Assembly (NCBI GenBank): GCA_029259535.1
Contig: JAPHEF010000001.1
Location: 21,399 to 85,398, forward strand
Origin: Candidatus Alkanophaga liquidiphilum
GTDB taxonomy: Archaea > Halobacteriota > Syntropharchaeia > Alkanophagales > B39-G2
Length of the DNA stretch: 64,000 nt
Direction of reading: 5' to 3'
How positions within the stretch are numbered: position 1 is the first letter of the stretch; each line of letters starts with the position of its first letter. The position numbers and the translations under genes were made by a program. A model generated the notes under the pieces. The model worked only from the letters and a program-made list of their open reading frames with translations. It had not been told where the DNA came from and ran no database searches. Shown here one piece after another: positions 1-64,000 of this stretch.

Positions 1-7
1 CTTGGGA

Positions 8-349
8 TTAGCAGCAACATCTTCCTAAAATTTCCTTAATCCTCCCCTCTGCGATTACGACGACGACACCGGCGTTCGTAAGGATTTCAAGCGCTCCTTT
101 TCTGATGCCGCCAGTGATGAGCATGCGCACGCCCGTGCGCACGAGGATTCTCGCCGTTCGTAGGTCTGAAATGTTCGGGCGGAGGGCGCCGCCGGCGCCG
201 AGGCTCGTGTTGCTTGTTATTTTCATATCGTTCATTTCGGGGTCGAGCATGAAGAAGTATATGCTTTTGCCCAGTTCCGGTGCTATTTCAGAATTGATGT
301 CCTTGGACAGCGCTGCTATGCATATCATCACGCTACACCTCGTCGGCAT
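8..349 (-). CDS. NifB/NifX-family (dinitrogenase FeMo-cofactor-binding fold) small protein
   Basis: The 113 aa sequence has a Gly-rich core (ILVRTGVRMLITGGIRKGALEILTNAGVVVVIAEG) typical of the NifX/NafY-like ~110 aa domain. It overlaps the next gene by 17 nt, consistent with an operon. Confidence 0.5.
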   Translation of the reverse strand: MPTRCSVMICIAALSKDINSEIAPELGKSIYFFMLDPEMNDMKITSNTSLGAGGALRPNISDLRTARILVRTGVRMLITGGIRKGALEILTNAGVVVVIAEGRIKEILGRCCC

Positions 350-1442
350 GCCTCCTGCCGCTGGCGGCGGCGCTCACAAGCTCCACAAATCTTAGTATGT
401 CTGCCTTATGTATTATGCCTTTAAAAGTACCATCAGCAAAAACTGCAAGCAGGCTCGTATTATGCTTCAGCATCTCTTTCAGCGCATTTATGGCGTCTTC
501 GTCCTCAGAAATTCGAGGAAGCGGCGTCATCACATCTCGAACTCTTAAGTGCGGACGACGCTCCACAGGCACCTTGCTCACGTCGGCAAACGAAACAAAG
601 CCCCGCACGCCACTATCGTCAGCAACAAGGTAGCCAAGCCGCCGCCCCCAGAACATAAGGTCGAGAAGCTCCGTAAGAGGGAGCTCCGGTGGCACCGCCT
701 CTAAGGCTTCGCTGCGCATCACGTGCTTGACCTTCAAGCCGTCAAGCGCTGCGTGTATGAGCGTGGCGCTTTCCTCCTCGCTAGCGCCGACGTAGATGAT
801 GAAAGCAATGATGATAAGCCAGGGGTTCAAAATTCCAACGAGCGCCATTGCGATGGCGAAAGCCTTGCCGACGAGCGCTGCTTTCTTCGTTGCCACCAGA
901 AACGAGTATTTCCTCGCAAGCATCGCTCTTAAGATGCGTCCGCCGTCCATCGGGAACGCCGGTATTAAATTGAACGCTGCGAGCACGACGTTCAGGTAAC
1001 CAACGCTTAAAATCAATAGCCCCAATGGCAAGTAAGAGCCAAAGCCCAAAATGCGGTAGAAGGCGAGGCACACGCCCCCAATCGCAAAACTCGCCGCAGG
1101 ACCGGCGAACGCAATCCTCGCCTCCTCCCTCGGCTCCTTTGGAATCTCTTCCATCATCGCAATTCCGCCGAAAATGAAGAGGACTATACTGTTTATCTTC
1201 GCTCCGTATTTCATTGCGACGGCGGAGTGCGAAAGCTCGTGCAAGAGGACTGAGGTGAAAAGCAGGATGGTGGCGGCGGTTGAAACCGCATACCTTAATG
1301 CAACGTCATTTATCTCAGCAAAGCCGAAGGGGCGGGGTTGCTGCGCAAAGAGCCACGCGAATAGGGGGAGGACCATAAGAAAAGTCACATGCAACTTCAC
1401 CGGTATTCCCATGACCCTAACGAGCTGTAAGGACGACTTCAT
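333..1442 (-). CDS. Site-2 protease family (M50) zinc metalloprotease with C-terminal CBS-domain pair
   Basis: An HExxH motif sits in a TM helix (LLHELSHS). The N-terminal half is multi-TM. The C-terminal ~120 aa has the CBS-domain pattern. Confidence 0.8.
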   Translation of the reverse strand: MKSSLQLVRVMGIPVKLHVTFLMVLPLFAWLFAQQPRPFGFAEINDVALRYAVSTAATILLFTSVLLHELSHSAVAMKYGAKINSIVLFIFGGIAMMEEIPKEPREEARIAFAGPAASFAIGGVCLAFYRILGFGSYLPLGLLILSVGYLNVVLAAFNLIPAFPMDGGRILRAMLARKYSFLVATKKAALVGKAFAIAMALVGILNPWLIIIAFIIYVGASEEESATLIHAALDGLKVKHVMRSEALEAVPPELPLTELLDLMFWGRRLGYLVADDSGVRGFVSFADVSKVPVERRPHLRVRDVMTPLPRISEDEDAINALKEMLKHNTSLLAVFADGTFKGIIHKADILRFVELVSAAASGRRHADEV

Positions 1443-1569
1443 TAAATTTCGCCTCAGTTCGATTTTGTTTTGGCATTGCTCGTAAATTAAACTTAGCGGC
1501 TCGAAGCTTTGCGGGTGGGAAGCTGCGAATCATTTTTTAAGCGAGAAGGAATGTTGTATAGAAAAGGAG

Positions 1570-2577
1570 ATGCAAGAGGATGAAATAGACCTTGAGCGTC
1601 TGGCTGAGAGCTTGCGGGATTTTGAGGGAGTGCAGCGGAAGAAGCCGATATATGATGTGGCAAGGCTTTTTGGGGACGCCGAGTATGTTGGCGGGCGCAC
1701 GGTGATGGGCTTTGGGGACGACGCCGCCGTGCTCGAGCTCGACGATGAGCGTTACGTGCTGCTTGCAATAGATGGTATTTGGGGGCGGCTGTTGGACGCC
1801 GACCCGTGGTGGGCAGGTTACTGTGCGGTGCTCGTGAACGTGAACGATATTGCGGCGATGGGCGGCGTGCCGGTGGCTATGGTGAACATGGCGGCGACGC
1901 AGAGCCGTGGCATTTGCGGCGAGCTCATCCGAGGCATGCGGGACGGCGTTCGGAAGTTCGGCGTGCCGATGGTCGGCGGACACATGCACCCTGACACGCC
2001 CTACGACTCTCTTGACGTCGCAATCGTCGGCGTAGTGAAAAAAGGTTGCGTCCTGCTTTCAAACGGAGCGAAGCCCGGCGACGCCCTCGTTGTTGGCATC
2101 GACGTGCATGGACGAATTTACCCGAAGTTCCCACTCGCATGGGATAGCACGACGCTCCGCTCCGCCGCAGAGGTGAGGAAGCAGCGGCTCTGCATGGCAG
2201 AGGTCGGCGAGAAATGCCTCGCAACCGCAGCAAAGGACATCAGCAACCCCGGAACTATCGGAAGCATCGGCATGCTCCTCGAAACCTCGGACGTCGGCGG
2301 CGTCGTTGACCTCAGGGCGATTCCAAGGGCTGAGAGCGTGCCGCTTGAACATTGGTTGAAAATGTATCCGGGCACCGGCTTCATACTCTCGACCGAGAGC
2401 GGAAACGACGCAGAGAAGTGCATAGAGATTTTCGAGGCTGCTGATGTGCGGGCAGCAGTTGTGGGAGAAGTTGACGGCAGTAAAAAGTTGAAAATATGCA
2501 ACGGCAACGACGAGGCGACCGTGTTCGACTTCGATAAGGAGATTATCACGGGTATAAAGAAGCCTGCGAGGCGGTAG
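1570..2577 (+). CDS. PurM-like (AIR synthase-related) ATP-binding protein; resembles the methanogen-marker-2 type
   Basis: GDDAAVL...IDGIW...NVNDIAAMGG motifs match the PurM/ThiL/HypE superfamily N-domain. Length is 335 aa. The stop codon is 1 nt before the start of the next gene. Confidence 0.65.
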   Translation: MQEDEIDLERLAESLRDFEGVQRKKPIYDVARLFGDAEYVGGRTVMGFGDDAAVLELDDERYVLLAIDGIWGRLLDADPWWAGYCAVLVNVNDIAAMGGVPVAMVNMAATQSRGICGELIRGMRDGVRKFGVPMVGGHMHPDTPYDSLDVAIVGVVKKGCVLLSNGAKPGDALVVGIDVHGRIYPKFPLAWDSTTLRSAAEVRKQRLCMAEVGEKCLATAAKDISNPGTIGSIGMLLETSDVGGVVDLRAIPRAESVPLEHWLKMYPGTGFILSTESGNDAEKCIEIFEAADVRAAVVGEVDGSKKLKICNGNDEATVFDFDKEIITGIKKPARR

Positions 2578-2578
2578 A

Positions 2579-4054
2579 ATGGCGTCGCTGATATATGCAA
2601 AGGATATACCCGAGGCTTACGCGCTGGCAAACAACGAGATACTGGTGAGGGGCGTGGAAGCGGCGTCGGAGCGGGGCAATGTCAAATTTATCAACGACCT
2701 GCTCGTCGTGGTGGAGCGACCGGAAGTGGCGCTCGCCGAAGGCTCGCCGCACGCCTCCCACTTCTCACTTCTTGCAGAGACGCCAAACGAAGTTTGGAGG
2801 ATAGGAGGAGTCACCGGCGTCTTCGAGCGTGAAGAGACTTATGCCGACCGCTTCAGAAAACCCTTAGACCAGATAGGCAAAGGCGTGGAACTAATAAGGA
2901 GGAAGCCGTATTCGAGGAGGTTTTGCGTGAGCGTCGCCCGCCCTTGGGACGTGCTGAGCAGGACTCCGCCCGCTCTCATGGAAATTTACGTGCAGGTTTT
3001 GGAGGCTGCCGACGCGGACGCCGTTGAGCAGGAGGACGGCGGAGGACGCAGACGGGAAGAGCGGAAAGAAGTGCACGTCACCGGCTTTTTCAGGAGCGTT
3101 GACGTTTTCAATTACTTAAATCTGAACCTCAACGGGCTGTGCGAGCTTCAGGAGCTTATTTGCAGGGAAACCGGCTACGAGAAAGGAAGCATCGCTGCCC
3201 ATCTCGTGAATGCCCACTACTACCTCAGGAACGAGCGGCAGGTAGAAAAGGTCACCAGCAGTGCGGAGGCGAGAGCTGCTACTAGGAAAAGTGAGAGAGA
3301 AGCGGTGCGGCTCGGCGGGTTAATAAAGACGGAGCATCTGCCGTCAGGCTGGCGTGAGACTCTTGAGCTCATTTACCGACAAGGACTGCAGACGGAGACT
3401 GAGTGGGGCGAGGTTTTCGAGAGAAAGCGGCGGGCAAAGTTCGCTCACAGGCTTCTTTTAGAAATAGAGCGCCCGTCGGAGGACATGGAGGACGATAAGG
3501 CGCCGTTCACAAGGAAATATCTGGAGGAATATGCGTTGCGTTACGTGCTCGGCACGACAAATTTGCCGGCGACGGAATCCGAAATCCTCTACGAAGAGGG
3601 CGAAGCCTACACCTACGCTTCGAGGGCGAGGTATGAGCCCGCCGACATGGGATTCTTCGAGCTTAAAAAGCCTGTAGACCAACTTTATCACGCCATAGAA
3701 CTTCTTAGGAAGGACAAGAGGACGAGGCGTGCCACAATCGTCATATCGAGACCGTGGGACATTTTGAGTGAAGATCCAGCGTGTTTAAGGGGCTACGTGT
3801 TCCATGCAGATCCGCAAGACCCCGAAGCTCTGAGGATAACGCTGTTCATGCGTTCTAACGACGCCTACGGAGCGACTCTCGCAAACCAGTTTGCGTTCAC
3901 GAGGCTTGCGGAGTTCGTCGCCGCGAAGACGGGCTTCGAGTCCGTGAAATTGACGTTACTGGCGGCGAACATGCACATTTATGAGGACGCTTTTGAATTT
4001 GTTGAAGGCTTGTTGAAGCCGAAGATGCCGTCGTTCGGAGAGTTTTTTAGTTAA
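2579..4054 (+). CDS. Tandem-duplicated thymidylate synthase (ThyA)-fold protein, fused pseudo-dimer
   Basis: The 491 aa protein is two ~245 aa ThyA-like halves. Both halves carry the phosphate-binding RR..W(D/P) motif (RRFCVSVARPWD and RRATIVISRPWD). Both carry the RS.D...N-like segment (RSVDVFNYLNLN and RSNDAYGATLANQF). Only the second half keeps the nucleophile context P-x-C (DPACL); the first has PPAL. Confidence 0.6.
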   Translation: MASLIYAKDIPEAYALANNEILVRGVEAASERGNVKFINDLLVVVERPEVALAEGSPHASHFSLLAETPNEVWRIGGVTGVFEREETYADRFRKPLDQIGKGVELIRRKPYSRRFCVSVARPWDVLSRTPPALMEIYVQVLEAADADAVEQEDGGGRRREERKEVHVTGFFRSVDVFNYLNLNLNGLCELQELICRETGYEKGSIAAHLVNAHYYLRNERQVEKVTSSAEARAATRKSEREAVRLGGLIKTEHLPSGWRETLELIYRQGLQTETEWGEVFERKRRAKFAHRLLLEIERPSEDMEDDKAPFTRKYLEEYALRYVLGTTNLPATESEILYEEGEAYTYASRARYEPADMGFFELKKPVDQLYHAIELLRKDKRTRRATIVISRPWDILSEDPACLRGYVFHADPQDPEALRITLFMRSNDAYGATLANQFAFTRLAEFVAAKTGFESVKLTLLAANMHIYEDAFEFVEGLLKPKMPSFGEFFS

Positions 4055-4323
4055 TTTTCGGTTTTACGATGTTGAATAACGTTCTGCGGTATGCGAAATC
4101 CTGAGCGAGGGCTTGAATGAGCGCCTGCGGGTCACGCTCCACACTGTTAACGATATGATAAAATTCGCATTTATTGCCGCTACAATTGTGCTTAAGAACA
4201 TAGATAAGCAAACCGACATAAAGTTTGGCTGAGGACAACGTGGGCGTGGTATCGGCGAAACTCGCATGTGGTGCCTACTGAAGTTAAAAATGAAGGAGCG
4301 GCGTGGGCGGTTCTGCGCAGGCT

Positions 4324-5451
4324 CTACTCTAAGACTATCTTCTCAAGTAACCTCCAAGACTCGGTATTAAGCTCTTTTGCCTTTAATATTTGGCGTTCGA
4401 GGTTTTCGAGGGCGATGTGGAAAGCGGCGTCGCCGCCGAAGCTCTCACCACGTCCTATGAAAAGTTTTCCGTCCGTCCTCATCCTAATCTTGCAGAAGAT
4501 AAGGGGATGCCTTTTGAAGCGTTCTCCATGTCGTTTGAAGTAAACGTGAACAACCCCCCGCTTCAAGAAGACTCCAAACTTCTCGACGAGCCGCCTTAGC
4601 TCCTTTTCCACGTGCGACCTGTCAAATCTAACGTCACCCGCTGTCAGCTCTAAGAGAAAATCTTCGTCCTTTTCGGCGCCTAACTTCGAAATCGCCTCTA
4701 AGATGTCAGTTTTCGTCACTATTCCGCTAATTTTGTCATCTCTCGTGACGACAAGTCCGGAAATGCCGTTGCTCACCATGAGCTCGACGGCTTTTCTCAC
4801 GACGACGTCCTCAGATATCGTAATGACGCTCTCGGTCATGATGTTTGTAACAGGAATGCCAAGCCTCGGCTTCTTCTCGGAAATAGCGCCTCTCGTGAGC
4901 CTCTTCTTCGGAATGATGGCCATGATGCAATCGTGCATGGTGACTATGCCGACAAGCTTGCCGTCTTTAACGACGGGCGCTCTTGAGATGCCGTGTTCTC
5001 TAAAGGTATTGAGCACGGCGGCGAGCGTGTCATCCTCGCCGACGGTGATGACGTCGGGACTCATAAGCTCGCGGACGGGCACGTCGCCGAACTCGGTATC
5101 CGCGACTGCGAGAAGCAGGGCTTCGTCAGTGACAACGCCGATGAGCTTGCCATTGTTGAAAACGGGCAGATGCTTAAGCTCGTTCTCAAACATGAGGCGA
5201 GCGGCGTCATGGATGCTCGTCTCAGGCGATATTTTCGGCGCCCTTTTTGCCAGGGTCTTTACCTTTGTCCTAGGGTCTCGAAACGCCCTCACGATTATGC
5301 GTTCCGTGAGGATTCCGATGTATTTACCGTCCTTGAAAACTATGAGCACGTCCACGTTGTCGTTCTCCCTGAACTTTGAAAGCGCCCTCGAAAGCGTCTC
5401 CTCAGCGTTTATACTCTCGTAATTCTCCGTGAGCAACTCCCGAACTTCCAT
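4324..5451 (-). CDS. CBS-domain (x4) protein with C-terminal ribosome-hibernation-factor (RaiA/HPF, S30AE)-like domain
   Basis: Four CBS-like repeats are followed by a ~100 aa tail. The tail reads HVYFKRHGE...CKIRMRTDGKLFIGRGESFGGDAAFHIALENLERQILKAKE and matches the HPF/RaiA pattern, including the conserved LERQ. Confidence 0.55.
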   Translation of the reverse strand: MEVRELLTENYESINAEETLSRALSKFRENDNVDVLIVFKDGKYIGILTERIIVRAFRDPRTKVKTLAKRAPKISPETSIHDAARLMFENELKHLPVFNNGKLIGVVTDEALLLAVADTEFGDVPVRELMSPDVITVGEDDTLAAVLNTFREHGISRAPVVKDGKLVGIVTMHDCIMAIIPKKRLTRGAISEKKPRLGIPVTNIMTESVITISEDVVVRKAVELMVSNGISGLVVTRDDKISGIVTKTDILEAISKLGAEKDEDFLLELTAGDVRFDRSHVEKELRRLVEKFGVFLKRGVVHVYFKRHGERFKRHPLIFCKIRMRTDGKLFIGRGESFGGDAAFHIALENLERQILKAKELNTESWRLLEKIVLE

Positions 5452-5561
5452 AACAAAGAGTGCGCCGATGGTATAATAAAAGCTATGTAGGGCTTTGAGG
5501 GAGATACACGCCCCTGCTCAACAAGCGCTTATCATTTGCCAAAACGCGAGCGAGCTGATAT

Positions 5562-6563
5562 TCAATATGCTTCCAAACACTCCCAGCGCAGCCCTGTCAG
5601 GACGCCCACGAGTTTTGCGACGTAGCTGCCAAGTGGCTCGTTACCAGCACGAGCGTCGATGATGGCGTTCTGCGTGCCCTTAAGCGCGTCGAACATCATT
5701 CGCTCTATGACCTCATTGAACTCCTCGACTGTGAGCCCCATGCCCACCGAGAACATGAAGGTGAGCGTTACGATGGCGCCGGCGGCGGCGTCGCTACGGG
5801 CTTTCAGCAACAGGTCCTGTTGTGATACGTAAATTTCGGTCTTCGTCAATCCGAATTTCAAAAACGGCACGCAAAGCCCCTTTAAAAGCTCCTTCGTCAG
5901 TTTGTAATGCGGGTTCACAAGGAATAAGGTCTCCGAAATGGCTTTTATGACGTCTGCGGCGATGGCGCTCGCCAGCCTGTGCCGTGGCAGCGGGACGTCC
6001 GGCACGTTTTCAAAAATTCTGCCCTCATCCAAGACGACGACGGCGTCTGCGCTCTCCCGTAGCTGTTCTATTTCTTTTTTGGCTAATTCCATCTTAAGAC
6101 CCTCGGAAGGGAGCGTGACGAAAGCAACGGCGGTGGCGCCTTGCTCCTTTGCAGCATCTAAGGCGACGGACGCCATGCTGGTATCAAGCTCGTGCGCTGC
6201 GTGTGCCGTGACAAAGACCACATCAAAGTTATCGAGATGTGGAACCAACCCCTCTTTCAAAGACCTGATGGCATTAGCGTAGCACGCCTCGGGCATGTTC
6301 TGCCGGAATAACGCCTTCTCAAGCCTTATATTCCTGTCGGCTTTCGTCTTCTTTAACTGACGCTTGTCGGCGATAGCGACGGTTTCCACGCATTTCGGCG
6401 TTCTCTCGATGATGCGGCGTAACGTTCTACAACCGGATTCTCCGCAGCCGACAACCGCCACTCTCGACACACCGAGCACCTCAGGGCGCTCCACCTCAGC
6501 GACGCTGTATCCCTCTTTGACGAAAAGCAGTCTTTTCGCCCCGAACATTTGCACCAGTATCAC
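5562..6563 (-). CDS. FtsZ/tubulin-superfamily paralog with degenerate GTP-binding (T4) and catalytic (T7) loops
   Basis: The T1-like loop VAVVGCGESG is present. Around the T4 position the sequence aligns with FtsZ [26 protein letters not shown] as FVTAHAAHELDTSMASVALDAAKEQG. The T7 NVDFADV region is replaced by LVNPHYKLT. Confidence 0.55.
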   Translation of the reverse strand: MILVQMFGAKRLLFVKEGYSVAEVERPEVLGVSRVAVVGCGESGCRTLRRIIERTPKCVETVAIADKRQLKKTKADRNIRLEKALFRQNMPEACYANAIRSLKEGLVPHLDNFDVVFVTAHAAHELDTSMASVALDAAKEQGATAVAFVTLPSEGLKMELAKKEIEQLRESADAVVVLDEGRIFENVPDVPLPRHRLASAIAADVIKAISETLFLVNPHYKLTKELLKGLCVPFLKFGLTKTEIYVSQQDLLLKARSDAAAGAIVTLTFMFSVGMGLTVEEFNEVIERMMFDALKGTQNAIIDARAGNEPLGSYVAKLVGVLTGLRWECLEAY

Positions 6564-6639
6564 CTGTTTCCCTTATCGCACTCTTACGATGAAAAATTTG
6601 ATGCGGTGAAAAATAAAATTTTCTAAAAGTAGTAGTGAG

Positions 6640-7968
6640 ATGGGGGAGCTCATCTTGCTCGTCGGCTTTTCGCTCGTAGGCACGCTCATCGGTTTCTTCA
6701 CAGGCCTAATTCCTGGCATTCACGTGAATAACGTTGCGTTCACGCTTCTGACGCTGTCCCCAGCTATTTTTCGCATCATTGAAGGCTCGCCGCTGCCGCA
6801 AGGCTTTTTGCCGTTGTGCGTCGCATCTTTGGTGATCTCGGCATCCGTCGCTCATACCTTCTTGAGCTTTATTCCCACCGCCTTCTTCGGCGCCCCCGAG
6901 GGAGACACAGCCCTTTCCCTCCTTCCTGCGCACCACATGCTCCTTGAGGGGCGTGGCTACGAAGCCGTGTCGCTATCCGCAGTTGGGAGCTTTTGCGCTG
7001 TCGTCTCGGCGTTTCTACTGCTTCTCCCCTTTAAGTTTGTGTTTTCGGCGCCTCTGCACTTTTACGGCATACTGGACGCCGTCCTACTCTTTCTCCTACT
7101 GGGAATCTCGGCATTGCTTATCCTGACTGAAAGCTTTAACGAAAGACTTATGCCGATGCAAGCGGTCCTTTTAGCGCTTCTCGTTTTCATGTTATCTGGA
7201 GCGTTAGGGTATTCGATTCTGAATACGGAGCTTATGAACATCAGCAACGGTCTTTTCAATTCTTATCGAGTTTCTCTGCTCTTCCCAGCCCTCACGGGGC
7301 TTTTCGGCGTTGCATCTTTGCTGTATTCAGCGGCGCACGCCCCAGACATACCGGCACAGGTGTTAAAGGAGCCTGAAATTAATAAAAGCGAGCTTACGAA
7401 GTCAATAGCGGCAGGCACGCTTTTCGGAAGCGTCGTTGGTTTTCTTCCGGGAATCACGGCGGCGCATGCGACGGTATTTGCGATGCTCGCCCGTCGTAAC
7501 AGAGCGCCGGAGCAAATAATTCTAACACTCAGCAGCGTTAATACCGCCAACGCGATTTTCTGCACCGCTGCACTCTTTTTAATTCTGAAGCCAAGAAGTG
7601 GTGCGCTCATTGCGGTGAGCGAGCTCATAAGCGTAGAGCCTTGGGGAGGGATAATTCCACCACTGAGCCTCTGCTACCTCCTCATCTCAGTTCTGGTGGC
7701 GAGCTTCTTTTCCTATTTCGCAACAATGCTCGTGGGTAGACGACTCTCCGCAATTTTCACAAGGCTACCATACCAGCTTGTGGTCTTTGGCATTCTGACG
7801 CTGCTTTTCGCTCTCGTTTTTTTGTTTAATGGTGTTTTTGGCATGCTTGTCATGCTCGTTGCGACGTGCATAGGTCTTGTGCCCATTTATTTGGGCGTGC
7901 GGCGTTCGCACTGCATGGGAGTGTTACTGCTGCCGATAATCTTGTTCTATGCTAATATTTCACTGTAA
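6640..7968 (+). CDS. TctA/DUF112-family polytopic membrane protein
   Basis: The protein is highly hydrophobic with two internal repeats carrying a G..TGLIPGI / GFLPGIT motif, typical of the TctA duplication. Confidence 0.5.
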   Translation: MGELILLVGFSLVGTLIGFFTGLIPGIHVNNVAFTLLTLSPAIFRIIEGSPLPQGFLPLCVASLVISASVAHTFLSFIPTAFFGAPEGDTALSLLPAHHMLLEGRGYEAVSLSAVGSFCAVVSAFLLLLPFKFVFSAPLHFYGILDAVLLFLLLGISALLILTESFNERLMPMQAVLLALLVFMLSGALGYSILNTELMNISNGLFNSYRVSLLFPALTGLFGVASLLYSAAHAPDIPAQVLKEPEINKSELTKSIAAGTLFGSVVGFLPGITAAHATVFAMLARRNRAPEQIILTLSSVNTANAIFCTAALFLILKPRSGALIAVSELISVEPWGGIIPPLSLCYLLISVLVASFFSYFATMLVGRRLSAIFTRLPYQLVVFGILTLLFALVFLFNGVFGMLVMLVATCIGLVPIYLGVRRSHCMGVLLLPIILFYANISL

Positions 7969-9104
7969 ACACCAAGCGTCATTTTTGCGACATTATCCCA
8001 AGAGAAGAACTTTGCGGCTTTTCTGCCGTTTTCGCCCATCCTGCGTGCATGTTCGAAATTTGAAAATATTTCTTTGATGCCCCAGCTTATTGATTGTGGA
8101 TTGTCGTAAACCCTAAGCCCATTGATGCCGTGCTTGACGTATTCGAAGCCGTTCTGCGTCACGATTATCGGCTTACGGGCAGCCCACGCTTCGAGGGCGA
8201 CTATGCCGAAGGGCTCATTCCTTGAAGGTATGCAGACGACATCGCACGCCTTATACCACTTCCCGAGGTAATCTTCAGAAACATAGCCAAGGAACCTCGT
8301 AGCGTGCGCCACGCCCAGCTCCCACGCCCGACGTTCGAGCCAAGGACGCATGTGCCCGTCGCCTATGAACACGAACTTTGCATCCGGGAATTCTATCAAG
8401 ACAGAGGGGACCGCCTCTAAGAGTAAATCAGGCCCCTTCTGCACGACCATCCTGCCGACAAACAAGCAGACCGGGTCCCAGACACCAATACTGAGCCACC
8501 TTTTGACCTCCCAAGGGTCAACAGGCACGTCAAACTTATGCAACGAGACGCCGTTTGGAATTACTGCAATTTTCCAATCTTCGAACTTATAAATGCGCTT
8601 TATTTCCTCTTTCAGCGTCTGCGACGTCGTAATTATCTTGTTGGCGACGAAGCCGCCATACCATTCCAAATTCCGGATATGCCATGATTGCCCCTCATGG
8701 AAGGCATTACCGCACCGCCCGTATTCTGTGGAGTGCAGCGTGAACACGGTCCTCTTTCCGCGGGCGTTTTTTATCTCTGCGAGCGCGTTTGCGGTCATCC
8801 AGTCGTGACCATGAATTATGTCGAAATGCCCTGCGATGTTTTCCGTTTCAAAGAAATGCCAAGCGAAAGAGCGGCACATGTTGTTCATCTCCCCCACGAA
8901 GTTGGAGTTCAAATCGAAAGGGCATCGGTGGTAATGGACGCGGTCAATGACCTCATACTGCGGCTGCCCGTGCCCCATCCTCGTAAACACGTGAACCTCG
9001 TTTCCCAGCCTTTCAAGCGCAGCAGCGAGCTCCGTCACGTGGACGGCGACGCCTCCAACTTTGATGGAATGTAAAGATTCCCAACTGAACATTGCGATTC
9101 TCAT
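7947..9104 (-). CDS. glgA: Glycogen synthase (GT5-type, archaeal GlgA)
   Basis: MRIAMFSWESLHSIKVGGVAVHV matches the glycogen/starch synthase N-terminal KVGGL motif. The start was chosen at ATG 9104 (MRIAMF) rather than the longer ORF start at 9305. This sits 17 nt downstream of the NDP-sugar pyrophosphorylase gene. Confidence 0.8.
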   Translation of the reverse strand: MRIAMFSWESLHSIKVGGVAVHVTELAAALERLGNEVHVFTRMGHGQPQYEVIDRVHYHRCPFDLNSNFVGEMNNMCRSFAWHFFETENIAGHFDIIHGHDWMTANALAEIKNARGKRTVFTLHSTEYGRCGNAFHEGQSWHIRNLEWYGGFVANKIITTSQTLKEEIKRIYKFEDWKIAVIPNGVSLHKFDVPVDPWEVKRWLSIGVWDPVCLFVGRMVVQKGPDLLLEAVPSVLIEFPDAKFVFIGDGHMRPWLERRAWELGVAHATRFLGYVSEDYLGKWYKACDVVCIPSRNEPFGIVALEAWAARKPIIVTQNGFEYVKHGINGLRVYDNPQSISWGIKEIFSNFEHARRMGENGRKAAKFFSWDNVAKMTLGVYSEILA

Positions 9105-9120
9105 TTCCAACCCTGACTTC

Positions 9121-10605
9121 CTAACCAGCTCTCGGCGTTGAGTCCCGAATCTCAGCATTCGCATCCACGGCTTCGTCTCTGACCGCAGCGGCGAGGCGTC
9201 TTCGTAGAATCTCGATGAGGAGCGTCCTCGCACGTTCGCCTTTAACGCCACGCACCGCCTCTGCCAGCTTTTTCTCGCCAAAGATATGGCAAATCCACTC
9301 AGCAAAATCGTTAGTGCTGTTCCTAAGATGGTATTTTATTGAGCGTTCGTCAATAATTTTGAGAATTTCGACCAGCTCCTCAATGCTGTATGCCACGAAT
9401 CCGGTGTGGCGGACGGTGCCGTCGTCGTCCTGCAAGTTGAAGTAGAAAGCTTCTTCTTCAGGAACTCGACGGAGGAGCTTGTTCTTAAGCGGGGTCTTCG
9501 GGCGGGCGTGCTCGAACCTGACGAAGCGTCGCAGCTCGCCCTTGAGCTTCGAACCGTAGGAGAGGCTGACAAACGGCCAAACCTTACCCTCAGCGAGGAC
9601 AGCATCGTAGATGCTGCAATAAGGACCGACGACCGAATCCACGACTCTGGCGCCACTCCTTACCATTGAGCTTTCGCCGATGATGCTGCACTTCACATAT
9701 GCGGAAGCGATTTCAGAATCTTCGAATAGCACAGATGCATGCAGCTCGGCGGACTCGACGACCGCACCCTCGCCGATGACGGTGGGTCCGTAAATAACGG
9801 CATCGGCAACAACTGCGCCCTCGCCTATGAAAACATCTCCGTATATCTCAGCGTCTCGCAGCTCTGCATCATCGACTGCGGCAACGGGAGTGCCGCCAGC
9901 ACGCTTTTTCAGGAGCCAAGCCACCGCCCGCATGTAGCCATCGGGCTTGCCGACGTCCACCCAGAAGCCCTTGACCTCGCAGCCGTAAAGTTCGCCTTCT
10001 TGTGCCAAAATCGGGAACAAGTCCTTTGAGAAATCAAAAGAACATCGCTCAGGCACATACTCCAAAACGTCGGGCTCAATCACGTAAAGCCCTGTGTTTA
10101 TCAGATTGCTAAAACACTCTTCGGGTCTGGGCTTCTCCTTAAACCTCTTTACTACGCCCTCCTCATCTATTTCCACAATCCCATAATGGTAAGGGTCGTC
10201 CACGTGCATCAGAGCTATCGTGGCGAGGCGTCCATGCTTCTTGTGGAACTTAATAAGCTCTTTTAAGTTTATATCGGTGATGTTGTCGCCTTGAATTATG
10301 ACGGCGGTCTCGTCGAGACCGGCATTCTTGACGGAGCCTGCAGTGCCCAGCGGCTCCGGCTCTTCAGGATACGAGAGTTTAAGGTTTTTTGCCTCCCCAC
10401 ATTTGCTAAGATGCTCAATTATCATCTCCCGTAGGTAGTTCGTAGTGATGGTTATGCTTTTTATGCCATGTATCTTCAGATACTTGACAATATGCTCTAA
10501 TATTGGCTTATCGACCAGCGGGAGCAGAGGCTTCGGCCTCGTGAATGTCAAGGGGCGAAGCCTCGTTCCAAAACCACCCGCGAGAATCACAGCTTTCGAC
10601 GTCAT
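9121..10605 (-). CDS. Sugar-1-phosphate nucleotidyltransferase (NDP-glucose pyrophosphorylase) with left-handed beta-helix and ~110 aa C-terminal extension
   Basis: The N-terminal AVILAGGFGTRLRPLT motif (G-x-G-T-R) is present. Hexapeptide-repeat region is present. An extra C-terminal domain has no obvious match. Adjacent to glgA. Confidence 0.8.
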   Translation of the reverse strand: MTSKAVILAGGFGTRLRPLTFTRPKPLLPLVDKPILEHIVKYLKIHGIKSITITTNYLREMIIEHLSKCGEAKNLKLSYPEEPEPLGTAGSVKNAGLDETAVIIQGDNITDINLKELIKFHKKHGRLATIALMHVDDPYHYGIVEIDEEGVVKRFKEKPRPEECFSNLINTGLYVIEPDVLEYVPERCSFDFSKDLFPILAQEGELYGCEVKGFWVDVGKPDGYMRAVAWLLKKRAGGTPVAAVDDAELRDAEIYGDVFIGEGAVVADAVIYGPTVIGEGAVVESAELHASVLFEDSEIASAYVKCSIIGESSMVRSGARVVDSVVGPYCSIYDAVLAEGKVWPFVSLSYGSKLKGELRRFVRFEHARPKTPLKNKLLRRVPEEEAFYFNLQDDDGTVRHTGFVAYSIEELVEILKIIDERSIKYHLRNSTNDFAEWICHIFGEKKLAEAVRGVKGERARTLLIEILRRRLAAAVRDEAVDANAEIRDSTPRAG

Positions 10606-10751
10606 GACAAAAAAAGTAGCGTCTTTATCCTATATAAACCTTCTACGCCCTTCCCATATGCAAAAATTTTTCCTACAAGCCCTCTTTAACTCGCTATATG
10701 CAGCAAAAAGTGCAAGTCTGCAGGTGAAACTTGGTGGAGTAGTATATTATC

Positions 10752-13259
10752 TCAGTCGTGCTGCTCGCCCTGTTCAAAATCTTCACAAAGTGTCCTGAAT
10801 TCGCAAAATCTGCAAAAGCGGCGGGTGCCCTCCGGCGGCTTGTTCGTCACGAGCGCTCGGTGCAGCGCGCTCGCAAGCGCTTCGTATCTGCGGAGCGTCA
10901 TCTCCGCGCTGCTTAAATCCACCTCGAAACACTTGAACTGCCCTGTTTCGAGCGTCGCCGCCACTCGCATGCGTATTTTTTCTGGCTGCAAGAAGTCGCT
11001 GAGCTGCGGCGTCGGCTGCAGCTCGTAGTATATCAAAAGCGCACGCTCGTAGCCGCCCGCCGCTGCGTAGAACCGCACTTGTTCCTCGTCTTCGTGCAGC
11101 GGACCGTTCCTCAGGACGTAAGAGAAACTTCTTGGGCTCTTGGACTTGAACTCCACGACCTTGTCCCCGTCCACAGCGTCTATGCGACCAGCAAGTGTCA
11201 GCACGCCGTCTTCGGCTGTAAATTCCCATGCCACAGGCACTTCTCTCATGAAATAGCTTTCTTCGACGATTTCGTGGAACAGCCGCCCGATGAAAAGGCG
11301 GAAAGCATCTCCAAGGGTCGGTTTCCGCAGCACCCGCCGCCGGAACCACGAACGACGAAGACAGCCGCCGAGCTCTGAGACGTAAATTCTTTCGTCTTTG
11401 TATTCGTGTTTGGCGTCCTGCGATAGGACTTGCTCCATGAATCGCTTGAAGGCTGCGACTTCGTCGTTCGCCCAGCGGCATTCCTTCCAGCCATAAACCG
11501 AATGGCGCTCAAGACAGTAGTCTACAAAACTCCCAAGAAGACCGTTCTTATACGCAGAAAGCACGTTCCCGACGACTACGAGCTTGTAAACTGGGCGTGT
11601 GAAGGCGACGTTCAACCGGTTCGGGTCGGCGGCGAAGCTCATGTCCTCGGTGCTCGTCACGCTGAAAATGATTACATCTTTCTGCCGCCCCTGGAAAGCG
11701 TCCACGGTGTCCACTTCTAAGCCCCTGCTCCCCGTCTTGGCAAGCATCAAGCCCGCATCTTCCGCCATCGCTCTTATAAGCGTCTTCTGAGCGTCATACG
11801 GCGTTATTATGGCGATGCGCTCTTCAGCGTTTTTAAGGCACGCGACAAACATTCTTGCGAGCTGCACGCACGCCTCGGCTTCCACAACGTTGAGCTTTGA
11901 GCCACCTTTTTGCAGCTCCTTGCCTTCGACGTGGACGAACACCACTGGCATCTCTGGACTCAGAACCTCGCCCCGTTCGAGGGTTTGCCAGCCGCCGACG
12001 TCAAGGCTGAGCGAGTGGCAGCGCTCTGCAGGCGTAATTCTGCCCTCGTAGAAGTGGCGTTGCGAGAAGCTGATGATTTCAGCGTGACTGCGGTAGTGTC
12101 GCTCAAGCCAGAGGCTCCGCCCCGGATATTTGCGTAGCAAGTGGTTAAAGGCGCTGTAGCGTTCCTGCCTGCGTTTTCCCCCTTGTCCCCTAAAGATGGG
12201 TAGCATTTGCTTGTGGTCGCCGATGAAGACCCATTTTTTCGCCTTAAGCGCGCCGAGGAGCGCCAACGGTATCGAAGCTTGGCTGCACTCGTCTATGAAC
12301 ACCGTATCGAACGTCACGTCGCGCAATGGAAAGAGTTGCGACTTTATGAGCGTCGCGCCGATGATTGGCGTCGTTGCGATGAGACGCTCGCTCTCTTCCC
12401 TAAGGAGGCGGCTGCGCTCTGAAAGCGTCCGGCTCAGCTCCTCGACGCTCGCCCACGATGAGATGCGACGCCGCAGCTCTTTCAAACGCCCGCCGAGCGC
12501 AGCCTCCACCCGCCTTCCCAACAAATATTCCTTGCGCAATACTTTTTCGGGGCGTCCGACCCGCAACGCCACGCTCAGCGGCAGGTTCTCGATGGCTGTG
12601 TCCACCGCCCTATTCGTATGCGACGTTATCAAAACCTTCTCGCCCCGCTTCGTAAGCTCGTAGGCAGCTTTAGCTATCACCTGAGTCTTCCCCGTCCCCG
12701 GCGGTCCTATTATCAAAATAAACTCGCCCTCAGCAAGCGAAAGGACACTTTCAACAGCTTTCACCTGCGAAGCGTCAAGAACGGCATCTGTAAGCTCTCC
12801 ACTCTTGAAAATACGCTTATCTTTTAGCGTCGTAGCTCTTTTCAGCTCAGAAAGCCTCAAATCACCAAACATCAGCTCGTAAAGGCGCCCTTCAATTTCA
12901 GTCCTGCCAGTCCAAACCCTCTGCAATGCCTCAAGCTGCAAATCATAGCTTATTAAGGACTCGGACTCGAAAATTTGGAGTTCATCGCCGACATGGAAGC
13001 CGGACGCCTCCATAAAGACGGCAAGCGTGTTCGGACGTGCTTCGACTACGACGCCCAACCTCTCCACGTCCTCGGAAGCGACGTAGCCGACGACGTCGCC
13101 GACGTCGAGCCGCAGACCGCCGCCGCACTCCAGCACGGCTACGCTCCCTGAAACCCCAGAAATCTTAGCAGGCGTCGCCTGCCGCAGCGCCCGCTCCCGT
13201 AACTCCCGCTCCGCAAGCCCCCGCTCCTCCTCAATTATCCTCGCAAGCTCCTCTAGCAT
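10752..13259 (-). CDS. Upf1/Dna2-like SF1B helicase fused to C-terminal Cas4/RecB-type Fe-S PD-(D/E)xK nuclease, with N-terminal barrel-like domain
   Basis: Helicase motifs are Walker A GPPGTGKT, motif II IDECSQ, GDHKQMLP, and VDAFQGRQKDVIIFS. The C-terminal nuclease domain is a DUF83-type Cys4 Fe-S PD-(D/E)xK module. It has SELGGC (Cys1), D...VVEFK, QVRFY and a terminal CRFCEFRTLC (CxxCx5C). Confidence 0.8.
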   Translation of the reverse strand: MLEELARIIEEERGLAERELRERALRQATPAKISGVSGSVAVLECGGGLRLDVGDVVGYVASEDVERLGVVVEARPNTLAVFMEASGFHVGDELQIFESESLISYDLQLEALQRVWTGRTEIEGRLYELMFGDLRLSELKRATTLKDKRIFKSGELTDAVLDASQVKAVESVLSLAEGEFILIIGPPGTGKTQVIAKAAYELTKRGEKVLITSHTNRAVDTAIENLPLSVALRVGRPEKVLRKEYLLGRRVEAALGGRLKELRRRISSWASVEELSRTLSERSRLLREESERLIATTPIIGATLIKSQLFPLRDVTFDTVFIDECSQASIPLALLGALKAKKWVFIGDHKQMLPIFRGQGGKRRQERYSAFNHLLRKYPGRSLWLERHYRSHAEIISFSQRHFYEGRITPAERCHSLSLDVGGWQTLERGEVLSPEMPVVFVHVEGKELQKGGSKLNVVEAEACVQLARMFVACLKNAEERIAIITPYDAQKTLIRAMAEDAGLMLAKTGSRGLEVDTVDAFQGRQKDVIIFSVTSTEDMSFAADPNRLNVAFTRPVYKLVVVGNVLSAYKNGLLGSFVDYCLERHSVYGWKECRWANDEVAAFKRFMEQVLSQDAKHEYKDERIYVSELGGCLRRSWFRRRVLRKPTLGDAFRLFIGRLFHEIVEESYFMREVPVAWEFTAEDGVLTLAGRIDAVDGDKVVEFKSKSPRSFSYVLRNGPLHEDEEQVRFYAAAGGYERALLIYYELQPTPQLSDFLQPEKIRMRVAATLETGQFKCFEVDLSSAEMTLRRYEALASALHRALVTNKPPEGTRRFCRFCEFRTLCEDFEQGEQHD

Positions 13260-13269
13260 TTTTACTAAT

Positions 13270-13308
13270 TTTTACAAAATGTCGCTAAGAAAGCTTATGG
13301 TTTTAACC
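13270..13308. repeat. Intergenic motif copy A (ttttacaaaatgtcgctaagaaagcttatggttttaacc)
   Basis: This copy lies between the CaCA gene end and the helicase-nuclease start. It is 33/39 identical to copy C. Confidence 0.5.
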
Positions 13309-13428
13309 ATGAGATGGTGGGGGTCACACGTCCCCAAAAAGAGTTTCTTGTTTCAAATTAATGTGTTAATTTCACCGCTTTTCTGCTGCTTTTCTGTTGG
13401 CAGCAAGGCAACTTGGTGACGCGTCAAA

Positions 13429-14355
13429 TCAAAACAGGACGTAATTGATGCAGATGAAGATGGCGTAAGTGGCTACAAGGGCGATGCCTTCGAGCCTGCT
13501 CAGCTCATGCTTAGTTCGGATGAAAATCAGGAGCAAAACGGCTGTGAAAAGCATCATGGGAATATTCCAGAAGAAAAGAGCGGTATCAACGCCAAGCGGG
13601 CGTATCAGGCTTGAAAGCCCGACCACTAATGCAGCGTTGAACGTGTTGCTGCCGAGGATGTTCCCGATGGAGATGCCGCCATGCCGTTTCACCGCTGCGT
13701 TTACTGAGACTGCGAGTTCGGGCGCGGAGGTTCCGAAGGCGACAAGCGTGCTGCCTATTACCGACTCAAGAATGTTGAAGGATACGGCAATGCTTACCGC
13801 AGAATCCACTAAAAGTTTTGCTCCCAAAAAGATGCCAAAACCCCCTAAACAAAGTTTCAAACACACCATCACGCAGTTAAACTCCATGTCTCTATCCCTC
13901 GCTACTACCCCGCCGCCCCCCCGCCGCCTGAGAGTTGCCATGTATAAGAGGAACACCGCGAGAAGGGCGCAGCCATCTAATCTTGAAATGCCTTGGAGAG
14001 ACAACGCCGTAAGCAGCGTAGAGATGCTGAGCATCACAAGCCCGTCTTTCACAACCCCTTCATCCGTCGCAAGCGGGATTATGGCGGCGCAGATGCCGAG
14101 GATGGCGACGTTCGTGATGTTGCTGCCGACAACTGTGCCGACGGCAATCCCGCTGCTGCCGACGGCAGCGGCGTAGAGCGATGTCGCAAGCTCCGGCGCC
14201 GAAGTCCCGAAGGCGACGAGCGTCAGCCCGATGACCATTTCCGAGATATTAAAACGTCTCGCAACCACCGTAGAAGATGCGACGAAGGCGTCCGCCGCCA
14301 GTATCAGCACGAAAAGCCCCACAAAAAGCAGAACGAAAGACACTACGACAGACAT
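13429..14355 (-). CDS. Ca2+/cation antiporter (CaCA family, YrbG-like) membrane protein
   Basis: Two alpha-repeat signatures are present (GSNITNVAILG and GNILGSNTFNAALVVG). About 10 TM helices. Confidence 0.8.
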   Translation of the reverse strand: MSVVVSFVLLFVGLFVLILAADAFVASSTVVARRFNISEMVIGLTLVAFGTSAPELATSLYAAAVGSSGIAVGTVVGSNITNVAILGICAAIIPLATDEGVVKDGLVMLSISTLLTALSLQGISRLDGCALLAVFLLYMATLRRRGGGGVVARDRDMEFNCVMVCLKLCLGGFGIFLGAKLLVDSAVSIAVSFNILESVIGSTLVAFGTSAPELAVSVNAAVKRHGGISIGNILGSNTFNAALVVGLSSLIRPLGVDTALFFWNIPMMLFTAVLLLIFIRTKHELSRLEGIALVATYAIFICINYVLF

Positions 14356-14411
14356 AGCTGTTATTATGACCTACTGGTTAAGCGTAAAGGATTGTGAGTA
14401 GTTCTTTTCCT

Positions 14412-14915
14412 TCAAAGCACCTGCACGCTCTTCACGCCCTTTGTCCTTCTTAATTCCTCTATCAAACGTCCTGGGACTTGCCCGTCTATAATTATTGTGA
14501 GCTTTGGCTCCTCCACGAAATAAGGGTCGTCGCTCACCGCTTGCCGAATGCTAAGCCCGTGTTTAGAGATTACTGTGGTGACCTCGCTGAGTATGCCTTT
14601 ATCCCTTGCATCCTTTGGGTATATTATCACAACGCCAAGATTAAGGAGCGGTGCTATGTTGTCAAGAAGCGGCACAGACCGCAGATTCTCAAACATCCTC
14701 CTCAAAGTATCATCAGCCATTATCGCCTTCACGGTCATGTCAACAACCCTGCGGTCAACACCAGCCTCCTTTGCAACTTGTGAATGCGGTATTCTTATAT
14801 TCCCTGAGGAAATCCGCCCTTCTGCGTCGATACGGAAGCCACGCTCCAGCAGTAAACGAACTACCTTCTTCTGCGACGGCGTCTTTTCAAATTTGCCCAT
14901 TATTTCTCCCCACAT
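14412..14915 (-). CDS. Predicted regulator with N-terminal HTH and C-terminal ACT-like domain (COG2150-like)
   Basis: An N-terminal helix-turn-helix segment (VVRLLLERGFRI) is followed by a ~70 aa ACT-like beta-alpha-beta-beta-alpha-beta tail. Confidence 0.45.
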   Translation of the reverse strand: MWGEIMGKFEKTPSQKKVVRLLLERGFRIDAEGRISSGNIRIPHSQVAKEAGVDRRVVDMTVKAIMADDTLRRMFENLRSVPLLDNIAPLLNLGVVIIYPKDARDKGILSEVTTVISKHGLSIRQAVSDDPYFVEEPKLTIIIDGQVPGRLIEELRRTKGVKSVQVL

Positions 14916-14995
14916 GTTCTCTCGTTTGTTGTAAGGGTTTAATTATTATCACGGTGTTCGGGAGCTATCTTAAATTTCCGAAAAAAAGATTCATT

Positions 14996-16153
14996 ATGAT
15001 TTCCGAAGTCTCAGGCGAAAATTTGAAAAAGCGGTTCGATGATGTTTTAAGGACGACAGTGCGTGTTTTAAGAGATTGCTCCGTCGAAAACGGAGCAATA
15101 GTTGCGGCGAACACAGACATGGACTATTACCCTAAGGACGCGTCGCCTTATAGGTTCGTTTGGATAAGGGACGCAGCTTACGTCTGTGTCGCCGCCGACA
15201 TCCTTGAGGAGCGTGGTGTTGCGAGTTTGAGGATACAGAAGAAGTTTTTTAAGTGGTGTCTTGAAAGACCGCAAAGCTTTTCAGGGGCTTCCGCCGAAAA
15301 CGGCGCCGTGTTCTCGCAGCGATATCACACAAACGGCGTCAGGGAGGGCTGGCAATTGCAGCCCGATCAGACAGGCACGCTGCTCTGGGCGCTCTGGCAT
15401 CACTTCCGCAAAAATCTGGTGCAGGCGCAGGAGTTCGAGACTCTCATAAGGAGGGCGGCAAACGGCATCTGTAAAATCTGGGGCGGCAAACACTTCACCA
15501 CGAGCACTTTCGACCTTTGGGAGGAGCGTGCGACGTTTCCAGACACTAAGGACAACCACACATACTCGCTGGCGGCATGCAGTAAGGGGCTGATGTGCGC
15601 CAGCGAGCTTGCGGAAGGCAGCGGCTACGCAAAGGCGGAAGAGGTTAAAAAATGGAGGAAATGCGCCTTAGAGATGGAGAGCGCGGCATTAGCTTCTTAT
15701 AGCGCCAATGAGGGATATTTTCTAAGGACTTCAGGCTTGCTTGATGATGACACCGTAGATGCGTCGCTGCTCGGCTTAGTTTATCCATTTGAGTTGCTTT
15801 CGGCGGGAGATGAGAGGATGGTCAATACCGTTAGGAAGATGGAAGAAAAAATAGTGCGAGGCGGCGGCGTTTACAGATACGAAAAAGATTTTTACGACGG
15901 CTGGGTGCGAGATGGCAGCCTTAGGTCCAAAGGGGCGGGAGCGTGGCCCCTCTTGAATTTCTGGATGAGCATTTATTATTCCGTAAAAGGAGATGCTGTG
16001 AGCGCAGAGAAATATTATACGTGGGTCCTACGGCGTGTTGACGGATACATACCTGAGCAGATATTTGAAAATGAGCTGCAAAAATCGGTGTATCCACTGG
16101 CGTGGGCGCATGCGATGTTCGTTCTCGCCTCTCACTTCTTGACTCTGCTGTGA
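14996..16153 (+). CDS. Glycoside hydrolase family 15 (glucoamylase-type) catalytic-domain protein
   Basis: GAIVAANTDMDYYPKDASPYRFVWIRDAAY matches the GH15 G-x-I-x-A-x...Y-x-Y-x-W-x-RD motif. The start was moved to ATG 14996 (MISEVSG) because the longer ORF from 14651 overlaps the opposite-strand regulator. Confidence 0.65.
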   Translation: MISEVSGENLKKRFDDVLRTTVRVLRDCSVENGAIVAANTDMDYYPKDASPYRFVWIRDAAYVCVAADILEERGVASLRIQKKFFKWCLERPQSFSGASAENGAVFSQRYHTNGVREGWQLQPDQTGTLLWALWHHFRKNLVQAQEFETLIRRAANGICKIWGGKHFTTSTFDLWEERATFPDTKDNHTYSLAACSKGLMCASELAEGSGYAKAEEVKKWRKCALEMESAALASYSANEGYFLRTSGLLDDDTVDASLLGLVYPFELLSAGDERMVNTVRKMEEKIVRGGGVYRYEKDFYDGWVRDGSLRSKGAGAWPLLNFWMSIYYSVKGDAVSAEKYYTWVLRRVDGYIPEQIFENELQKSVYPLAWAHAMFVLASHFLTLL

Positions 16154-17784
16154 CTTCTCTTTTTCCTCTCTTCTTCAATCCGCTCCTGAAGCACGTTTCC
16201 GTAGAGGATGTCGTCTGACCGCAGCACGATGAGCGCCGCCTCGTAAGCACCCTTTATCACCATTTCCTTCAGCCTCAGCGACTCTAAGATGCCGACTTCC
16301 ACGACGTCTCGTATTTCCCTCCCTCTCGCATCGTAGCCATAGTTCACATTACCGTTTGCGTGTTCTTTTCTCAGCTCAAGCAGGACGGAAAGCGGGTCTC
16401 TGCCGCTGTTCCTTGCAAGTATCTTTGGGATGGCTTCGAGGGCATCGGCGAATGCGAGGATGGCGAGCTGCCGCTTCGTGGCGTCGGACATTGCGAACTT
16501 CCGAAGACGTAACGCAAGCTCGACCTCGACGGCGCCGCCGCCGGGCAGAGCCTTCTTATTCAACGCTTTCGCCACCGCATATAAGCCATCGTTCACCGCC
16601 CTTGCAAAGTCGGAGAGCGTGTGCTGCGCACCGCCTCGCAGGAAAATCGTGACGCTTTTCGGGTTTGTGCCTTTTATGAAGACGAAGGTAGATTTGTCTG
16701 GAAACTTGACCTCCTCGACCCATTCCGCATACCCAAGATCGTTCTCGCTTATCTCGCTTACGTTCGTCACGATTCTTGCGTTCACAGCTTTCGCAATCCT
16801 CTCGAGTATTTGCCCAGTGGGGACGGCTTGGATTGCGACCATGCCGATTTTCAATAGCATCCTGCCGAGGCGCTTGTCTATGAGACGTCTTGAAATTATG
16901 ACATCGGCGCCTGCCCCTCTTATTCTCTCGACCTTCTCCCTGAGGATTTCACGCTCGTATTCCGCTTGCAGAAGCATGTCTTCAAGGCTTTTCACTCTTG
17001 TGGAGTAGAGATAATGAGAGGCGAACATGCCTTCTTCGGGCTTGACCGTAAGTGGAGCGTCAATAACCGCCACCCGGACATTTTCCACTCTTTTTGGCAT
17101 GTCCTCATGTAAGAAGCTTTTTTCGACGATTATACCTCTGAAGAGTGTAGTGGAAGCTGCTTCTTTACCACTTTTCCTTGCGATGTGCACGTCTTCGGGA
17201 TTTGCTTCCTTTTTCCCGCCGTCACTTATGATTTTCACTGCTTCTACAACGACTCTGGAAAGTTCCTCTGCCACTTCCAAGTATTTTGTGTCGATGGCTG
17301 TTCTCGCAACCTTGTAGAGAATTTCGTCGGTCGCCTCGAATGCTAACTCCTCCAAGATTTCCAGAGCTTTGTCCACAGCCATTTTGTAACCGTCGGCGAT
17401 GATGTTTGGATGTAATCCTACACCAACGAGTTTCCTTGCCTCGTTAAGAAGTTCGCCGGCGAGGACGACCGTCGTTGTCGTGCCGTCGCCAGCGTCGTAG
17501 TCCTGCGTCTTTGAAAGCTCTCTGAAAAGGATGGCGACGGGGTGCTTCGCTTTGAACTGCATGAGGTCAAAGCGTTGCATTATCGTTTTCCCGTCGCTGC
17601 TTATTATGAAATTGCGACCTTCGTCCTCGACAAGCATTTTTTGCAAACTCCGAGGTCCGAGCGTCGAAGCCAAGAAGTCAGAAAGCTCCTTCGCAACGAC
17701 AAAAGAGCTCTCACGCAGCTCCTCCGCGTGAATCCTCTCCGGCTCGCCCTGCAGGACTTTCAGCGGCAACTTGACTGGCTCCAT
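16132..17784 (-). CDS. ths: Thermosome (group II chaperonin) subunit
   Basis: GPRSLQKMLV is conserved. The ATP-binding motif GDGTTT is present. Length is ~550 aa. The start was set at ATG 17784 (MEPVKL); the ORF-track start is an upstream GTG at 17802. Confidence 0.9.
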   Translation of the reverse strand: MEPVKLPLKVLQGEPERIHAEELRESSFVVAKELSDFLASTLGPRSLQKMLVEDEGRNFIISSDGKTIMQRFDLMQFKAKHPVAILFRELSKTQDYDAGDGTTTTVVLAGELLNEARKLVGVGLHPNIIADGYKMAVDKALEILEELAFEATDEILYKVARTAIDTKYLEVAEELSRVVVEAVKIISDGGKKEANPEDVHIARKSGKEAASTTLFRGIIVEKSFLHEDMPKRVENVRVAVIDAPLTVKPEEGMFASHYLYSTRVKSLEDMLLQAEYEREILREKVERIRGAGADVIISRRLIDKRLGRMLLKIGMVAIQAVPTGQILERIAKAVNARIVTNVSEISENDLGYAEWVEEVKFPDKSTFVFIKGTNPKSVTIFLRGGAQHTLSDFARAVNDGLYAVAKALNKKALPGGGAVEVELALRLRKFAMSDATKRQLAILAFADALEAIPKILARNSGRDPLSVLLELRKEHANGNVNYGYDARGREIRDVVEVGILESLRLKEMVIKGAYEAALIVLRSDDILYGNVLQERIEEERKKRSHSRVKK

Positions 17785-17804
17785 CCGTTTTAAATTTCGC
17801 ACGT

Positions 17805-17816
17805 CGACTTATATGC
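17805..17816 (-). promoter_or_regulatory. Putative TATA box for thermosome gene (minus strand ATATAAG)
   Basis: On the minus strand the sequence reads GCATATAAGTCG, about 25-30 nt upstream of the ATG. This is consistent with an archaeal, near-leaderless promoter. Confidence 0.25.
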
Positions 17817-17918
17817 GTTGCGGTCCGCTGCAAACGGTTGATTCTCGCAACGCCACGGCGTCGCCTTACGCCTTAGCGGTATGACGAGTAAAAAATAAAA
17901 CCCAAAGGCTAGGTAGGG

Positions 17919-18296
17919 CTATGCACCCAGGATTTGGGACTCGCCGCCGGTGGCGATGCCAAGAGCTTCTCTTATCTGCTGCTGGAGCTGCTGGAAGCGT
18001 TTTTGCATCCGCTCTTCTTGCCGCTCAAGCGTCTTGAGTCGGAGGTCATAGGTCTCTTTCTTATCCGTCAAGTCCTCTTTCACCTCAGCCTTGCTCGCTT
18101 TTATCATGAGTTCGCCGACATTTCGGTAGATGATGGCATCATCGCTGAGCTTTTCTAACTCGTCCAGCGCGAACTCCACATCCTTGAGCATCGCCTCTAC
18201 CTGCATTTTCTGCCTCGCTATGGCTTGTAATTGCATCTGGAGCTGCTGGAGCTGCATCAGTTGATTTTGCACTTGCGGGGGCAATTCTGCGCTCAT
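17919..18296 (-). CDS. pfdB: Prefoldin beta subunit
   Basis: The 125 aa coiled-coil protein (QLMQLQQLQMQLQAI...) has the prefoldin-beta length and heptad pattern. It is adjacent to the thermosome gene. Confidence 0.8.
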   Translation of the reverse strand: MSAELPPQVQNQLMQLQQLQMQLQAIARQKMQVEAMLKDVEFALDELEKLSDDAIIYRNVGELMIKASKAEVKEDLTDKKETYDLRLKTLERQEERMQKRFQQLQQQIREALGIATGGESQILGA

Positions 18297-18424
18297 AACA
18301 ACTCTCCTACGCGGTTACACAGCTCCTTGCTTTGACAAGGAGCCTCTGACCAAAGGAATGCCTCCGTGATATATAAGGTTTGCGAGACGGCGCTGTGCAT
18401 TTCTAATGGCAAGACTTCATTATT

Positions 18425-19123
18425 TTGATGCGGCTGGGGGCGTTGTTCAGCTCGGGGAAAGATAGCACGCTCGCATTATACGAGGCGATGCGGCGGCGGG
18501 GCTATGAGGTAAAATGCCTTATCACTGTGGAGAGCGAGAATCCATACTCCTTCATGTTCCATACGCCGAATGTGCATCTTACGAGGTTGCAGGCTGAGGC
18601 GATGCGGCTGCCCCTCGTCGTAAGGGCAACCGTCGGTAGGGAAGAAGAAGAGCTTGAGGATTTGCGAGATGCGGTGCGAGCAGCTGTTGAAAACTTCGGG
18701 ATTGAAGGCGTGGTTGCGGGCGCTGTCCTTTCGAGTTATCAAAGGAAGCGGATTGAGGAAATATGTGAAGAGCTGTCTCTTGAAGCAGTTCTTCCTCTGT
18801 GGGGGAGAGACCAAAAAGAGCTGCTTGCGACCTTGCTCGATGAGGGTTTTGAAGTGATATTCACGGCGGTTGCCGCATACGGCTTCGACAAGAGTTGGCT
18901 CGGTGCGAGACTTGACGAGGAGCGGGTGCGGCGGCTTCTCGCCCTCAACGCCAAATATGGAGTGAGCATAGTCGGGGAGGGCGGAGAGTTCGAGACTCTC
19001 GTTCTCGATGCCCCGCCGTTCGAAAAGCGTCTCAAGATACTCGAATTTGAAATTCTTGAGGAAGGTGCGCACGCCGCAAGGCTCGTCGTCAAGAAAGCAA
19101 CATTGGTAGAAAGCCGTAGTTAG
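18425..19123 (+). CDS. dph6: PP-loop ATPase of the MJ0570/Dph6 (diphthine-ammonia ligase) family
   Basis: The N-terminal PP-loop ALFSSGKDS matches the SGGKDS type. Length is ~230 aa. Confidence 0.65.
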   Translation: MMRLGALFSSGKDSTLALYEAMRRRGYEVKCLITVESENPYSFMFHTPNVHLTRLQAEAMRLPLVVRATVGREEEELEDLRDAVRAAVENFGIEGVVAGAVLSSYQRKRIEEICEELSLEAVLPLWGRDQKELLATLLDEGFEVIFTAVAAYGFDKSWLGARLDEERVRRLLALNAKYGVSIVGEGGEFETLVLDAPPFEKRLKILEFEILEEGAHAARLVVKKATLVESRS

Positions 19124-19236
19124 CCGACGCCGTTAGAGCAAAGCTCTACAGCCGCTCCAGCTTTGCTTATTCCCGCCATTACCCACGCCCCCGCGACCAG
19201 GCTGCTCCACTCACCGCAGCATCGCTTATGCCGCCG

Positions 19237-19950
19237 CTACGCCAAGCCAACGGTTTCACAAGCTTTAACGATGTCCTTGCCCTCGATGAATACAAAACCG
19301 TGTTCAGCGGCGTAGGCTTTTGCGTCCTTTTTCGAGAGCGCCATGCCCGTGCTGGCATCAAGCATCTCACAAATCACCATCGCAGGCGTGACGCCCGCAA
19401 GCATCGCAAGCGCAACCGAAAGCTCGGTCTGCCCCTGCCGCTCTTTTACGAGGCGGTCTGCGGACCTTAAGATCGCAACGTGCCCTGGCGTCCTGAACTC
19501 CGCACTGAAGTCGTAGCGCTCGCCATTTAAGACGCTACGCACTGCCTCCCCTATCTTCCTAATAGTCAAAGCTCGGTCTCTATCGGTTATGCCCGTAAAC
19601 GTCGCTCTGTGGTTGACCCAGAGTGAAAACGAAGATCGTTTATCGTAGGGGACATCGCCCTCGCGCTCCACGAGCCGTTTCACCGCCAAAAACCTTTCAC
19701 CCACGCTACCCAACACGTCGCTCACAAAAGGAAGTCCCAGTCTCTCAGCGGCGCCGCCGTGAATCGCCACGCAGACCAATCCTCCACCGTCCCTGCGGAG
19801 GCGTGCCACATCGGCGGGCATCGTCGCCAGTGCCGGCAGCGCAAGATCGGTCTCGCCCTCGCGGTCGTCGGCGTCGTATATCAGCACCATCCTGCCCTCT
19901 CTTATGCTCTCGACAGCTGCCTTTACCACCTCAGGCAACCTCTTTGACAT
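19237..19950 (-). CDS. ribB: 3,4-dihydroxy-2-butanone 4-phosphate synthase
   Basis: LIYDADDREGETDLAL matches the RibB signature (D.REnEGDL). The start was set at ATG 19950 (MSKRLPE), which has a GGAGGT RBS 10 nt upstream. The longer ORF to 19989 is an alternative. Confidence 0.8.
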   Translation of the reverse strand: MSKRLPEVVKAAVESIREGRMVLIYDADDREGETDLALPALATMPADVARLRRDGGGLVCVAIHGGAAERLGLPFVSDVLGSVGERFLAVKRLVEREGDVPYDKRSSFSLWVNHRATFTGITDRDRALTIRKIGEAVRSVLNGERYDFSAEFRTPGHVAILRSADRLVKERQGQTELSVALAMLAGVTPAMVICEMLDASTGMALSKKDAKAYAAEHGFVFIEGKDIVKACETVGLA

Positions 19951-20000
19951 TTTACGTCTTACCTCCCACATGCCCTCTCCTTTTTCCATGCTTAACCCGC

Positions 20001-20687
20001 TCAGCTTAACATAATCTTCACTCGCAGCTCGTCGCCGTCTTCGAGTCCGAGTTTCTCCCTGAGATTGACTGGCGAGATGATTTCGACGACGTTATCGGGG
20101 TAGTGCGTCCGCTCAGGAATGACCACTGCGCACTGCACGCCGTCGCAGCCGTCCCGTAGAATCTCGCAGAAGAAGCACTTGCTGCCGCCAAACGTCCTGC
20201 CCTCAGCGGTGAAGCTCTCGATTTTTATCCCACTTCTGGCGTCGAGCCGCCGCCGCAGCACGACGCTCCCGTCCCTTAACAGCAAATTGAGCGTCCCGGG
20301 GTAGGGGACGAAGCCCAGCTTCTCCCTGAACTGCCGCACGTAGCCCTCCCGGGAGACGTAGTAGCGCCCCTCGCCCAGACCCGAAACCACGCTGCCAACA
20401 AGCTCCACACTCTCGTTGCCCTCCATCCCTGAGAATATCCTTTGATATTCTTCAAATTCGCTCTTCAAAAGGTCTATACCTTTTTCCGTCACAACGATCC
20501 ACTGCCCGTCGGCTACAATATCTCTACGTATTAGCCCTTCCCTTTCAAGCTCTTGTAATCTTCGTGAAGCGGTCTGCATGCTCGTCTCAAGCACCTTTGC
20601 GAACTCTGCCGATGAGATTTTCAGCGGGCGCTCCATGGCGCCGAGGAGCGCTAATTTCCTCAACGCTGCCGTCTTCCCCTCACCCAT
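20001..20687 (-). CDS. ribK: Archaeal CTP-dependent riboflavin kinase with N-terminal HTH
   Basis: An N-terminal winged HTH is followed by an MJ0056-type RibK domain (GYVPYPGTLNL, ERTHYPDNVVEI). Adjacent to ribB. Confidence 0.8.
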   Translation of the reverse strand: MGEGKTAALRKLALLGAMERPLKISSAEFAKVLETSMQTASRRLQELEREGLIRRDIVADGQWIVVTEKGIDLLKSEFEEYQRIFSGMEGNESVELVGSVVSGLGEGRYYVSREGYVRQFREKLGFVPYPGTLNLLLRDGSVVLRRRLDARSGIKIESFTAEGRTFGGSKCFFCEILRDGCDGVQCAVVIPERTHYPDNVVEIISPVNLREKLGLEDGDELRVKIMLS

Positions 20688-20777
20688 GGCCCCATCTCAG
20701 ATTTGAGATATATCCCAATTTTGGGGACTAATATTTAAAGCTTACTCTTTGAACTGGTTACCGCCGAGGCGTAACAT

Positions 20778-22007
20778 CTATGCAAGGCGGCGCCGCAGGT
20801 AATCCTCGACGACGAACGCTGCGAGGTTTTCGGGCTTTGCAAAGAAGACTCTACCGAGGCTCTCTCGTGCGAGCATTCTTGCGAGCCTTCTGAGGTGTGG
20901 TTTGTCGTCAAGCATGATGATGTCGAGCGAGATGTTTTCATCCCGGTATTTTGACGCCTCCCGCAGAACTCCTTTCACCGCACGCCTGAACCCGACGTAA
21001 ACGCCATCTTCGGTGTTAGGCTCGGAGTCCGTCAGCAAATATGCATGTTTTTCGCCACTTTCCCTGTGAGCGGCACGCCTGAAGGCGCTCATGCCCTCTG
21101 CCATGCCCGTATTGCCGCCAGCTCGCATCCGCACGAGCTCCCACGCTGGGATTTCCGTCGCAAATTCCGAAAACACGAAAATCTTGAGCGTGTCGGAGTG
21201 CTTTCGCATGAGTTCAGAAAGGGCTAAAGACGCCTCGATGGCAGCCATCATCTTCCTGTTGTAGTTCATCGAGCCGCTCTTGTCGATTATCAAGCCCGCG
21301 AAGACCTTTCTCTTGTGGGAAGTTTTGTGGACTATGAAGTCCTCTTCCCTCAGCTCCCGCAGGGAAAAATCCCGATGCATGGCATTGAGCAGCGTCTCTT
21401 CGATGGAAACGAGCTCGTAGTCATCACCGAACTCGTAGGGTCTTAAAGAGGTAGAGAGCTTCGAGCCGTGCCGCCCCGGCGGCGTCGGCATGCCGACGGC
21501 GCCGAAAACGCCACTGCGTCGCTCAAGCGCATCTTTCACTATGCGGCGGGCGAGTTTTCTTGCCCCTTTTGGTGTGATGCTCACGATGTCGCCTTCGATG
21601 CGTATGTAGCCCTTCTCTTCGAGGTCCTTTAGAACCCGCTCTACGTCCTCCCTTTTTATCCCGTAGTCCCAGATCAGCGAGGTTATCCTCTTTTCCCTCT
21701 TCCGCCGTTCTCTATCCTCCCTTATGCCCTCTACAAGCTCTTCAACTGACGCCCCTTCCATAATCTTGTCGATTACTGTGTAGGAAACTTCCTCGTCATA
21801 CTCCTTCAGCTCCTCCCTGCGTCTTTCTTTTTCTTCGTCCACCTCTTGCAGCCGTTCCGCCGCCACCTCCTCCGCCCGCCGTCGCATCACGTCATACTCG
21901 TGTATTCGCTGCGCTATCTCTTCTATGCTCCTCTGCGCCCCCCCCGCCATTTCTCTTAAAAGTTCAACCTCCTCAAGCACGTCCGCGGTGCAGTAGCGCA
22001 TCCTCAT
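20778..22007 (-). CDS. von Willebrand factor A (VWA) domain protein with N-terminal charged coiled-coil and winged-helix segment
   Basis: The MIDAS motif IIDKSGSMN is followed by conserved T and D positions. The N-terminal ~120 aa are E/R/K-rich. A wHTH-like segment (LKDLEEKGYIRIEGD) is present. Confidence 0.6.
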   Translation of the reverse strand: MRMRYCTADVLEEVELLREMAGGAQRSIEEIAQRIHEYDVMRRRAEEVAAERLQEVDEEKERRREELKEYDEEVSYTVIDKIMEGASVEELVEGIREDRERRKREKRITSLIWDYGIKREDVERVLKDLEEKGYIRIEGDIVSITPKGARKLARRIVKDALERRSGVFGAVGMPTPPGRHGSKLSTSLRPYEFGDDYELVSIEETLLNAMHRDFSLRELREEDFIVHKTSHKRKVFAGLIIDKSGSMNYNRKMMAAIEASLALSELMRKHSDTLKIFVFSEFATEIPAWELVRMRAGGNTGMAEGMSAFRRAAHRESGEKHAYLLTDSEPNTEDGVYVGFRRAVKGVLREASKYRDENISLDIIMLDDKPHLRRLARMLARESLGRVFFAKPENLAAFVVEDYLRRRLA

Positions 22008-22037
22008 AATAACATAAGAGTCAAATATGATAAGAAT

Positions 22038-22802
22038 ATGAGATTGGAAAACCTGATAAAAAGGGCGGCAAAGGACGTAGCAAAAGCGAAGAAGGTCGTA
22101 GCACTAACCGGCGCCGGCATTTCTGTGGAGAGCGGCATCGCGCCGTTCAGGGGCAAGGGCGGGCTCTGGGAGAAGTTCAACCCTGAGGAATATGCGCACA
22201 TCAACGCCTTCAGGCGGCATCCAGAGAAGGTATGGTCGGTGCTGCTAAAAGACATGTTCGAGGTCATCAAAAATGCGCAGCCAAATCCTGCGCATCTTGC
22301 GCTTGCGAGGCTTGAGAAGTTGGGGAAGTTACACTGCGTCATCACGCAGAACGTTGATGGGCTGCACCAGAAGGCTGGAAATACTGACGTCATCGAGTTT
22401 CATGGCACGCTCGCTTGGCTCGTCTGCTTGGACTGCGGGAAGCGGTTCAAGACTGAAGAATATAAGGTGAAAGAGATGCCGCCGAGGTGCGAATGCGGCG
22501 GCGTTCTGAAGCCGGACGCCGTATTCTTCGGCGAGCCGATACCCGTAGAGGCGCTGCGACGCTCACAGCACGAGGCGAGAACATGCGACGTCATGCTCGT
22601 CATCGGAACATCTGCCGTTGTTTACCCTGCGGCGAGCATCCCCATCATCGCAAAAAACGCAGGTGCCACCATCATCGAGATAAACCCCGAAGCGACACCT
22701 CTCACGGGCGTCGTCTCTGACTACATCATCGAAGGGAATGCTGGAGAAGTCCTGCCAAAAATCGTTGATGAAGTGGAGAAGCTTTTGAGGGCTCAGGAGT
22801 AG
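22038..22802 (+). CDS. cobB: NAD-dependent protein deacylase (sirtuin, Sir2/CobB)
   Basis: GAGISVESGIAPFRG, QNVDGLH and HG are present, with a Zn-ribbon CLDCG...CECGG. Confidence 0.85.
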   Translation: MRLENLIKRAAKDVAKAKKVVALTGAGISVESGIAPFRGKGGLWEKFNPEEYAHINAFRRHPEKVWSVLLKDMFEVIKNAQPNPAHLALARLEKLGKLHCVITQNVDGLHQKAGNTDVIEFHGTLAWLVCLDCGKRFKTEEYKVKEMPPRCECGGVLKPDAVFFGEPIPVEALRRSQHEARTCDVMLVIGTSAVVYPAASIPIIAKNAGATIIEINPEATPLTGVVSDYIIEGNAGEVLPKIVDEVEKLLRAQE

Positions 22803-22895
22803 TCTGACGAAAGAGCCGTCGTCAAAATAAGCGCCGAGCCCTTTAATTCGAACTCAAAAGAGATAAATACGAGAGTTACGTCCTCATTATCGCAG

Positions 22896-24575
22896 ATGCC
22901 CGGGCGTGCAGAAGAGATTTGGATTGAGAAATACCGCCCTAAGACGCTCGACGAGATTGTAGGGCAGGAGGAAATCGTCAGAAACCTCAAGTCCTACGTT
23001 AAAGCGGGAAACATGCCGCATCTCATCTTTTCAGGACCCGCAGGCGTCGGGAAGACGGCAGCGGCAGTAGCGCTCGCCAGGGAGTTTTTCGGCGACGCCT
23101 ACGAAGAGAACTTCACCGAATTAAATGCATCGGTGACGCCTGAGACCGTCTTAGTGCTGCGTGCCGGCGGCAATATAACGAGTTTGAGTTTCAAGGAGCT
23201 TGACAAGCTGATTTTTGGAGATGACAAGGAAGAAGAATATGCAATATTACAAGGGGTCGAAGTCCTCTCGGTGGCAGATTACAAAATCAAATTCATGCCC
23301 GTCTCGGCGGTTGCAAGGCACAAAGCCGAACGTATTTTGAGAATAAAGCACGAGGGCGGGGAAATAAGCGTCACCCCTGACCATTCTTTAATCGTAATCA
23401 CTGAGAGCGGAGCTCTCGCTTCAAAACCCGCCGCAGAAGTGGAAACTGGCTCGTTTCTGATCTCCTTCTGCGATGGCGGCGGCAAGCTCCCCGCAGAACC
23501 CCTCTTGAATTTCCTCAGGAACGCAAACGCTGTAAGTTGGCATTTGAGCAACGTATGCAGCGCCGCCGACACCATTGAGAAATCGAAGATGTTGGGTGCC
23601 ATTAGGTCGGTTAACGCTAAGGAACTACACGAGGGAGAACAAAAGACCTTTGAGACGCTTAGGAAGCTTGCAAGCTCTAAGCTTCACGTCTTAAAAGTCA
23701 AGGACGTGAAAGAGATGAGCTACGACGGCTGGGTTTACGACGTGGGCGTCCCACGCACCGAGATGTTTTGGGGTTTCGCCGCTAACGGCAGAGTCACGTC
23801 TGTGATGGCGCCGCCCGTTTTGCTGCATAATTCAGACGAACGGGGCATAGATGTCGTGCGCAACAACATAAAGAATTTTGCGAGGATGATGGCCGTCGGC
23901 GGGAAGTTTAAGATAATTTTCCTTGACGAGGCTGACGCTCTCACCGACGCCGCCCAGTCCGCCTTAAGAAGGACGATGGAGCGCTACTCCGCAACGTGCA
24001 GGTTCATCTTCAGCTGCAACTACTCTTCAAAGATAATAGAGCCGATACAGTCGAGGTGCGCAGTTTATCGATTCAAGGCACTCCCCTATGACGCCATAAA
24101 GAAAAGGCTTCTCTACATTGCAAAGCAGGAACGCCTTAAGATTTCGGAGGAGGTCATAAAGGCGATATATGACGTTGCGGGTGGCGACATGCGACGAGCG
24201 ATAAATGCGCTGCAGAGCGCCGCCGCAGTGAGCAAGGAAATAACGCCAGAAATCATATACAATATCACGGCGACGCCGAGTCCCGAGGTGGTGGAGGCGC
24301 TGATAAGAAAAGCGTTATATGAAGATTTCTTTGAAGCTCTTGAGATGCTTAACACGCTTCTGGACGAGAAGGGCGTGGCGCCCGACGAGTTGCTTACACA
24401 GATGCATAAAACACTTTTGAATATGGAAATACCACCCGAAAAGAAGGTTTATTTGATAGACAGGATAGGAGAAGTGGATTTTAGGATTGCGGAGGGGGCG
24501 AACGAGCGAATTCAGCTTGAGGGGCTGCTCGCATTCTTTCACCTTTATGGAGGGCAGCGAGCTGGGGGCGTTTGA
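22896..24575 (+). CDS. rfcS: Replication factor C small subunit containing an in-frame intein
   Basis: The exteins give the canonical RFC small subunit. Walker A GPAGVGKT precedes ELNA|(intein)|SDERGIDVVR. The downstream RFC boxes follow (DEAD-like FLDEAD, SRC). Extein length is ~325 aa. Confidence 0.85.
   Translation: MPGRAEEIWIEKYRPKTLDEIVGQEEIVRNLKSYVKAGNMPHLIFSGPAGVGKTAAAVALAREFFGDAYEENFTELNASVTPETVLVLRAGGNITSLSFKELDKLIFGDDKEEEYAILQGVEVLSVADYKIKFMPVSAVARHKAERILRIKHEGGEISVTPDHSLIVITESGALASKPAAEVETGSFLISFCDGGGKLPAEPLLNFLRNANAVSWHLSNVCSAADTIEKSKMLGAIRSVNAKELHEGEQKTFETLRKLASSKLHVLKVKDVKEMSYDGWVYDVGVPRTEMFWGFAANGRVTSVMAPPVLLHNSDERGIDVVRNNIKNFARMMAVGGKFKIIFLDEADALTDAAQSALRRTMERYSATCRFIFSCNYSSKIIEPIQSRCAVYRFKALPYDAIKKRLLYIAKQERLKISEEVIKAIYDVAGGDMRRAINALQSAAAVSKEITPEIIYNITATPSPEVVEALIRKALYEDFFEALEMLNTLLDEKGVAPDELLTQMHKTLLNMEIPPEKKVYLIDRIGEVDFRIAEGANERIQLEGLLAFFHLYGGQRAGGV
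23130..23831 (+). other. Intein (~234 aa) inserted in RFC small subunit between ELNA and SDERGID
   Basis: The intein begins with Ser (block A SVTPETVLVL) and has block B TPDH. It ends ...VLLHN followed by the Ser +1 extein residue. No clear LAGLIDADG motif was seen. Confidence 0.7.
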
Positions 24576-24632
24576 CGTTTTAACCAATTATACCCTGTGC
24601 GCACTTCCCACTCGTATGAGACTTCTTTTTCT

Positions 24633-24962
24633 TCACTTGCGCCGCCTTGGCGTCAGCCTAAACTTTATAAGCGTAAATATTTCGTTTTCGCCGAAGTTCC
24701 CGTAGAACCGCCTGAGGTCACGTTTGAGACTTTTCTTGCTGCGATAGCCTTCTTCCCTGATGGTCGCCTCGTCAACCTCATCGAACGTGATGTAGCGGAC
24801 GTCGGTGATGAGCGCCTCGCCAAGATACTCCTTGCCGCATATCACCTTGACGACCTCGCCCGCTTTGTATTTTTTCCTGCCACGGCGGAGCGTTGCGGTC
24901 TTACGCCCGCTCTTCAGCTTCTTCAGGAACTTTTCGTTGAAATTCAGAAATTTCCTCCCCAT
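24633..24962 (-). CDS. ASCH (PUA-like) domain protein
   Basis: LKSGRKTATLR matches the ASCH N-terminal GxKTxxxR motif. The 62-nt overlap with the tmcA 3' end makes the start uncertain. Confidence 0.55.
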   Translation of the reverse strand: MGRKFLNFNEKFLKKLKSGRKTATLRRGRKKYKAGEVVKVICGKEYLGEALITDVRYITFDEVDEATIREEGYRSKKSLKRDLRRFYGNFGENEIFTLIKFRLTPRRRK

Positions 24963-27432
24963 ACGAGCGCAACATCCCTCCTGCCTCTTCGACGAAGTTT
25001 TTCAGGATGATGCCGACCGCCTCTCGAAGCTCGTTGGCGCACGTCGTTATGCTCCGCCGCACGACGTCCGCGACGTCCTCCCAGCTCCGACCCTGCAGCA
25101 CCCTCAGAATAAGCAGCCGCTCCTGGAAGTTGCTTAGCTTCTTCTCCAAGCGCAGGAAGTAGAGACGGACAAAGTCCGCAATACAGTCCGCCACAGCCTC
25201 ATATTTCAGCGGTCCGTATGCGTAAATAATCGCACGCCGCCAGCTCAAATCGTCTATGCTCAAAAGCTTGCGCAGCCACACCTCTCGCCATACGTCGCCC
25301 AATGCCACGCCCTCAACCTCGTCCTCTCCCGCCTCTTCAGCCTTTTCGTCCCCCACTGACGCCGCAGTCGTAGCCGCGGCGGTAGCGGCAGCGATGGAGC
25401 CTACTAACGCCGGCTTCCCGCTGAGGACGTTCCTCAATATTCTTATTATCAGGTAGGAGAGCCCAATTTCCAAGTCATTGAGCGGTTCCCTCAAGAGCTT
25501 CAAGAACCTTTCAAAGAAAAGCGCCGCAATTTCTTGGAACGCAGAGCGGGCGACGTCGCTCAGCGGTTTCACAACGACGACGGAATACTCGCCGCTAACT
25601 TCATTACGGGCGGGCGAGATGTGTATGGGGAAGAAGCCGCTTCTTGCCCAGAAGCGTAGGAGCTCGGAGGTTGCGCCGAAGCTTGATCCGAGCCAGTCGA
25701 TGTTCTTGCAGCGTGCCTCCTTTTCGATCTCAGCCAGCATTTTCGTGCCGATGCCACGACGCATGATTTCGGGGTGCGTAGCGATTCTGACGATTCTCCA
25801 GCCGCAGAGCTTGCTGAGGTCGCGGCAGCGGTAGTGTTTGATGAAAATATCTGGGATTAAGTTTCCGGGCGGCGCATACCCGTAATACATGGCTTCGACG
25901 TCCTCGTCGAGCAGCCCCCCCTCCGCTGCGAGCTGCACCGAGCATATTACGTGGTGGTTGATCGTGAGCATCCTCACCTCTTGGTTCGGCGCGTCACATA
26001 AAATCGCAAAGTCGTTCGGATTGTTCTTGTAGTGGGCAAGCACCAGAATCCCAAAATACTCACGCAGCACCTCCTCACGCTCGAAAAGCTCCTCGACACG
26101 GGCCGTCACATATTCGCAGGCATCTAACTGAACCTCCTCGAGCTTCCCGAAAGAAAACGGCTCCGCATCCAGCAACAGCGTCTTGAAAACCCAGTCCTCA
26201 ATCGGGTCAGCCTCGCTGTATCTTATAGGCTCGGTCATCTCATATTCGACGACGCTCTCCTTGCTCTCCCGCAGCCTGCGGAGGAAGCGGACTGAGAAAC
26301 CACGCCCAGCGCCCTCATAGCCGTGGACCGTTGATGAGAATATAACACGGGGTGCTTGCCTTAAGATGCGAAAGAGTAACGGAATCGGAATGGCGGCAGC
26401 TTCGTCCACGACGACGACGTCGTAGCGTTCTGCTTTGCGGGCGGCGTCCATTGGGCCCCACCACTCAATCAGCGAGGCCCCGCTACGCAGCTCGAATGTG
26501 AAGCCCTTATGCTCTTTCGCCGTCACCTTACGCCCGACACGCTCAAGCCCGATTCTCGCAAACCTGAAAACTTCGGTGACGTTCTCAAGTTCCGGCGACG
26601 TTAAAAGCGCTTTTAGCGCCCTGTTGCGTCTGCCGCTTGCCTCCACGAGGGCGGCAAGTCCCAAACCTATGATGCTCGACTTCCCACGCCCCCGGTTTGC
26701 AGTGAGCACGAAAATCCTCTTCGTCCCCTTTTCCAGCTCCTCCAACACTTTCAACGCTTCAACCTGGTCTTGCGTCAGGCAAAGCTCGTAAAAAATCTTC
26801 TTGAATCTTGGGCTTTCGGGGAGTTTCGGCAGTGGTCTTCGCCGTCGCCTCTTAATTTTCGAAGCGAGCGGCTTCTTGTGGATTCTGCCGTCTGCAGTCG
26901 CTATTGCGACGCCGTCGTGCTCAAAAAGCTTCTGAACAAACCAGCGGAGGAAGTTGCGGCGGATATCCGCCTCGTCGTAAGGCGGCGTAAGCATGATGTG
27001 ACGGTGGAACTTCGTTACCATCTCCACGAACTCGTCGAGCGGCGGGACGAGCATGAAAACGAGCCCGCCACCCCGCACGAGCCCCGCGAGCCTTCCGAGG
27101 TCTGAAGGCACGAGCGTCCTGTGGAAATCAAGAAGCATCGCGTCGAACGTCATGCCCAGGACCTTGAGTGTGTCCTTGAACTCAATAACTTGGAAGTCAG
27201 GATGCCTCTCAGGCACGTCTTCAAGAAACGAAGTGGCAAGCAACACCTTTCTTGCATCAAGCTCCTTTTCGTCAATCCTTCGCTGCAGCAGCGAGAACGC
27301 AAGCTCGTAACACTTTTTTTGCTCTCCAGCGATCACGAGCAGTCTCCGCTGCCTGCTACGCTCCGCCTCCCTCCAAAGGCGGTTCACGAGACTCTGCAAC
27401 TCCCTAGGCGCCCCTTTCCGCATGCGTCCCAT
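24901..27432 (-). CDS. tmcA: tRNA(Met) cytidine acetyltransferase TmcA (Nat10/Kre33-like helicase-GNAT protein)
   Basis: The 843 aa protein has Walker A TANRGRGKSS, DUF699-like helicase and GNAT segments (RIVRIATHPEIMRRGIGTKM), and a tRNA-binding C-terminus. Confidence 0.85.
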   Translation of the reverse strand: MGRMRKGAPRELQSLVNRLWREAERSRQRRLLVIAGEQKKCYELAFSLLQRRIDEKELDARKVLLATSFLEDVPERHPDFQVIEFKDTLKVLGMTFDAMLLDFHRTLVPSDLGRLAGLVRGGGLVFMLVPPLDEFVEMVTKFHRHIMLTPPYDEADIRRNFLRWFVQKLFEHDGVAIATADGRIHKKPLASKIKRRRRRPLPKLPESPRFKKIFYELCLTQDQVEALKVLEELEKGTKRIFVLTANRGRGKSSIIGLGLAALVEASGRRNRALKALLTSPELENVTEVFRFARIGLERVGRKVTAKEHKGFTFELRSGASLIEWWGPMDAARKAERYDVVVVDEAAAIPIPLLFRILRQAPRVIFSSTVHGYEGAGRGFSVRFLRRLRESKESVVEYEMTEPIRYSEADPIEDWVFKTLLLDAEPFSFGKLEEVQLDACEYVTARVEELFEREEVLREYFGILVLAHYKNNPNDFAILCDAPNQEVRMLTINHHVICSVQLAAEGGLLDEDVEAMYYGYAPPGNLIPDIFIKHYRCRDLSKLCGWRIVRIATHPEIMRRGIGTKMLAEIEKEARCKNIDWLGSSFGATSELLRFWARSGFFPIHISPARNEVSGEYSVVVVKPLSDVARSAFQEIAALFFERFLKLLREPLNDLEIGLSYLIIRILRNVLSGKPALVGSIAAATAAATTAASVGDEKAEEAGEDEVEGVALGDVWREVWLRKLLSIDDLSWRRAIIYAYGPLKYEAVADCIADFVRLYFLRLEKKLSNFQERLLILRVLQGRSWEDVADVVRRSITTCANELREAVGIILKNFVEEAGGMLRSYGEEISEFQRKVPEEAEERA

Positions 27433-27441
27433 AAGACCCCC

Positions 27442-28170
27442 TCAGCTCGCACGCCGCCCTATAGGCACTACGTATAACGGTGCGTGGTCATCGGGCATGC
27501 TTAGGAGCTCACGCACGTCGTCATCGAGGAACGCACCGACGACCGTCATCCCGAGACCGAGAGCCGTCGCCTGCAAATACAAGTTTTGTGCAGCGTGCCC
27601 CGCCTCCATGAAGACGTAACGCTCGCCTCGCTCCCCGTATTTCGCCTCCGTCCTCTCGAAAACTGCCGCAATCACAATGCTGACCGGCGCCGCTCGCACC
27701 CACGTCTGCCCGACGGCGGCTGCACAAAGCTCGTCACGCACGTCCCCGCTCTTAACCTTAGATAAACTGTGCTCGTGCGGCGAATAATGGAAGACGCCGG
27801 CGACAAGCTCGGAAACGCCGCTCTCGCCGACCGCCACATATATCTCAAGCGGGTATGTCATACCGGCGCTCGGCACCGCCCTTTTTCCAGCTTCAGGGTC
27901 AGTGATGCCCTGTGCTGCCCAGAGCAACTGCGAGAGCTCCTGAAGCGTCAAGGGCTCGTTTGCAAATCTACGAACTGACCGGCGCAGCGCAATTGTTTCC
28001 TCCACCGACATCTCGCCGGTGGTGCGTGGTGATGGCAGTTCTATTTCGTCAGGCGACGGCGTAACGTCGCTGACGGCGCGCATCTCTAAAATCACTGCGA
28101 CGCTGGCAAGCGCTGCGAGCACCGCTATCGTTACAAGGAGCATCCATTTCCGCCCAGCTCTCAACGGCAT
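27442..28170 (-). CDS. Nitroreductase-fold (SagB-type dehydrogenase-like) protein with N-terminal membrane anchor
   Basis: An N-terminal TM helix is followed by a nitroreductase-like core (PSAGMTYPLEIYV, FMEAGHAAQNLYLQATALGLG). Confidence 0.55.
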   Translation of the reverse strand: MPLRAGRKWMLLVTIAVLAALASVAVILEMRAVSDVTPSPDEIELPSPRTTGEMSVEETIALRRSVRRFANEPLTLQELSQLLWAAQGITDPEAGKRAVPSAGMTYPLEIYVAVGESGVSELVAGVFHYSPHEHSLSKVKSGDVRDELCAAAVGQTWVRAAPVSIVIAAVFERTEAKYGERGERYVFMEAGHAAQNLYLQATALGLGMTVVGAFLDDDVRELLSMPDDHAPLYVVPIGRRAS

Positions 28171-28213
28171 TCAAAAGGTTTATTTAAAATTAAATCATTT
28201 TAGAGTTTGGTGG

Positions 28214-28618
28214 ATGACCATGGCGAAAATGCCAAAGGAAGTAATGGACTTGTTTAATGATGCACAGGCTGCGAAGGTTTTGGCGACGGTGAACGCCGAC
28301 GGCGTCCCAAACGTCGTTCCTGTAGGGACGCTCGCCGCCGTGAATGAGGAGATGATAGCGTTTGCCGATATTTTCCTCGGGAAGACGAAAAGCAATCTCG
28401 AAGCCACCAAAAAAGTGGCAGCCGCCGCATATAAGGGTCTTGACGGTTATCAGATAAAAGGGACGTTCCAAGGTTTCCAGACCTCCGGGCCGCTCTTCGA
28501 GCAGATGAGCAAGACTGTTAAGGAAACACTGAAGCTCGAAACGAAGGCTGTCGGCACGATAAAGGTCGAAGAGGTCTATTCTGTGGGCGTGAAAGCTCCC
28601 GGAAAGAAAATAGCTTAA
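28214..28618 (+). CDS. Pyridoxamine 5'-phosphate oxidase-like FMN-binding split-barrel protein
   Basis: VLATVNADGVPNVVPVG...MIAFAD is the classic PNPOx-like N-terminal strand pattern. The start was chosen at ATG 28214 within the longer ORF. Confidence 0.55.
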   Translation: MTMAKMPKEVMDLFNDAQAAKVLATVNADGVPNVVPVGTLAAVNEEMIAFADIFLGKTKSNLEATKKVAAAAYKGLDGYQIKGTFQGFQTSGPLFEQMSKTVKETLKLETKAVGTIKVEEVYSVGVKAPGKKIA

Positions 28619-28647
28619 TTTTTTACTTTTTCTCATCTCGTTGCATC

Positions 28648-29085
28648 ATGCCGAGGCAGAAACAAAGAAGACGCAAAGGCAAACGGAATTACCTCGTTTA
28701 CAAGGAGCTTGAGTTTATAGTCGAGGAGATGAATCGTGAAGTAGATGCAGTTATCGTCGAGGGTTCTCACGACAGGACGGCGTTGGAGTTGCTGGGTTTC
28801 AGAAAAGACATGCTCTTGTATTCAGAGTCGAAGCTCTCGGATGGCGACTTCGTCGAGCTCGTCAGCCAGAAGTATGAGCGTGTTGTCATCCTCACCGATT
28901 ACGACAGAGACGGAAAAAGCTTTAACAAAAAACTTTCAGAACGCCTCCAGAGGCGTGGAGTCTGCATCGAGCGCACATATCGAGATAAAATAGGCAAATT
29001 GCTGGGACAGTGCGGCATCAAGGACATAGAATCAATATCCGCACTCAAAAAGCGAGTTTTCGACTTTTGCTACGAGATGCCTTAA
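28648..29085 (+). CDS. Small Toprim-domain protein (COG1658-like, RNase M5/primase-like Toprim)
   Basis: VIVEGSHDRTAL (the E in the first motif) and ILTDYDRDGK (DxD) match Toprim catalytic motifs. Confidence 0.65.
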   Translation: MPRQKQRRRKGKRNYLVYKELEFIVEEMNREVDAVIVEGSHDRTALELLGFRKDMLLYSESKLSDGDFVELVSQKYERVVILTDYDRDGKSFNKKLSERLQRRGVCIERTYRDKIGKLLGQCGIKDIESISALKKRVFDFCYEMP

Positions 29086-29102
29086 ATCTTAACAACAAAT
29101 GC

Positions 29103-29130
29103 TTACAGAATGTCGCTAAGAAAGCTCATA
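29103..29130. repeat. Intergenic motif copy B (ttacagaatgtcgctaagaaagctcata)
   Basis: This copy lies in the convergent gap after the Toprim gene. It shares aatgtcgctaagaaagct with copy A. Confidence 0.5.
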
Positions 29131-29133
29131 CCT

Positions 29134-29505
29134 TTAGGGTTGAGATAGGGGAGGGAGTTTGGGAGTTGAGTTTTTATATTGCCCGTAATCCGCAGTTGTT
29201 TCTATTTCTGCTATAAACACATTAGAGGCATCTTCGTGCTTCATAAAGGCGATATTTGGCGGTCCTGGCGGCTCCTCGCTGGTGCCAAAGTAATATATGA
29301 GGTGCCCTTCTACCTCTTCTGCGCCACTTGCCTCTAAGGTATATGCCGTGATGGTTATTGTTGTACCGCCGTCCACATCTGCAGTAACCATGTAGATGTC
29401 TTCTTTTGGGTCTATGGGCGTTGGCTTCTCAGCCATCGCTGACGAGAGCAGAAGCGGGAGTAGCAACCCCAGCACTAACAACGTTACGGACGCATCCCTA
29501 CTCAC
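29134..29505 (-). CDS. Hypothetical secreted protein (signal peptide)
   Basis: The N-terminal LLVLGLLLPLLLSSAMA resembles a signal peptide. No recognisable domain was found. Confidence 0.35.
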   Translation of the reverse strand: MSRDASVTLLVLGLLLPLLLSSAMAEKPTPIDPKEDIYMVTADVDGGTTITITAYTLEASGAEEVEGHLIYYFGTSEEPPGPPNIAFMKHEDASNVFIAEIETTADYGQYKNSTPKLPPLSQP

Positions 29506-29602
29506 AGTGCTCCCTCCTCTTCTTGATGCCGCATGGGGGGATTTCCCCTTTGGAATTCAACTCCAAGTGCATAAAAATGAATCCAAAATCGAAAACAAAT
29601 TT

Positions 29603-31519
29603 TCACTTCGGCAGCGTGAAGAAGAAACGGCTGCCCCTACCCACTTCGCTCTCAGCCCATACGCGTCCGCCATGTGCCTCCACGACGCTCCGCACGACGA
29701 AAAGCCCAACCCCCATGCCCTTTTTATGAGATAAGTAGCTGCCAACCTCGTAAAAAGCCTCAAATATTCTGTCAAGCTTGTCCTTTGGGATGCCGACGCC
29801 GCTGTCGGCGACGCAAAACCTCACGTAGTCCTTTCCGCTCTCGGAAATTTCTTCGACGGTTATTTCTATGCTACCGCCTTCAGGCGTAAATTTTATGGCG
29901 TTTTCGAGGAGGTTGAAAATGGCGCTTTTTATTTTTTCCCCGTCGCATACTACCTTCACATCTGGGACGCTCACACGCAACACGTGCCCTCTCTGCCTTA
30001 GAAGGGCGTTTAAATCCCTCACAACATCGTAAACCAGCGTTTTTGTCGAGTGCTCTTTCTTGTCAAGACGTAGCTGCCCCTCTTTTATCGTCATCACTGT
30101 CCTTAAGTCGTCCAAAAGCTTTATCAGCCTATTTACACTTTCGCTGATCACGAGCAGCCGCTCTTGCTGCTCATAACTCAGCTCGCCGAAGACGCCGCTG
30201 AGAAGCATGTCCATGTTGCCTCGGATTATCGTGAGCGGCGTTCCCAGTTCATGAATGGCAATCATCATAAAGTTATCTTTCATCTCGTCCAGCTCTTTTA
30301 ACCGCTCGTAAGCTTCCGCAAGTTCCCTCTTCGAGGCATCAACGTCCTCAAGGATGTTTAATAATGCCTTCCTTGCATCCATTAGCTCCCTCACCGTCGC
30401 CTTTAGCTCCTCCGTCTGCCGCTCAAGGGCTCTCGTTTTCTCCTCAAGCTCTTTCTCTCTCGCAACAAGCTTTGAAATGTCTCGAAGCTCTATCAAATGC
30501 CCGAGCAGTGCGTCCTTGAACATTATTGGCGAAACTATGACCTCTAAGACGCCACTCGGTAGCTCCACGGGCTTCCTAAGCTCTTTCAGCTCGCTAACAA
30601 TCCTGATAAGCTCCTTCGCCTCGTCCTTAACCATTACTTCTAGATCTTTGAGAGGCTTTCCCACAATTTTCTTGGATTCGACGCCAAAAAGCTCTTCAAC
30701 GGGCTCATTGGCGAGCTGTATCCTGCCGAAGCGGTCAATAACTATAAATCCGTCCTCGATACTCTTCACGAGATTATTGAGCATGACCTCAGAGGGAAGA
30801 AACCTGTATTTCAGAAGCACGCAAGCTACGACTGTGGCGCCGGCGACGGTGAACGCCGAGGCTAATGGGGGCACCTGCACACTCGTGAGCGGGATGAAGT
30901 TTTTGTTAAGCGGAAGGAGTATGTCGGTGAATACGCTAAGCGCCACTACGACGAGAGCGGTGGATGCCACCGCCCGCACTTGCAGAAATTCAAACCTGTC
31001 GTCCTTTGAAAATTTATATGATCTGAGAAACTCGAAGGCGACAACGAACATGACGCCGATGAAATAAAATAAAAATGCCGTTAGCAGGGGCGTTCCCACA
31101 TATTCGTAGCCCCAGAAGCGGAGTTCCACGCCGCTTATCAACTTGCCCTTGAGAAGGAGGGGGAGAAATGCGATGGAAATGCAGTAAAAGGCGGCCAAGA
31201 GGTATTTCTGCGACGCTCGTTTTAGTTTCAGTCTTGTGTTCTCGGGGAACGCCGTCGCAAAGTGGTAGAACGTGGGGGGTATAAAGAGCACACCCATACA
31301 CTCCACCATGCTCCAGAATAACGGGTCGTCGAGGCGTAGGCGACGCATTAACTCGCCCACATCCCATATAATAAGCGAGATGAAGAGCAACACGAGCGTC
31401 TTGCCAACGGTATTTTTTCTCTCGGTTACCGATACAAAAATTACTAAGAGGATATTGATAAGAAGTGCGATTGCGGATATCAAAACATATATGTTTGTCA
31501 TATCTACTTCTTTTTTCAT
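29603..31519 (-). CDS. Sensor histidine kinase (multi-TM N-terminal sensor, PAS-like, HisKA, HATPase_c)
   Basis: The H-box is HELGTPLTIIRGN. N, G1 and G2 boxes are present (LLENAIKF, VADSGVGIP, GMGVGL). About 6-7 N-terminal TM helices. No adjacent response regulator. Confidence 0.8.
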   Translation of the reverse strand: MKKEVDMTNIYVLISAIALLINILLVIFVSVTERKNTVGKTLVLLFISLIIWDVGELMRRLRLDDPLFWSMVECMGVLFIPPTFYHFATAFPENTRLKLKRASQKYLLAAFYCISIAFLPLLLKGKLISGVELRFWGYEYVGTPLLTAFLFYFIGVMFVVAFEFLRSYKFSKDDRFEFLQVRAVASTALVVVALSVFTDILLPLNKNFIPLTSVQVPPLASAFTVAGATVVACVLLKYRFLPSEVMLNNLVKSIEDGFIVIDRFGRIQLANEPVEELFGVESKKIVGKPLKDLEVMVKDEAKELIRIVSELKELRKPVELPSGVLEVIVSPIMFKDALLGHLIELRDISKLVAREKELEEKTRALERQTEELKATVRELMDARKALLNILEDVDASKRELAEAYERLKELDEMKDNFMMIAIHELGTPLTIIRGNMDMLLSGVFGELSYEQQERLLVISESVNRLIKLLDDLRTVMTIKEGQLRLDKKEHSTKTLVYDVVRDLNALLRQRGHVLRVSVPDVKVVCDGEKIKSAIFNLLENAIKFTPEGGSIEITVEEISESGKDYVRFCVADSGVGIPKDKLDRIFEAFYEVGSYLSHKKGMGVGLFVVRSVVEAHGGRVWAESEVGRGSRFFFTLPK

Positions 31520-31550
31520 CGCAACTTAATAATATGACTTATGGGAGACC

Positions 31551-32876
31551 ATGTTCGGACTTTTAGAGCGGGCGTTGGAAACGGCACTGAAGGATTGTGA
31601 GCAGGCTGAAATTTATGCGGAGCGAAGCAGAGTTCTGAGCATTGATTTTGAAAAAGGTAAAGTGAAGCGGGGGAAAGTCGGCGAGAACCTAGGGATTGGT
31701 ATCAGAGTGGTGCTTTCAAAAAAGGTGGGGTTCTCTTATACAACATCGGCAGAGCGTCTTGAGGAGTGCATTGCCGCCGCCATAAGGCAGGCGAAAGCTT
31801 CCGAGACTGATGAAGCATTTGAGGGTTTGCCACAGCCTTCGAGGGGCTACTCGACTCCGGAGAGGACATTTGATGAGGCGGTAGTTGCGTTAAGCGCTGG
31901 AGCGGCTGTGGAGCTTTGCGAGAGCATGATTTCAGCGGCGTTAGAAAAAGGCGTGAAGACGGTGGAAGGCGGTTTCTCTGCGGGTTACGATGAAGTTTTT
32001 GTGCTGAGCTCCGAGGGTGTGAAAACGCAAGACAGGGCGACCTTTGTCTCTGGTAGTTTGACGGCGATTGCGAGTTCAGCGGGCGGTGAGGAGGTTGCGG
32101 CGTGGGAAGGCACGGTGTCGCATTTTCTGCAGGATTTCGACGCGGAATTCGTCGGGCGGGAGGCGGCGAGCGTCGCAGTCGCAAGCCTGGGCGGCGAGCG
32201 TTGCGAGACGAGGAAGATGCCAGTAGTGCTGACGCCGAAATCGCTGCAAAGCCTCCTGCCTTACACAACGATTGCGCAATTGAACGCTGAAAATGTGCAG
32301 AAGAAACAGTCTCCCTACTACAAAAAAAAGAACGAGAGTATTGCAAGTGAAATTTTAACCATCTTGGACGACGGCACGCTCCCTGGAGGCTTGAACACGA
32401 GAAAGATGGACGGCGAGGGTATCGCCTCGCAGAAAACCATGCTTGTGGAGTGCGGCGTCCTTAAAAATTTTCTCTACGACTCATATACGGCAACAAAAGA
32501 CAACGTGGAGAGCACGGGGAACGCCGTTCGCAGCTACGACACGCTGCCAAGGGTCGGCGCCACGAACTTCGTGCTGACTGCTGAAGAGCTTTTGAAAAAG
32601 GAAGAGTTGCTTGGAGAGATCAAGGAGGGTTTGCTCGTCCACGACCTCATCGGTGCACACACGGCATCACGGGCATCTGGCGAGTTTTCAGTGGTCGCAT
32701 ACAATGCCTTCATCGTCCGCAGGGGTGAACTCCGTCCTGCTAAGAACGTCATGCTCGCCGGCGCCTCCACCGAAATTTTAAAGAACGTCGTGGCGCTCGC
32801 CGATGATGTCCGGCAGCTCGGCAGCGTCGTCTCACCGTCAATCCTCGTCAAAAACATACAAGTGGTCTCGGCGTAG
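31551..32876 (+). CDS. TldD/PmbA-family (peptidase U62) protein
   Basis: The 441 aa protein has the family length and the conserved C-terminal Gly-rich region (GEFSVVAYNAFIVRRGE). Confidence 0.7.
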   Translation: MFGLLERALETALKDCEQAEIYAERSRVLSIDFEKGKVKRGKVGENLGIGIRVVLSKKVGFSYTTSAERLEECIAAAIRQAKASETDEAFEGLPQPSRGYSTPERTFDEAVVALSAGAAVELCESMISAALEKGVKTVEGGFSAGYDEVFVLSSEGVKTQDRATFVSGSLTAIASSAGGEEVAAWEGTVSHFLQDFDAEFVGREAASVAVASLGGERCETRKMPVVLTPKSLQSLLPYTTIAQLNAENVQKKQSPYYKKKNESIASEILTILDDGTLPGGLNTRKMDGEGIASQKTMLVECGVLKNFLYDSYTATKDNVESTGNAVRSYDTLPRVGATNFVLTAEELLKKEELLGEIKEGLLVHDLIGAHTASRASGEFSVVAYNAFIVRRGELRPAKNVMLAGASTEILKNVVALADDVRQLGSVVSPSILVKNIQVVSA

Positions 32877-32879
32877 CTC

Positions 32880-33150
32880 GACGTGACAGTGCCGTATCAG
32901 AGTGGCTAAGCGAGGGGCATGGAGGCACGAGCATGGTCATTAGCGGGTTCCACAAAGAGACTTCTATCCCGCTTTGCGCATTAAGATGTGTTAGATTGAG
33001 ACTACCGGTCAAGGCTAGTCGTCCCTTTTACGGCGTGGGAGAATCCTTGACCTCCACAGGAATGCTCACGGGGACGACCCTTAAAAACAAAGCTCTCGGA
33101 TTTTAGACATTATTGGTAAGTAGTAATGATTTAAAGAGGGGCATCCGAAC
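32880..33150. ncRNA. Candidate structured non-coding RNA (unclassified) in 280-nt ORF-free gap
   Basis: Several 6-8 bp complementary segments are present. They include AGCGGG/CCCGCT (32942-32947 / 32969-32974). They also include GGTCAAGG/CCTTGACC (33007-33014 / 33044-33051) and GTCGTCCC/GGGACGAC (33017-33024 / 33070-33077), which interleave in a pseudoknot-like order. No RNase P or SRP hallmark motifs were recognised. Confidence 0.2.
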
Positions 33151-33183
33151 AGTAAGTTGCACAGTGCGCAGGACGGGTCTGCG

Positions 33184-34698
33184 ATGAAAGAAGAACATAA
33201 ATATCTTCTCATAATTGCAGTGGTATTCGCTCTGGTTATCGGAGGGATTCTTTCTGTGCCGTATGACCCACAAGCAGACATTGTTGATGCGGTTTCAATT
33301 GATACATGGGCGCACCTATATATTGACGGTATATACAAGATGCCCCTATATGAGTTTCTGGAAAAGTATCCTAGAGCGTTACAGAGCGGTGTGATCGAAG
33401 AAGACGGCGAGTATTATGTTGTGACGGAGAAGGGAATTGGTTATGTTTTATTCTACGCATTGATGATAGCATTGGGCATTCAACGATTTACGGGGACAAT
33501 TCTCGCTTTGATTGCCGTAGTATCTACCTACATCCTTTCAAGAAGGCTTTTTGGCGTGAGATGTGCTGCGTTATCCACCATACTGCTTCTTACGACAGGA
33601 ATTGCGATGATTATGACTTATCGTTATGCATGGGTCGATTACGGGACGATGGCGTTCCTTGTGCTTTCAATCTGCCTCTTTATAGAGGGTGTTGCTCGAA
33701 AGAGTTCGGTGCTATGTCTTTTGTCGGGGTCTGTCTTCTCTGTGGCTGTATCGACCCGCTACCCGGTGGGGCTGCTCGTTGTTCTCCCATTTGTTTACCT
33801 ACTGGTAAAAGAGGCTCCAAGGATGAAGCTTATAGTGGCATTCTGTATCGGGCTTTTAATACTCTTAACACCTCTCCTGTGGTATAACACCATTACCTAT
33901 GGTGGCCCTTTCAAGTCGGGCTATGATGTTCGCCGTCTTGGCGACTTCGTGCGTGGTGAACATGAAATTGAGTTGGGAGAGGGGGAGGGGGCGTCAAAAT
34001 ACTGGAGCATCGAAGGTGCGGTTGATAATCTTACAGACGTTCCGCAGATGTTTCTTATCGCAATGCCAGTCTTTTATCTAGCGTTTTTCGGGCTTTACAG
34101 GTCTTATAAGGATAATAAAGCTGGGTTTTACCTTTTATTTTCCTGGATAACACTTACAATGATTCTTTACTTCCCGATGGGGCATCTTGGAGGTGTGGGG
34201 TTACAAGCACTTCAGCAAGTGCGGTATTTCCTCCCGATGCTTCCAGCACTCTGCATCTTCGGGGCAAATGCACTTTCAGGTCTTTTTTCAAAGGGAAAAT
34301 ATGGAGGAATTCTTGTGGCGGCTCTGCTGATAATATTGGCTGGAGTAGGTGTCTCTGCAACAATATGGAATATGCATACATGGGATGCGACTGGAAGGTT
34401 TAAAGAGATTGACGTAGACCTTAAATCCCTATATGAGAACCCATCAGCCTTTAACAACGGGATCGTCACCTTAAGGCACTTGATCGTGATTAAATATGTG
34501 AGAGGTGGCTTAATCGTAAAAGATTCTACCACATTCGAGGATATGCTTCTTTGTTTCCCCAGACCACCTCCACAGAGCGTGAAGGAGCTTGATAGAATCA
34601 CAGGTAAGTTCATCTGGAAGGATCGAAATCAGAATGGGAGTATGGAGAGAGGAGAAGGTGTTATTATGGTAAAGGAGATTCGCTGGGTGCTCCCATGA
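33184..34698 (+). CDS. Polytopic membrane protein, GT-C-type glycosyltransferase-like (ArnT/PMT-like), putative
   Basis: About 11 TM helices in the N-terminal two-thirds, with a soluble C-terminal domain. The architecture is like ArnT/PMT-type membrane glycosyltransferases. No diagnostic catalytic motif was verified. Confidence 0.4.
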   Translation: MKEEHKYLLIIAVVFALVIGGILSVPYDPQADIVDAVSIDTWAHLYIDGIYKMPLYEFLEKYPRALQSGVIEEDGEYYVVTEKGIGYVLFYALMIALGIQRFTGTILALIAVVSTYILSRRLFGVRCAALSTILLLTTGIAMIMTYRYAWVDYGTMAFLVLSICLFIEGVARKSSVLCLLSGSVFSVAVSTRYPVGLLVVLPFVYLLVKEAPRMKLIVAFCIGLLILLTPLLWYNTITYGGPFKSGYDVRRLGDFVRGEHEIELGEGEGASKYWSIEGAVDNLTDVPQMFLIAMPVFYLAFFGLYRSYKDNKAGFYLLFSWITLTMILYFPMGHLGGVGLQALQQVRYFLPMLPALCIFGANALSGLFSKGKYGGILVAALLIILAGVGVSATIWNMHTWDATGRFKEIDVDLKSLYENPSAFNNGIVTLRHLIVIKYVRGGLIVKDSTTFEDMLLCFPRPPPQSVKELDRITGKFIWKDRNQNGSMERGEGVIMVKEIRWVLP

Positions 34699-34699
34699 T

Positions 34700-34738
34700 T
34701 TTTACAAGATTTCGGCGAGAAAGCTTATGGTTTGAACC
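34700..34738. repeat. Intergenic motif copy C (ttttacaagatttcggcgagaaagcttatggtttgaacc)
   Basis: This copy lies immediately 3' of the GT-C gene stop, in a convergent gap before valS. Confidence 0.5.
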
Positions 34739-34916
34739 GAATCGCCGTTAGGTTTATATATTGTTTGCAATTTTGTTATTAGCGAGGCTGCGGGTATATC
34801 CTGCAGTCAGGGGCTGCGGTGAGCCAGCCCCGTCGTGAAGCTCGGCTCCGGAGCGGTGCTCCTCAAGGAGTCTGGGCGGAGAGGCGTGAAGCTCCCGGCT
34901 TTAGCCGTGGAGTAGC

Positions 34917-37586
34917 TCACCTCTTCCGTTCCACGACCACGACGGTGCCGTTCCCCCCAGGACTGCTTACCTCAAGGATGTCCACAGCCTTGCCGCTCAA
35001 CATGAAGCTCCGTTCAACCTCGACACACTCGTCATCGAGTTCGAGGGGCTCGCCGCCGACGGTGATGACGAATTTCCCGTGTTTTTGCAGTTGTTCGTCC
35101 ACGATTTTGGGGTCTGCTTGCGCCAGGGCTTTGAGCAGGTCTTTGGTCTTTGCCCTGAATCTCGGACCGATGATGTTGGGCTTCGGAACCACTCGCACAG
35201 GCAGAAGCTCAGCCTTTACCGACGCTCGCTTAAGCTCGATTTCAGCAACTGTAACGCTTGCAAGGTCGTCCAGCTCGCTCTTATCAATAACATCACTGTA
35301 AAGCTCAAGCCGCCCGAGTGGAGCGTTCAGTGGCATGCCCCTTTCCGCCTTGTATTTCCGAACGGCGGCGGCGACGGCATTCAGCACGTCGCCTTTGCGT
35401 TCGGCGTCGTCGTCGTAGAGCAGCGGCGATGGCCACCTCTCAAGATGCACGCTCCGCCGCCCCTTATCTTGAGTAACTCTTGAATACATTTCCTCCGCAA
35501 AGAACGGCGTGAACGGCGCAAGCAAGATGGAGACTGTCTTCAGCGTGATGTAGAGCGCCGTCCTTGCGGAGTTTCTGGCGACGTCTCCGAAACGCCCGTA
35601 GAGCCGAGCCTTCACAAGTTCAATGTAGCTGTCGGCGAGGACGCCCCAGCAGAACGTTCTGATGCGCCGCATCGCCTCGTCGAACTTGAAGGCATCCATG
35701 CACTCGGTGACGTCGGCAACGAGCTTGCTGAGCTTCACGAGCAGCCACCTGTCAACGGTGCGCAGCGTCTTAACGTCGTCCTCAGGCGGCGTGAAGTCTT
35801 CAAGGTGCGGCAGCGAGAACCGCAGGATGCTCCAAAGCTTCTGCAGGAAGCGGCGGGCAGCGACCACGTCCTTCCAGCGGAACTGCACGTCGCTACCGAC
35901 GGCGCCACCGATTGCTGCCCACTGCCTGAAGGCGTCGGCGCCGTATTTCTCAATAACCTCCTCAGGCGCCACGATGTTGTTTCTCGATTTGCTCATCTTG
36001 TAGCCGTCCTCGCCGAGAACCATGCCGTTTATGACTATCGTCTCCCAGGGCATCTCGTTGGTGAGGAGAAGGGTCCTTAGAATCGTGTAGAACGCCCACG
36101 TTCGTATGATGTCGTGCCCTTGCGGGCGGAGCGCTGTTGGCTTGAACTTGCTGCTGTTGCTATCATCGCCATTGCCTGCCCAAGGGCGCCAGCCGCCGAC
36201 CCAAAGCGCCGTCACGGAGGAGTCCATCCAAGTGTCGAGCACGTCCGTCTCGCCTTCGAACTCTGTGGAGCCACAGCGTTCACAAGCGACACGAGGCGGA
36301 TGCTCTAACGGGTCAATAGGGAGTTCTTCGTAGCTCGCCACGACGACATTACCGCATTTCTTGCAATACCAGATTGGGATGGGCGTTGCGAAGATGCGTT
36401 GCCGTGAGATGCACCAATCCCACTCCAGCGACTCCGCCCAGTTTTTCAGACGCAAGAAGAAGTGCTCAGGCACCCACCTCACACGCCTCGCGGCATCTAC
36501 GACGCGCTCGCTATCTACCTTCAAAAACCACTGCTCCGTGGAAAGGATTTCAATGGGTGTCTTGCAACGCCAGCAGACGCCGACGCTCTGCTGAAGCCGC
36601 TCCTGCTTCGTGAGCAAGCCGTGCGCCCGCAAGTCCTCTATGATCTGGCAGCGAGCCTCCTCCACGCTTAGCCCCTTGTATTCACCCGCGAGCTCTGTCA
36701 TTTTTCCTTGCTCGTCTATGGAGCGGCGTAGCGGAAGCTCATGCTCTTTCCACCAGCGGACGTCCTGCCTGTCGCCGAACGTGCAAATCATCACGACGCC
36801 CGTTCCAAAGGAGGGGTCTACGCTCTCGTCTGCGAAAATGCGGACGACTTGCGAGAATATCGGCACCTCCACCTCCTTGCCCACCAAAGCTCTATATCGT
36901 TCGTCATTGGGGTGGACAGCAACGGCGACACAACTTGGTAGAAGCTCAGGACGCGTAGTCGCAATCTCTACGTAGTTGCCGTCTAAAAGCTTAAATTTCA
37001 AGTAATTCAAAAAAGTCTCCCTATCATCATATTCAACCTCTGCAAATGCAATTGCGGTCTCACAGCGGGGGCACCAGTTCACAGGGTGCTCTGTTTTATA
37101 AATAAGCCCTTCTTTGAACAGCTTGACGAATGTGTGCTGCACGAACTTTTTGTAGTAGTCTTCCATAGTGATGTATTCTTGGCTCCAGTCGATGCTCATG
37201 CCAAGCCGTCGCATCGTCTCCTTCATCTTTTTGATGTTTTCGAGCGTGAGCTCTCGGCATAGCCGCCGGAACTCCGCACGGGAGACCTGATTTTTTGTGA
37301 TGCCGTGCCGCTCCTCAACTTTAACCTCAGTCGGCAGCCCGTGGCAATCCCAGCCTTGCGGAAACATGACGTTGTAGCCTCGCATCCTCTTGTAGCGGGC
37401 TATGAAATCAATATAACACCAATTCAACGCATTCCCGATGTGAAAATCGCCCGTCGGGTAGGGCGGCGGGGTATCTATGATATAAGGCTCCGCCTCCGAC
37501 GTGCGGTCGAAATAATAAATAGAGTCATCCCAACGCTCCAACCACTTCTTCTCAATTTCTCCATGCTCGTATTCCTTCTTTAGCAT
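34917..37586 (-). CDS. valS: Class I aminoacyl-tRNA synthetase of the Val/Ile/Leu family, most consistent with valyl-tRNA synthetase
   Basis: HIGH-type motif is [13 protein letters not shown]; KMSKS is present ([10 protein letters not shown]). [10 protein letters not shown] is present. The 889 aa length fits archaeal ValRS better than IleRS or LeuRS. Confidence 0.65.
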
Positions 37587-37620
37587 CGTTCCTCCCTTGC
37601 GTTTTTAAGTGTTGCTCCTT

Positions 37621-37642
37621 ATAAGAATGTCGCTTAGCGAGC
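37621..37642. repeat. Intergenic motif copy D (partial; ataagaatgtcgcttagcgagc)
   Basis: This copy lies in the valS/thiDN divergent intergenic region. It shares agaatgtcgct-agc with copies A and B. Confidence 0.35.
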
Positions 37643-37644
37643 CG

Positions 37645-37671
37645 CACATTAAGTTACGCACATTAAGTTAC
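37645..37671. repeat. Tandem direct repeat cacattaagttac x2 (1-nt spacer) in divergent promoter region
   Basis: An exact 13-nt duplication lies between valS (minus) and thiDN (plus), just upstream of an AT-rich TATA-like stretch. Confidence 0.5.
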
Positions 37672-37687
37672 AGTCATAAATTATATC

Positions 37688-39052
37688 ATGCAAGCGGTGA
37701 TGAGCATCGCCGGTTCTGACAGTAGTGGCGGCGCTGGCGTGCAGGCGGACCTTCGGACATTTGCGGCGCTCGGCGTTTATGGCACTGCCGTGATAACGTC
37801 GGTGACAGCGCAGGATTCCGAGGGCGTGCGGCGTAGGGAAGACGTGAGTGTGGGGCTCGTGCGTGAGCAGATAGAGGCAGTTGTTGAGGACATAGGCGTG
37901 GATTTTGCAAAGACGGGCATGCTTGCGTCTTCGGCAATCGTGGAGTGCGTTGCGGAGGCGTTGCGTCGTTACGACGTGCCGTTCGTTCTTGATCCCGTGC
38001 TCGAAGCTGGCGCCGGCGGCACGCTCCTCGATGAAAGCGCCCTACCGACGCTCGTTGAGAAACTCCTGCCGCTCGCTGCTGTAACGACGCCGAACGTTGC
38101 GGAGGCGAGTGTTATTTCAGGCATTGAAATAACGGATGAAAAGAGCATGCGGGCGGCGGCGCTCCGCATCTACGAGCTTGGCGTTGAAGCCGTCGTGATA
38201 ACGGGGGGGCATTTCAACCGCAAAGGCGCCGACTTGCTCTACGACGGCGAGTTTTTAGAGCTACGAGGCGAAATCATACAAACCGCCGAGAGAATACACG
38301 GGGCAGGCTGCACGTTCTCAGCGGCGCTCGCTGCGGAACTTGCAAAGGGGCGAAGCCTACGAGAAGCAGTGGCAGCCGCAAAACGGTTTGTCACTACAGC
38401 AATCTCGGGGGGCTGGCAGCGTGTCGGTAGACGCGAAATGCTCGTCGTAGACCAGCTTTTCACGCTGCGAAAAGCAGAAAGCAAGCTTGATGCCATTAAG
38501 AGCGTTAAGACCGCTGTTAAGATGCTACGGCGCAGCGGGAGCTTCGTCAAACTCATACCCGAGGTCGGCGTTAACGTTGGGATGGCGGCAGTCGGCGCAG
38601 AGAGTGCGGCAGATGTCGCTGCTGTCTGCGGCAGGATACGACGGTGCGGCAACGAGATGGCGGCGGGCTGTGTGGAGCTCGGCGCCAGCGAGCACGTCGC
38701 AAGAGTCATACTGGCGGCGATGGAATTCAACGCTGAAATCAGGGCGGCGATGAACGTCCGCCTTTCTTCAGAAATTCTGGAGGCATGCCGCCAGCTTGGT
38801 TTAAAGCTCGCAAGCTTCTCAAGAGCTGAAGAGCCTACAGGCGTGAAAACTCTCGACTGGGGCGTCAGGGAGGCTGCTCGCCGCTGGCTTGCGTCGCAAC
38901 CGCAGACCACAACGAACTTCCCAGATGCCGTTTACGATTGGGGCGCTGAGGGCAAAGAGCCGATGCTGAGACTTTTTGGAAAGAACGCCGTCGAGGTTGC
39001 AGAAAGGGCTCTAAAGCTTTCCGAGATGCTCAGCCACGACAGAAAAACTTAA
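37688..39052 (+). CDS. thiDN: Bifunctional ThiD (HMP/HMP-P kinase) / ThiN (thiamine-phosphate synthase) fusion
   Basis: The N-terminal ThiD signature is MSIAGSDSSGGAGVQADLRT. The C-terminal ~180 aa form an archaeal ThiN-type domain. Confidence 0.8.
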   Translation: MQAVMSIAGSDSSGGAGVQADLRTFAALGVYGTAVITSVTAQDSEGVRRREDVSVGLVREQIEAVVEDIGVDFAKTGMLASSAIVECVAEALRRYDVPFVLDPVLEAGAGGTLLDESALPTLVEKLLPLAAVTTPNVAEASVISGIEITDEKSMRAAALRIYELGVEAVVITGGHFNRKGADLLYDGEFLELRGEIIQTAERIHGAGCTFSAALAAELAKGRSLREAVAAAKRFVTTAISGGWQRVGRREMLVVDQLFTLRKAESKLDAIKSVKTAVKMLRRSGSFVKLIPEVGVNVGMAAVGAESAADVAAVCGRIRRCGNEMAAGCVELGASEHVARVILAAMEFNAEIRAAMNVRLSSEILEACRQLGLKLASFSRAEEPTGVKTLDWGVREAARRWLASQPQTTTNFPDAVYDWGAEGKEPMLRLFGKNAVEVAERALKLSEMLSHDRKT

Positions 39053-39200
39053 CGAGAACAGGCTTGTGAGTCTTGCGAAGAAGGCTTCACCGCGCGAGTT
39101 GGATTGGAGCGACCATAGGCAAACATTCAGGCGTGCGTGAGGAGCGCTGTCGTGATGGGATAGTTTTTTAAATCTCGAGGTAAAAAGCAGAGAGCGTGAG

Positions 39201-39560
39201 ATGCCTTATAAATGGGACATCCAATGGGGGAAGAGTATGGAAGTCAGGGACATTTTGTTCTCGGCAGTTATGATATTTTCGGTATTCGTGCTGACATTCA
39301 GACTACTTTCGAAATACCACGACAAGGACGCTGTCGTCATACTTTCGGCGATGATGCTTATAACGATGCTGGCGCTGTTGCTCCTGAGCATAAGTGTGCA
39401 GCTAAGGAGGATGGAGGAGACGATAAATGCAAAGGAGCGCTCTTTAAGAACGAATGTAAGAAGCGTCGAGGAAAGCGTCGAGAAGCGACTGGACGCCGTC
39501 GTCGAAAGAGTAAACAGAGCTGTGGAAAAGATGGAGAGGGAAAGGAGATTTTATCGTTGA
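39201..39560 (+). CDS. Hypothetical small membrane / coiled-coil protein
   Basis: Two predicted TM helices are followed by a charged helical tail. No recognisable domain was found. Confidence 0.3.
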   Translation: MPYKWDIQWGKSMEVRDILFSAVMIFSVFVLTFRLLSKYHDKDAVVILSAMMLITMLALLLLSISVQLRRMEETINAKERSLRTNVRSVEESVEKRLDAVVERVNRAVEKMERERRFYR

Positions 39561-40894
39561 TCCGCCACTCTTGCATTTTCGGCAGCTTGCATGATGTGGT
39601 AAAATGCGGGGGGCGCCGTTAAAAGCGGATGCGTACCCACCTGCGCAGTCGCAGCTTCGTCCACCGTCATTCTTTTTCTTATCATTGTCCCTATAATGTT
39701 TGCGATCTCGCCCACCACGTAGCCACCGCTCAGCTGCCCGCCGATGACCGTCTCGGTCTTCGCATCGAACAGTAGCTTCATCCTTATCCTTTTTATCCCC
39801 GGCATCGTCGGCGGATGCTTGTCTGGAATTTCAACGCTGCCCACTACATATTTTATACCTTCTGCCTCTGCAGCCTTCTCGGTAAGACCCGAAACTGCGA
39901 GCGCAAGGTCGCCTATCGCCGTCGAAAACGTTCCTATGACGCCTTCGTTCCTCCTACGGAGCTTGAAGAGATTGGCGCCGGCAATCCTCGCCTCATAAGA
40001 ACCTATAGGTGCAAGCATCAGCATCGAAGGTTTATTAGTGAAGAAAGAGCGTTTGAATGCGCAGTCACCTACCGCAAATATGTCTTCGTCGCTCGTTCTC
40101 TGATATTCGTCAACGACGACGCCATAACGCTCGTCCACTTCGAGTCCTGCGTCCGTTGCGAGGCTGACTTCTTTCTTCAAACCAACAGTCACGACAACGA
40201 CATCCGCCTCCAGAACCTCGCCGCTGTCGAGTTTCACGCCTCTGACCCTACTCATCTCATCTCCCAAGATGCTCTCGACCTTACAGCCCGTGAAGACTTT
40301 TATGCCACGTTCTTTTAGCTTACTCTCTGCAAGCTCGCAGAATTCGTCGTCAAAAGCTGTTTGTAAGCAGTGTGGCATGAGCTCCACGATTGAGACCTCT
40401 AAGCCACGCTTGCGCAGCTCGTCGCCGAGCTCTACTCCCACGAAGCCCCCGCCTATTATCACAGCCTTCTTCTTCCCGCTTAACGCTTCCAGAAATCTCT
40501 TTATATACTCGTAGTTCTTCTCCACGAAGAAGACGTTCTTGAGGTCTGATCCCTCTATGGGTGGTTTTATAGGGGAGGAGCCAGTTGCGAGCACGAGCTT
40601 GTCATAGCTTATCTCCCTACCACCTGCTGTCTTCACAACTTTACGTTCTCGGTCTATTTTTGTCGCTGCGTCTATGACGAGGGACAAGCCCCGCTTCTTA
40701 TAACGCTCGTTGGAGAAAACGTCGTCATCCACACCTTTCAGCGTCCCGAAGATGTAAGGTATGCCGCAGGGCACCAGTGTCTTCTCCTCCCTCTTTACCA
40801 GCGTAACAGAGGCGTCCTTGTAGAAAATTTTAGCTGTAAATGCCGCCGGCGCCCCTGCCGCCGAACCCCCACCGATCACAACCACTCTTTTCAT
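39551..40894 (-). CDS. FAD-dependent pyridine nucleotide-disulfide oxidoreductase (NADH oxidase / CoA-disulfide reductase family)
   Basis: The N-terminal FAD motif is VVVIGGGSAAG. The single redox Cys context is LVPCGIPY. A second Rossmann motif is AVIIGGGFVG. Length is 447 aa. Confidence 0.75.
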   Translation of the reverse strand: MKRVVVIGGGSAAGAPAAFTAKIFYKDASVTLVKREEKTLVPCGIPYIFGTLKGVDDDVFSNERYKKRGLSLVIDAATKIDRERKVVKTAGGREISYDKLVLATGSSPIKPPIEGSDLKNVFFVEKNYEYIKRFLEALSGKKKAVIIGGGFVGVELGDELRKRGLEVSIVELMPHCLQTAFDDEFCELAESKLKERGIKVFTGCKVESILGDEMSRVRGVKLDSGEVLEADVVVVTVGLKKEVSLATDAGLEVDERYGVVVDEYQRTSDEDIFAVGDCAFKRSFFTNKPSMLMLAPIGSYEARIAGANLFKLRRRNEGVIGTFSTAIGDLALAVSGLTEKAAEAEGIKYVVGSVEIPDKHPPTMPGIKRIRMKLLFDAKTETVIGGQLSGGYVVGEIANIIGTMIRKRMTVDEAATAQVGTHPLLTAPPAFYHIMQAAENARVADQR

Positions 40895-40949
40895 GCTACT
40901 ACATAGTTTTTACAGAAAAAGAATTAGCTTCCCACGACTCGCTTTTTTC

Positions 40950-41640
40950 GCTGAGAGCAATGCACGGGTCAGCCATGTATTCATTGCAAAAGCCAATCTT
41001 CTTCATAAACTTTGAAGCGAGGGACAACCACCGTGGTGGAGGAATGCCGCTCTCACTTCCGTTATTAATGCACCTCGACATAGATGTGAGTTGCAAAAAG
41101 CGTAACGGTGAAGGTTTCGCCGAAGATTAACGTGCCCATTCCTGCCGTCTTAAATTTTTTACAACAGCAGTTAGGCGCTTGCTCGCCTCTACTACGCTTA
41201 CGTGCTTGAGCGTGGCTTGCACGAGCGGCGAGATCGCTGCTAAAGACGTGAAGAGCATTCTGCACGAGGCGCTTTACGAGCAAGTGCGGGAGACTTTTTG
41301 CCTTGGGAGTCAGAGCGTCTAGGAAATCAGGGACGTGGTCGTAGAAGCTTTCAACTCATGGACGCTGCTTCACAGGAAGTGTCGAATTTGCGATTGAGCA
41401 CGACGCCATGATTGCTCTCGAACGCTTTGATATCAAGCCAAAAAGGGGCGTGCTGGGAAGGATTTACGTTAGAATGGTGTCAGCGAGCCGGACTCCGAGC
41501 GCTGCCGTTTCTGTGAGGCGGAAGGTTTGCGGCGAGGGGCGATTTTCAAGTGCTGCCGCTGCGGACGCGCCTACGATGCCGACTTTAATGCAGCGTGTAA
41601 ACCCGCCCTCGGGCGAACGCCCGTAAAGCCATCGGTTTCA
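40950..41640 (+). mobile_element. Decayed IS200/IS605-family TnpB (OrfB) remnant, with multiple frameshifts and truncation
   Basis: Fragments in different frames match TnpB. The RuvC-II region is ...HDAMIALE.. and the C-terminal zinc finger with RuvC-III is FKCCRCGRAYDADFNAA. No intact ORF, TnpA or obvious ends were found. Confidence 0.5.
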
Positions 41641-41713
41641 ACAGGTGGTTGTTTGCTTGCCAAAGTTTTGCATTATCCCGGCAACGCATACGCTTGCTCT
41701 TATCTAAATTCTC

Positions 41714-43447
41714 GTGCTCAATTATGAGTTAAGGATGAATGTCATCATACTTGACGGCTATGTGGACGAGCCAACATGCCTGGGAGTGCCACCATATATT
41801 AGTCCTTATGTGCGTTACGCCGCCGGCGCCGCTCTGAAAACTGCCAAAGAGCTTTGTTTAGACTTAAAACTTTTATACTTCACGATCGACCAGCTACGGA
41901 GCGGCGTGGGCTTTAAAGAGATTATAAAAGCTGACTTGCTTGTAGTCATTTGCGGAACGGCGGTTCCGGGCAAGTATTTAGGTGGGACGCCAGCGTCCTC
42001 CTCAGAGCTTGCGAGGCTATTGAGCGGCGTGGAGCGTCCCGTGAAAGTGCTGGGCGGTCCTGCTGCGAAGTTCGGCTTTGGGACAGGGGGCGGGCGGCGT
42101 GCTGCCGCCGTTCCAGAGGGCGTGTTCGACATCGTTGCGACCGGCGACGTCGAGTTCGTCATTTCGCAACTCATTGCAGAGCGCCTGAGCGTGGAGCGTG
42201 TGGCGCCCGAAGAACATCGTGAAAGCGTCTCACAAATAAGAAATTTTGCTATTTACGGCGCCGAAATAGTAAGGCAGCACCCGAACTTTCCGCACATCAT
42301 CGCAGAGCTTGAGACGTATCGGGGCTGCGCCCGCTCGCTCGTCGGTGGCTGTTCCTTTTGCGTGGAGCCGAACAAGGGGTTACCAGATTTCAGACCCGTA
42401 GAGGACGTCGTTGACGAAGTCGCAGCGCTTTACAAAGTGGGCGTGCGGCACTTCCGCTTTGGGAGCCAGCCATGTTTGTTTTCATATATGGCAGAAGGCG
42501 TCGGCGAGCTTGAGTTCCCTAAGCCCAACTCTGAGGCGTTGGAGCGTCTTTACAGGGGAATAAGAGCCGTGGCGCCAAAGCTCAGAACGCTGCACATGGA
42601 CAACGCAAATCCCGGAACGCTCGCTGCATATCCCGAAGAGTGTCGAAGAATTGCAAAAATCATCGTGAAATACCACACAGCGGGAGATGTCGTCGCTCTC
42701 GGCGTTGAAAGCGCTGACCCCGAGGTCGTTCGTAGAAACAACCTTAAAGCAATGCCTGAGGACTGCATGAAAGCGATTGAGTTGCTGAATGAGGTTGGCG
42801 CACGAAGGGGTGAGAATGGGCTTCCTGAGCTTTTACCTGGTGTTAATTTCGTTTTTGGACTGCTTGGCGAGACGAAAAAAACTTATGAGCTTAACTATGA
42901 GTTTTTACGTGAGGTTTTGGAGAGGAGGTTGCTGCTACGCCGCATAAACCTGCGTCAGGTGATGATTTTCCCGACGACGCGGATGGCGAAGGTCGGCGAT
43001 AGGATAATGCGGCGGCACAAGCGCCTGTTCAGGAGCTTCAAGCGGCGGGTGCGTGAGGAGATAGACCGGGAGATGCTAAAGCGGGTCGTGCCTCGTGGCG
43101 TCGTCCTGCGGGACGTGCTGACTGAAATGCATGAAGGTAAAACGACCTTCGGGCGGCAACTCGGCACTTACCCCCTCCTCGTGGGCATTCCTGGCGTTTA
43201 CGAGCTGCGCCGCTTCCTCGATGTGAAAGTTGTAGATTACGGCTTCAGGTCGATCACCGCCGTTCCGTTCCCGCTGGACGTGAATACCGCACCAAAAGAG
43301 ACTTTAATGGCGCTACCCGGCGTCGGCGAGCGCAGGGCGGCTGCTATCGAGCGGAAAAGACCGTTTAAAAGCGTAGAGGATTTTGTGAGCGCCTTTGATG
43401 ACAAAGCCGTAGGTGAAAAGCTGCGGGAATACGTGAAGGTGCTTTAA
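41714..43447 (+). CDS. Radical-SAM-like protein with N-terminal Rossmann-like domain, non-canonical Cys motif and C-terminal helix-hairpin-helix
   Basis: The Cys triad is GCARSLVGGCSFC (Cx7Cx2C) rather than Cx3Cx2C. The C-terminal HhH is LMALPGVGERRAAAIERKRPFKSVEDF. Confidence 0.45.
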   Translation: MLNYELRMNVIILDGYVDEPTCLGVPPYISPYVRYAAGAALKTAKELCLDLKLLYFTIDQLRSGVGFKEIIKADLLVVICGTAVPGKYLGGTPASSSELARLLSGVERPVKVLGGPAAKFGFGTGGGRRAAAVPEGVFDIVATGDVEFVISQLIAERLSVERVAPEEHRESVSQIRNFAIYGAEIVRQHPNFPHIIAELETYRGCARSLVGGCSFCVEPNKGLPDFRPVEDVVDEVAALYKVGVRHFRFGSQPCLFSYMAEGVGELEFPKPNSEALERLYRGIRAVAPKLRTLHMDNANPGTLAAYPEECRRIAKIIVKYHTAGDVVALGVESADPEVVRRNNLKAMPEDCMKAIELLNEVGARRGENGLPELLPGVNFVFGLLGETKKTYELNYEFLREVLERRLLLRRINLRQVMIFPTTRMAKVGDRIMRRHKRLFRSFKRRVREEIDREMLKRVVPRGVVLRDVLTEMHEGKTTFGRQLGTYPLLVGIPGVYELRRFLDVKVVDYGFRSITAVPFPLDVNTAPKETLMALPGVGERRAAAIERKRPFKSVEDFVSAFDDKAVGEKLREYVKVL

Positions 43448-43455
43448 TAAGTGGG

Positions 43456-44916
43456 ATGGGGTTACTTACATGCGCTCTTGCCACTGGAGAACAAATAGCA
43501 AGTAAGATTCTCATGAAGCAAAAAGGTTACCTAATGCTTTCAGGATTTTTCGAGCCGCGGGGCGTAGTTGTCGTCGGGGCTTCGAGGAATCCGGGGAAGG
43601 GCGGCTACACTGTCGTCGAAAATTTCGTCAAAACTGGATTCAAGGACAAAGTCTTCCCGATAAACCCGCACGCCTCCGAAATTCTTGGCGTCCGTGCGTA
43701 TAAAAGCGTCAAAGACGTCCCTAAGGGCGTAGCCGACCTTGCTTTAATCCTCGTGCCTGCGGAAGCCGTGCCAACGGCGTTACATGAGTGTGGAGAGTGT
43801 GGCATTAAGAACGTGATTATCGAGTCGGGCGGCTTTGCCGAAGTCGGCAACCACGAACTCGAAAGGGAAGTCGTAAGCACTGCAAAGCGCTACGGCATAC
43901 GAGTCATGGGCCCCAATAGCATAGGCGTCGTGAACACGAGCAGCGGGCTTTTCACACCATACGTCTCGCTTCTGCAAATTAGAGGGGGCGGCGTTGCGTT
44001 CGTCGGACAAACAGGGCTTTTCGCAAGCGTCTTCTTGGAATATTTCAACGAGCGTCACATCGGCATCAGCAAAATCGTCTGCCTTGGGAACAAGTGCGAC
44101 GTGGACGAAGCTGACCTCCTCGAATATCTCGGCAACGACCCTGAAACGAAGGTTATCTGTATGTATATAGAGGGGGTGCGGGATGACAGGAGACTTATGA
44201 CGCTCGCCAAGAGAATCTCAAAGCAGAAGCCTATAATTGTTTTAAAAGCCGGCAGAACGGAGCTCGGGCGGAAGGCGGCGGCGTCGCACACCGGCACGCT
44301 GGCAGGCGACGACAAAATCTACGACGCGGCGTTCAAACAATGCGGCATCATCAGAGTCTCGTATTTCGAGGAACTTTTCGACGTTGCGAAGGCGTTTGCG
44401 TCGCAGCCGCTACCAAACGGGAAAAACGTTGGAATCATCACCGTAACGGGCGCCGGGGGCGTCACCGCCGCCGATTATTGCATGGAACGCGGGCTGGAGC
44501 TACCCTCACTCTCGAAGAGAACTTTAGAGGGGGTAAAAAGAGTGTTTCCGGAATGGGCAAGCCTAGGAAACCCGCTGGACGTGTGGGTTGCCGTGGAGGC
44601 AAGTGGCATGGAGCGGACATACGAGGCTACGACGAGGGCTTTAGTCGAGGACGAAAATGTGGACGCGTTAATAGTGGTGCTGGCGGCTGTAAGTTGGACT
44701 GCTACCGACGTGAAAATATTTAAGAACTTGGGCGAGGAATGCATGCGTCGCGGCAAGTCCTTCCTATTTGTGTCGCTCCTCGGCGAGTATCAGATTTTTA
44801 AGCGGTGCGTGGAGACGCTTGAGCCCGAAATACCCGTTTTTCCGACCGTGGAAAGAGCGGTGCGCGCCTTGGCGGCGCTCGTCGAATACAGGGATTACGT
44901 CATGGCGTCACGCTAA
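43456..44916 (+). CDS. acdA: Acetyl-CoA synthetase (ADP-forming) alpha subunit / CoA-binding domain protein
   Basis: The CoA-binding N-terminal is PRGVVVVGASRNPGKGGY. A succinyl-CoA-synthetase-like flavodoxin domain is present. Length is ~460-485 aa. The exact start is ambiguous. Confidence 0.75.
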   Translation: MGLLTCALATGEQIASKILMKQKGYLMLSGFFEPRGVVVVGASRNPGKGGYTVVENFVKTGFKDKVFPINPHASEILGVRAYKSVKDVPKGVADLALILVPAEAVPTALHECGECGIKNVIIESGGFAEVGNHELEREVVSTAKRYGIRVMGPNSIGVVNTSSGLFTPYVSLLQIRGGGVAFVGQTGLFASVFLEYFNERHIGISKIVCLGNKCDVDEADLLEYLGNDPETKVICMYIEGVRDDRRLMTLAKRISKQKPIIVLKAGRTELGRKAAASHTGTLAGDDKIYDAAFKQCGIIRVSYFEELFDVAKAFASQPLPNGKNVGIITVTGAGGVTAADYCMERGLELPSLSKRTLEGVKRVFPEWASLGNPLDVWVAVEASGMERTYEATTRALVEDENVDALIVVLAAVSWTATDVKIFKNLGEECMRRGKSFLFVSLLGEYQIFKRCVETLEPEIPVFPTVERAVRALAALVEYRDYVMASR

Positions 44917-44985
44917 CGCGGTTGGGAAAAGCAACGAATCGCAACGAGCACAATTTTTTTAAGCACCGCTGCGAATGGATGATTA

Positions 44986-45459
44986 ATGACGACGGTGTAT
45001 GATGTTCCGCAAGACAAGCTCGTTCAGTTAGCAGCGGAAAAACTGAAGAGGGGGAAGGGAATAGCGCCGCCGAAGTGGGCAGCGTTCGTCAAAGGCGGCA
45101 TCTCCAACGAGTTACCACCACAGCAGGAGGACTGGTGGTGGACACGTTGCGCCTCGGTGCTCCGGCAGATTTACATCCACGGTCCGGTAGGTGTTTCTCG
45201 CCTCCGCACTTATTACGGCGGAAAACGTCGCAGAGGCGTCAAACCCCCACATTTCAGAAAAGGCTCCGGGAAAATCGTGAGAGAAGTGCTGCAGCAGCTC
45301 GAAAGAGCGGGACTCGTGATAAAAACCAAGAAGGGCAGGAAAATCTCGCCGAAGGGGCAGGCTTTCCTTGACAACGTCGCCTACGAGCTTAAGCTGATGC
45401 TTGAGACTGAAGGGGCAAAGACCGTCGAGAAGGCTGAGGCGGTGGCAGGTGAGGCGTGA
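44986..45459 (+). CDS. rps19e: Ribosomal protein eS19 (S19e)
   Basis: The sequence is an S19e-like basic protein, [11 protein letters not shown]....[21 protein letters not shown]. Confidence 0.85.
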
Positions 45460-45794
45460 TGTCCGACGAAGAACTCGAGCTCCTGCGACGGCAAAGGATG
45501 CAGCGTCTCATGCAGGCGCAGATAGAGGCTCAGCGGGAAGAAGAGGCTCGTAAGGAGTTTGAAGAACGAAAACGCCTCATCCTGCGGCAAATATTAACAT
45601 CGAGCGCTAGAGAGCGACTTAACACCATAAGAATGACACGCCCAGAGCTCGTCGAGCACATAGAAAATCAGTTAGTGCTCCTAGCGCAGAGTGGCAGGAT
45701 AAGGGGGATGATAAATGACGAGCAGCTGAAGGAAATATTGCGTCAACTAATGCCGAAAAAGCGAGAAATAACCATTAGGAGAATAAGTAAGTGA
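45456..45794 (+). CDS. PDCD5/TFAR19-like double-stranded DNA-binding protein
   Basis: The 112 aa sequence ([19 protein letters not shown]...[24 protein letters not shown]...) matches the MTH1615/PDCD5 family. It overlaps rps19e by 4 nt, a gene pairing that is conserved. Confidence 0.7.
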
Positions 45795-47341
45795 AAATGA
45801 CTGAATTTAACCTCGAAAAGTATGAGCCAATTCCTGTGGTTTATGAGTTGAGGTATTCGATTCTGAAGAGATTGAGAGCGGGAGAGGACGTTCTGAGCCT
45901 GATTCCCGACATCGACGGCAGAGAGGAGACGAAAAGGGATGTGATACGAGCTATATTATCGGGAGCGAGTCCCTTTTTGGTTTCTGAAGAGGGAACTGGT
46001 AAGACGAGGCTCGCGAAGTCCTTAACGAAGCTCCTTTACAAGGTGCCTGCGATAAAGGGCTGCCCGTATCACGACGACCCGAAGTGGAGCAAGGAGTGGC
46101 TCTGCCCTCGCTGCGCAGAGAGCGAAAATCCGGCGGAGGAGTTCGGTATAGAATTTATATCACCGGAGGAGCGGTTTTCGAGAATTCAAGGCAATGAATA
46201 CACAAATTTCGCAAAAATACTCGGCGTCAAGGACATTCAGGTGATAAGGGAGGGGAAAAGTCCGACAGACCCTAAGGTGTTTACGGGAACTGGCATATTC
46301 AGGGGGAACCGTGGCATCGTCTTTGTGGACGAGCTACCAGCAATCCCGACGAACGTCCAAGTCCTCTTCCACCCCATCTTAGAAGAAGGCAAGGTAATAC
46401 TGGAAGAATTTAACCTTGTGAAGCCCGTGGATATTTTTTTGGTAGCTACAGGCAACCCGGAAGGCTTCGCTCATGTTAATAAGATTCCAAGACCGCTCCT
46501 TGACCGCCTTGAGATGATTTACATGGGGTTGCCTGAGGAGGAAGTCGAAAAGGAGATAATGCTAAAGGAGAAGTTTAGGGTGGTTCCCGAATACTACACC
46601 CAAACTATCTGGGGGGAAGATGAGAAAGAGGTAATTTCTGCGGACGTGCGTGAGTTGGAGCGTGACGCTGCGCTGCCGTGGTGGATAATTGAAGTCATAA
46701 AGAAGACAGTGAGTTACACGAGGAAGTGTCCGAACCTCGAAAAGGGCGTGAGCATCCGTGGCGGCAAGCGGGCAATAGACCACGCATATGCGAGCGTGGA
46801 GATGCGGTGTGGAGAGGTTGCAAACCTTCGAGATGCTTGCGACGGGCTTAAGCTCTCGCTACGTGGTAGGATTTTTGTTCGCCCCGACTTAATAGATGTG
46901 GAGGGGGAGACGCAAAAATCCTTTGAGAGGATTGACCTGATAGTCGAAGACATAATGAAGTATGCGGTAGGGAGCGTTAGCGCTGAAATCTGGGAGAAAA
47001 TTCAGGACCTGAGCATGTGGTTGCAGGATGAAATTATCCAAGTTGCTAAAGGTCTCGTTACGAGGAACACTCCTCTCTTAAGCTCCTTGGAGCAGTGCGA
47101 CGCCCTCGGAGAGGCGGTGCAGCGGCTTAGCTCCCTCGCCGTCGGCAGGGTGGACGAGACGCTCCTCAATGAAAAAGAGCGTATGCTTGTGTATAGGGCG
47201 AAGACGCTCAGCGGACGGCTTGCCGACGAGTATCTCTTCTCCGCCGTCGAGTTCTTAGCGAACGTCGCCGCCATGCACGGGCTCGTTGAAGAAAACGAGA
47301 TCTTGGAGGCTTTCTTCGTGCCGAGAAGCTTCAAGCTTTAG
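45791..47341 (+). CDS. AAA+ ATPase of the Mg-chelatase ChlI/BchI-like (MoxR-related) family with Cys4 insertion
   Basis: Walker A is [14 protein letters not shown], followed by a Cys insert [18 protein letters not shown] as in ChlI. Walker B is IVFVDELP. It overlaps the PDCD5-like gene by 4 nt. Confidence 0.6.
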
Positions 47342-47346
47342 CCGCC

Positions 47347-47895
47347 ATGCCGCAGTATAAAATCATAGAGCTCGGCAAAGAAGACGCCGAAGATTTGGAG
47401 CGGCTTTTCAAAGAGGTCTGGCCACGAGCTTACGAGTATCCTGAGGGCTGGCGACGGAAACGCACGATGAGCGCCGAGCAGATAAAAAAGGAAATGGACG
47501 AAGGTTACCACTATTTCGGCGTCAGGGTCGGCGGGCGGCTCGTAGGCGCCTACAAAGCTAAAATCACGGAGCGTGGCTGCTTCGGCGAGCAGCAATCCGT
47601 CCTCCCTGAGTTTTGCGGCAAGGGTGTTGCGTCTGCCATGTATGAGCAGTTCATCGAGTTCGCCCGCTGCAACAAGTGCAAGGTGAATTACGTGAACATT
47701 CTTGTCGGGCAGAAGTCCGGAGAGCGGCTCGTCCAAAAGTTCGGCTTCCGCCGCGTCGGAGAACCTTACGAGCAGTATCCGGGGATGCTCGTCCAGATGT
47801 GGGAGCGGGAGGTCGAAGGCGTCGTCGATGACGAAGCGGCAGCGAGCGCAGAAGCCGGTGCTGCGGTGTCGGGGGCAACGCATGAAAAAACGTGA
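47347..47895 (+). CDS. GNAT-family N-acetyltransferase
   Basis: The acetyl-CoA binding motif A-like segment is VLPEFCGKGVASAMYEQFIEFAR. Length is ~180 aa. Confidence 0.65.
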   Translation: MPQYKIIELGKEDAEDLERLFKEVWPRAYEYPEGWRRKRTMSAEQIKKEMDEGYHYFGVRVGGRLVGAYKAKITERGCFGEQQSVLPEFCGKGVASAMYEQFIEFARCNKCKVNYVNILVGQKSGERLVQKFGFRRVGEPYEQYPGMLVQMWEREVEGVVDDEAAASAEAGAAVSGATHEKT

Positions 47896-47896
47896 G

Positions 47897-48913
47897 ATGA
47901 AGATGTTTGACAAAATTCCAGAAGTCCCCGCCGCCGAAGAGCTTGTGGAGCGGGCGCTTAGGCGTGCTGTCAAGGCGAAAAAGGCTTTACGAGACAAAAG
48001 GGGAAAAGAGCGTGTCCTGGTAACAACAGCCGCAAACATTTTTGCAGATACTTTTAAAAACGTCGTCCGTGGCTTCCCAAACTTTGACGAAGTCCATCCT
48101 TTCTATCGTGAGACTTTAGACGTTTTAATAGGCGTTGATGCTGTGCGTTCGGCATTAGCCTCGCTCGATTGGGCAGCTGCAAAGATTAGAGCTTTGTCGC
48201 AGGAGTATTCACGCAAGATGAGACGGGCGACGGAGCGGGAAGCTGTGGCGCTGCGGAAAGAAGCTCTCGGCAGGATAATTTCTGTGGTAGAGAGGGTGGA
48301 GCGCCGGCTGGAGGTCCTGAAGGAGGCACGGCGGCTGTTGCGTCGCCTGCCAATCGTCAGCGGGGATGAAGTTGCGGCGGTCGTCGCAGGCTACGCAAAC
48401 GTCGGGAAGTCGAGCTTCGTTGCAAGAATGAGCACGGCAAAGCCCGAAGTAGCAACCTACCCCTTCACAACGAAAAACGTGAGCGTCGGGCACATCTTCA
48501 ACGGAAACGAACGCTATGTCGTCATTGACACGCCTGGACTCCTTGATAGACCGTTCTCCGAACGCAACAAGATAGAGCTGCAAGCAATCTCCGCACTAAA
48601 ACACTTGGCGGACGTCATCGTCTTCATCCTTGACCCCTCAGAGACCTGCGGCTACTCCGTAGAGCGGCAACTCAAGCTGCTGCGAGAAATACGGGTGGAG
48701 TTCAAAGTGCCAATGCTCGTCATCCTGAACAAAATGGACCTCCTCGAGACGCCACTTGGCGCAAGCATAAAGACAAACGTTGAAAAGATACGTTCGGAGG
48801 TACAAGAATTCTACGAAGTTTCGACCTTCACCGGGAAGAATTTGGACGCCGTAAGGGAGAAACTCTTGGGGATGTTATGGGCTGCGAGGCGGACTGCCTT
48901 TGCCGTAGCTTAG
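47897..48913 (+). CDS. NOG1/Obg-type GTP-binding protein (archaeal Nog1 homolog)
   Basis: G1 is AGYANVGKSS and G2/G3 is TTKNVSVGH...VIDTPGLLDR, with the N-terminal NOG1 helical region. The start is ambiguous between ATG 47882, 47897 and 47903. The start was chosen just after the GNAT stop. Confidence 0.75.
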   Translation: MKMFDKIPEVPAAEELVERALRRAVKAKKALRDKRGKERVLVTTAANIFADTFKNVVRGFPNFDEVHPFYRETLDVLIGVDAVRSALASLDWAAAKIRALSQEYSRKMRRATEREAVALRKEALGRIISVVERVERRLEVLKEARRLLRRLPIVSGDEVAAVVAGYANVGKSSFVARMSTAKPEVATYPFTTKNVSVGHIFNGNERYVVIDTPGLLDRPFSERNKIELQAISALKHLADVIVFILDPSETCGYSVERQLKLLREIRVEFKVPMLVILNKMDLLETPLGASIKTNVEKIRSEVQEFYEVSTFTGKNLDAVREKLLGMLWAARRTAFAVA

Positions 48914-48937
48914 GTAGCGAGTTGGAGCTTGCCGCAA

Positions 48938-49438
48938 TCAAAGCTGCTCCATCACGTCATCCAAGTCCATCATGCGCTCGCAGTATGCGCAGCGGAAGCG
49001 GAGCCTGCTGCGCACCTCTTCGCCCTCGCCGCCGGCGCCGCTCTCGACGACTTGAAACTTCGAACGCACCGGCTCGTTAGTATTCGAGATGCAGCTTGGA
49101 TTCGCACACCTTATTACACCTTCTATCTCCGTAGGCAAGAAGACTTTGTGCTTCTCCACAACCTCGTAATCCCTTATTATGTTTATCGTGGCGTTCGGCG
49201 CTATCAACGCAATTTTATCCACCTCTTCTGGCTTCAACTCCCTGTTTTCTACCTTCACGATGTCCTTTTTCCCCATTTTTCCGCTGCGCACGTTCATTAC
49301 GACGCTCACTACCTCTTTCGTCCCTGGTTTTATCTCTAAAATCTTTAGGACGTTCAAGGCTTGCCCCGCGGTTATATGGTCTATCACGGTGCCATCCTTT
49401 ATCGGTTGAACCTTTAACTCACGCTTCATGCCTTTCAC
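48938..49438 (-). CDS. pyrI: Aspartate carbamoyltransferase regulatory chain
   Basis: The N-terminal allosteric domain is [10 protein letters not shown]. The C-terminal Zn domain is CANPSCISN...CAYC. Confidence 0.8.
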
Positions 49439-49457
49439 AGCCTAATTCCTTTCCCGC

Positions 49458-50270
49458 TTAATCAAGCCCCACGAATATTTTTACAAGCTTCGCGAGCTTA
49501 AAGGCAACGGCGTGCATCTCCTCGTCGTAAAATTTCGCGGGCACGCTTACATTTCTCGGCGTTTCGGGCTCGTATTTCTTCGAGCCTACGACAAAACTCC
49601 ACAAGCCAAGATACGAAGGGACGGGAGCAACATAAATTCTCACTATGGGGAAAAACTTAGAAGTTCCAGAGAGAGCCTTGCGGAGCACGTCGGGCTGGTG
49701 CACGGGCGAGCCGCTCTGCGTCACGAACACGCCGTCGTCATTGAGCCTTTCGAACGCCGTTCTGTAAAAGTCTTCGGAGAAGAGCTTCTCAGCCTCGCCA
49801 ATGGGGTCTGTCGAGTCCACGAGAATCACGTCGAAACGCTCCTCGCAGCCCTTAAGGAAATCAAAAGCGTCCATGAAAACAATCTCCACGCTCGCGTCAT
49901 CCAAGGCGCCGCCGTCTATCCCGAAATTCTCCTTGCAAACGCTCACGACTTCCTCGTCGATCTCCACGAGCTTTACGGAAACACCGTGCTTCAGCGCCTC
50001 TCTGATGCAGCCGCCGTCGCCCCCACCGATTATCAAAACGCTCTTCGGGCTTCTGTGCGCTGCGAGCGGGACGTGCGTCAGCATTTCGTGGTAAAGGAAC
50101 TCATCAAGCTCGCTCGCCTGAATCTTGCCGTCGAGGGCCAGCACCTTCCCGAAAGCCTCGTTCTCGAAAACCTCGATTTTTTGATACTTCGACTCACTCG
50201 TGCACAACACCTTTGCAACCTTGAACGTTATCCCTACGCTCTCGCTCATGAACTCAGTGAACGTCAGCAT
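49458..50270 (-). CDS. speE: Polyamine aminopropyltransferase (spermidine synthase)
   Basis: VLIIGGGDGGCIRE and VKLVEIDEEVV are present, with conserved D positions and a ~270 aa length. Confidence 0.85.
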   Translation of the reverse strand: MLTFTEFMSESVGITFKVAKVLCTSESKYQKIEVFENEAFGKVLALDGKIQASELDEFLYHEMLTHVPLAAHRSPKSVLIIGGGDGGCIREALKHGVSVKLVEIDEEVVSVCKENFGIDGGALDDASVEIVFMDAFDFLKGCEERFDVILVDSTDPIGEAEKLFSEDFYRTAFERLNDDGVFVTQSGSPVHQPDVLRKALSGTSKFFPIVRIYVAPVPSYLGLWSFVVGSKKYEPETPRNVSVPAKFYDEEMHAVAFKLAKLVKIFVGLD

Positions 50271-50333
50271 CAGCCACTATTTTGTCCAAACTTGTTAAAT
50301 TCGTGTTCCACATCGCCACTGCTACTCTACGAA

Positions 50334-50868
50334 TTAAAACCTCTTTAAGAAGTCCTCGATGACTTGCAAGTAGCTTTTGTCCAACCCATACAATTCGTGA
50401 ACGAGGGCGTCGGTTTCGCCTCAAGTCCTCGCAATCACATCGCTTTTAGGACGAGAAAAGTCTCAAACTTTTTCCTCTCTTCGCACGTCGCTCCCACAAC
50501 GCCGCTGCCACGTCCTCGGCTTTCATTCGTAGTTCGCCCCGCTCCATATCAAGGGTTCACACCCGTTAGGGGGCACTTCGAACTTCGTTCGCAGCGGCAC
50601 ACGTCATCATGGTTTGCCTCTTGAACTCTACGACAAAGACGCCGTTCCCATATTCGTCGAAGGCGAGCAGGTCGCTCCGCTTATACCCTGCACGTCTTTT
50701 TCAAATCTCACGTTCCCCAACTCGCCCTCGTAGCCGAGCGCCTCAAGAACGCCACTCCTGATGAATGCTCTTTAAATCCCAGAGTTTCAGGAGGTATCTG
50801 AAAATACGCGATCGATGCCTTCTTTACGATGCTTTCGGCAGGAGGACTCTCATCAACGCTCTTCACTC
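50334..50868 (-). pseudogene. Multiply frameshifted remnant of a PD-(D/E)xK nuclease-like gene (restriction-enzyme / NucS-HsdR_N-like core, ELYGL-type C-terminus)
   Basis: No intact ORF exists in ~550 nt. Minus-strand fragments in three frames include ...IRSGVLEALGYEGELGNVRFEKDVQG and YKRSDLLAFDEYGNGVFVVEFKRQ, which carries the D...EFK PD-(D/E)xK motif. A further fragment is a C-terminal ...TDALVHELYGLDKSYLQVIEDFLKRF-stop. Confidence 0.4.
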
Positions 50869-50926
50869 CTTTTTTAAAGCTGCTTTGTGGTCGTCGTAAT
50901 TAATAGAAAAGAGACAATATACACAG

Positions 50927-51250
50927 ATGCACGACGCAATCCTCCAAATACGGACGGAAACCCGCAGGAAGCTTGCGGAAAACGAACGGAGGTCGCTAAG
51001 GAACATAATAGAGCGATATAAGGGGCGAAGCGAGTGCATTCCGCTTTACGAAGATGAGCGTAGCCTTGATTTTTACGTGACGAGCGTGAACGATGCACGG
51101 CACATCGCCTCGAAAATTCTGAGGGTGCTTGGTGGAAGGAAGAAAGAAAGCACGAGTTTCCTTAGGGTTGAGCGTGGAAAACCTGTTTACAGGTTCACGA
51201 TTTGCATTACACTGCTTGAAAATCCTTCGAGGGCGAAATATGGATTTTAG
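50927..51250 (+). CDS. Hypothetical protein
   Basis: The 107 aa ORF has no recognisable domain. It lies beside the pseudogene remnant. Confidence 0.25.
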   Translation: MHDAILQIRTETRRKLAENERRSLRNIIERYKGRSECIPLYEDERSLDFYVTSVNDARHIASKILRVLGGRKKESTSFLRVERGKPVYRFTICITLLENPSRAKYGF

Positions 51251-51447
51251 TTGTGCTTTTGTTAGCTACTGCTCTTGCGTGGCGTTTGCGTTTAAGTGGA
51301 GCAAGCTTTGACAAATGAGAGCGTCAAGACGGACTGTAGCAAGTAACACGCAAAGCTTTAAGCTTTTTGGGCGTCTTATGCCTCTCTGGGATGCTGATGC
51401 GTCTCTTTAGAATGCTCTGAGGCATTCCTTTTCTATCTTGAACACCC

Positions 51448-52056
51448 TCAACCTTTCAAGCCAAAATACTTCTCAAGGACCTTTTTCTGACCACGTCTTA
51501 GAATTTCGGAGAGGGTCGAGGAAGCGATGCCGAAGTAATCTGCGAGTTCTTCTAGCTTAATCCTCTTCGGAAAGTCGAAGTATCCCCTCTCTAAAGCCAG
51601 CCTCAAAATCTCTTCCTCCCTGTAGGTCACCTCAGACTCTTTTTCCGGCTCGCCCTTGTAGACGATTTCGAAATCGATTTCGCTCTCTTCTAACCCTCTA
51701 ATGAGGTTTAGAAACGCCTCGTCCTCGCAAACTATGCTCCAAATCACTTTTCTCTCATCTATTTCCGCGTCGGTGATTATGCAGCCCGCTTCGAGTATTG
51801 AGAGAGCGACGAAACACGTGTGCTCCCTGACCAATACCTTCGCCTCCTGCGACGACACGGCGACGCCCTCGCAGTATGCAGGCAGGTCGGCGAGAATGTC
51901 CTTCACCTTGTTCGCTTTGACCCTCAGCAAGGCTTTCACGTTCTTATCGATCATCATCAGCCCCTCGATCTTCATGACCGAGTTCCTCAATATTTCTTTC
52001 ACGGCGCCGAAAACACAAGATTCCGGCAGAGATGTCCTTATTTGAACTTTGAGCAT
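51448..52056 (-). CDS. HTH_10 (Bat-type) family transcriptional regulator
   Basis: The C-terminal segment ALERGYFDFPKRIKLEELADYFGIASSTLSEILRRGQKK matches the HTH_10 signature. It is divergent from cooS. Confidence 0.6.
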   Translation of the reverse strand: MLKVQIRTSLPESCVFGAVKEILRNSVMKIEGLMMIDKNVKALLRVKANKVKDILADLPAYCEGVAVSSQEAKVLVREHTCFVALSILEAGCIITDAEIDERKVIWSIVCEDEAFLNLIRGLEESEIDFEIVYKGEPEKESEVTYREEEILRLALERGYFDFPKRIKLEELADYFGIASSTLSEILRRGQKKVLEKYFGLKG

Positions 52057-52193
52057 GCGCCTTACTTCGTCAAAGCTTGAGATAAGCTTTTTGGAAGCCG
52101 CTCCGCTTATCTTCGTCGTTTTGTTATGAGCCTATGTGGAGCCCGAATATTTTAGGGAAAAACAATAACTTTGACCTCTAAGAAGCCATAATC

Positions 52194-54056
52194 ATGACCG
52201 ATGAGAGGGTCAGCTACCACGAAAGCATAAACGAGCAGTATCGGAGGGTGAAGGCTGACGGCGTGACGAACGTCATCGACCGTTTCAACGCCCAAGGGGC
52301 GAGATGCAAGTTCGGCGAGCGAGGTCTCTGCTGCCAGCTTTGCAGCATGGGTCCCTGCCGGATATCTGGAAAAGCCCCTTACGGCGCCTGCGGGATCGAC
52401 GCCGCGGGAATGGCGGTTCGGAATTTTGTCCATAAGAACTTATTGGGCACGATGGCTTACGCCCACCATGCTGTCGAAGCAGCAAAGACGTTAAAAGCCA
52501 CAGCCGAGGGAAAGACTCCTTTTGAGATCAAGGACGAAGAGAAGCTGAGATGGCTCGCTTCCCAGCTGGGAATTGATGGTGACGACGTTCAAGAACTCGC
52601 AAGGAAAGTTGCGGACTTCATACTTGAGGACATCAGCTCGCACGAGCCGAGCAAGCTTGTTGAGATATTTGCGCCCGAAAAGAGGAAGGAGCTCTGGCAG
52701 AAACTCGGAATCTTTCCGAGAGGGGTTTTCTACGAGCTTCTCGTCACAGGCACATCGGCGATGACGAATGTGGACTCCGACCATGTCTCTCTAGCGAAGA
52801 AGAGCATGCGGATGGGCATTGCAACATGTATGGCGGCGCAACTCTCCTTAGAGCTGGTCCAAGACATCCTCTTCGGCACGCCGATGCCGCACGAGAGCGA
52901 AGCCGACTTGGGCATCCTCGACCCCGAATACGTGAATATCGCCGTTGACGGCCACGAGCCCTTCGTCGCAGCCGCTCTAATTAAGCTCGCCGAGAGCGAA
53001 GAGGTTCAAAAGAGGGCGAGAGATGCCGGCGCAAAGGGTCTCCGTATTGTTGGCTTCATTGAAACCGGTCAGGAAATCCTGCAGCGCTCCGATAGCCCAG
53101 TCTTTGTGGGCATTGTTGGAAACTGGATCGTTCAAGAGTTTGCCCTTGCGACGGGCGCCGTCGATGTTTTTGCGGCGGACGTGAATTGCGCACTGCCGTC
53201 CCTTCCTGAATATCAGAAATACGGCGTCAGAATAGTGCCCGTGAGCGAGCTTGTGAGGCTCAAAGGTATCGACAAATGCTTAAATTACGAGCCTGATGCT
53301 GCTGAGGAGGTTGCGAGAGAGGTCATCGCCATCGCCATCGAAAACTTCAAGCAGAGGGGTAAAGCGGGCGTCCACAAAGTCGAAAAGAAGCAAAAGATCG
53401 TTGTAGGCTTCTCGCCAGAGGCGATTCTCAAGGCTCTCGGTGGGAAGCTCGACGCCCTGCTCGAAGCGATAAAAAGCGGCGACGTGAAGGGGGTTGTAGC
53501 CCTTGTGAGCTGCACGACGCTGAAGAATGGGCCGCATGACGTGAACACTGTAACTGTAGCAAGAGAATTGATAAAAAGGAACATTCTCGTGCTTTCGATG
53601 GGTTGCGGGAACGCCGCCCTGCAGCAGGCGGGCTTGACCTCGATGGACACTCTTGAACTCGCAGGCGAGCGCCTGAGGGCGGTCTGCGAAAAGCTCGGAA
53701 TTCCACCCGTTCTCAGTTTCGGGACATGCACCGACACCGGAAGATGTGCTTACTTGGTGAGGCTCGTCGCCGACGCCCTTGGCGTGGACGTTCCCGACCT
53801 GCCGGTGGCGGTCACCGCTCCCGAATACATGGAGCAGAAAGCCACGATCGATGCGGTGTTCGCAGTCGCATACGGGCTTACGACACACGTCTCGCCCGTT
53901 CCGCCGATAACCGGTAGCGAGGAAGCCGTTAAGCTTTTCACCGAGGACGTTGAGAAGCTCACCGGCGGAAAAGTAATAGTTGAGGAGGAGCCCGTGAAGG
54001 CGGCGGAGCTTCTGGAAAAAGTCATTGAAGAGAAGAGGGCGAAGCTGGGCATCTAA
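52194..54056 (+). CDS. cooS: Anaerobic carbon-monoxide dehydrogenase catalytic subunit
   Basis: N-terminal Cys clusters CKFGERGLCCQLCSMGPCRI ... GACGID are present. Conserved Ni-Fe-S cluster C ligands are present throughout. Length is 620 aa. Confidence 0.9.
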   Translation: MTDERVSYHESINEQYRRVKADGVTNVIDRFNAQGARCKFGERGLCCQLCSMGPCRISGKAPYGACGIDAAGMAVRNFVHKNLLGTMAYAHHAVEAAKTLKATAEGKTPFEIKDEEKLRWLASQLGIDGDDVQELARKVADFILEDISSHEPSKLVEIFAPEKRKELWQKLGIFPRGVFYELLVTGTSAMTNVDSDHVSLAKKSMRMGIATCMAAQLSLELVQDILFGTPMPHESEADLGILDPEYVNIAVDGHEPFVAAALIKLAESEEVQKRARDAGAKGLRIVGFIETGQEILQRSDSPVFVGIVGNWIVQEFALATGAVDVFAADVNCALPSLPEYQKYGVRIVPVSELVRLKGIDKCLNYEPDAAEEVAREVIAIAIENFKQRGKAGVHKVEKKQKIVVGFSPEAILKALGGKLDALLEAIKSGDVKGVVALVSCTTLKNGPHDVNTVTVARELIKRNILVLSMGCGNAALQQAGLTSMDTLELAGERLRAVCEKLGIPPVLSFGTCTDTGRCAYLVRLVADALGVDVPDLPVAVTAPEYMEQKATIDAVFAVAYGLTTHVSPVPPITGSEEAVKLFTEDVEKLTGGKVIVEEEPVKAAELLEKVIEEKRAKLGI

Positions 54057-54062
54057 AAGAGG

Positions 54063-54407
54063 GTGATCATGAAAATAATAGACGTAGAGAAGACGGAAGT
54101 CACTCCAAATCCGCATGGCGTCGCCGCCCGCAAGATATATGACGCAGAAAGCGCCCAGATAGTCCACATAACACTGAAGCCGGGGAAGCGGTTGAAGAAG
54201 CACGTGACGCCTGTCGACGTTGCCTTTTACGTGCTCGAAGGGAAAGGAATCATTGAGATCGGCGATGAGCGTAAAGAAGTAGGGCAGGATACGCTCATCG
54301 AAAGTCCGGCAGGAATTCCGCACTGCTGGTATAACGAGAGCAATGGTGTCCTCCGCGTCCTCGTCGTCAAAGCGCCGAGACCATCGAAGCCGACGAGAAT
54401 TCTATAA
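54063..54407 (+). CDS. Cupin-domain protein
   Basis: The 114 aa protein has cupin motifs (ITLKPGKRLKKH...H ; GIPHCWYNE). Confidence 0.6.
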   Translation: MIMKIIDVEKTEVTPNPHGVAARKIYDAESAQIVHITLKPGKRLKKHVTPVDVAFYVLEGKGIIEIGDERKEVGQDTLIESPAGIPHCWYNESNGVLRVLVVKAPRPSKPTRIL

Positions 54408-54472
54408 TTCCTGGAGCTTATGAGACCCTTGCACCCGTAAAGCGTAAATTCACCGACGACGGAAACCGAAAC

Positions 54473-55393
54473 ATGCAAAGTGTGGAGCTTTTAGTAGTGG
54501 GTGCCGGACCTGCAGGGCTAACTGCTGGGCTCTACGGCGTGCGTTCGGAGCTTAAGACGCTCGTGCTCGAAGCCGCCGCCCCCGGAGGGCAAATGGCGAC
54601 CGCCCCGAAGATCGAAAACTATCCCGGCTTCCCCGACGGCATCCCGGGCATGGAGCTCGCAGAACGCATGGAAGCGCAAGCAAGGAACGCAGGCGTCGAG
54701 ATTCGTAACTTTGAAAGTGTGGAAAGTGTCAGGAAGGAAGGGGGCGTCTTCGTCGTGGAGACCTCCGAAAACAGGTATGAGAGCGTTGCTGTCATAGTCG
54801 CTTCCGGGCTTTCGCACAAGAAGCTCGGCGTGCCGGGCGAAGCTGAGCTCCTAGGACGTGGCGTCTCGTATTGCGCAACGTGCGACGCCCCGCTCTTTAA
54901 GGGCAAAAGGGTGGCGGTCGTCGGCGATGGGACGGCGGCGGCGAATGCCGCGCTCACGCTCAGCGAGCTTGCTGACGTCAAAATGCTGGTCGGCGGCGAC
55001 GCCGTGCGAACTGCCGAAAAAATCATAGAGCGTCGCTTGAAAAAAAGCGGAGTGGAAATTCTGAAAAACGTTAAGGTCTTGGAAATTCTCGGCAAGAACC
55101 TCGTAAGCGGCGTGCGCGTGCTGAACACAGAAACTGGCGAGGAGTTCCTGCTGGAAATGGATGGCATTTTCATCGAAGTCGGGAAAGTGCCGAGCACCGG
55201 GTTTCTAAGGCTTGACGTGCAGCTCGACGAAAAAGGCTACATAATCGTGGATTCAAAGCAGCAAACCAGCGTCGAGGGCTTGTTCGCCGCCGGCGACGTC
55301 ACGTCTGGCGGCGTGAAGCAGGTGGTGACGGCGGTGGCGCAAGGGGCAATCGCCGCTCTCAATGCTTATGAATACGTGCGGAGTTGGGGCTAA
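54473..55393 (+). CDS. trxB: Thioredoxin-reductase-like FAD/NAD(P) flavoprotein
   Basis: The FAD motif is LLVVGAGPAGLTAG. The redox-active disulfide is CATCDAPLF. The NAD(P) motif is VAVVGDGTAA. The C-terminal motif is GDVTSGG. Confidence 0.8.
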   Translation: MQSVELLVVGAGPAGLTAGLYGVRSELKTLVLEAAAPGGQMATAPKIENYPGFPDGIPGMELAERMEAQARNAGVEIRNFESVESVRKEGGVFVVETSENRYESVAVIVASGLSHKKLGVPGEAELLGRGVSYCATCDAPLFKGKRVAVVGDGTAAANAALTLSELADVKMLVGGDAVRTAEKIIERRLKKSGVEILKNVKVLEILGKNLVSGVRVLNTETGEEFLLEMDGIFIEVGKVPSTGFLRLDVQLDEKGYIIVDSKQQTSVEGLFAAGDVTSGGVKQVVTAVAQGAIAALNAYEYVRSWG

Positions 55394-55405
55394 CATCTAC
55401 AAAAA

Positions 55406-56200
55406 ATGGAACTTGAGTTCTTATACAGCGGCGATTTTGGCAACGTCGTCATCGGCAACCTCGTGAATTATTCGACGTTCTGCCGAGCATGTGGGGAAGC
55501 GTGCGTAGAATGCCGAGTGGGCTGGAGCCATGCAGATAGCATCACGGCTGCCGTGAGCCTGCCGCCGCCCGAGAGCCTGCCCCATTTCTTAGACGCTCCC
55601 GAGAGCTTCTTGCTCGACTTAATCCCGGCAGACGTGCTCATAGCGATAAACATCCATCCTGACGTGCTCTTAAGTTTACCCAAACGTCTTGAGGAGCTTG
55701 GCGTTTGCGCTTTGATAGTTCCTGCTGAGAGCCCAAGGGAGCTGCCCGTGGGCGTCAGGCAGCAGCTAAAGGACGCTTGCGAGATGCATGGTGTCGAATA
55801 CGCCTTTCCGAAGCCGTTCTGCGCCTTAGACCCCAGGGACCCTGTAGTCAGCCGCTTTAAAACCGTGAGGCGCTTCGTCGAAGACTTTGGCGTCGGCAAG
55901 CCGGAACTGCGGATCTCGTTAAAAAGCGGAGCTATAAGCAGCGCTGAGGTCCTGCGGAGCGCCCCCTGCGGCTCTACATGGTTTGTCGCTCGGAAAATAA
56001 TAGGATTTAGGGCGCCGACCGACGCCGACGACGCTGCATTGCGCGAGCTGTTTGACGCGATTTCAAAAGCGCATCATTCTTACCCTTGCACGGCGAGCAT
56101 GGAGCTCGACAAGGAGCTCGGAGATACTGTCCTTCACAAAGCTGGATATCTGATTAGAGAAGCTATCCTTAAGGCCTTAAACGTAGAAATGCCCCTTTGA
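55406..56200 (+). CDS. Hypothetical Cys-rich protein (compact CxxCx3CxxC motif; possibly DUF166-like)
   Basis: An N-terminal FCRACGEACVEC cluster is present. No other recognised motifs were found. This is the last gene of the cooS-linked, same-strand run. Confidence 0.4.
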   Translation: MELEFLYSGDFGNVVIGNLVNYSTFCRACGEACVECRVGWSHADSITAAVSLPPPESLPHFLDAPESFLLDLIPADVLIAINIHPDVLLSLPKRLEELGVCALIVPAESPRELPVGVRQQLKDACEMHGVEYAFPKPFCALDPRDPVVSRFKTVRRFVEDFGVGKPELRISLKSGAISSAEVLRSAPCGSTWFVARKIIGFRAPTDADDAALRELFDAISKAHHSYPCTASMELDKELGDTVLHKAGYLIREAILKALNVEMPL

Positions 56201-56265
56201 CATCCGAGAGGTAAACCTAAAATTTTTATATTTTAGTTATCCCAACAAAACAAGGGGGAGGGAGT

Positions 56266-56583
56266 ATGTACACGTCTTTCCTGCAATATGACCCCAGAGT
56301 TGTTCGCTCCTTGAAACGGAGCAGGGTCAGGGTTGCTATTTTATTATATCTCAACAAAATATACCCGAACATGTCTTATCCGGCGGAAATCGCTCGGAAT
56401 ATAGGAATCGACGCGACGAACGTGCTCGGCGGGCTCAGGGGCATGGGCAGTAGATATAACGGCTCCAGCTCCCTCGTGGAGCTCGGGCTTGTTGATAAGG
56501 TAGATATAAACGGCGTCAGTTATTACAAGCTCTCGAAAATAGGCAAGCAGGTCGTAGACATCTTAGAGTCCTCTCTATTTTAA
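56266..56583 (+). CDS. Small winged-helix DNA-binding protein (putative regulator)
   Basis: The 105 aa protein has a wHTH-like core (YPAEIARNIGIDATNVLGGLRGM...LVELGLVD). It lies in the low-GC island. Confidence 0.4.
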   Translation: MYTSFLQYDPRVVRSLKRSRVRVAILLYLNKIYPNMSYPAEIARNIGIDATNVLGGLRGMGSRYNGSSSLVELGLVDKVDINGVSYYKLSKIGKQVVDILESSLF

Positions 56584-56593
56584 GGGATGCGCT

Positions 56594-57535
56594 ATGAATA
56601 AGTTAATAACCGATATTGGCAACAGTATTGAAGCTGCTACGAGATTCGTTAAAGGCTATATAATATCTATAGGCTCTGTCACCAATATTTTCAGTGCTAT
56701 AGAAAACAACATACAAACGGTTGACGACATCGCTGAGGAATATGGCTATAGGAACAAGAGGCTCCTAAAGTTGTATTTGGATATTTTGTGCTCGTATTCC
56801 ATATTGAAAAAGGAAAATTCGAAATACTTCTTGGTCGATGGTGTGAATATAAGATTGGAGAAGCGAGATTTCATGCTCGATAAGATGAAAGAAGATCTCA
56901 TAAGCTTTTTTATGTCTTTGATAAACGTTTTTCCCCATCTGCTCATCGACCCGAACAACCCACTTGCCACCACCGACTTCGAAAGAGATGCTAATATCTG
57001 GAGCATTTGGTTGGAAAATGATTGGTTCAAGTCAGTAAGGTGGGCTATAACAGAAATAGGAAGAATAGGCAAGAGAGATTACATCTTGGACATGGGCAGC
57101 GGCTCCGTTTCCCCGCTATACTTTGCAGAAATCGTTGGTGAGAATGGGAGGGTTACAGGGCTGGACAAGTCCAAAAAAATGGTGGAAATCGCAAGGACGA
57201 AGATAGAAAACCGGGGGTATTCATGGGTCGAGATGGAGCACTGCGATATCGAAAACGATGTGGGGTTGGACGAAGAATACGACATCGTTATTCTTTCGAT
57301 GGTATTAGAATACGTGCATAATATGGAAAAAGTTATCGAAAATGCATACAACGCCCTGAAGGACGGCGGTAGGCTGATAATATTTAAAATGCCAGACAAT
57401 CCCATCATAAATTTTACAGAAGCACTAATACCGCAATTTGTTAAGCTGCGGACCACGAGAGAGATAAAAGAAGTTTTGACAAAAGTCATAGTCAAAGAGT
57501 ATGGAGACCTACTTATAGTTGCTCATAAGTATTAA
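56594..57535 (+). CDS. Class I SAM-dependent methyltransferase with N-terminal winged-helix/dimerisation domain (O-methyltransferase-like)
   Basis: Motif I is ILDMGSGSVSPL, with an acidic residue after beta2 (VTGLD) and motif IV (DIVILSMV). The N-terminal ~170 aa are a helical/wHTH domain. GC is ~38%. Confidence 0.7.
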   Translation: MNKLITDIGNSIEAATRFVKGYIISIGSVTNIFSAIENNIQTVDDIAEEYGYRNKRLLKLYLDILCSYSILKKENSKYFLVDGVNIRLEKRDFMLDKMKEDLISFFMSLINVFPHLLIDPNNPLATTDFERDANIWSIWLENDWFKSVRWAITEIGRIGKRDYILDMGSGSVSPLYFAEIVGENGRVTGLDKSKKMVEIARTKIENRGYSWVEMEHCDIENDVGLDEEYDIVILSMVLEYVHNMEKVIENAYNALKDGGRLIIFKMPDNPIINFTEALIPQFVKLRTTREIKEVLTKVIVKEYGDLLIVAHKY

Positions 57536-57621
57536 TAATTTATGTATATACAACATGCATATACGCCTACATATTCACTTATACATCTCGTTTTATCAGA
57601 TACAGCCCTCTAAGAGCGTTT

Positions 57622-58209
57622 GTGATAGGGCTTGGGCTGTTGAATACACCACAGCATTACACTGTTATTACTTTTGCAGCTATTGGTGCAGGACTTAAAT
57701 TCATAGACGATACTTTCGATGAAAACGTTTTTGACAAGAGGTTTGCGGGCGTCGTTGCTCCTGCGCTGGTAATAATGGCGTTAATCATGTCCGCAAACGA
57801 TACGGCAGCTGCGACCCTCCTACTTTCAATACTTCTAGCGGTTATTTTTGCGGGCAAGGTCGATAATTTGGTATTCAAGGTTAATGCTTTTGTTTTTTTG
57901 GTGTTGTTCTGCGTCACTGCCTCTTTTAACCTACTATGGTTTCATTTAGCTATTTTAACCGCCGCAGGCATCATTGATGAAAGAGGCAATGATTATATTG
58001 ATTCCCAACATGATACGTCCAAATTTTTGAGGGCATTCTTTGCTCATAGGTGCATGATGAAGGTCAGCATGCTGCTTTTATGCGCTTTTTCACCGCTTTC
58101 GTGGCTTTATTTCTTTGCACTTTTAGCTTTTGACGCGGCTTATGATTCTGTGAAATGGCTTTCTGACTGTAAAAAGGAGAGAAAAGGCGTTACAGCTACG
58201 GAGTCTTGA
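57622..58209 (+). CDS. Hypothetical polytopic membrane protein
   Basis: There are 5-6 TM helices and no recognisable domain. It lies in the low-GC island and ends 6 nt from the tRNA-Ala 3' end. Confidence 0.4.
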   Translation: MIGLGLLNTPQHYTVITFAAIGAGLKFIDDTFDENVFDKRFAGVVAPALVIMALIMSANDTAAATLLLSILLAVIFAGKVDNLVFKVNAFVFLVLFCVTASFNLLWFHLAILTAAGIIDERGNDYIDSQHDTSKFLRAFFAHRCMMKVSMLLLCAFSPLSWLYFFALLAFDAAYDSVKWLSDCKKERKGVTATES

Positions 58210-58214
58210 ATCTA

Positions 58215-58286
58215 TGGACCGGTCGGGATTTGAACCCGAGGCCTCTCGCACGCCAAGCGAGCGATCTTCCGCTGATCTACCGGCCC
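58215..58286 (-). tRNA. tRNA-Ala (anticodon GGC)
   Basis: The minus-strand sequence is GGGCCGGTAGATCAGCGGAAGATCGCTCGCTTGGCGTGCGAGAGGCCTCGGGTTCAAATCCCGACCGGTCCA. It folds as a cloverleaf with 7-bp acceptor, D and T arms (GGTTCAAATCC). The anticodon loop is TTGGCGT and the G3:U70 Ala identity pair is present. CCA is not encoded. Confidence 0.85.
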
Positions 58287-58451
58287 GTGTGGGCGTTATC
58301 AATCACACTTCGCCGCTTATCGTTTAAAAATTTAACGATTGCAAAAAGTATTTGTCCGACATCCGACCCAAATACGACGAAGGCAAATTCTCTTTTCCTT
58401 TCTTAAACAAGTTTTTATAGGGTCTGAGCGTCTTTTATACTGGGGTTGTGA

Positions 58452-59504
58452 ATGCCAGAGGAGATGAGTCATAGGGAGAGGTTGTTTGCGGCGTTCGAGC
58501 GGAGTTCTTATGACCGGGCGCCGTGTCCGGGGATTACGCAGACCGGGACGGTCGAGCTGATGGAGGCGAGCGGCGCTTTCTTCCCGGAGGTGCATTGGGA
58601 CGCTGAGAAGATGGCGAAGCTGGCGTGGGCGGCTTTCGAACATGCCGGACTCGAAGGCATCCGTGTCCCGTTCATCATTTACACCGAAGCGCTCGCCGTC
58701 GGCACTGAGCTTTTCAAATGGGAGAAGGACAACATGCCGATGGTGAAAAAATACCCATTCAGTAGCGTCGAGGAGGCTGCCGAGAAGTTAGAAGTCCCGA
58801 ATCCGAGAGAAGCTGAGAGCATGCGGGTTGTGCTGGACGCCATCGAGCTCTTAAAGCCAAAATGCGATGCTGAGAAGCTACCGCTGACCGGGCACGCCGT
58901 TGGCGCATTCCTCTTAGCCTTTGGCGTCGTGGATTTCATGAACGCCATGATAGCATTCAAGAAGAGCCCTGAAAGCTTTAGGGAAATCTGGGAGAAGACA
59001 AAAGAGCTTGTAATAACGTGGTCGGAGGCAATGATTGACGCCGGCGCCGACGTCATTTTTTACAACTGCGCAGCGCTCGGCAACTTCAGACCCGACGACT
59101 ACGAAAAACACGGGTTTTCTATTGACCGGGAGTGCATACGGAAAATAAAGGAAAAGGGGGCTTATGTGCTGGTCCACGTCTGTTCGGACATAAGGCCGGT
59201 GCTGGACCACGTGGTGAAGTTAGGGGCGGATGCTATTTCCGTGTCGGAAGTGGTGAAGATGGAGGATATTAGGAAGCGGGTCGGCGACGACGTCACGCTG
59301 ATGGGGAACGTGAACCAAGTATTCACGCTGATAAAGAGGGGGCCTGAGGAGGTCATGGCGGAGGCGAAGGCGTGTATAGAGGCGGGGACGGACATTCTGG
59401 CGCCGGGGTGCGGTTTCGGGACGAAGACGCCGCTCGCAAACATGCGTGCGATGGTGGATGCGGCTAAGAAATATGGGCACCTCGCCAGACTCGCTGGGAA
59501 ATAA
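58452..59504 (+). CDS. MtaA/MtbA-like methylcobamide methyltransferase (MT2; uroporphyrinogen-decarboxylase fold, Zn-dependent), paralog 1
   Basis: The 350 aa protein has URO-D-like N-terminal RERLFAA...RAPCPGITQTGTVELMEA. Zn-ligand contexts are VHVCSD (H-x-C) and APGCGFG. Confidence 0.75.
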   Translation: MPEEMSHRERLFAAFERSSYDRAPCPGITQTGTVELMEASGAFFPEVHWDAEKMAKLAWAAFEHAGLEGIRVPFIIYTEALAVGTELFKWEKDNMPMVKKYPFSSVEEAAEKLEVPNPREAESMRVVLDAIELLKPKCDAEKLPLTGHAVGAFLLAFGVVDFMNAMIAFKKSPESFREIWEKTKELVITWSEAMIDAGADVIFYNCAALGNFRPDDYEKHGFSIDRECIRKIKEKGAYVLVHVCSDIRPVLDHVVKLGADAISVSEVVKMEDIRKRVGDDVTLMGNVNQVFTLIKRGPEEVMAEAKACIEAGTDILAPGCGFGTKTPLANMRAMVDAAKKYGHLARLAGK

Positions 59505-59546
59505 TGCGGAAGAATTAAAACAGCGTCAGAATAAACAGGTGGTTGT

Positions 59547-60605
59547 ATGCCAGAGGAGATGAGTCATAGGGAGAGGTTGTTTGCGGCGTTCGAGCGGAGT
59601 TCTTATGACCGGGCGCCGTGTCCGGGGATTACGCAGACCGGGACGGTCGAGCTGATGGAGGCGAGCGGCGCTTTCTTCCCGGAGGTGCATTGGGACGCTG
59701 AGAAGATGGCGAGGCTGGCGTGGGCGGCTTTCGAACATGCCGGACTCGAAGGCGTCCGTGTCCCGTTCATCATTTACACCGAAGCGCTCGCCGTCGGTGT
59801 CGAGCTTGAGAAGTGGGCGAAGGACAACATGCCGATGGTCAAGAAGTTCGCGTTCGACAGTGTTGAGGAAATAGCCGAGAGGATGGAGATACCAGACCCG
59901 CAGACGGCGCCAAGCATGAAAGTCGTGCTGGATGCCATTAAGATTTTAAAGCCGAAGTGCGACGATGCGAAGCTTCCGATAACCTGCCACGTCGGCAGTG
60001 CGTTCGTTGGCGCCTTCCTCGGCATCGTGGACATGATGAAAGCCATGATAACATTCAAGAAGAACCCTGAGGTCTTCGGCGGCGTCTTCGAGAAGACGAA
60101 GCAATTGGCACTGACGTGGGCGGAAGCCGCTATCGAGGCGGGGAGCGATGTTATTTTCTACAACTGTGCTCCGCTTGGCAACTTTAGACCCACCGACTAT
60201 GAGAAATATGGGCTTCCTGTGGACAAGGAGTGCGTAAAGAAAATAAAGGACATGGGCGCCTACGTCGTCGTGCACGTCTGTTCGGACATAAGGCCGGTGC
60301 TGGACCACGTGGTGAAGTTAGGGGCGGATGCCATTTCCGTGTCGGAAGTGGTGAAGATGGAAGATATTAGGAAGCGGGTCGGCGACGACGTCACGCTGAT
60401 GGGGAACGTGAACCAAGTATTCACGCTGATAAAGAGGGGGCCTGAGGAGGTCATGGCGGAGGCGAAGGCGTGTATAGAGGCGGGGACGGACATTCTGGCG
60501 CCGGGGTGCGGTTTCGGGACGAAGACGCCGCTCGCAAACATGCGTGCGATGGTCGAGGCGGCTAAGAAATATGGGCACCTCGCCAGACTCGCTTCGGGGG
60601 CGTAA
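59547..60605 (+). CDS. MtaA/MtbA-like methylcobamide methyltransferase (MT2), paralog 2
   Basis: The first ~330 nt and last ~340 nt are near-identical at the DNA level to paralog 1. The central ~380 nt are divergent. Confidence 0.75.
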   Translation: MPEEMSHRERLFAAFERSSYDRAPCPGITQTGTVELMEASGAFFPEVHWDAEKMARLAWAAFEHAGLEGVRVPFIIYTEALAVGVELEKWAKDNMPMVKKFAFDSVEEIAERMEIPDPQTAPSMKVVLDAIKILKPKCDDAKLPITCHVGSAFVGAFLGIVDMMKAMITFKKNPEVFGGVFEKTKQLALTWAEAAIEAGSDVIFYNCAPLGNFRPTDYEKYGLPVDKECVKKIKDMGAYVVVHVCSDIRPVLDHVVKLGADAISVSEVVKMEDIRKRVGDDVTLMGNVNQVFTLIKRGPEEVMAEAKACIEAGTDILAPGCGFGTKTPLANMRAMVEAAKKYGHLARLASGA

Positions 60606-60607
60606 AA

Positions 60608-61663
60608 ATGGGAGATGAGATGAATTATAGGGAGCGGCTATTTGCCGCTTTAGACCAGAATCCGGTGGACCGGGCGCCGTGTCCGGGGATTACGCAGACC
60701 GGGACGGTCGAGCTGATGGAGGCGAGCGGCGCCTTCTTCCCGGAGGCGCATAAGGACGCTGAGAAGATGGCGAAGTTGGCGTGGGCGGCTTTCGAACATG
60801 CCGGACTCGAAGGCATCAGAATTCCTTTTATTGTTTATACCGAGGCGAGTGCGCTTGGCACAAGGCTTTACAAGTGGAAGAAAGACACGCAGCCCATGGT
60901 TGAAGAAGTTCCAATAAAGAGCCCAGAGGACATAGACAAGCTGGAAATTCCAGACCCGAGAGATGCGGAGTTGCCGTCTGTGGTGTTAAAGGCGATTGAG
61001 ATTTTGAAGCCGAAGTGCAACGCCGCAAAGCTGCCGCTGACTGTCATGGTGATAGCGCCGGCGACGATGTCGCTCGGTGGTGCTTTGGTTGACATAATGA
61101 AGGTGATGATGTGGGTGAAGACGAACATAGATGACACGGTGAAGCTTGCCAAAAAAGTAAGCGAGATGAGTCTCGCATTCGCTGAGGCAGTCGTGGACGC
61201 CGGCGCCGACGTCATCTTCTACAACGTTGGCATTTCCAGCAGGGTGAAAGAGTATCCTGAGGTCTTCTTCCCCATAGACAAAGAGGTCGCAGGCAAAATA
61301 CGGAAGATGGGCGTTTACATGGTTGCGCACCACTGCTCAGATCCAAGGCGGATAATAAACGAGCTTGCGAGTCTCGGCGCTCACGGATTGTCCATCCCGG
61401 AGCCGCAGATGATTCCCGTGCGGGAGGCACGTGAGCTCGTCGGCGACCGTGTGGCGCTCGTCGGCGGACTGGACCAGTTGCACACCCTGATAAAGAAGAG
61501 CCCAGAGGATGTGATGGAACAAGCAAAGACGGCGATAGAAGAGGGTATAGACGTGCTGGCGCCGGGGTGCGGTTTCGGGACGAAGACGCCGCTCGCAAAC
61601 ATGCGTGCGATGGTGGAGGCGGCTAAGAAATATGGGCACCTCGCCAGACTCGCTAAGAAGTAG
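60608..61663 (+). CDS. MtaA/MtbA-like methylcobamide methyltransferase (MT2), paralog 3 (more divergent)
   Basis: It shares identical ~80-nt (60661-60740) and ~100-nt (61558-61655) terminal blocks with paralogs 1 and 2. HHCSD and APGCGFG zinc contexts are retained. It starts 2 nt after the paralog 2 stop. Confidence 0.75.
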   Translation: MGDEMNYRERLFAALDQNPVDRAPCPGITQTGTVELMEASGAFFPEAHKDAEKMAKLAWAAFEHAGLEGIRIPFIVYTEASALGTRLYKWKKDTQPMVEEVPIKSPEDIDKLEIPDPRDAELPSVVLKAIEILKPKCNAAKLPLTVMVIAPATMSLGGALVDIMKVMMWVKTNIDDTVKLAKKVSEMSLAFAEAVVDAGADVIFYNVGISSRVKEYPEVFFPIDKEVAGKIRKMGVYMVAHHCSDPRRIINELASLGAHGLSIPEPQMIPVREARELVGDRVALVGGLDQLHTLIKKSPEDVMEQAKTAIEEGIDVLAPGCGFGTKTPLANMRAMVEAAKKYGHLARLAKK

Positions 61664-61696
61664 CAGGCATACCGTTGTATTTGGTTCGAACAATGT

Positions 61697-63400
61697 TCAT
61701 CCTACGACAAGGCTTACGAGCTTGAAAGCTTCGACGTCCACGAGCCCCTTGTCCGTGATTTTAAGCTTTGGGATGACGGGGAGTGCGAGGAACGACATCG
61801 TGATGAACGGCGAACGCAGCTTACAACCCAACTTCCTTACACTTTTTTCCAACGCTTCGAGCCTTGAGATAACTTCTTCGAGCGGCTTGTCGCTCATGAG
61901 TCCGGCAATGGGCAACGGGAGCTCCGCGACGATACGGCGGTCGCAGATGACAATCCCGCCGCCGAGCTCCCGAAGGCGGTTGCACGCCAACGCCATATCC
62001 TCGTCATTCGTGCCGACCGTTACGATGTTATGAGAGTCATGGGCTACTGAGGACGCAACTGCGCCCCGCTTCAGCCCGAAGCCGTAAACGAAGCCCAAGC
62101 CGATATTCCCGTCGGTGCGTCCGTGCCGCTCCAGCACCGCAATTTTCAAAACGTCGGCGTCCACATCCACGCCTTCTACCTCTTTGATTATCTCGTCGGT
62201 CAAAATTTCCCCTTCAATAATCCCTATGACCCTAACTTTCCTCCTGCCGTTCAAATCTATGTGGAAGTCCGCAGGCGTCACTTCTTTGATGCGGACAGTT
62301 TTTGTTGCGTGTTCCGGGTATTTAAACATCGTTTTGAAGCTTGCGGGCGAAATCGGTTTCCCGTCAATTATAACCCGCTCAACCTCGAAACGCTCCAAGT
62401 TCCGCAGCAAAACGATATCCGCGACCATGCCCGGCGTCAACGCCCCGATGCCCGGATGAACGTCAAGCCCGAAATAGGCGGCGACGTTAATCGTGCACAT
62501 CTGCACCGCCCGCACAGGGTCAACTCCCTCTTCAATCGCCCTTCGCAGCACGTAATCTAGATAACCTTGCTCCTTCAAGTCCTTAGGCGTGCGGTCGCCA
62601 TCAGTGACGAGCAATAAGTTCCGTCCGTCCTTTTCTCTGAGCAGAGGTGCAATCGATTTGAGATTCCTTGCGGCAGAGCCCTCTCGCACCATCACCCGCA
62701 GCCCAAGACGCAGCTTTTCAAGCGCCTCCTCGTAACTCGTGTTTTCATGGTCAGACCTTATTCCGGCGGCGACGTAAGCGTTCAACTCCTTCCCACTCAG
62801 TAAAGGAGCGTGCCCGTCCACCGGACGCCGAAGCGCACGAGCGGCAGCAATCTTCGCAAGGACACTTTCATCCTTAGAGAGGACGCCGGGGAAATTCATC
62901 ATCTCCGCAACGCCGAGCACCCCCGCTGTCTTGAGGAGCTCTTGAATCTCAGCGACGCCTATTTCCGCACCTGCCGTTTCGAGGGATGTCGCCGGCACGC
63001 AGGACGGCGCCATGCAGAAGACCTTAAGCGGCGTGCGTTTCGCTTCCTCAAGGAGCAGGCGAACGCCTTCTACGCCGAGCACGTTCGCAATCTCGTGCGG
63101 GTCGGCAACAACCGCCGCCGTCCCTCTCGGAACGACGACACGGGCGAACTCGGAGACAGAGAGCATGCTCATCTCAATGTGCGTGTGCCCGTCTATTAAG
63201 CCCGGAACGGCATAAAACCCTCTTGCGTCCATTTCTTCCCTGCCTGAATATTTTCCCAAGCCGGCTATTTTGCCATCGCAAACGGCAATGTCCGCCTCGT
63301 GAATCTCACCACTCATCACGTTGACGACGTTCACGCCCTTTATCACGAGGTCGGCGCTCTCTTCGCCCAGAGCCACGTCTATAAGTTTCATATCAACCAC
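61697..63400 (-). CDS. ade: Adenine deaminase
   Basis: The amidohydrolase metal motif is GLIDGHTHIEMSML. Length of 567 aa and C-terminal domain are typical of Ade. Confidence 0.85.
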   Translation of the reverse strand: MVDMKLIDVALGEESADLVIKGVNVVNVMSGEIHEADIAVCDGKIAGLGKYSGREEMDARGFYAVPGLIDGHTHIEMSMLSVSEFARVVVPRGTAAVVADPHEIANVLGVEGVRLLLEEAKRTPLKVFCMAPSCVPATSLETAGAEIGVAEIQELLKTAGVLGVAEMMNFPGVLSKDESVLAKIAAARALRRPVDGHAPLLSGKELNAYVAAGIRSDHENTSYEEALEKLRLGLRVMVREGSAARNLKSIAPLLREKDGRNLLLVTDGDRTPKDLKEQGYLDYVLRRAIEEGVDPVRAVQMCTINVAAYFGLDVHPGIGALTPGMVADIVLLRNLERFEVERVIIDGKPISPASFKTMFKYPEHATKTVRIKEVTPADFHIDLNGRRKVRVIGIIEGEILTDEIIKEVEGVDVDADVLKIAVLERHGRTDGNIGLGFVYGFGLKRGAVASSVAHDSHNIVTVGTNDEDMALACNRLRELGGGIVICDRRIVAELPLPIAGLMSDKPLEEVISRLEALEKSVRKLGCKLRSPFITMSFLALPVIPKLKITDKGLVDVEAFKLVSLVVG

Positions 63401-63506
63401 TCATAGAAACAAATTCTTTAAATTGCCATAAGTTATTTATACAAAGTATTCCTTAGTTTATACGGGTTAAGATGGAGCGAGAACGCACTCTATGGAGGGA
63501 TGAATT

Positions 63507-63746
63507 TTGAATTCTGTTTTTCATGCAAAAGTAGAAGAGGAAGAAGTAGTAGAGGTTGAGGAGAAGAAGGCTGAGGAGAAGGAATACGAACATACGAAGA
63601 AGGAAGAGCTTGCGGCACTTGCTGCGAGGTTAGAGACGCATAAGAAAAAAGAGAAGGCAGCAGACTTGATAAATAAGCTGAAAGGCAAGAAGAGAGTAAA
63701 CAAAAAAATAATGCCTTACGAGATTTACGCAACGTCTGGCGAATAA
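63507..63746 (+). CDS. Hypothetical Lys/Glu-rich small protein (low-complexity)
   Basis: The 79 aa ORF has KEKE-like composition and lies in an AT-rich stretch. It may be spurious. Confidence 0.2.
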   Translation: MNSVFHAKVEEEEVVEVEEKKAEEKEYEHTKKEELAALAARLETHKKKEKAADLINKLKGKKRVNKKIMPYEIYATSGE

Positions 63747-63786
63747 CGAGCAGATAAGTCAGAGTATATCCCAGTTTCCTTTCAAC

Positions 63787-64000
63787 TTATTCGATGAAGT
63801 ATATTGTTGTGTTTTCTCCCTCCTTTTCAAAAACCTTTATTGGGAAATGTATGTCCCACGAATGAAAATCTATTTCTGGAAGGCTTTTGCGCTCGCCATC
63901 TTCCAGTAAATATATGGGAACATATTTGCCATCGTATTGAGCGCTCCCATGCAACACGCTGCCGTAGATTGTCATGCCGCCTTTGCAGTCTCTAAGGAAA
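63787..64000 (-). CDS. Hypothetical protein, 5'-truncated by window end
   Basis: An open frame runs to the window edge on the minus strand. No recognisable domain was found. Confidence 0.2.
   Translation of the reverse strand, partial: FLRDCKGGMTIYGSVLHGSAQYDGKYVPIYLLEDGERKSLPEIDFHSWDIHFPIKVFEKEGENTTIYFIE

Follow-up and report, generated by a model that had tools for sequence, protein, structure and literature searches.

The 491-aa protein encoded on the forward strand at positions 2579–4054 of the 64,000-nucleotide stretch of Candidatus Alkanophaga liquidiphilum DNA analysed here (the window) is confirmed to consist of two copies of a short archaeal-type ThyA domain, duplicated in tandem within one chain. 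It is probably a thymidylate synthase (TS) that this Ca. Alkanophagales archaeon makes as a covalent pseudo-dimer, and looks like a natural counterpart, with one active site, of an enzyme that is usually a symmetric dimer. The reading that we favour, with a probability of roughly 0.7, is that the tandem ThyA is a hard-wired asymmetric pseudo-dimer with one catalytic site that makes dTMP with a methylene-pterin, and that its pairing with an upstream gene for methanogenesis marker 2 (Mmp2) is an accident of gene order.

Tandem architecture and fold

PF00303 matches the protein in two stretches (88.2 bits). When the halves were searched separately, as the preliminary description had proposed, both scored as ThyA, at 42.2 bits for residues 1–241 and 49.2 bits for residues 242–491 (Pfam gathering score, 24.3 bits). 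Aligned with one another, the halves match from end to end (24% identity, E = 1e-16), which bears out the claim of two ThyA-like halves in one chain. An N-terminal ThyA-fold domain (residues 1–228, positions 2579–3262, + strand) is followed by an inter-domain linker (residues 229–246, positions 3263–3316) that is variable in length and sequence in the alignment, and by a C-terminal, putatively catalytic ThyA domain (residues 247–491, positions 3317–4051).

The AlphaFold (AF2) model of the full chain is compact, with a pLDDT of 90.8, dipping to 64 in the linker, and a pTM of 0.92, a value that implies fixed domain packing and a protein predicted as one rigid body. The N-half modelled alone (residues 1–235) reaches a pLDDT of 91.3, and its top listed Foldseek matches in the PDB all belong to the TS superfamily (TMq up to 0.70). 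Foldseek gave 396 PDB matches with E ≤ 0.001; the best 50 listed for the full and N-half-only models are TS, MilA or dCMP hydroxylase, and the best structural matches to the full model have TMt values of 0.74–0.76. The Pfam scores, the TS fold of the N-half alone and the full-chain pTM support the proposed pseudo-dimer of two ThyA folds, in which the two domains would pack like both subunits of a normal ThyA homodimer. Model confidence is lowest (pLDDT <50) at residues 149–152, within a charged insertion (LEAADADAVEQEDGGGRRREERKEV, positions 2999–3073) that is specific to the lineage and lies in a beta-hairpin of the N-half; it is full-length in Alkanophaga-type sequences only and appears in shorter versions in P0003, P0004 and P0012 in the alignment.

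The tandem ThyA shares with the classical homodimeric enzymes of E. coli and L. casei (PF00303) the fold, a catalytic Cys in a P-x-C context, the dUMP cradle of the R166/S167/D169/N177/H207/Y209 type and an Arg pair that would act across the subunit interface. It differs from them in having two non-identical domains in one chain with one nucleophile, and in the size of these domains (~230–245 aa, versus 264–316 aa in classical ThyA), much of the folate-binding periphery being missing. The C-half aligns end to end with the short single-domain archaeal or methanogen-type ThyA (TIGR03283, thy_syn_methano, ~200–236 aa), covering model positions 2–198 of 201 at 96.1 bits, and shares its Y-T-Y-x-x-R, RR, P-A/P-C, F-R-S-x-D and H-x-Y motifs. 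Single-domain archaeal ThyAs find their best match in the C-half, and the two halves are about equally distant from these short proteins. In contrast to them, the tandem ThyA is duplicated and fused, with one copy lacking the Cys; the whole protein scores 145.1 bits, under the TIGR03283 equivalog cut-off of 174.55 bits, and is thus a divergent relative and not an equivalog member.

Active-site residues of the two halves

Residue counts were taken over 76 distinct tandem sequences. The presumed nucleophile of the C-half, Cys402 (codon at 3782–3784), which HMMER aligns with the TS catalytic Cys (C146 in E. coli), lies in the context DPAC402L and is kept in 76/76 sequences. The homologous N-half position, A132 in the context TPPA132L (codon at 2972–2974), is Ala in 65 sequences, Ser in 10, Thr in one and Cys in none, in keeping with the single nucleophile of the preliminary description. 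The Arg pair and RS.D motifs that it had placed in both halves are indeed present, as R113/R114 and R383/R384, each followed by RPWD, and as R172-S173-x-D175 and R425-S426-x-D428. In the C-half, R425, S426, D428 and N436 align with E. coli R166, S167, D169 and N177 and are invariant in all 76 sequences, and N436 lies 11 residues after R425, a spacing that E. coli shares; by this equivalence, the segment from R425-S426-N427-D428 to N436 (positions 3851–3886) would bind dUMP. Overall, at least 97% of sequences agree at 49 of the 240 C-half positions, and mean column conservation is 0.68 in the C-half versus 0.44 in the N-half.

The N-half pair R113/R114 (codons at 2915–2920), assigned by HMMER alignment to L. 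casei R178/R179, corresponds to R126'/R127' of E. coli, with which each ThyA subunit reaches into the dUMP phosphate site of its partner. Both residues are Arg in every sequence, whereas R384, the second Arg of the C-half pair, is Asp in 61/76. This asymmetry, taken together with a Cys that is universal in one half and absent from the other, fits trans-acting arginines. Retention of both C-half arginines is peculiar to the lineage of this protein and not family-wide. At the position equivalent to R21, Trp replaces the Arg of classical ThyA in the catalytic half, but this comparison (R32 versus W276) is alignment-dependent, because the Archaeoglobi Arg sits one position earlier, and was not relied on.

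In the mechanism that we propose, the C-terminal domain would supply the nucleophile Cys402, the dUMP residues R425, S426, D428, N436, H466 and Y468, and the Tyr94-like Y346, while the N-terminal domain would give R113/R114 in trans and so complete the phosphate site of the Cys402 pocket. Engineered ThyA heterodimers with one functional site, together with the half-of-the-sites reactivity of ThyA, are close precedents, the subunit with the nucleophile being complemented by the trans-arginines of its partner; in the tandem ThyA this arrangement would be a covalent one of natural and ancient origin that has become fixed in several archaeal orders. The N-terminal pocket has lost its nucleophile and, in most members, one of its two trans-arginines. 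It is best explained as having no catalytic activity while remaining under constraint, perhaps because it serves a structural role or binds a nucleotide. The N-half is the more divergent and presumed non-catalytic partner.

This pocket may nevertheless not be simply dead, since the N-half keeps R172, S173, H213, Y215 and Y88 in all 76 sequences, D175 in 62 and N183 in 63. Purifying selection acts on both halves, with dN/dS values of about 0.05–0.14 for the N-half and 0.015–0.11 for the C-half. It could be argued from the retained residues and the low N-half dN/dS that both pockets are functional, the N-half serving as an allosteric or regulatory nucleotide site or, in a clade with Ser at the nucleophile position, as a weak second catalytic site. 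In the Syntropharchaeia/Methanocellales clade, that Ser occurs in 9/11 N-halves, R32 is likewise retained in the pocket, and Arg or Gln stands at position 384. We consider this unlikely, given that no N-half has the Cys, that the second trans-Arg has become Asp in most of the family, and that the N-half is the less conserved of the two and is without the DKAPFT...YGEEYA...Y block that is conserved in the C-half; the residues that it keeps could instead be structural.

Substrate, carbon donor and product

The assignment as a thymidylate synthase draws on the invariance of Asn436 and Asp428, an Asn at the N177 position being typical of enzymes that use dUMP (PMC13326640). It also draws on the nucleotide-metabolism genes that neighbour the tandem ThyA in some lineages. 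These are a uracil permease and UPRTase in Geoglobus, and ORFs for PurL and PurF, identified by eye, in some Archaeoglobaceae. The C1 donor would be a pterin of the methylene-tetrahydromethanopterin type; a methylene-pterin is plausible in this role, and the cofactor would thereby probably differ from that of classical ThyA. The occurrence of ThyA-type TS goes with methanogens and A. fulgidus, and the enzyme has been assumed to use H4MPT (PMC5654409); work on cell extracts has demonstrated that archaea can make dTMP with tetrahydrosarcinapterin (PMC9931769). An argument for the absence of ThyX, based on an ANME-1 subgroup with ThyA instead of ThyX (Chadwick et al. 2022), was dropped because the subgroup in question (GoMg4, SA) corresponds to the genus Methanoalium, outside the Alkanophagales.

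One residue does not fit a classical thymidylate synthase. The position equivalent to E. coli L143 is D399 in the tandem ThyA, and by a published rule a methyl product goes with a hydrophobic residue there, an acidic residue in phage homologues being associated with hydroxymethyl or hydroxy products (PMC13326640). Asp or Glu occupies this position in 74/76 tandem sequences, and likewise in 32 of 46 short archaeal relatives. The protein might on this account be some other pyrimidine C5-modifying member of the TS superfamily, such as a dUMP hydroxymethylase or an enzyme that resolves the exocyclic methylene differently. The score under the TIGR03283 cut-off points the same way, as do the closest structures, which are MilA and AfhB, the flavin-dependent dCMP hydroxylase of PDB 9iqc and 9iqu; these enzymes and the T4-type dCMP hydroxymethylase share the compact TS fold and the acidic L143 position with the tandem ThyA. 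They have Asp at the N177 position, however, and the hydroxylases (5-hydroxy-dCMP synthases) carry D169N, whereas the invariant Asn436 is of the uracil type and Asp428 is likewise without exception. Moreover, the tandem ThyA is widespread in Archaeoglobi as a single-copy gene, in the manner of a housekeeping gene, and is under strong purifying selection; an O2-dependent hydroxylase would be implausible in these anaerobes. The acid itself is shared with the single-domain archaeal ThyAs of the methanogen and A. fulgidus type (PMC5654409), and we regard a different C5-modifying activity as having only a small chance of being correct.

The two anomalies may also be read jointly. The N-half pocket, with its near-complete dUMP constellation in Syntropharchaeia and Methanocellales, would be a working allosteric site, the acid at the L143 position would reflect a non-classical, methanopterin-linked resolution of the intermediate in short archaeal ThyAs, and Mmp2, if co-transcribed, might participate in Alkanophaga. 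This combination strikes us as rather improbable. The archaeal single-domain ThyAs are themselves poorly characterised in the open-access literature that was searched.

Gene neighbourhood, distribution and significance

The gene upstream of the tandem ThyA lies on the same strand (positions 1570–2577, 335 aa) and encodes a PurM/AIR-synthase-fold ATP-utilising enzyme with AIRS and AIRS_C domains (PF00586 and PF02769). It matches TIGR03267 at 454.9 bits over model positions 1–323 of 323, above the curated cut-off of 365 bits, so that what had been described as a PurM-superfamily gene resembling methanogen marker 2 is a true Mmp2; its ANME-1 homologues are 64% identical. The junction (positions 2566–2581) was read directly as TAG-A-ATG, comprising the Mmp2 stop (2575–2577), one base, and the ATG of the ThyA gene at 2579, which confirms the reported start 1 nt past the upstream stop. 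A Shine-Dalgarno-like GAGG stands ~10 nt before this ATG, and the two genes are probably co-transcribed in Alkanophaga.

The preliminary description went further, and suggested that the PurM-like gene and the double ThyA form a two-gene module that carries out an ATP-dependent modification of the C1 or pyrimidine type. The 1-nt gap, the shared strand, the GAGG and the preservation of the adjacency in Ca. Alkanophaga volatiphilum (80–89% identity) would favour such a module, but it did not survive a wider synteny survey, and we now view it as highly improbable. The adjacency was found in 2 of 84 tandem-ThyA loci, those of this window and of Ca. Alkanophaga volatiphilum, both Alkanophaga-type, while in Methanocellales, other Syntropharchaeia and Archaeoglobi the tandem ThyA is flanked by unrelated genes. 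Neighbourhood clustering of the 84 loci revealed no gene family in more than 21 of them and no conserved partner, and no Mmp2 homologue was found in the flanks of the Archaeoglobi loci. Weak PurM-like tblastn matches upstream of some Archaeoglobaceae ThyA genes were rejected as support, these being ~770-aa PurL-like proteins (judged by eye) on the opposite strand and one gene away. Mmp2 for its part lies between a HAD hydrolase gene and a CofH-like radical SAM gene in ANME-1 and Methanoxibalbensis and inside the MMP cluster in Methanomicrobiales, ThyA being absent at the Mmp2 loci of all three; it normally clusters with MMPs 3, 5, 6, 15 and 17 (PMC12978539). The pairing thus appears to be a lineage-specific accident of gene order and not a functional module.

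The fusion is present as a single ORF of 412–491 aa in ~80 species-level genomes, its carriers being Archaeoglobi, Methanocellales MAGs, Syntrophoarchaeum and Alkanophaga. Only four clusters reach E ≤ 1e-30 among the 1.84 billion representatives of a sequence library, and the three full-length ones (432–470 aa) are all tandem. Across all clades, N-halves match one another before they match anything else, a pattern suggestive of one origin for the fusion; the single chain would go back to an ancient event in which a short ThyA domain of the archaeal type was duplicated in tandem. An assembly or frameshift artefact joining two adjacent thyA genes, a possibility raised at the outset and for which no support was found, is vanishingly improbable, as the uninterrupted ORF is shared by ~80 independently assembled genomes, including complete ones of cultured Geoglobus and Archaeoglobus veneficus, and the identical protein has been deposited as a 'hypothetical protein' from another assembly, a Ca. 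Alkanophagales MAG. A fused, duplicated or pseudo-dimeric archaeal ThyA was not encountered in the literature searched, which is weak evidence since that literature was open-access only.

ThyA is a standard example of an obligate homodimer, and decades of debate have surrounded its half-of-the-sites behaviour. On the favoured reading, the tandem ThyA would be a natural, ancient covalent heterodimer in which one site has the nucleophile and the other domain contributes mainly trans-arginines. It would therefore offer a ready-made system for asking whether one site suffices and what the second subunit adds. The finding is also of value for annotation, as tandem genes are now labelled 'hypothetical protein' or, for several homologues, plain 'thymidylate synthase', and it is relevant to how Archaeoglobi and alkane-oxidising archaea make thymidylate and handle C1 units by way of methanopterin, a poorly known part of their biochemistry.

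Two thymidylate synthase domains in one chain

The 491-aa product of the tandem ThyA gene (window 2579-4054, + strand) is matched by the Pfam Thymidylat_synt profile in two stretches. When the protein was cut at residue 241, the N-half scored 42.2 bits and the C-half 49.2 bits, both above the gathering score of 24.3 bits, in agreement with the preliminary description of two ThyA-like halves. Aligned with one another, the halves match from end to end at 24% identity (E=1e-16). An AlphaFold2 model of the whole chain, built from a 30-sequence alignment, has a mean pLDDT of 90.8; the relative placement of the two domains is set in this predicted structure, since its pTM of 0.92 would not be expected for two independently tumbling domains. 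The top Foldseek matches of the model in the PDB all belong to the thymidylate synthase superfamily, headed by 9iqc and 9iqu, both compact flavin-dependent dCMP hydroxylases; MilA comes next, and many ThyAs after it. When the N-half was modelled by itself (pLDDT 91.3), these top matches were the same, and TMq reached 0.70. A different ThyA-fold fusion was seen outside the window in the ~491-aa proteins P0050 and P0192, where an N-terminal ~170 aa that appears MtrA-like by eye (motif LIVCGEES..GH) precedes a short ThyA-like domain (RR, PPC and FRSHD motifs) and a ~100-aa C-terminal domain; several ~470-500-aa representatives match at the same position.

A protein of identical sequence is on record from a Candidatus Alkanophagales MAG, under the label "hypothetical protein". 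Homologues with the same two-domain layout (412-493 aa) form two groups. The closer one (45-53% identity) comes from Syntropharchaeia (Syntrophoarchaeum, Alkanophaga) and from Methanocellales MAGs; Archaeoglobi make up the other (31-38%), with the cultured species Geoglobus acetivorans, G. ahangari and Archaeoglobus veneficus among them. The kind of enzyme is already known and is annotated as such in some genomes, the NCBI label of the Archaeoglobi homologues being "thymidylate synthase"; nothing on a tandem arrangement with one site was found in the open-access literature searched. When one genome from each GTDB species was scanned, 79 loci were obtained, of which 76 encode the tandem form. 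A merger of two thyA genes by frameshift or assembly error is ruled out, as the gene is a single unbroken ORF at every locus with enough sequence. Among the 1.84 billion cluster representatives of a sequence library, only four clusters reached E<=1e-30, the next matches being single-domain archaeal ThyAs of 200-236 aa that align to the C-half. The N-halves of every clade retrieve one another ahead of any other sequence, and both halves are roughly equally distant from the single-domain archaeal ThyAs, which points to a single ancient duplication and fusion at the origin of the family.

Asymmetry of the two halves

Residues were counted in 76 distinct tandem sequences, with positions mapped by HMMER alignments and motif spacing and referred to E. 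coli ThyA. The nucleophile (C146) is present as C402 in the C-half of all 76 sequences and in the N-half of none, where A132 is replaced by Ser in 10 and Thr in one and is Ala in the other 65; the fused pseudo-dimer with one nucleophile proposed earlier is well supported, and the reading extends to the whole family. Both halves of the protein in the window keep the arginine pair (R126', R127'), as the preliminary description had it. Across the family, R113 and R114 of the N-half are invariant; in the C-half R383 is found in 76/76, and R384 is mostly Asp (61, with Arg in 6 and Gln in 5). The equivalents of R166 and S167 (R172 and S173; R425 and S426), H207 and Y209 (H213 and Y215; H466 and Y468) and Y94 (Y88; Y346) are invariant in both halves. 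Those of D169 and N177 are invariant in the C-half (D428, N436) and occur in 62/76 (D175) and 63/76 (N183) N-halves. In ThyA the arginine pair is donated to the dUMP phosphate site of the partner subunit, so this pattern is the one expected if a single working site were formed by the C-half pocket and the N-half arginines.

Averaged over alignment columns, conservation is 0.44 in the N-half and 0.68 in the C-half. Both are under purifying selection (dN/dS ~0.05-0.14 and 0.015-0.11, respectively), with N-half dN usually 1.5-3 times that of the C-half. The N pocket comes still closer to completeness in the Syntropharchaeia/Methanocellales clade, where R32 is retained, R384 is Arg or Gln, and 9 of 11 sequences carry Ser at the N-half nucleophile position; because of this completeness, the N pocket may have a binding or regulatory role.

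Genomic setting of the tandem gene and Mmp2

Directly upstream lies a 335-aa ORF (1570-2577, +) with the AIRS and AIRS_C domains of PurM-type proteins. Its score of 454.9 bits against TIGR03267 (cut-off 365) identifies it as a genuine methanogenesis marker 2 protein (Mmp2), the type to which the preliminary description had likened it. The junction reads TAG-A-ATG with a GAGG ~10 nt 5' of the ThyA start, and the two genes are probably co-transcribed. The proposal that they form a functional module is not supported by comparative analysis: among 84 tandem-ThyA loci searched by tblastn, an Mmp2 orthologue adjoins the gene at only two, that of the window and that of Ca. Alkanophaga volatiphilum, where the gap is 4 nt and Mmp2 is 89% identical. 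Methanocellales carry an isocitrate/isopropylmalate-dehydrogenase-family gene upstream, other Syntropharchaeia have unrelated neighbors, and, when all neighbors were clustered, none of the families recurred at more than 21 of the 84 loci.

Other genes around the pair are functionally mixed (M50 protease, CBS protein, tubulin/FtsZ-family protein, TctA, glycosyltransferase). Elsewhere in the window, an intein (PF14890) splits the replication factor C small-subunit gene between its AAA N-terminus and the remainder (22896-24575, +), and there are a SagB-type nitroreductase-family dehydrogenase (27442-28170, -; TIGR03605, 139 bits) and a radical SAM protein (41714-43447, +; PF04055) weakly similar to B12-binding/radical SAM and MCR glutamine C-methyltransferase families. 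A prismane/CO-dehydrogenase-family gene (52194-54056) precedes the stretch 54473-56200 (+), which encodes a thioredoxin-reductase-like flavoprotein (TIGR01292, 338.3 bits, just below cut-off) and, immediately after it, a DUF166 protein. Three tandem MtaA/CmuA-family methylcobamide:CoM methyltransferase paralogues of the URO-D fold (58452-61663, +; NF004889, 264-278 bits) follow a SAM-methyltransferase gene (56594-57535), in a region with a low-GC patch (56-58 kb, GC 0.425 vs ~0.53).

The Mmp2 gene is usually clustered with those of MMPs 3, 5, 6, 15 and 17 (PMC12978539). Consistent with this statement is its setting in Methanomicrobiales, with DUF2102, DUF2111, DUF2112 and a BcrAD-type ATPase. 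In ANME-1 (Methanophagales) and Ca. Methanoxibalbensis it is the middle gene of a conserved trio, flanked by those of a HAD-family hydrolase and a radical SAM protein with a CofH_C domain (loci L087, 3167-6152; L088, 2452-5437; L089, 2958-6214). This trio may hint at the function of Mmp2.

Substrate and likely role

ThyA-type enzymes have been placed with methanogens and A. fulgidus, with an H4MPT-type C1 donor assumed (PMC5654409). Archaeal thymidylate synthase biochemistry is scarce, and tetrahydrosarcinapterin-dependent dTMP synthesis is known from cell extracts only (PMC9931769). The type of synthase differs within ANME-1, whose ThyA-bearing subgroup, Methanoalium, is distinct from the Alkanophaga lineage (Chadwick et al. 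2022). Two caveats apply to a reading as dTMP synthase. The whole protein scores 145.1 bits on TIGR03283, below the equivalog cut-off of 174.55, and the L143 equivalent, three positions before the catalytic Cys, is acidic (D399, window 3773-3775). Asp or Glu occupies this position in 74/76 of the tandem proteins and in 32/46 of the short archaeal relatives with a single domain. Among phage homologues, those with an acidic residue there tend to form hydroxymethyl or hydroxy products (PMC13326640).

At the locus of Geoglobus acetivorans (L001, 5749-10586), a uracil/xanthine permease and UPRTase are divergent from the tandem gene, and its convergent flank encodes a fused OMPdecase/HPS-like and RraA-like protein, possibly of the formaldehyde-generating hexulose-phosphate-synthase type. 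The diagnostic rules summarized in PMC13326640 were applied to Asn436, which is a uracil-type residue, and to Asp428. Given the invariance of both residues, the broad, single-copy distribution of the gene, and some neighbors in nucleotide metabolism (uracil permease and UPRTase in Geoglobus; ORFs resembling PurL and PurF, as read by eye, at some Archaeoglobaceae loci), dUMP is favored as the substrate, and a housekeeping role as the function, of the tandem ThyA.

Follow-up and report, generated by a model that had tools for sequence, protein, structure and literature searches.

Organization of the hibA locus

The gene of interest is a complete open reading frame on the reverse strand (Table 1) of a 64-kb window, by which we mean the whole stretch of DNA that was analysed. 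Its product is very probably orthologous to the ribosome hibernation factor HibA (Hib/AHA) of archaea and appears to be expressed from a stand-alone transcription unit, and the gene is referred to as hibA below. The frame was found exactly as given in the preliminary description, and its translation includes the string ...VHVYFKRH...CKIRMRTDGKLFIGRGESFGGDAAFHIALENLERQ... that was quoted there. The product consists of four CBS domains that are followed by a basic C-terminal domain, where the pI was observed to change from 6.2 in the CBS module to 9.4 in the C-terminal domain.

Table 1. Coordinates of the features assigned to the hibA locus (positions in the window)
Feature	Coordinates	Strand	Basis or remark
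Very probable hibA/AHA ortholog, complete CDS	4324..5451	-	ORF listing; ATG start, 375 aa, TAG stop 4324-4326
[quoted passage not shown]
CBS3 nucleotide-site motif GIVTMHD, residues 168-174, Thr171/Asp174 pair	4930..4950	-	homolog alignment
Basic CBS3-CBS4 loop, residues 181-199, PKKRLTRGAISEKKPRLGI, net charge +6	4855..4911	-	aligns with Pa-HibA ~187-207
CBS4 nucleotide-site motif GIVTKTD, residues 243-249, Thr246/Asp249 pair	4705..4725	-	homolog alignment
HPF/RaiA-like domain, residues 262-375, folded core 265-360, pI 9.4	4327..4668	-	
Archaeal-specific insertion in the beta2-beta3 hairpin, residues 311-317, RFKRHPL	4501..4521	-	alignment with Pa-HibA
LERQ motif of the last helix, residues 351-354	4390..4401	-	aligns with KLERQ of E. 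coli RaiA
TATA-like box TTTTATTATA (putative promoter)	5472..5481	-	centred ~25 nt upstream of the ATG; sequence read directly
T5 run (possible oligo-T terminator)	4286..4290	-	34-38 nt past the hibA stop; sequence read directly

An FtsZ-like open reading frame (5562..6563, reverse strand) is located 110 bp upstream of hibA. It scores 45 bits with the Pfam Tubulin family and its best PDB match is M. jannaschii FtsZ1 (E 3.4e-18). The alignment shows that GGAGNN is changed to GESGCR, GGGTGTG to AHELDTS and the T7 motif NVDFAD to NPHYKL. As the GTP-binding and T7 motifs are replaced, this frame may fairly be read as GTPase-dead, and the placement of hibA downstream of a GTPase-dead FtsZ paralog on the same strand, as described earlier, is borne out.

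The short distance between the two genes and their common strand could be taken as a sign of a two-gene module that couples division or cell-shape arrest to ribosome silencing, in which an FtsZ-like protein devoid of the T1, G-box and T7 motifs could serve as a regulatory or scaffold protein. We consider such a module highly improbable. When synteny was compared on metagenome contigs carrying orthologs (three orthologous contexts), no FtsZ-like gene was observed beside the orthologs with 80%, 48% and 43-44% identity. The first of these is located between carB and fdhB/fdhA on three independent contigs, the second adjoins an M50 peptidase gene and the third is found between ruvCAB and a thermosome gene. 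Furthermore, hibA has a TATA-like box of its own whose spacing to the ATG is as expected, and neither FtsZ nor an operon is mentioned in the two papers on the family (PMC13324472, PMC12934967). The adjacency therefore looks incidental, and an operon of hibA with the FtsZ-like gene was rejected on the absent synteny and the TATA-like box. The link to FtsZ made at the outset was over-committed, since an adjacency that is missing at three orthologous loci carries no visible functional weight. Hardly any credence is given to a hibA-FtsZ paralog unit of this lineage in which ribosome hibernation is tied to a signal from the cytoskeleton or division or, as a separate matter, to a short-loop clade that lacks the uS19-contact insertion and binds the ribosome differently from Pa-HibA; the adjacency and the small indel are all that speaks for them.

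The TATA-like box is a putative independent promoter that would give rise to a leaderless or near-leaderless hibA mRNA, and inspection of the sequence ahead of the ATG revealed no visible Shine-Dalgarno sequence. On the other side of the gene, the T5 run is a possible candidate for an archaeal oligo-T terminator, and the next gene downstream (2579..4054) is located on the forward strand and is convergent with hibA. We infer from these features that hibA is transcribed on its own, probably as a leaderless mRNA.

The rest of the window appears as an ordinary archaeal chromosome. Its genes include a thermosome gene, an intein-containing RFC, TmcA, a valyl/isoleucyl-type tRNA synthetase, a NOG1-type GTPase and three tandem URO-D/MtaA-like genes. 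When the window was scanned with Rfam, one tRNA and no rRNA were returned, and no second CBS-tetrad gene was found in the window.

The C-terminal domain and the assignment to the HibA/AHA family

The preliminary description had assigned the C-terminal ~100 residues, with their LERQ helix, to the S30AE/HPF pattern and had proposed a profile search against Pfam Ribosomal_S30AE as a check. This assignment proved to be real, though borderline at the sequence level. The outcome of the profile search depends on the length of the query, where the isolated C-terminal 113-114 residues score 24.5-24.6 bits with PF02482 (E 4.5e-5), just above the gathering cutoff of 23.7, but the whole protein scores 20.9 bits and falls below it. 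Run on a single sequence, the proposed check would give a marginal outcome. Among 21 non-redundant C-terminal domains of family members, 14 match PF02482 at E<0.01. The NCBIfam equivalog for HPF/YfiA (TIGR00741) scores 13.8 bits against a cutoff of 40.9 and so does not reach its threshold.

Profile searches with the family domain point in the same direction. Against PDB sequences, the two leading matches are both archaeal (9l96_a, E 1.5e-30; 9sr9_H, E 5e-27) and among the next-ranked matches bacterial chains of HPF, RaiA and YfiA are over-represented (E-values of 0.03-0.4). A comparison of the family profile with E. coli RaiA in hhalign gave a probability of 79% and an E-value of 1.6e-5 over the beta3-beta4-alpha2 region, with LERQ common to both; this comparison is supportive only and the conclusion on the domain does not depend on it. 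The LERQ motif is itself well conserved among the 42 homologs aligned, with L351 present in 39, E352 in 41 and R353 in 36 of them. In the archaeal-specific insertion RFKRHPL, L317 was observed to be kept in 41 of 42 homologs.

A structural model was also obtained. From one sequence alone AlphaFold gave a poor model (pLDDT 48), and this was replaced by an AF2 model built from the 42-sequence alignment, which was good (pLDDT 84.6). Matches to the full-length model in Foldseek were dominated by CBS tetrads. Since an S30AE match was obtained and a loss of the fold, with its order beta-alpha followed by beta-beta-beta-alpha, was not observed, the domain call stands.

The assignment to HibA is carried by the full-length comparison. 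In a phmmer search, residues 2-364 match residues 5-377 of P. abyssi HibA (9SR9 chain H) with an E-value of 1.2e-67, and the C-terminal domain alone matches the same chain at E 2.5e-11. A second solved homolog, 9L96, is matched over the full length at E 2.8e-41. 9SR9 is the 'HibA-ATP' structure, and 9SRA-9SRF and 9T7H are P. abyssi HibA-70S complexes (Madru et al., Nat Commun 2026, PMC13324472); chain H of 9SR9 is deposited in the PDB as 'Dehydrogenase'. The entries 9L96, 9L98, 9L9C and 9L9V hold a 406-aa 'CBS domain-containing protein' that belongs to the same family as HibA/AHA, and a literature search on the PDB code 9L96 found no attributed paper. HibA and the AHA of Haloferax are one family, for which the authors of an independent 2026 preprint on AHA write 'AHA/Hib' (PMC12934967). 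Its hallmarks are kept in the 375-aa protein, namely the CBS3-CBS4 loop, Thr/Asp pairs restricted to CBS3 and CBS4, the second insertion, the LERQ motif and the basic C-terminal domain.

A database search returned ~52 full-length homologs with lengths of 375-413 aa and the same architecture. The best matches are from a 'Methanomicrobia archaeon' (80% identity) and a 'Halobacteriota archaeon' (48%), and haloarchaeal family members show 29-35% identity. The identity to the members that have been characterised is modest. The contigs of representative genomes were also scanned with the single protein, where the sole match was an irrelevant actinobacterial CBS fragment.

Every one of these homologs is named 'CBS domain-containing protein' in the databases, with CBS alone as its precomputed Pfam annotation. 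Together with the sub-threshold S30AE score of the whole protein and the weak NCBIfam matches that the CBS region gives to PrdR, HhpR and others, this naming would suit a generic CBS-tetrad regulator (HhpR-like, or a subunit of an enzyme or transporter) in which the likeness to HPF arose by chance and which has no ribosomal role. The homology to HibA, both over the full length and over the C-terminal domain alone, effectively refutes such a regulator, and we regard it as extremely unlikely. An AcuB-like protein, an IMPDH/CBS-enzyme fragment and an HhpR-like transcription regulator were each set aside as candidates, as their NCBIfam scores are far below the cutoffs and come from the CBS region only.

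The product of hibA is therefore an ordinary member of an already-known family and its architecture is not new. HibA and AHA have been published with exactly this architecture, so both the architecture and the proposed function are already known. A survey of 4026 archaeal genomes reports HibA in 47% of them (PMC13324472), and for AHA 3,160 homologs are reported in 2,723 of 6,968 archaeal species (PMC12934967). With HibA/AHA in ~40-47% of the surveyed archaeal genomes or species, the earlier remark that archaea are not usually credited with HPF-type factors is outdated. The raw-sequence reading nevertheless matched three cryo-EM studies of 2025-2026, in which a bacterial-type HPF/RaiA domain, fused to an AMPK-gamma-like CBS tetrad, hibernates archaeal ribosomes; this match shows that the reading was sound, and what is gained is one more HibA/AHA ortholog. 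For annotation, the frame should read ribosome hibernation factor HibA/AHA. This is useful because the existing entries are labelled 'CBS domain-containing protein' and S30AE is missed when the whole protein is scanned with Pfam.

The CBS tetrad, ribosome hibernation and adenylates

The four CBS domains that had been described were confirmed with Pfam PF00571 (E 1.9e-53, four stretches). By homology, residues 1-261 would form the module that binds the 50S subunit and adenylates. An intact and conserved Thr/Asp pair of the G-h-h-T-x-x-D motif was observed in CBS3 and CBS4 only, where the position of the aspartate is taken by Ile52 in CBS1 and by Ala111 in CBS2. In the CBS3 motif, G168 is invariant and D174 is found in 39 of 42 homologs. 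The CBS4 motif is conserved more fully, with G243, T246 and D249 present in 42/42 homologs and K247 in 39/42. The nucleotide sites of HibA and AHA are located at the CBS3/CBS4 interface (PMC13324472, PMC12934967), and the restriction of the Thr/Asp pairs to these two domains agrees with the AMP/ATP site(s) published there. In related CBS tetrads, the ARC factors, AMP is coordinated by Thr/Asp pairs, and the pattern of the 375-aa protein also agrees with this published logic. The CBS3/CBS4 interface is predicted to bind AMP, probably in preference to ATP.

The basic segment PKKRLTRGAISEKKPRLGI between CBS3 and CBS4 is, from its alignment, the predicted counterpart of the 'PTC loop' of HibA and of 'loop 3' of AHA. 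Conservation among homologs reaches at least 90% for its flanking residues G188 and P200. In the AF2 model, residues 183-192 have a pLDDT below 50 and the loop is the sole internal segment of low confidence, as is expected for a loop that becomes ordered only when bound to the ribosome.

[quoted passage not shown] The CBS module of HibA was observed at three positions on the 50S subunit (the PTC, uL5 and the L1 stalk), and its long loop, residues 190-207, wraps a universally conserved PTC adenine (PMC13324472). The demonstrated role of the HibA CBS tetrad is the occupation of tRNA sites on the 50S subunit (PMC13324472, PMC12934967). HibA blocks translation in P. abyssi cell extract but the isolated CBS module does not, and the inhibition requires the C-terminal domain (PMC13324472). 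In T. barophilus, deletion of hibA lowers stationary-phase 70S by ~60% and doubles the regrowth lag (PMC13324472), and an AHA knock-out of H. volcanii recovers more slowly from stationary phase (PMC12934967).

As two homologs over the full length, HibA of P. abyssi and AHA of H. volcanii, are ribosome hibernation factors, the ribosome-silencing role suggested in the preliminary description appears to be right by analogy. Its account of the CBS modules stood with regard to the architecture but did not foresee their binding to the 50S subunit (at the PTC, P/E and L1-stalk sites, with the loop entering the PTC).

By the same analogy, the C-terminal domain would act as the plug of the 30S mRNA/tRNA channel. 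The basic HPF/RaiA-like domain would sit at the A and P sites of this channel and would be the part needed for translation inhibition. The tethered CBS tetrad would fill the vacant tRNA space on the 50S subunit, where the long basic CBS3-CBS4 loop could enter the peptidyl-transferase centre. Under starvation or stress, an empty and inactive 70S ribosome may then be kept assembled by both modules, with its active sites protected, so that regrowth would be faster.

The preliminary description went further and called the factor energy-charge-gated. This would require an adenylate switch, in which ribosome binding is permitted by AMP or ADP on the CBS tetrad and the factor is released by ATP, so that silencing is gated by the adenylate ratio. 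Several observations are consistent with such a switch. CBS3 and CBS4 retain conserved, intact Thr/Asp pairs for nucleotide binding, and the Kd values of Pa-HibA are 12 uM for AMP, 65 uM for ADP and 113 uM for ATP (PMC13324472). Native AHA complexes carry two AMP molecules at CBS3/CBS4, and the abundance of AHA is constant across growth phases (PMC12934967), which suggests post-translational control. In addition, related CBS-tetrad factors of the ARC type leave ribosomes upon addition of ATP. However, this ATP-triggered release was demonstrated for the ARC factors only, and these are HPF-less. Saturating AMP or ATP leaves the ribosome binding of HibA and its three conformations essentially unchanged, native P. 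abyssi HibA complexes are nucleotide-free and translation is not inhibited by the CBS module in isolation (PMC13324472). Both papers on the family pose nucleotide control as a question (PMC13324472, PMC12934967). We therefore regard the switch as a tentative reading that is somewhat doubtful for this protein. Nucleotide gating in the HibA/AHA family is plausible but unproven, and the term energy-charge-gated was over-committed for what is a hypothesis only, given that AMP and ATP have no effect on the ribosome binding of HibA (PMC13324472). Whether adenylates gate ribosome engagement is a question for the whole HibA/AHA family, and to advance it is beyond the reach of one window.

Comparison with known systems

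The CBS part alone resembles the eukaryotic AMPK gamma subunit and archaeal MJ1225, which have the same four-CBS disc fold (Foldseek probability 1.0, TM ~0.6) at a sequence identity of ~20%. Adenylate sites with Thr/Asp pairs at CBS3/CBS4 are a feature common to these proteins and the hibA product, but AMPK gamma and MJ1225 have neither an HPF domain nor a ribosome role, and their partners are kinase subunits.

Other archaeal hibernation factors, made of CBS tetrads that stand alone or are duplicated, also differ in the C-terminal region. SriA-D of Methanosarcina (9ZNF, 9ZNG and 9ZNI), ARC-A and ARC-P of Methanolobus and Dri of Pyrobaculum (9E6Q and 9E7F) are all without an HPF/RaiA domain. 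They bind the ribosome in other orientations or at other sites, and their phyletic distribution and that of HibA/AHA largely complement each other (PMC13324472, PMC12934967). Matches to Sri chains span only residues ~1-255 of the 375-aa protein, in which the HPF/RaiA-like domain is present in addition.

With bacterial HPF, RaiA (YfiA) and plastid PSRP1, the protein would share its site on the 30S subunit, as judged from its homology to HibA and AHA. The sequence similarity to bacterial HPF/RaiA is borderline and the hairpin is extended here by the archaeal-specific insertion. Bacterial HPF occurs as a stand-alone protein of ~95-115 aa or as long HPF, whereas the domain described here is the C-terminal third of 375 residues and follows four CBS domains; the C-terminal dimerisation domain of long HPF is absent. 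Archaeal and bacterial HPF domains have been found to form separate clades (PMC12934967).

The closest agreement is with the HibA/AHA family itself. The residues of the CBS3/CBS4 nucleotide sites are conserved both here and in the AHA/9L96 group. In family members of 405-407 aa (29-30% identity), the CBS3-CBS4 loop differs in that its insertion is acidic or Gly-rich and far longer. In contrast to the HibA proteins of Thermococcales, the 375-aa protein comes from an uncultured lineage that is Halobacteriota-like as judged from the names of its nearest homologs, and it is known here from its sequence. It is shorter than Pa-HibA (392 aa) and its CBS3-CBS4 loop is slightly shorter as well. The second archaeal-specific insertion of Pa-HibA (324-KFRGVHL-330), which contacts uS12, is present here as 311-RFKRHPL-317 (PMC13324472). 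For the first insertion of Pa-HibA (283-SAL-285), the one that binds the tail of uS19, the pairwise alignment places a gap of four residues in the protein described here, and the ribosome contacts may therefore differ in detail. Deletion of both insertions from the HPF domain of HibA left its in vitro activity unchanged (PMC13324472), so this gap is a minor difference and the insertions are no strict criterion of the family. P. abyssi HibA (Q9UYR4) and the T. barophilus protein (F0LKU5) have the same organization as the protein encoded here, with a CBS tetrad of ~260-270 aa followed by an HPF/RaiA-like C-terminal domain.

Annotation of the HibA/AHA family and a second solved member

The archaeal ribosome hibernation factors HibA/AHA, including the product of the window ORF 4324..5451 (hibA), are affected by an annotation gap. 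CBS is the only precomputed Pfam domain in every one of the full-length homologs (P0001-P0052) found in the 5.8-billion-protein database, and their NCBI-sourced names read 'CBS domain-containing protein', with 'RaiA' added in a few JGI entries. The S30AE domain scores below threshold in a scan of the whole protein and above it in a scan restricted to the C-terminal domain.

A second family member with a solved structure is chain a (406 aa) of PDB entries 9L96, 9L98, 9L9C and 9L9V, which is deposited simply as 'CBS domain-containing protein'. This chain matches the window hibA protein over its full length (E 2.8e-41) and the C-terminal profile with an E of 1.5e-30. No papers citing these four entries were found in our literature search.

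Genes surrounding hibA

In the FtsZ/tubulin-like ORF located upstream of hibA, all three GTP-related motifs are replaced relative to M. jannaschii FtsZ1: GESGCR is found in place of GGAGNN (T1), AHELDTS in place of GGGTGTG (signature motif) and NPHYKL in place of NVDFAD (T7). Its Pfam Tubulin score is 45 bits, and its TIGR00065 score of 76 bits compares with a cutoff of 295. This gene is not syntenic with hibA orthologs at other loci.

The Thymidylat_synt matches in the ORF on the opposite strand are strongest within residues 341-480, and its product has the look of a ThyA-like protein that was duplicated or fused. This ORF is about twice the normal length and is convergent with hibA. The window itself has an M50 site-2 protease gene (333..1442), and M50 peptidase genes also adjoin or lie near the hibA orthologs on two metagenome contigs (L006 and L005), and this recurring proximity is probably coincidental.

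With its listed TTG start, the GT4 glycosyltransferase ORF shares about 185 nt with the NTP-transferase ORF upstream of it. Translation probably begins at an internal Met instead, near '...MRIAMFSWESL', so that the mechanically called ORF is likely over-extended.

Features of the window outside hibA
Feature	Position	Strand	Remarks
M50 site-2 protease	333..1442	-	C-terminal CBS pair
Thymidylat_synt-matching ORF, 491 aa	2579..4054	+	two Thymidylat_synt stretches
FtsZ/tubulin-like ORF, 333 aa	5562..6563	-	Pfam Tubulin, TIGR00065
GT4 glycosyltransferase ORF	7947..9305	-	ORF listing; overlapping pair with next
NTP-transferase ORF	9121..10605	-	ORF listing
Unassigned ORF, 409 aa	20778..22007	-	flanked by riboflavin kinase and Sir2 genes; no Pfam match at E<1e-5
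Replication factor C small subunit with intein	22896..24575	+	Intein_splicing match
SAM-methyltransferase ORF	56594..57535		within low-GC segment
195-aa ORF	57622..58209		within low-GC segment; no Pfam match
tRNA	58215..58286	-	within low-GC segment; sole tRNA in window
Three tandem URO-D family paralogs	58452..61663	+	Pfam

Distal genes and the low-GC segment

The Intein_splicing match in the replication factor C small subunit covers residues 123-293 and is located between RuvB_N/AAA segments. Further along, the local GC content at 56001..58300 is 0.425 compared with about 0.53 in the remaining window, and this segment may mark one boundary of an integrated element. The URO-D paralogs, each 350-352 aa long, match the family with E values of 1e-56 to 1e-64 and resemble methyltransferases of the MtaA/MtbA type, a likeness that hints at a methylotrophic metabolism in the source organism.

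Follow-up and report, generated by a model that had tools for sequence, protein, structure and literature searches.

FtsZ-family proteins are defined by their GTP-driven polymerization. Among their divergent relatives, Nmar_1262 of the thaumarchaeon Nitrosopumilus maritimus has a non-canonical T4 loop (AGKAGSA) and no functional T7 loop, and it does not polymerize in yeast; its authors concluded that a function in division has likely been lost, N. maritimus using Cdv (PMC3684127). ARC3 carries an FtsZ-like domain (domain scheme in PMC12232670) and acts as a direct regulator or inhibitor of Z-ring assembly (10.1101/2024.01.08.574726). FtsZl1 and FtsZl2, described by Makarova and Koonin in 2010, are prokaryotic proteins of the FtsZ-tubulin superfamily that have diverged strongly; they are typically found together with canonical FtsZ and are thought to have no direct part in division (PMC2875224). 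Both retain T1 and T4, with family-specific inserts between these loops; FtsZl1 has no recognizable T6-H7 region, ends in a coiled coil and is found in operons containing vWA genes, and in FtsZl2 the C-terminal region, about 300 aa long, is unrelated (PMC2875224). The 'non-canonical TSF' proteins of archaea have been reviewed as patchy in distribution, highly divergent and of unknown role (PMC9856176).

The gene described here lies in a window of 64 kb (the whole stretch of DNA that was analysed) from the alkane-eating archaeon Ca. Alkanophaga liquidiphilum. We think it rather probable that its product is a pseudo-GTPase that arose from FtsZ, is confined to the genus Ca. Alkanophaga and has a structural or regulatory role without catalysis.

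5562..6563, minus strand: complete open reading frame of the probable FtsZ-derived pseudo-GTPase, 333 aa from a GTG at 6563, stop codon at 5562-5564

An in-frame ATG at 6548 gives a 328-aa form, which is the choice of most gene callers. Residues are numbered on this shorter form, except for the range of the M. jannaschii FtsZ search, which is numbered on the 333-aa form. The protein is entered in GenBank as 'Cell division GTPase FtsZ' (MDF2954416.1) and in RefSeq as 'hypothetical protein' (WP_456487242.1).

Homology to FtsZ and conservation within the genus

The product of this open reading frame is a genuine FtsZ homologue. It matched the Pfam Tubulin profile PF00091 (E = 1.7e-11, 45.2 bits, above the gathering cut-off of 33), TIGR00065 (E = 3e-21, 76.1 bits, below the NCBIfam equivalog cut-off of 295.2) and M. 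jannaschii FtsZ (1fsz/1w58; E = 3e-18, residues 33-288 of the 333-aa form). When the family was aligned with a canonical FtsZ profile by hhalign, the match extended over 288 columns and covered both domains (99.4%, E = 6.5e-22). The assignment to the FtsZ family, made in the earlier note from the letters alone, was thus confirmed by significant profile matches. FtsZ_C (PF12327) matched the protein with only 12 bits, and PF00091 scored 17.6 bits, under the Pfam cut-off, on the orthologue from Ca. A. volatiphilum.

An AF2 model obtained with an FtsZ-rich alignment (pLDDT 77.9, pTM 0.81) was compared by Foldseek with M. jannaschii FtsZ and gave a TM of 0.74. With a family-only alignment (3 sequences), AF2 yielded no usable fold (pLDDT 47.6), indicating that the good model depends on the FtsZ alignment. 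The two-domain FtsZ core, with its N-terminal Rossmann-like domain, helix H7 and C-terminal domain, appears to be kept. The protein was not closer to CetZ than to FtsZ, whether by sequence or by structure. Its nearest canonical matches, which included Odinarchaeia and Lokiarchaeota/Promethearchaeota, did not indicate the parent paralogue (FtsZ1 or FtsZ2), and when the closest of them (P0003) served as the query for further homologues, only FtsZ from Aenigmarchaeota and other DPANN were returned.

Among about 15 billion public proteins, the sole orthologue was that of Ca. A. volatiphilum (73% identity), and the family therefore comprises one genus and two species. The best score outside Alkanophaga in an exhaustive profile search was 7e-19, and nothing beat generic FtsZ. 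The orthologue has no intact GGGTG(S/T)G either; its substitutions are of the same class (AHAESELDFN at T4, NPHHKL at T7), and 70 changed positions are identical in the two species. The T1-H1-T2-H2 part and the C-terminal domain are tightly conserved between the orthologues, and the region of the former T4 (aa 101-160) is the least conserved (53% identity, omega 0.29). Over the whole gene, dN/dS was 0.14 (dS ~1.1), with values of 0.09 and 0.12 for neighbouring genes.

These data bear on the idea that the gene is a duplicate in decay or without function, or else an artefact of assembly or sequencing. The family is indeed very narrow, and other organisms can do without some of their degenerate FtsZ paralogues, Agrobacterium FtsZ3 being one instance (10.1101/412759). 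However, both species have an intact reading frame, purifying selection has acted on the gene over the divergence given above, the derived positions are common to both, and an identical or near-identical sequence recurs in at least eight independent contigs or assemblies. The idea is thus very improbable, and we consider it effectively refuted. The same-class changes in the orthologue, together with a dN/dS close to that of the neighbours, indicate a maintained pseudo-GTPase rather than decay or sequencing error. The earlier note's interpretation as a pseudo-enzyme is upheld by this and by the profile matches.

Changes in the nucleotide-contacting and catalytic loops

The loops were compared with those of 62 canonical FtsZ, in which the scored positions are 97-100% conserved. 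The relevant parts of the protein are as follows.

6468..6548, minus strand: N-terminal extension MFGAKRLLFVKEGYSVAEVERPEVLGV, aa 1-27, predicted to be disordered (pLDDT ~30), 77% identical between species
6426..6449, minus strand: T1 remnant GCGESGCR, canonical GxGGAGNN, with the changes G37E and N41R
6291..6314, minus strand: T3 remnant ALFRQNMP, canonical GLGAGxxP, shortened by 4 deleted residues in the HMMER alignment
6177..6203, minus strand: T4 remnant HAAHELDTS, in place of the tubulin signature G-x-GGGTGTG
6093..6116, minus strand: T5 remnant TLPSEGLK, canonical T-x-PF-x-x-EG-x-x-R, 2 residues shorter, with the change F148S
6021..6032, minus strand: T6 remnant LDEG, canonical I-P-N-D, P-N-D being replaced by D-E-G and the base-contacting Asn by Glu (N175E)
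5919..5984, minus strand: core helix H7, RHRLASAIAADVIKAISETLFL, with changed guanine contacts (F190H, D194S)
5898..5915, minus strand: remnant NPHYKL of the T7 'synergy loop', canonical N-x-D-F-A-D, both catalytic Asp being gone
5565..5882, minus strand: probable FtsZ-type C-terminal domain, aa 223-328, with a family-specific 4-residue insertion TLTFMFSVGMGL

All the motifs quoted in the earlier note were found in the translation: FVTA (112-115), HAAHELDTS (116-124), AAKEQG (132-137), VTLPSEG (144-150) and NPHYKL (212-217). Comparison with the 62 canonical proteins also bore out its statement that the T4 signature and the N-x-D-x-x-D motif of T7 are replaced. The signature GGGTG(T/S)G is present in 62/62 canonical FtsZ, and the corresponding residues are AHELDTS here and ESELDFN in the orthologue. 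In the T7 loop, Asn alone is retained, and acidic residues are found neither in NPHYKL nor in the NPHHKL of the orthologue. The degeneration goes further than had been noted, T1, T2, T3, T5, T6 and the guanine contacts of H7 being changed too; in T2, the Asn is deleted and the Thr replaced by Ala.

Of 124 columns that are at least 90% conserved in canonical FtsZ, 37 are retained, mainly core Gly, Pro and hydrophobic residues. The only nucleotide-contacting positions left unchanged are G34, G36, G39, D61, T123 and N212. Conservation within the family is highest in the stretch that holds the T1 remnant, where 29 consecutive residues are identical between the orthologues. Around the former phosphate site, beside the strictly conserved and strongly basic T1-H1-T2-H2 face, Cys40, Cys89 and His116 replace an invariant Asn, Gly and Gly, respectively. 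C35, C40, C89 and H116 are candidate metal-site residues, their conservation in two sequences not being significant.

We infer from these substitutions that binding or hydrolysis of GTP in the manner of FtsZ has been lost. The protein alone would then not form dynamic, treadmilling GTP-dependent filaments, which points to a non-catalytic role, structural or regulatory. The fold is retained, the nucleotide and catalytic motifs are lost and the gene is kept by selection, as in a pseudo-GTPase; the loss of binding itself is predicted from the sequence.

We also considered that the protein might still bind a nucleotide in a non-canonical pocket and form filaments as a cytoskeletal protein. The Gly residues of T1 (G34-x-G36-x-x-G39) and the Asp of T2 (D61) are kept and highly conserved, and weak matches to Rossmann/NAD-binding Pfam families were observed (E = 0.03-0.1). 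These matches proved uninformative, because canonical FtsZ proteins score equally weakly. The loops that contact the phosphates (T3/T4), the ribose (T5) and the guanine (T6/H7) are replaced or shortened, T7 is non-acidic, and the former T4 is the fastest-evolving region, which would be unexpected for a working ligand pocket. We therefore judge such an activity to be improbable.

At its C-terminal end, the protein stops 8 residues past the last core strand (E311-320, followed by a short helix at 322-327), where the canonical homologues in the alignment run 30-60 residues further. The protein has neither a C-terminal linker nor the conserved tail peptide to which membrane anchors bind. As to the N-terminal extension, its function as an amphipathic helix or in membrane targeting was rejected on inspection, its hydrophobic residues not being segregated on either a helix or a strand.

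Could the protein have taken over as the main division protein, canonical FtsZ having been lost and division relying on a GTP-independent FtsZ fold? A tblastn search of the 64-kb window and of the L003 locus (21 kb) detected no second, canonical FtsZ, but these represent a small fraction of each genome. The supplementary data published for Alkanophaga and ANME-1 list no FtsZ either. Against the idea, the protein is devoid of the C-terminal anchor peptide and of the catalytic loop needed for dynamics, and most Euryarchaeota encode both FtsZ1 and FtsZ2 (10.1101/2020.06.04.133736). This makes the proposal hardly credible.

Genomic context and candidate functions

Upstream, the gene is adjacent to a divergently oriented gene.

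6564..6639, no strand: divergent intergenic region of 76 bp, with one AT-rich TATA-like block (~6608-6627) that is conserved in A. volatiphilum
6640..7968, plus strand: TctA-family membrane protein, divergent to the FtsZ-like gene

The intergenic region probably serves as a bidirectional promoter, from which both the FtsZ-like gene and the TctA gene would be transcribed. Both belong to the only 4-gene block that is syntenic between the two species, both flanks being rearranged, and a functional tie between the two proteins is possible. The gene neighbours encode the TctA protein, a CBS protein, a glycosyltransferase and an NTP-transferase, and no vWA protein. A mobile-element or defence origin was considered and rejected: PADLOC and PHROG gave no matches, and the phage and plasmid collections gave only distant ones (31% identity at most), those annotated on plasmids being ftsZ genes. 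The GC and GC3 of the FtsZ-like gene are those of the neighbouring genes, its composition thus being native.

The mechanism that we favour, tentatively and well short of an even chance, is that of a nucleotide-independent FtsZ mimic that would modulate or cap FtsZ filaments. The protein would dock on protofilaments of canonical FtsZ and then cap filament ends or sequester subunits, which would tune the assembly of the division ring. FtsZ mutants of the T7 loop interfere with FtsZ assembly, which provides a parallel, as does the inhibition exerted by ARC3. Against the mechanism, both halves of the longitudinal interface are altered (T2, T3 and T5 on the top face, T7 on the bottom face), and co-assembly with FtsZ is thus not assured. 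In addition, the failure of Nmar_1262 to polymerize and the reliance of N. maritimus on Cdv indicate that degenerate FtsZ homologues need not act in division (PMC3684127).

The altered interface would suit a scaffold repurposed away from FtsZ filaments, in which the fold would serve as a stable platform offering a new surface to a new partner or ligand. Two surfaces are candidates, the strictly conserved, basic T1-H1-T2-H2 face with its Cys residues and the conserved N-terminal peptide, and the TctA-type membrane protein encoded by the divergent gene is one candidate for the partner. Consistent with this, conservation is highest in aa 23-51 (the 29 identical residues), followed by ADKRQLKKTKA, with a net basic charge; C40, C89 and H116 stand in place of invariant residues; and the N-terminal peptide, though disordered, is 77% conserved. 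The 76-bp region with its conserved AT-rich block, common to the FtsZ-like and TctA genes, and the survival of both in the sole syntenic block between rearranged flanks would fit such a partnership. Yet the block shows 79% nucleotide identity between the species, which makes synteny weak evidence, and with two sequences only, the conservation of any given patch is not statistically meaningful. On balance, we regard a scaffold of this kind as somewhat unlikely, although it is the chief alternative to the mimic.

A more specific proposal, which we view as distinctly unlikely, is that the dead GTP pocket has been rebuilt as a new binding site. The protein would then be a nucleotide-independent sensor or adaptor with an FtsZ fold, able to bind a metal, polyanion or membrane partner, and would either be coupled to the TctA-type protein or control division in these archaea as a dedicated end-capper.

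Comparison with known degenerate and divergent relatives

A stand-alone FtsZ core whose GTP-contacting and catalytic loops have been lost, and which is nevertheless kept under purifying selection, is a natural experiment on the capacities of the fold in the absence of nucleotide. If the protein has acquired a new partner, it would document the neofunctionalization of a cytoskeletal fold. The GenBank label 'Cell division GTPase FtsZ' is misleading when division genes are counted in alkane-oxidizing archaea. The impact of these findings is limited by the confinement of the family to one uncultured genus and by the existence of comparable degenerate FtsZ homologues (Nmar_1262, ARC3).

Compared with canonical archaeal FtsZ (M. 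jannaschii, 1FSZ/1W58), the Alkanophaga protein has replaced contact and catalytic residues in T1-T7 and H7 and shortened T3 and T5. It also has a conserved 27-aa N-terminal peptide and no C-terminal linker or tail peptide. Like CetZ and the non-canonical tubulin-superfamily proteins (PMC9856176), it is probably an extra member of the tubulin superfamily in Euryarchaeota.

We also compared it with four metagenome FtsZ-like proteins (P0018, P0021, P0103 and P0116; ~310-370 aa) that have a degenerate signature (e.g., ADMDSSIVT, SNVDGMCT, ASLSEGTTA). They share 20-25% identity with the Alkanophaga protein and represent independent lineages, and the tubulin signature has thus been lost repeatedly. 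In contrast with the Alkanophaga protein, most of them have kept N-x-D-x-x-D, and their FtsZ_C matches are strong (58-82 bits).

FtsZl1 and FtsZl2 show the opposite pattern. The Alkanophaga protein keeps H7 and apparently the FtsZ C-terminal domain, has lost T4 and T7 and has no vWA neighbour, and it does not belong to either family.

Nmar_1262, as described, resembles the Alkanophaga protein, both being archaeal FtsZ homologues with the same kind of degeneration. However, the two belong to different lineages and are probably not orthologues, as judged from the fact that no match outside Alkanophaga beat generic FtsZ (7e-19). Thaumarchaea divide by Cdv, whereas the group to which Alkanophaga belongs normally uses FtsZ.

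The FtsZ-like domain of ARC3 is also FtsZ-derived, and ARC3 is the functional model for the mimic hypothesis. It is a eukaryotic protein of plant chloroplast division in which this domain is joined to two others, a middle domain and a MORN domain, whereas the Alkanophaga protein consists of the FtsZ core on its own. Should the latter turn out to regulate canonical FtsZ, it would be both a genetically encoded filament capper and a prokaryotic equivalent of plant ARC3.

The FtsZ-like gene and its homology

The FtsZ-like ORF occupies exactly positions 5562..6563 of the minus strand, with a GTG start, 333 aa and a stop codon at 5562-5564. An in-frame ATG at 6548 gives a 328-aa form, which is the choice of most gene callers and the basis of the residue numbering used below. 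The start is ambiguous (window 6548-6563, equivalent to 9965-9992 of L003, the 21-kb A. volatiphilum locus with the orthologue): GTG 6563 and GTG 6554 are kept in both species, while ATG 6548 is ACC in A. volatiphilum, which explains why public gene calls range from 328 to 348 aa. The protein is 100% identical to GenBank MDF2954416.1, which its submitters named 'Cell division GTPase FtsZ', and is called 'hypothetical protein' in RefSeq (WP_456487242.1).

The relationship to FtsZ proposed in the earlier note was borne out by profile searches. The Pfam Tubulin/FtsZ GTPase domain matched with E=1.7e-11 (45.2 bits, gathering cut-off 33), and TIGR00065 (ftsZ) with E=3e-21, the score of 76 bits lying under the 295-bit equivalog cut-off. 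The A. volatiphilum orthologue scored 17.6 bits, under the Pfam Tubulin cut-off. When the family was set against 18 canonical FtsZ in a profile-profile comparison, the probability was 99.4% (E=6.5e-22) over 288 columns spanning both domains, and the closest solved structure was that of M. jannaschii FtsZ (E=3e-18, residues 33-288 in the 333-aa numbering). Judged from the sequence, the likeness to FtsZ is beyond chance. An AF2 model built on an alignment containing canonical FtsZ (pLDDT 77.9, pTM 0.81) displayed the complete FtsZ secondary-structure order, and its top Foldseek match was again M. jannaschii FtsZ (TM 0.74). AF2 failed on three family sequences alone (pLDDT 47.6), and the model therefore echoes the sequence homology rather than confirming the fold independently.

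State of the nucleotide-binding and catalytic loops

The protein was aligned with 62 canonical FtsZ, most of them from a search seeded by an aenigmarchaeal FtsZ and the rest weaker FtsZ matches of the first search, one of them named Chloroflexota. It keeps 37 of the 124 columns that are at least 90% conserved in this set, mostly core Gly, Pro and hydrophobic residues, and nearly all nucleotide-contact and catalytic positions are altered.

FtsZ elements in canonical proteins and in the window protein
T1: canonical G-G-A-G-N-N; window protein G-E-S-G-C-R (G37E, N41R)
T2: canonical N-T-D; window protein -AD (Asn missing, Ala for Thr, Asp retained)
T3: canonical GLGAG; window protein ALFRQ plus a 4-residue deletion
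T4: canonical G-x-GGGTGTG; window protein H-A-AHELDTS
T5: canonical PF..EG..R; window protein PS, shorter by 2 residues
T6: canonical P-N-D; window protein D-E-G
H7: canonical Phe and Asp (guanine contacts); window protein His190 and Ser194
T7: canonical N-x-D-F-A-D; window protein N-P-H-Y-K-L

All strings quoted in the earlier note were found (FVTA; HAAHELDTS, nt 6177-6203; AAKEQG; VTLPSEG; NPHYKL, nt 5898-5915), and the alignment confirmed that HAAHELDTS replaces the T4 signature and NPHYKL the T7 loop. The alterations extend to the contacts in T1, T2, T3, T5, T6 and H7. The protein begins with a 27-residue peptide, disordered in the AF2 model, and stops 8 residues past the last core strand, so that it lacks the linker and C-terminal peptide of the aligned canonical homologues. 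C35, C40, C89 and H116 (window 6426-6449, 6282-6284 and 6201-6203), kept in both species, stand in T1, T3 and T4 in place of invariant Asn and Gly, around the former phosphate site and beside a strongly basic surface on H1/H2. They could form a new metal or ligand site.

In FtsZ, the phosphates are held by T1, T3 and T4, the ribose by T5 and the guanine by T6 and H7, and the active site is completed by T7 of the upper subunit. With the elements of T1, T3-T7 and H7 gone, neither binding nor hydrolysis of GTP as in FtsZ is expected of the protein, and GTP-dependent, treadmilling assembly would be beyond its capacity. The label 'Cell division GTPase FtsZ' on MDF2954416.1 and MDF2956505.1 is misleading because all GTPase motifs are lost.

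Conservation, distribution and genomic context

An intact GGGTG(S/T)G loop in orthologues, which according to the earlier note would imply a sequencing error or a strain-specific degenerate copy, is absent from A. volatiphilum, where T4 reads AHAESELDFN and T7 NPHHKL. Seventy departures from the canonical consensus are the identical residue in both species. The Nei-Gojobori dN/dS between the two genes was 0.14 at a dS of 1.1, compared with 0.09 for the flanking TctA gene and 0.12 for the NTP-transferase gene. GC and GC3 are like those of neighbouring genes, and nothing closer than remote FtsZ-type matches turned up among phage, plasmid and defence-system proteins. This makes decay, an artefact or a recent horizontal acquisition unlikely. 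The protein has FtsZ ancestry, has lost the canonical motifs and the tail but retained the core, and is under purifying selection, which supports the pseudo-GTPase reading of the earlier note; loss of GTP binding is expected from the missing contacts.

The least conserved stretch between the orthologues is S4-T4-H4-S5-T5 (53% identity, omega 0.29), which fits a pocket freed from holding nucleotide. The most conserved is S1-T1-H1-S2-T2-H2 (88% identity, omega 0.10, 29 identical residues in a row). Conservation is good in the C-terminal domain too, where the family-specific insertion TLTFMFSVGMGL lies within 20 residues of 95% identity.

MDF2954416.1 belongs to Ca. Alkanophaga liquidiphilum, a thermophilic petroleum-alkane oxidiser from the Guaymas Basin (PMC10322722), and several identical contigs stem from the sequencing runs of that study. 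Among 5.8 billion protein clusters, a word-indexed search yielded only two related ones, about 99% and 73% identical, the latter being Ca. A. volatiphilum. When 1.84 billion representatives were searched exhaustively with a HMMER profile, one cluster fell below 1e-30, the family itself, followed at 7e-19 by a protein with canonical FtsZ motifs. Scans of GTDB species genomes and JGI metagenomes found the same two species, and the family is thus restricted to one genus as far as public data show. The closest canonical FtsZ matches belong to Asgard and DPANN lineages. Our literature search found no paper on the protein.

Features of the window
2579-4054 (+): 491-aa protein whose two halves both resemble thymidylate synthase (two separate PF00303 matches), apparently a ThyA-like protein that arose by internal duplication or fusion
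5562-6563 (-): FtsZ-like gene
6640-7968, divergent from the FtsZ-like gene: TctA-family membrane protein
7947-10605 (-): glycogen-type set, NTP-transferase with DUF5752 and GT4/GT5 glycogen-synthase-like transferase
14651-16153 (+): GH15 glucoamylase, the nearby third member of the glycogen-type set
22896-24575 (+): replication factor C small-subunit gene carrying an intein; PF14890 covers aa 123-293, flanked by RuvB_N/AAA segments
56001-58000: lowest-GC bin (0.425; mean 0.53), just upstream of the URO-D paralogues
58215-58286 (-): tRNA-Ala(GGC), adjoining these paralogues
58452-61663 (+): three tandem URO-D-family paralogues (350-352 aa each), possibly MtaA/MtbA-like methyltransferases

The FtsZ-like gene is monocistronic, with a T-run 3' of its stop codon, and the CBS-domain gene downstream has its own AT-rich upstream element. 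The 76-bp spacer towards TctA contains a single AT-rich TATA-like block, kept in A. volatiphilum, and may be a bidirectional promoter. The NTP-transferase, glycogen-synthase-like glycosyltransferase, TctA and FtsZ-like genes form the only block collinear in both species (79% nucleotide identity over 5 kb), both flanks being different; as this concerns two closely related genomes, it supports a functional link only weakly. Two genes of the glycogen-type set, those for the NTP-transferase and the glycogen-synthase-like transferase, lie in the syntenic block. Disaccharide production by alkane-oxidising consortia is reported in a 2026 paper (PMC13597711). The 64-kb window holds no other division genes.

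Possible roles and comparison with known proteins

We tentatively favour, at below even odds, the view that the protein mimics FtsZ, docking onto canonical FtsZ filaments or subunits, where it would tune ring assembly. Against this, the longitudinal interface is altered in both halves, and the thaumarchaeal precedent is thought not to act in division (PMC3684127). In the main rival reading, which we consider somewhat less likely, the protein would serve as a scaffold whose T1-H2 face or N-terminal peptide binds a new partner or ligand. That face is conserved, basic and Cys-containing, and TctA is one candidate partner.

The protein does not count as a true FtsZ: it lacks the defining motifs and scores below the equivalog cut-off. 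CetZ was rejected, PDB sequence matches up to E=10 comprising neither CetZ nor tubulin chains. FtsZl1 and FtsZl2 were also rejected, as both keep T1 and T4; they differ further in T6-H7, the C-terminal region and their vWA gene context (PMC2875224). In P0012, an 826-aa representative search match from outside the window, a Q/P-rich linker connects two tandem FtsZ modules, both complete and canonical and both containing GGGTGTG and N-x-D-x-x-D.

The window protein belongs among the loosely defined archaeal 'non-canonical tubulin-superfamily proteins' (PMC9856176). Conceptually it comes closest to Nmar_1262, a degenerate FtsZ homologue from Thaumarchaeota (T4 AGKAGSA, no T7 loop, no polymers in yeast; PMC3684127), to ARC3, and to truncated dispensable paralogues such as Agrobacterium FtsZ3 (10.1101/412759). 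Four representative matches (P0018, P0021, P0103 and P0116) are FtsZ-like proteins with a degenerate T4; unlike the window protein, with which they share a mere 20-25% identity, most retain the T7 motif, and they have strong FtsZ_C scores. Their existence indicates that the tubulin signature has been lost repeatedly and independently. The Alkanophaga protein is a real observation and a genus-specific variant of an already known phenomenon.

Follow-up and report, generated by a model that had tools for sequence, protein, structure and literature searches.

The gene at positions 10752 to 13259 on the minus strand of the window (the whole 64,000-nucleotide stretch of Candidatus Alkanophaga liquidiphilum DNA that was analysed) is real and intact and encodes a Upf1/IGHMBP2-type motor that carries, at its C-terminal end, an iron-sulfur DNA nuclease of the Cas4 type. 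The explanation favoured here, with a probability of about 0.45, is that the protein acts as a single-chain helicase-nuclease in genome maintenance; the biochemical core of this explanation, an active SF1B motor and an active Cas4-type DNA nuclease within one chain, is likely when taken by itself. The fusion is very rare, having been seen only in a few alkane-oxidising archaea, and it represents an unusual, though not unprecedented, kind of helicase-nuclease.

The gene and its reading frame

A preliminary description of this DNA had proposed an 835-aa reading frame with an SF1B Upf1-like motor preceding a complete Cas4-type Fe-S nuclease. The frame and all of the cited motifs proved genuine on inspection of the ORF list and motif positions, and the two-part architecture was borne out by Pfam and by the motifs. 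Matches of the protein to AAA_12 (2.8e-41), AAA_11 (1.3e-27) and PDDEXK_1 (5.4e-10) all exceeded the Pfam gathering scores, indicating that these domain assignments were not due to chance. Only two residues, F471L and Q830R, differed between the window protein and database cluster P0001.

At least 8 independent contigs, drawn from four sources (JGI, ENA, NCBI and Logan), carried the same fused architecture, arguing against a fusion created by chimeric assembly. The catalytic motifs of both domains were intact and conserved at 46 to 78% identity, arguing against a decaying gene or an inactive remnant. These two lines of evidence together effectively refute an explanation by artefact or decay. 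The GC and GC3 values of the helicase and nuclease halves fell within the spread of values measured for other genes of the window, and a foreign composition of the gene was rejected on these grounds.

The helicase part

Residues 1 to 590 constitute a complete Upf1/IGHMBP2-like SF1B helicase in which motifs I, Ia, II, III, IV, V and VI are all intact. The features of the gene and of this part are as follows.

10752..13259, minus strand: complete coding sequence of the fusion protein (from the ORF list; ATG start, 835 aa plus stop codon)
12780..13259, minus strand: aa 1-160, N-terminal stalk helix followed by a beta-barrel of six strands (about aa 29-98) and by return helices, a Upf1/IGHMBP2-type domain 1B plus stalk
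12165..12779, minus strand: aa 161-365, RecA-like domain 1A (Pfam AAA_11/AAA_19/AAA_30; invariant alignment columns)
12684-12707, minus strand: Walker A, GPPGTGKT, aa 185-192, domain 1A
Domain 1A: motif Ia, ITSHTNRAVD
Domain 1A: helical insertion, aa ~245-296
12279-12296, minus strand: motif II, IDECSQ, aa 322-327, domain 1A
Domain 1A: motif III, GDHKQMLP, aa 347-354
11490..12164, minus strand: aa 366-590, RecA-like domain 2A (Pfam AAA_12 at aa 368-565, E 2.8e-41)
Domain 2A: motif IV, HYRS
11661-11705, minus strand: motif V, VDAFQGRQKDVIIFS, aa 519-533, domain 2A
Domain 2A: motif VI, LNVAFTRP

Scores of 141.7 bits for AAA_12 and 97.7 bits for AAA_11 were obtained against Pfam cut-offs of 27, and the SF1B motifs were invariant in an alignment of fused and unfused homologues. 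The UvrD-helicase model matched the Walker A region only (aa 177-225, E 2.1e-5), the core being of the AAA_11/AAA_12 type. Upf1, IGHMBP2 and Dna2 were the top PDB matches by both sequence and fold, with sequence matches to the motor of 1.2e-37, 2.3e-28 and, for the helicase part of Dna2, 1.3e-27. The NCBIfam model of the IGHMBP2 family, TIGR00376, gave a whole-protein score of 247.1 bits (E 3.5e-73), below the curated cut-off of 348.9; as judged by this comparison, the window protein is a relative, not an equivalog, of that family.

The N-terminal ~170 aa had been regarded as an extra, unassigned domain, and no Pfam model of its own matches aa 1-160. This view did not survive further analysis. 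Positions 58-241 of the TIGR00376 profile align co-linearly to aa 50-243, and the AF2 model places a helix at aa 2-27, six strands at aa 29-98 and helical structure at aa 100-131, with block-mean pLDDT values of 64-88 over the barrel and first helix, falling to 54 in the return helices. The region is present in all unfused homologues and is shared by hundreds of archaeal proteins of ~610 aa, and Foldseek alignments of the full-length model with chains of Upf1, IGHMBP2 and Dna2 spanned 625-657 columns. Taken together, the profile, model, homologue and Foldseek evidence identifies the N-terminal ~170 aa as the canonical stalk plus 1B barrel, a 1B beta-barrel carried on stalk helices being predicted with only moderate model confidence.

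The nuclease part

The remaining residues form a nuclease domain with the following features.

10755..11489, minus strand: aa 591-835, Cas4-family PD-(D/E)xK nuclease domain with a predicted four-Cys (Fe-S) site
11361-11363, minus strand: C633, the N-terminal Cys of the four
Minus strand: H662, nuclease domain
11178-11180, minus strand: D694, nuclease catalytic set
11145-11153, minus strand: E703-K705, ExK
Minus strand: Q727/Y731, QxxxY
10785-10814, minus strand: C816/C819/C825, the three C-terminal Cys

These residues lie within SELGGC (628-633), GRIDAV (691-696), VVEFKS (701-706), QVRFY (727-731) and CRFCEFRTLC (816-825). The domain therefore carries the residue set of the Cas4 family (D, ExK, QxxxY, one N-terminal and three C-terminal Cys), and it also has the Cas4 fold. 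Among 89 nuclease sequences the C, D, C, C and C of this set were invariant and the K, Q and Y were at least 90% conserved. The preliminary description had staked its reading on conservation of the catalytic and Cys residues and on the lack of an established function for the architecture; these residues were kept in orthologues down to 46% identity, and the orthologues were without any functional annotation.

The best structural and profile match of the domain was the CRISPR-associated Cas4 protein SSO0001 (PDB 4ic1), which would be consistent with a CRISPR adaptation accessory, the nuclease and helicase making prespacers for a CRISPR-Cas system elsewhere in the genome. Such a role is very improbable. 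The Cas4-specific models were not reached (TIGR00372, 26.9-32.1 bits versus a cut-off of 65; PF01930, E 0.21), the broader PF12705 PDDEXK_1 model being passed with 42 bits versus 22; cas1, cas2 and arrays were absent near all of the fused and solo copies examined; and about half of Cas4-family genes are solo, outside CRISPR loci (PMC5704561).

The nearest relatives of the nuclease domain were all DNA nucleases, namely, Cas4, Dna2, EXO5, MGME1, RecE/lambda exonuclease and AdnAB/AddAB. This finding bears on whether the protein is an RNA-directed enzyme, in which a Upf1/IGHMBP2/Sen1-like RNA helicase would be combined with a nuclease for RNA surveillance, decay or R-loop removal. The nearest solved structures of the motor are indeed those of the RNA helicases Upf1 and IGHMBP2, but Upf1-like motors act on DNA too, as established for IGHMBP2 and for Dna2, which is itself among the matches. 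An RNA-directed role is hence unlikely, and DNA is the probable substrate.

The upstream intergenic motif

The recurrent intergenic motif reported to sit immediately upstream of the gene is genuine, with 3 copies in the window versus 0 expected in a repeat and pattern search.

13264..13323, minus strand: copy of the recurrent intergenic motif (~60 nt), with the core AGCTTTCTTAGCGACATTTTGTAA at 13272-13295 and its end 4 nt ahead of the ATG

The motif may hold the promoter of the fused gene, yet it is not gene-specific. Elsewhere in the window it occurs twice, each time in a gap where convergent genes end and without an ORF following it, and the exact pattern was absent from all 28 fetched loci, including the upstream region of the A. 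volatiphilum-type orthologue; a regulatory element belonging to the fused gene alone was rejected on this evidence. The motif had no Rfam match and formed a weak hairpin only. Separately, CACCAAGTT occurred after two stop codons (two matches versus 0.27 expected) and was treated as a chance occurrence.

Distribution and descent

The fusion was found in only four 90%-identity clusters among about 5.8 billion, in Ca. Alkanophaga and one further lineage, and all three of the Alkanophagales-type variants found carried it (P0001, P0002 and P0003). Relatives of the nuclease domain were sought by an exhaustive HMMER profile search. In neighbour-joining trees without support values, the four fused proteins formed one clade by their helicase parts, and the nucleases fell into an Alkanophaga group and a group of fused cluster P0004 plus solo genes of ANME-1, a grouping that fits long vertical inheritance. 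No relative of the nuclease domain was detected on viral contigs in a scan of IMG/VR, and a viral origin of this domain was rejected.

Within Methanophagales (ANME-1), the sister order, the closest relatives of the nuclease are stand-alone genes of roughly 229-260 aa, located beside housekeeping-type genes in two genera. The window nuclease is 35-37% identical to these solo genes, well under the reported genome-wide AAI of 55-59%, and so their orthology is uncertain. The flanks available, spanning 15 nt to about 8 kb upstream, contained no helicase match near the ANME-1 solo nucleases, and a split operon with nuclease and helicase as neighbours was rejected for these loci. P0121 stands as a gene of its own, being preceded by in-frame stop codons. 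In both ANME-1 genera a 501-525-aa gene lies convergently downstream of the solo nuclease at an equal distance, homology being judged by eye. Either a widespread archaeal Upf1-like helicase was fused to a lineage-specific solo-Cas4-like nuclease, or an ancestral fusion was later split in ANME-1.

Gene neighbourhoods and cellular role

The gene had been described as standing alone without cas neighbours, in agreement with a neighbourhood of housekeeping type: genes for a CBS protein, a tubulin/FtsZ-family protein, TctA, a glycosyltransferase, an NTP-transferase, a Na/Ca exchanger, GH15, a thermosome subunit and diphthamide synthase. Neither cas nor defence genes lay within about 8 kb, and no tandem arrays were found. 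Every fused gene (in the window, at the A. volatiphilum-type loci L003 and L012 and at the P0004 loci) had neighbours of a housekeeping or otherwise unremarkable kind, and markers of defence, cas or mobile elements were absent from all of these loci. A conserved small partner gene upstream was considered and rejected, as the 79-103-aa ORFs seen in several loci were mutually unrelated (blastp E > 0.1); the window has no ORF of this size directly upstream of the fused gene.

The unfused helicase relatives (40-49% identity) were situated differently, with defence or mobilome markers within 7 kb in 6 of the 8 sampled. These markers were GmrSD (twice); DpnII plus a methyltransferase and HerA; DUF499 plus an SNF2 helicase, an IS element and HsdM; type I R-M plus TA genes; and AbiEi/AbiEii. 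Proximity to R-M, GmrSD, AbiE, TA or IS genes speaks for a role of the helicase family in defence, the sample being small and without a background control. The fused protein could, by extension, be a single-protein defence or anti-plasmid effector, in which the helicase would sense nucleic acid that is foreign or aberrant (replication intermediates or free 5' tails, for example) and track along it, leaving its destruction to the Cas4-type nuclease. This is a serious possibility, albeit one that falls short of an even chance. The strongest prokaryotic HMM matches of the helicase core were to defence proteins (MkoA, 3.9e-62; PLuB helicase-like protein, 4.8e-53; ProA), with MkoC at 9.2e-47, and the arrangement is analogous to those of Mokosh type II, in which a COG1112 helicase likewise precedes a nuclease, Hhe, the UvrD-Cas4 fusions, which are predicted to act in defence (PMC5704561), and Nhi, a validated single-enzyme nuclease-helicase immunity protein. 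The fusion is, moreover, patchy as well as rare, and its gene occupies different loci, without synteny, in the window species and the congeneric A. volatiphilum. Against such a role, the fused genes have no defence neighbours, the composition gives no sign of recent transfer, relatives were not found on the IMG/VR viral contigs and both halves appear to be vertically inherited. The PADLOC/NCBIfam matches, furthermore, cover the generic helicase core only, and PLD, STK, DUF4011 and Vsr are absent among the matches listed.

A housekeeping role is suggested by the location of the fused genes among housekeeping or unremarkable genes and by a composition within the range of the measured window genes. 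The presence of the gene in all three Alkanophagales-type variants, the tree groupings that fit vertical inheritance and the housekeeping-type surroundings of the ANME-1 solo nucleases point the same way. Genome maintenance is, therefore, slightly favoured over single-protein defence.

Proposed mechanism

The motor of aa 1-590 is catalytically intact and, on analogy with characterised relatives, would bind single-stranded nucleic acid and translocate 5'->3' with ATP. The C-terminal 245 aa would cleave single-stranded DNA from or near free 5' ends or flaps, following the precedent of Cas4, Dna2, EXO5 and AddB. We propose that the motor loads on a 5' single-stranded tail or flap and then unwinds or strips, while the covalently attached nuclease degrades the strand engaged by the motor; a Dna2-like activity would thus be obtained from the opposite domain order. 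The cellular role would be genome maintenance, in the form of 5'-end resection or of flap or stalled-fork processing, in thermophilic Ca. Alkanophaga. The full-length AF2 model was poor (mean pLDDT of 61.6, with the nuclease and parts of domain 2A below 50); hence, no model supports a geometry for the coupling of motor and nuclease, and the inter-domain geometry was discarded.

Comparison with known systems

Helicase-nuclease fusions act in DNA end resection (RecBCD, AddAB and Dna2) and in recently described immune systems (Mokosh, Nhi, Hhe and Druantia). The closest relatives of the motor are unfused archaeal Upf1/IGHMBP2-like helicases of ~590-700 aa ("predicted DNA helicase", COG1112/TIGR00376-like), which resemble the whole of the first 590 aa with invariant motifs but lack the C-terminal nuclease and are uncharacterised. 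In eukaryotic and archaeal Dna2 and in the bacterial Dna2-like protein Bad, the nuclease is N-terminal; the reversed order noted in the preliminary description was upheld by the Pfam order and motif positions. No match to the Pfam Dna2 model (PF08696) was present among the matches listed, and the window nuclease is nearer to solo or CRISPR Cas4 than to Dna2. It has the four Cys and the D/ExK/QxxxY set in common with SSO0001 and solo-Cas4, but it lacks a CRISPR association and, unlike the solo-Cas4 relatives, which are stand-alone proteins of about 200-260 aa and include the ANME-1 genes, it is the C-terminal domain of a helicase.

The helicase-then-nuclease order is not new for the Upf1-like clade. 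In Mokosh type II (MkoC) a COG1112/Upf1-like helicase is followed by a C-terminal nuclease within a single polypeptide, but the nuclease is of the PLD family, the system is bacterial and the profile is much longer (1136 positions). The window protein matched Mokosh through its helicase core only (MkoA at profile positions 611-1081; MkoC in three stretches, the best at 768-944), with neither the PLD nuclease nor the STK of type I; no PLD or kinase Pfam match was found among the 25 of 31 families listed. The Hhe combination of DUF4011, helicase and Vsr-like endonuclease/DUF3320 was likewise lacking, the match being restricted to about 90 aa of the helicase core (33.3 bits versus an NCBIfam cut-off of 2000). 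UvrD-Cas4-like fusions of the pfam12705 branch, which occur either on their own or in defence settings (Hudaiberdiev et al. 2017, PMC5704561), also have a C-terminal Cas4-like PDDEXK_1 nuclease; they carry an SF1A UvrD-like motor (3'-5') from another helicase clade, in place of the AAA_11/AAA_12 core, and represent an independent fusion event. AddAB, AdnAB and RecBCD are bacterial heteromers whose nuclease-bearing subunits carry SF1A-type motors, whereas no second subunit is evident for the window protein.

The fusion might be taken as a "Rosetta stone," such that archaeal Upf1-like helicases and solo-Cas4 nucleases would form one machine, an inverted-order analogue of Dna2 that evolved independently, was inherited vertically in Alkanophagales/ANME-1 and was split in ANME-1. 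This is doubtful; if true, solo-Cas4 would gain a partner and an activity, the motor-fed degradation of 5' single-stranded DNA for resection or for destroying foreign replication intermediates. If the fusion is merely a lineage-specific joining of two common modules, there would be a modest gain in annotation for Ca. Alkanophaga genomes. If the two domains are coupled, as we infer, the protein would provide a natural experiment on how domain order relates to the strand end met by a motor-fed nuclease, would point to a partner for the many functionally uncharacterised solo-Cas4 genes and, since these alkane-oxidising archaea grow at about 70 degrees C, would make available a helicase-nuclease that is both compact and thermostable. 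The parts list is that of Dna2, an SF1B motor plus a Cas4-type Fe-S nuclease, assembled in the opposite order, and the helicase lineage drawn upon otherwise lacks nucleases and is abundant in archaeal variable regions.

The fused helicase-nuclease gene

The motifs quoted in the preliminary description were all located at defined positions of a single reading frame, whose helicase half spans aa 1 to 590 and nuclease half aa 591 to 835.

Reading frame and motifs of the fused gene
10752..13259, minus strand: helicase-nuclease ORF, 835 codons (ORF listing)
aa 185-192: Walker A, GPPGTGKT (helicase half)
aa 211-220: motif Ia, ITSHTNRAVD (helicase half)
aa 322-327: motif II, IDECSQ (helicase half)
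aa 347-354: motif III, GDHKQMLP (helicase half)
aa 388-391: motif IV, HYRS (helicase half)
aa 519-533: motif V, VDAFQGRQKDVIIFS (helicase half)
aa 549-556: motif VI, LNVAFTRP (helicase half)
aa 628-633: SELGGC (nuclease half)
aa 660-663: LFHE (nuclease half)
aa 691-696: GRIDAV (nuclease half)
aa 701-706: VVEFKS (nuclease half)
aa 727-731: QVRFY (nuclease half)
aa 816-825: CRFCEFRTLC (nuclease half)

Pfam matches to AAA_11 (1.3e-27), AAA_12 (2.8e-41, aa 368-565) and PDDEXK_1 (5.4e-10, aa 574-826) each exceeded the gathering score, and the same fused frame recurred on contigs of independent origin (JGI, ENA, NCBI and Logan assemblies), ruling out both a chance reading frame and an assembly chimera. 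The window protein differed at two residues from P0001, one of the 90%-identity protein clusters. The gene is shown, as judged from its predicted protein, to encode an SF1B Upf1-like motor with intact motifs followed by a covalently joined, intact Cas4-type nuclease.

The helicase half

The best solved relatives by sequence were Upf1 (1.2e-37, query aa 103-585), IGHMBP2 (2.3e-28) and the helicase part of Dna2 (1.3e-27); an RNA-directed activity is considered a minor alternative. The best curated prokaryotic model for this half was the IGHMBP2-family model TIGR00376, matched with 247 bits and hence below its equivalog cut-off of 349.

The N-terminal 170 aa, for which Pfam held no specific model, had been described as an extra domain. 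Instead, alignment detected this region in every unfused archaeal homologue of ~590 to 700 aa, with invariant positions including G54, D55, G69, E100, L102 and I103, and TIGR00376 positions 58 to 241 matched aa 50 to 243 co-linearly. The AF2 model contained one helix at 2-27, then six strands within 29-98 and further helices at 100-131, with block-mean pLDDT values of 64 to 88 through the barrel and down to 54 in the return helices, and Foldseek aligned 625 to 657 columns of the model with Upf1, IGHMBP2 and Dna2 chains. These observations indicated that the N terminus is canonical rather than an added domain. Its helix-barrel-helices arrangement is the stalk plus 1B barrel typical of Upf1-like SF1B helicases, as known from the solved structures of Upf1 and IGHMBP2.

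The nuclease half

When searched alone, aa 598-835 (a 238-aa query) matched PDDEXK_1 (1.1e-10), while Cas4-specific sequence models were matched below cut-off only. When 1.84 billion cluster representatives were searched exhaustively with a HMMER profile, 971 relatives of the nuclease domain were detected; almost all of the 150 best listed were stand-alone proteins of about 200 to 250 aa, the only fused representative among them being the Alkanophagales cluster. The Cys, Asp and Lys residues singled out beforehand proved to be conserved in an alignment of 89 nuclease sequences, with C633, D694, C816, C819 and C825 invariant and K705, Q727 and Y731 conserved at 90% or above. A profile of this alignment matched Cas4 SSO0001 (4ic1; 4e-25) and Cas4 Pcal_0546 (4r5q; 3.4e-13) and, more weakly, type I-C Cas4 (8d3l; 1e-9), the Dna2 nuclease domain (2.2e-5) and EXO5. 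The domain modelled from the alignment (pLDDT 90.3, pTM 0.86) had 4ic1 as its top Foldseek match (E 5e-10, target TM 0.72-0.75). Conserved residues, profile matches and model together indicate that this half is a bona fide Cas4-family nuclease, predicted to be of the Fe-S type, with an intact active site.

Distribution and origin of the fusion

About 5.8 billion protein clusters were searched twice by word index, once with the window protein and once with P0004 (the most divergent fused protein) as query; PF12705 followed this helicase in four clusters only, with 18 member sequences together.

Fused clusters and identity to the window protein
P0001: about 100%, fused
P0002: 78%, fused
P0003: 76%, fused ('Candidatus Alkanophagales archaeon')
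P0004: 46%, fused

Scanned with the nuclease-domain alignment, GTDB species genomes and JGI metagenomes yielded the fused form from Ca. Alkanophaga volatiphilum (L012) and from metagenome contigs L018 (the window species) and L019. On this sampling the fusion is confined to a very narrow archaeal lineage. The same scans detected a stand-alone nuclease gene of 35 to 38% identity in Methanophagales (ANME-1), at loci of Ca. Methanoxibalbensis ujae (L013) and Methanophagales AOM70-1 (L014) and at L004 and L020-L023. These ORFs ranged from 229 aa (L014) up to 260 aa as listed (L013); their available flanks contained no helicase match, and the solo cluster P0121 (229 aa) had in-frame stops directly upstream. 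The only seemingly conserved neighbour of the solo gene was a convergent gene of 501 to 525 aa that looked conserved by eye between two ANME-1 genera:

L013, 8718-10295, minus strand: convergent gene following the solo gene
L014, 8717-10222, minus strand: convergent gene following the solo gene

A partial nuclease-domain relative at a contig edge (L024, 5001-5273) had 45% identity to the window protein, above the ANME-1 solo genes, and no helicase match within 5 kb upstream; it may represent an intermediate solo lineage.

In neighbour-joining trees, the four fused proteins formed one clade (helicase region, 120 homologues) and the Alkanophaga nuclease was sister to P0004 plus the ANME-1 solo genes. 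These topologies suggest a single fusion event, possibly in a common ancestor of Alkanophagales and Methanophagales, after which ANME-1 would have split the gene or lost its helicase part; since neither tree has support values, this direction is tentative. Between Alkanophaga and ANME-1 the nuclease is 35-37% identical, well under the reported genome AAI of 55-59% (PMC10322722), so strict orthology is not established.

Gene context and cellular role

The fused gene lay between a Na+/Ca2+ exchanger gene and an NTP-transferase/glycosyltransferase pair, with genes for GH15, a thermosome subunit, diphthamide synthase, TctA, a tubulin/FtsZ-family protein and a CBS protein farther out. A search of the window for tandem arrays was negative, and an Rfam scan returned one tRNA and nothing else. 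No cas or defence genes lay within about 8 kb of the fused gene; a role in CRISPR adaptation is a minor alternative. Both gene halves had GC and GC3 values inside the span set by the other measured genes of the window. The orthologue on A. volatiphilum-type contigs was located between YjeF and H+-pyrophosphatase, neither of which is present in the 64-kb window, so the two species are not syntenic at this locus. P0004 adjoined a PKD-repeat surface protein and small unknown ORFs.

The suggested search for defence islands gave a divided result: every fused copy seen had a non-defence context, whereas defence or mobilome markers were present within 7 kb of 6/8 unfused relatives, a small sample with no background control.

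Markers beside unfused relatives
P0005: two GmrSD_N genes, DpnII plus methyltransferase, HerA
P0006: DUF499, SNF2/NOV_C helicase, IS element, HsdM fragment
P0014: type I R-M genes, HepT/MNT, DUF433/DUF5615
P0010: N6_N4 methyltransferase, AbiEi, RadC
P0093: AbiEii
P0095: GmrSD

The other two were a Ferroglobus tandem pair beside XPB and a gene among housekeeping genes. Unfused relatives at L005-L010, L015, L016, L026 and L027 recurrently lay beside GmrSD (DUF262), R-M, AbiE, TA or DUF499/SNF2 genes. This recurrence suggests that archaeal Upf1-like helicases may, as a family, be preferentially located in defence islands. The Ferroglobus association is repair-like, unlike these contexts:

L017 (Ferroglobus placidus CP001899.1), 7001-13799: tandem pair of unfused helicase paralogues, directly followed by an XPB/Rad25-type helicase and a 400-aa gene

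Genome maintenance is slightly favoured as the cellular role, with a probability of roughly 0.45, because of the non-defence contexts, the presence of the fused gene in 3/3 Alkanophagales-type variants seen, its apparent vertical inheritance and the location of the ANME-1 solo relatives among housekeeping-type genes in two genera. A somewhat less probable reading is that of a single-protein defence effector, for which the neighbourhoods of the unfused relatives, the non-syntenic locus, the growing number of validated helicase-nuclease immune proteins (e.g., Mokosh and Nhi) and the similarity of the helicase core to MkoA, MkoC and the PLuB helicase-like protein (strong) and to ProA and Hhe (weaker) all argue; the contexts of the fused copies speak against it.

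Repeated intergenic element and other features

The recurrent motif noted immediately upstream of the gene was recovered as a ~60-nt element with three copies in the window against 0 expected:

13264-13323, minus strand: abuts the helicase ATG
29095-29154, minus strand: between convergent gene ends, no ORF downstream
34694-34753, minus strand: between convergent gene ends, no ORF downstream

Its core, AGCTTTCT-N3-CGA-N-AT-N2-TGTAA, was preceded by a small hairpin with some compensatory changes. The element had no Rfam match and did not occur in any of the 28 loci fetched; it may serve as a protein-binding site or as the promoter of small RNAs that are not annotated. Other features of the window were as follows:

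28648-29085, plus strand: 145-aa ORF, Toprim-like by eye, ending 10 nt before an element copy
56-58 kb: low-GC stretch (GC 0.425) with a SAM-methyltransferase-like ORF, directly before the tandem paralogues
58215-58286, minus strand: tRNA preceding the tandem paralogues
58452-61663, plus strand: three paralogues of about 350 aa each in tandem, the copies 76-96% identical at the DNA level, MtaA/URO-D-type methyltransferase-like by eye

Proposed mechanism and comparison with known systems

SF1B and Upf1-like helicases move 5'->3' on single strands, and the Cas4, Dna2, EXO5 and AddB nucleases, which bind an Fe-S cluster by the same Cys pattern, cleave ssDNA at free ends or close to them, in most cases at the 5' end. 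The enzyme would load on 5' ssDNA tails or flaps and couple translocation and unwinding to degradation of the loaded strand. In Dna2 the nuclease precedes domain 1A; here it follows domain 2A and so may lie on the motor's trailing (5') side, for the placing of which the full-length AF2 model (mean pLDDT 61.6) was too weak.

In searches of open-access literature text, no Upf1-like helicase carrying a Cas4-type nuclease at its C terminus was found described. Helicase-nuclease fusions are already known, and this one would not greatly surprise a specialist; as a Rosetta stone for solo Cas4 nucleases and the abundant archaeal Upf1-like helicases, it is a reasonable biochemistry target. The central observation of the preliminary description was borne out, while its extra domain was not and its domain order has a precedent within the clade: Mokosh type II has the same helicase clade and helicase-then-nuclease order, but its nuclease is a PLD. 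Dna2 has the opposite order; AddAB, AdnAB and RecB, like the UvrD-Cas4 fusions (Hudaiberdiev et al., PMC5704561), have UvrD-like SF1A motors rather than a Upf1-like SF1B motor; Hhe requires DUF4011 and a Vsr-like nuclease; and Cas4 shares the fold and residues of the window nuclease, which scores under Cas4-specific cut-offs and is not CRISPR-associated. By analogy, the fused protein probably works like Dna2 or the AddAB/RecB-type helicase-nucleases yet is a member of none of these families.
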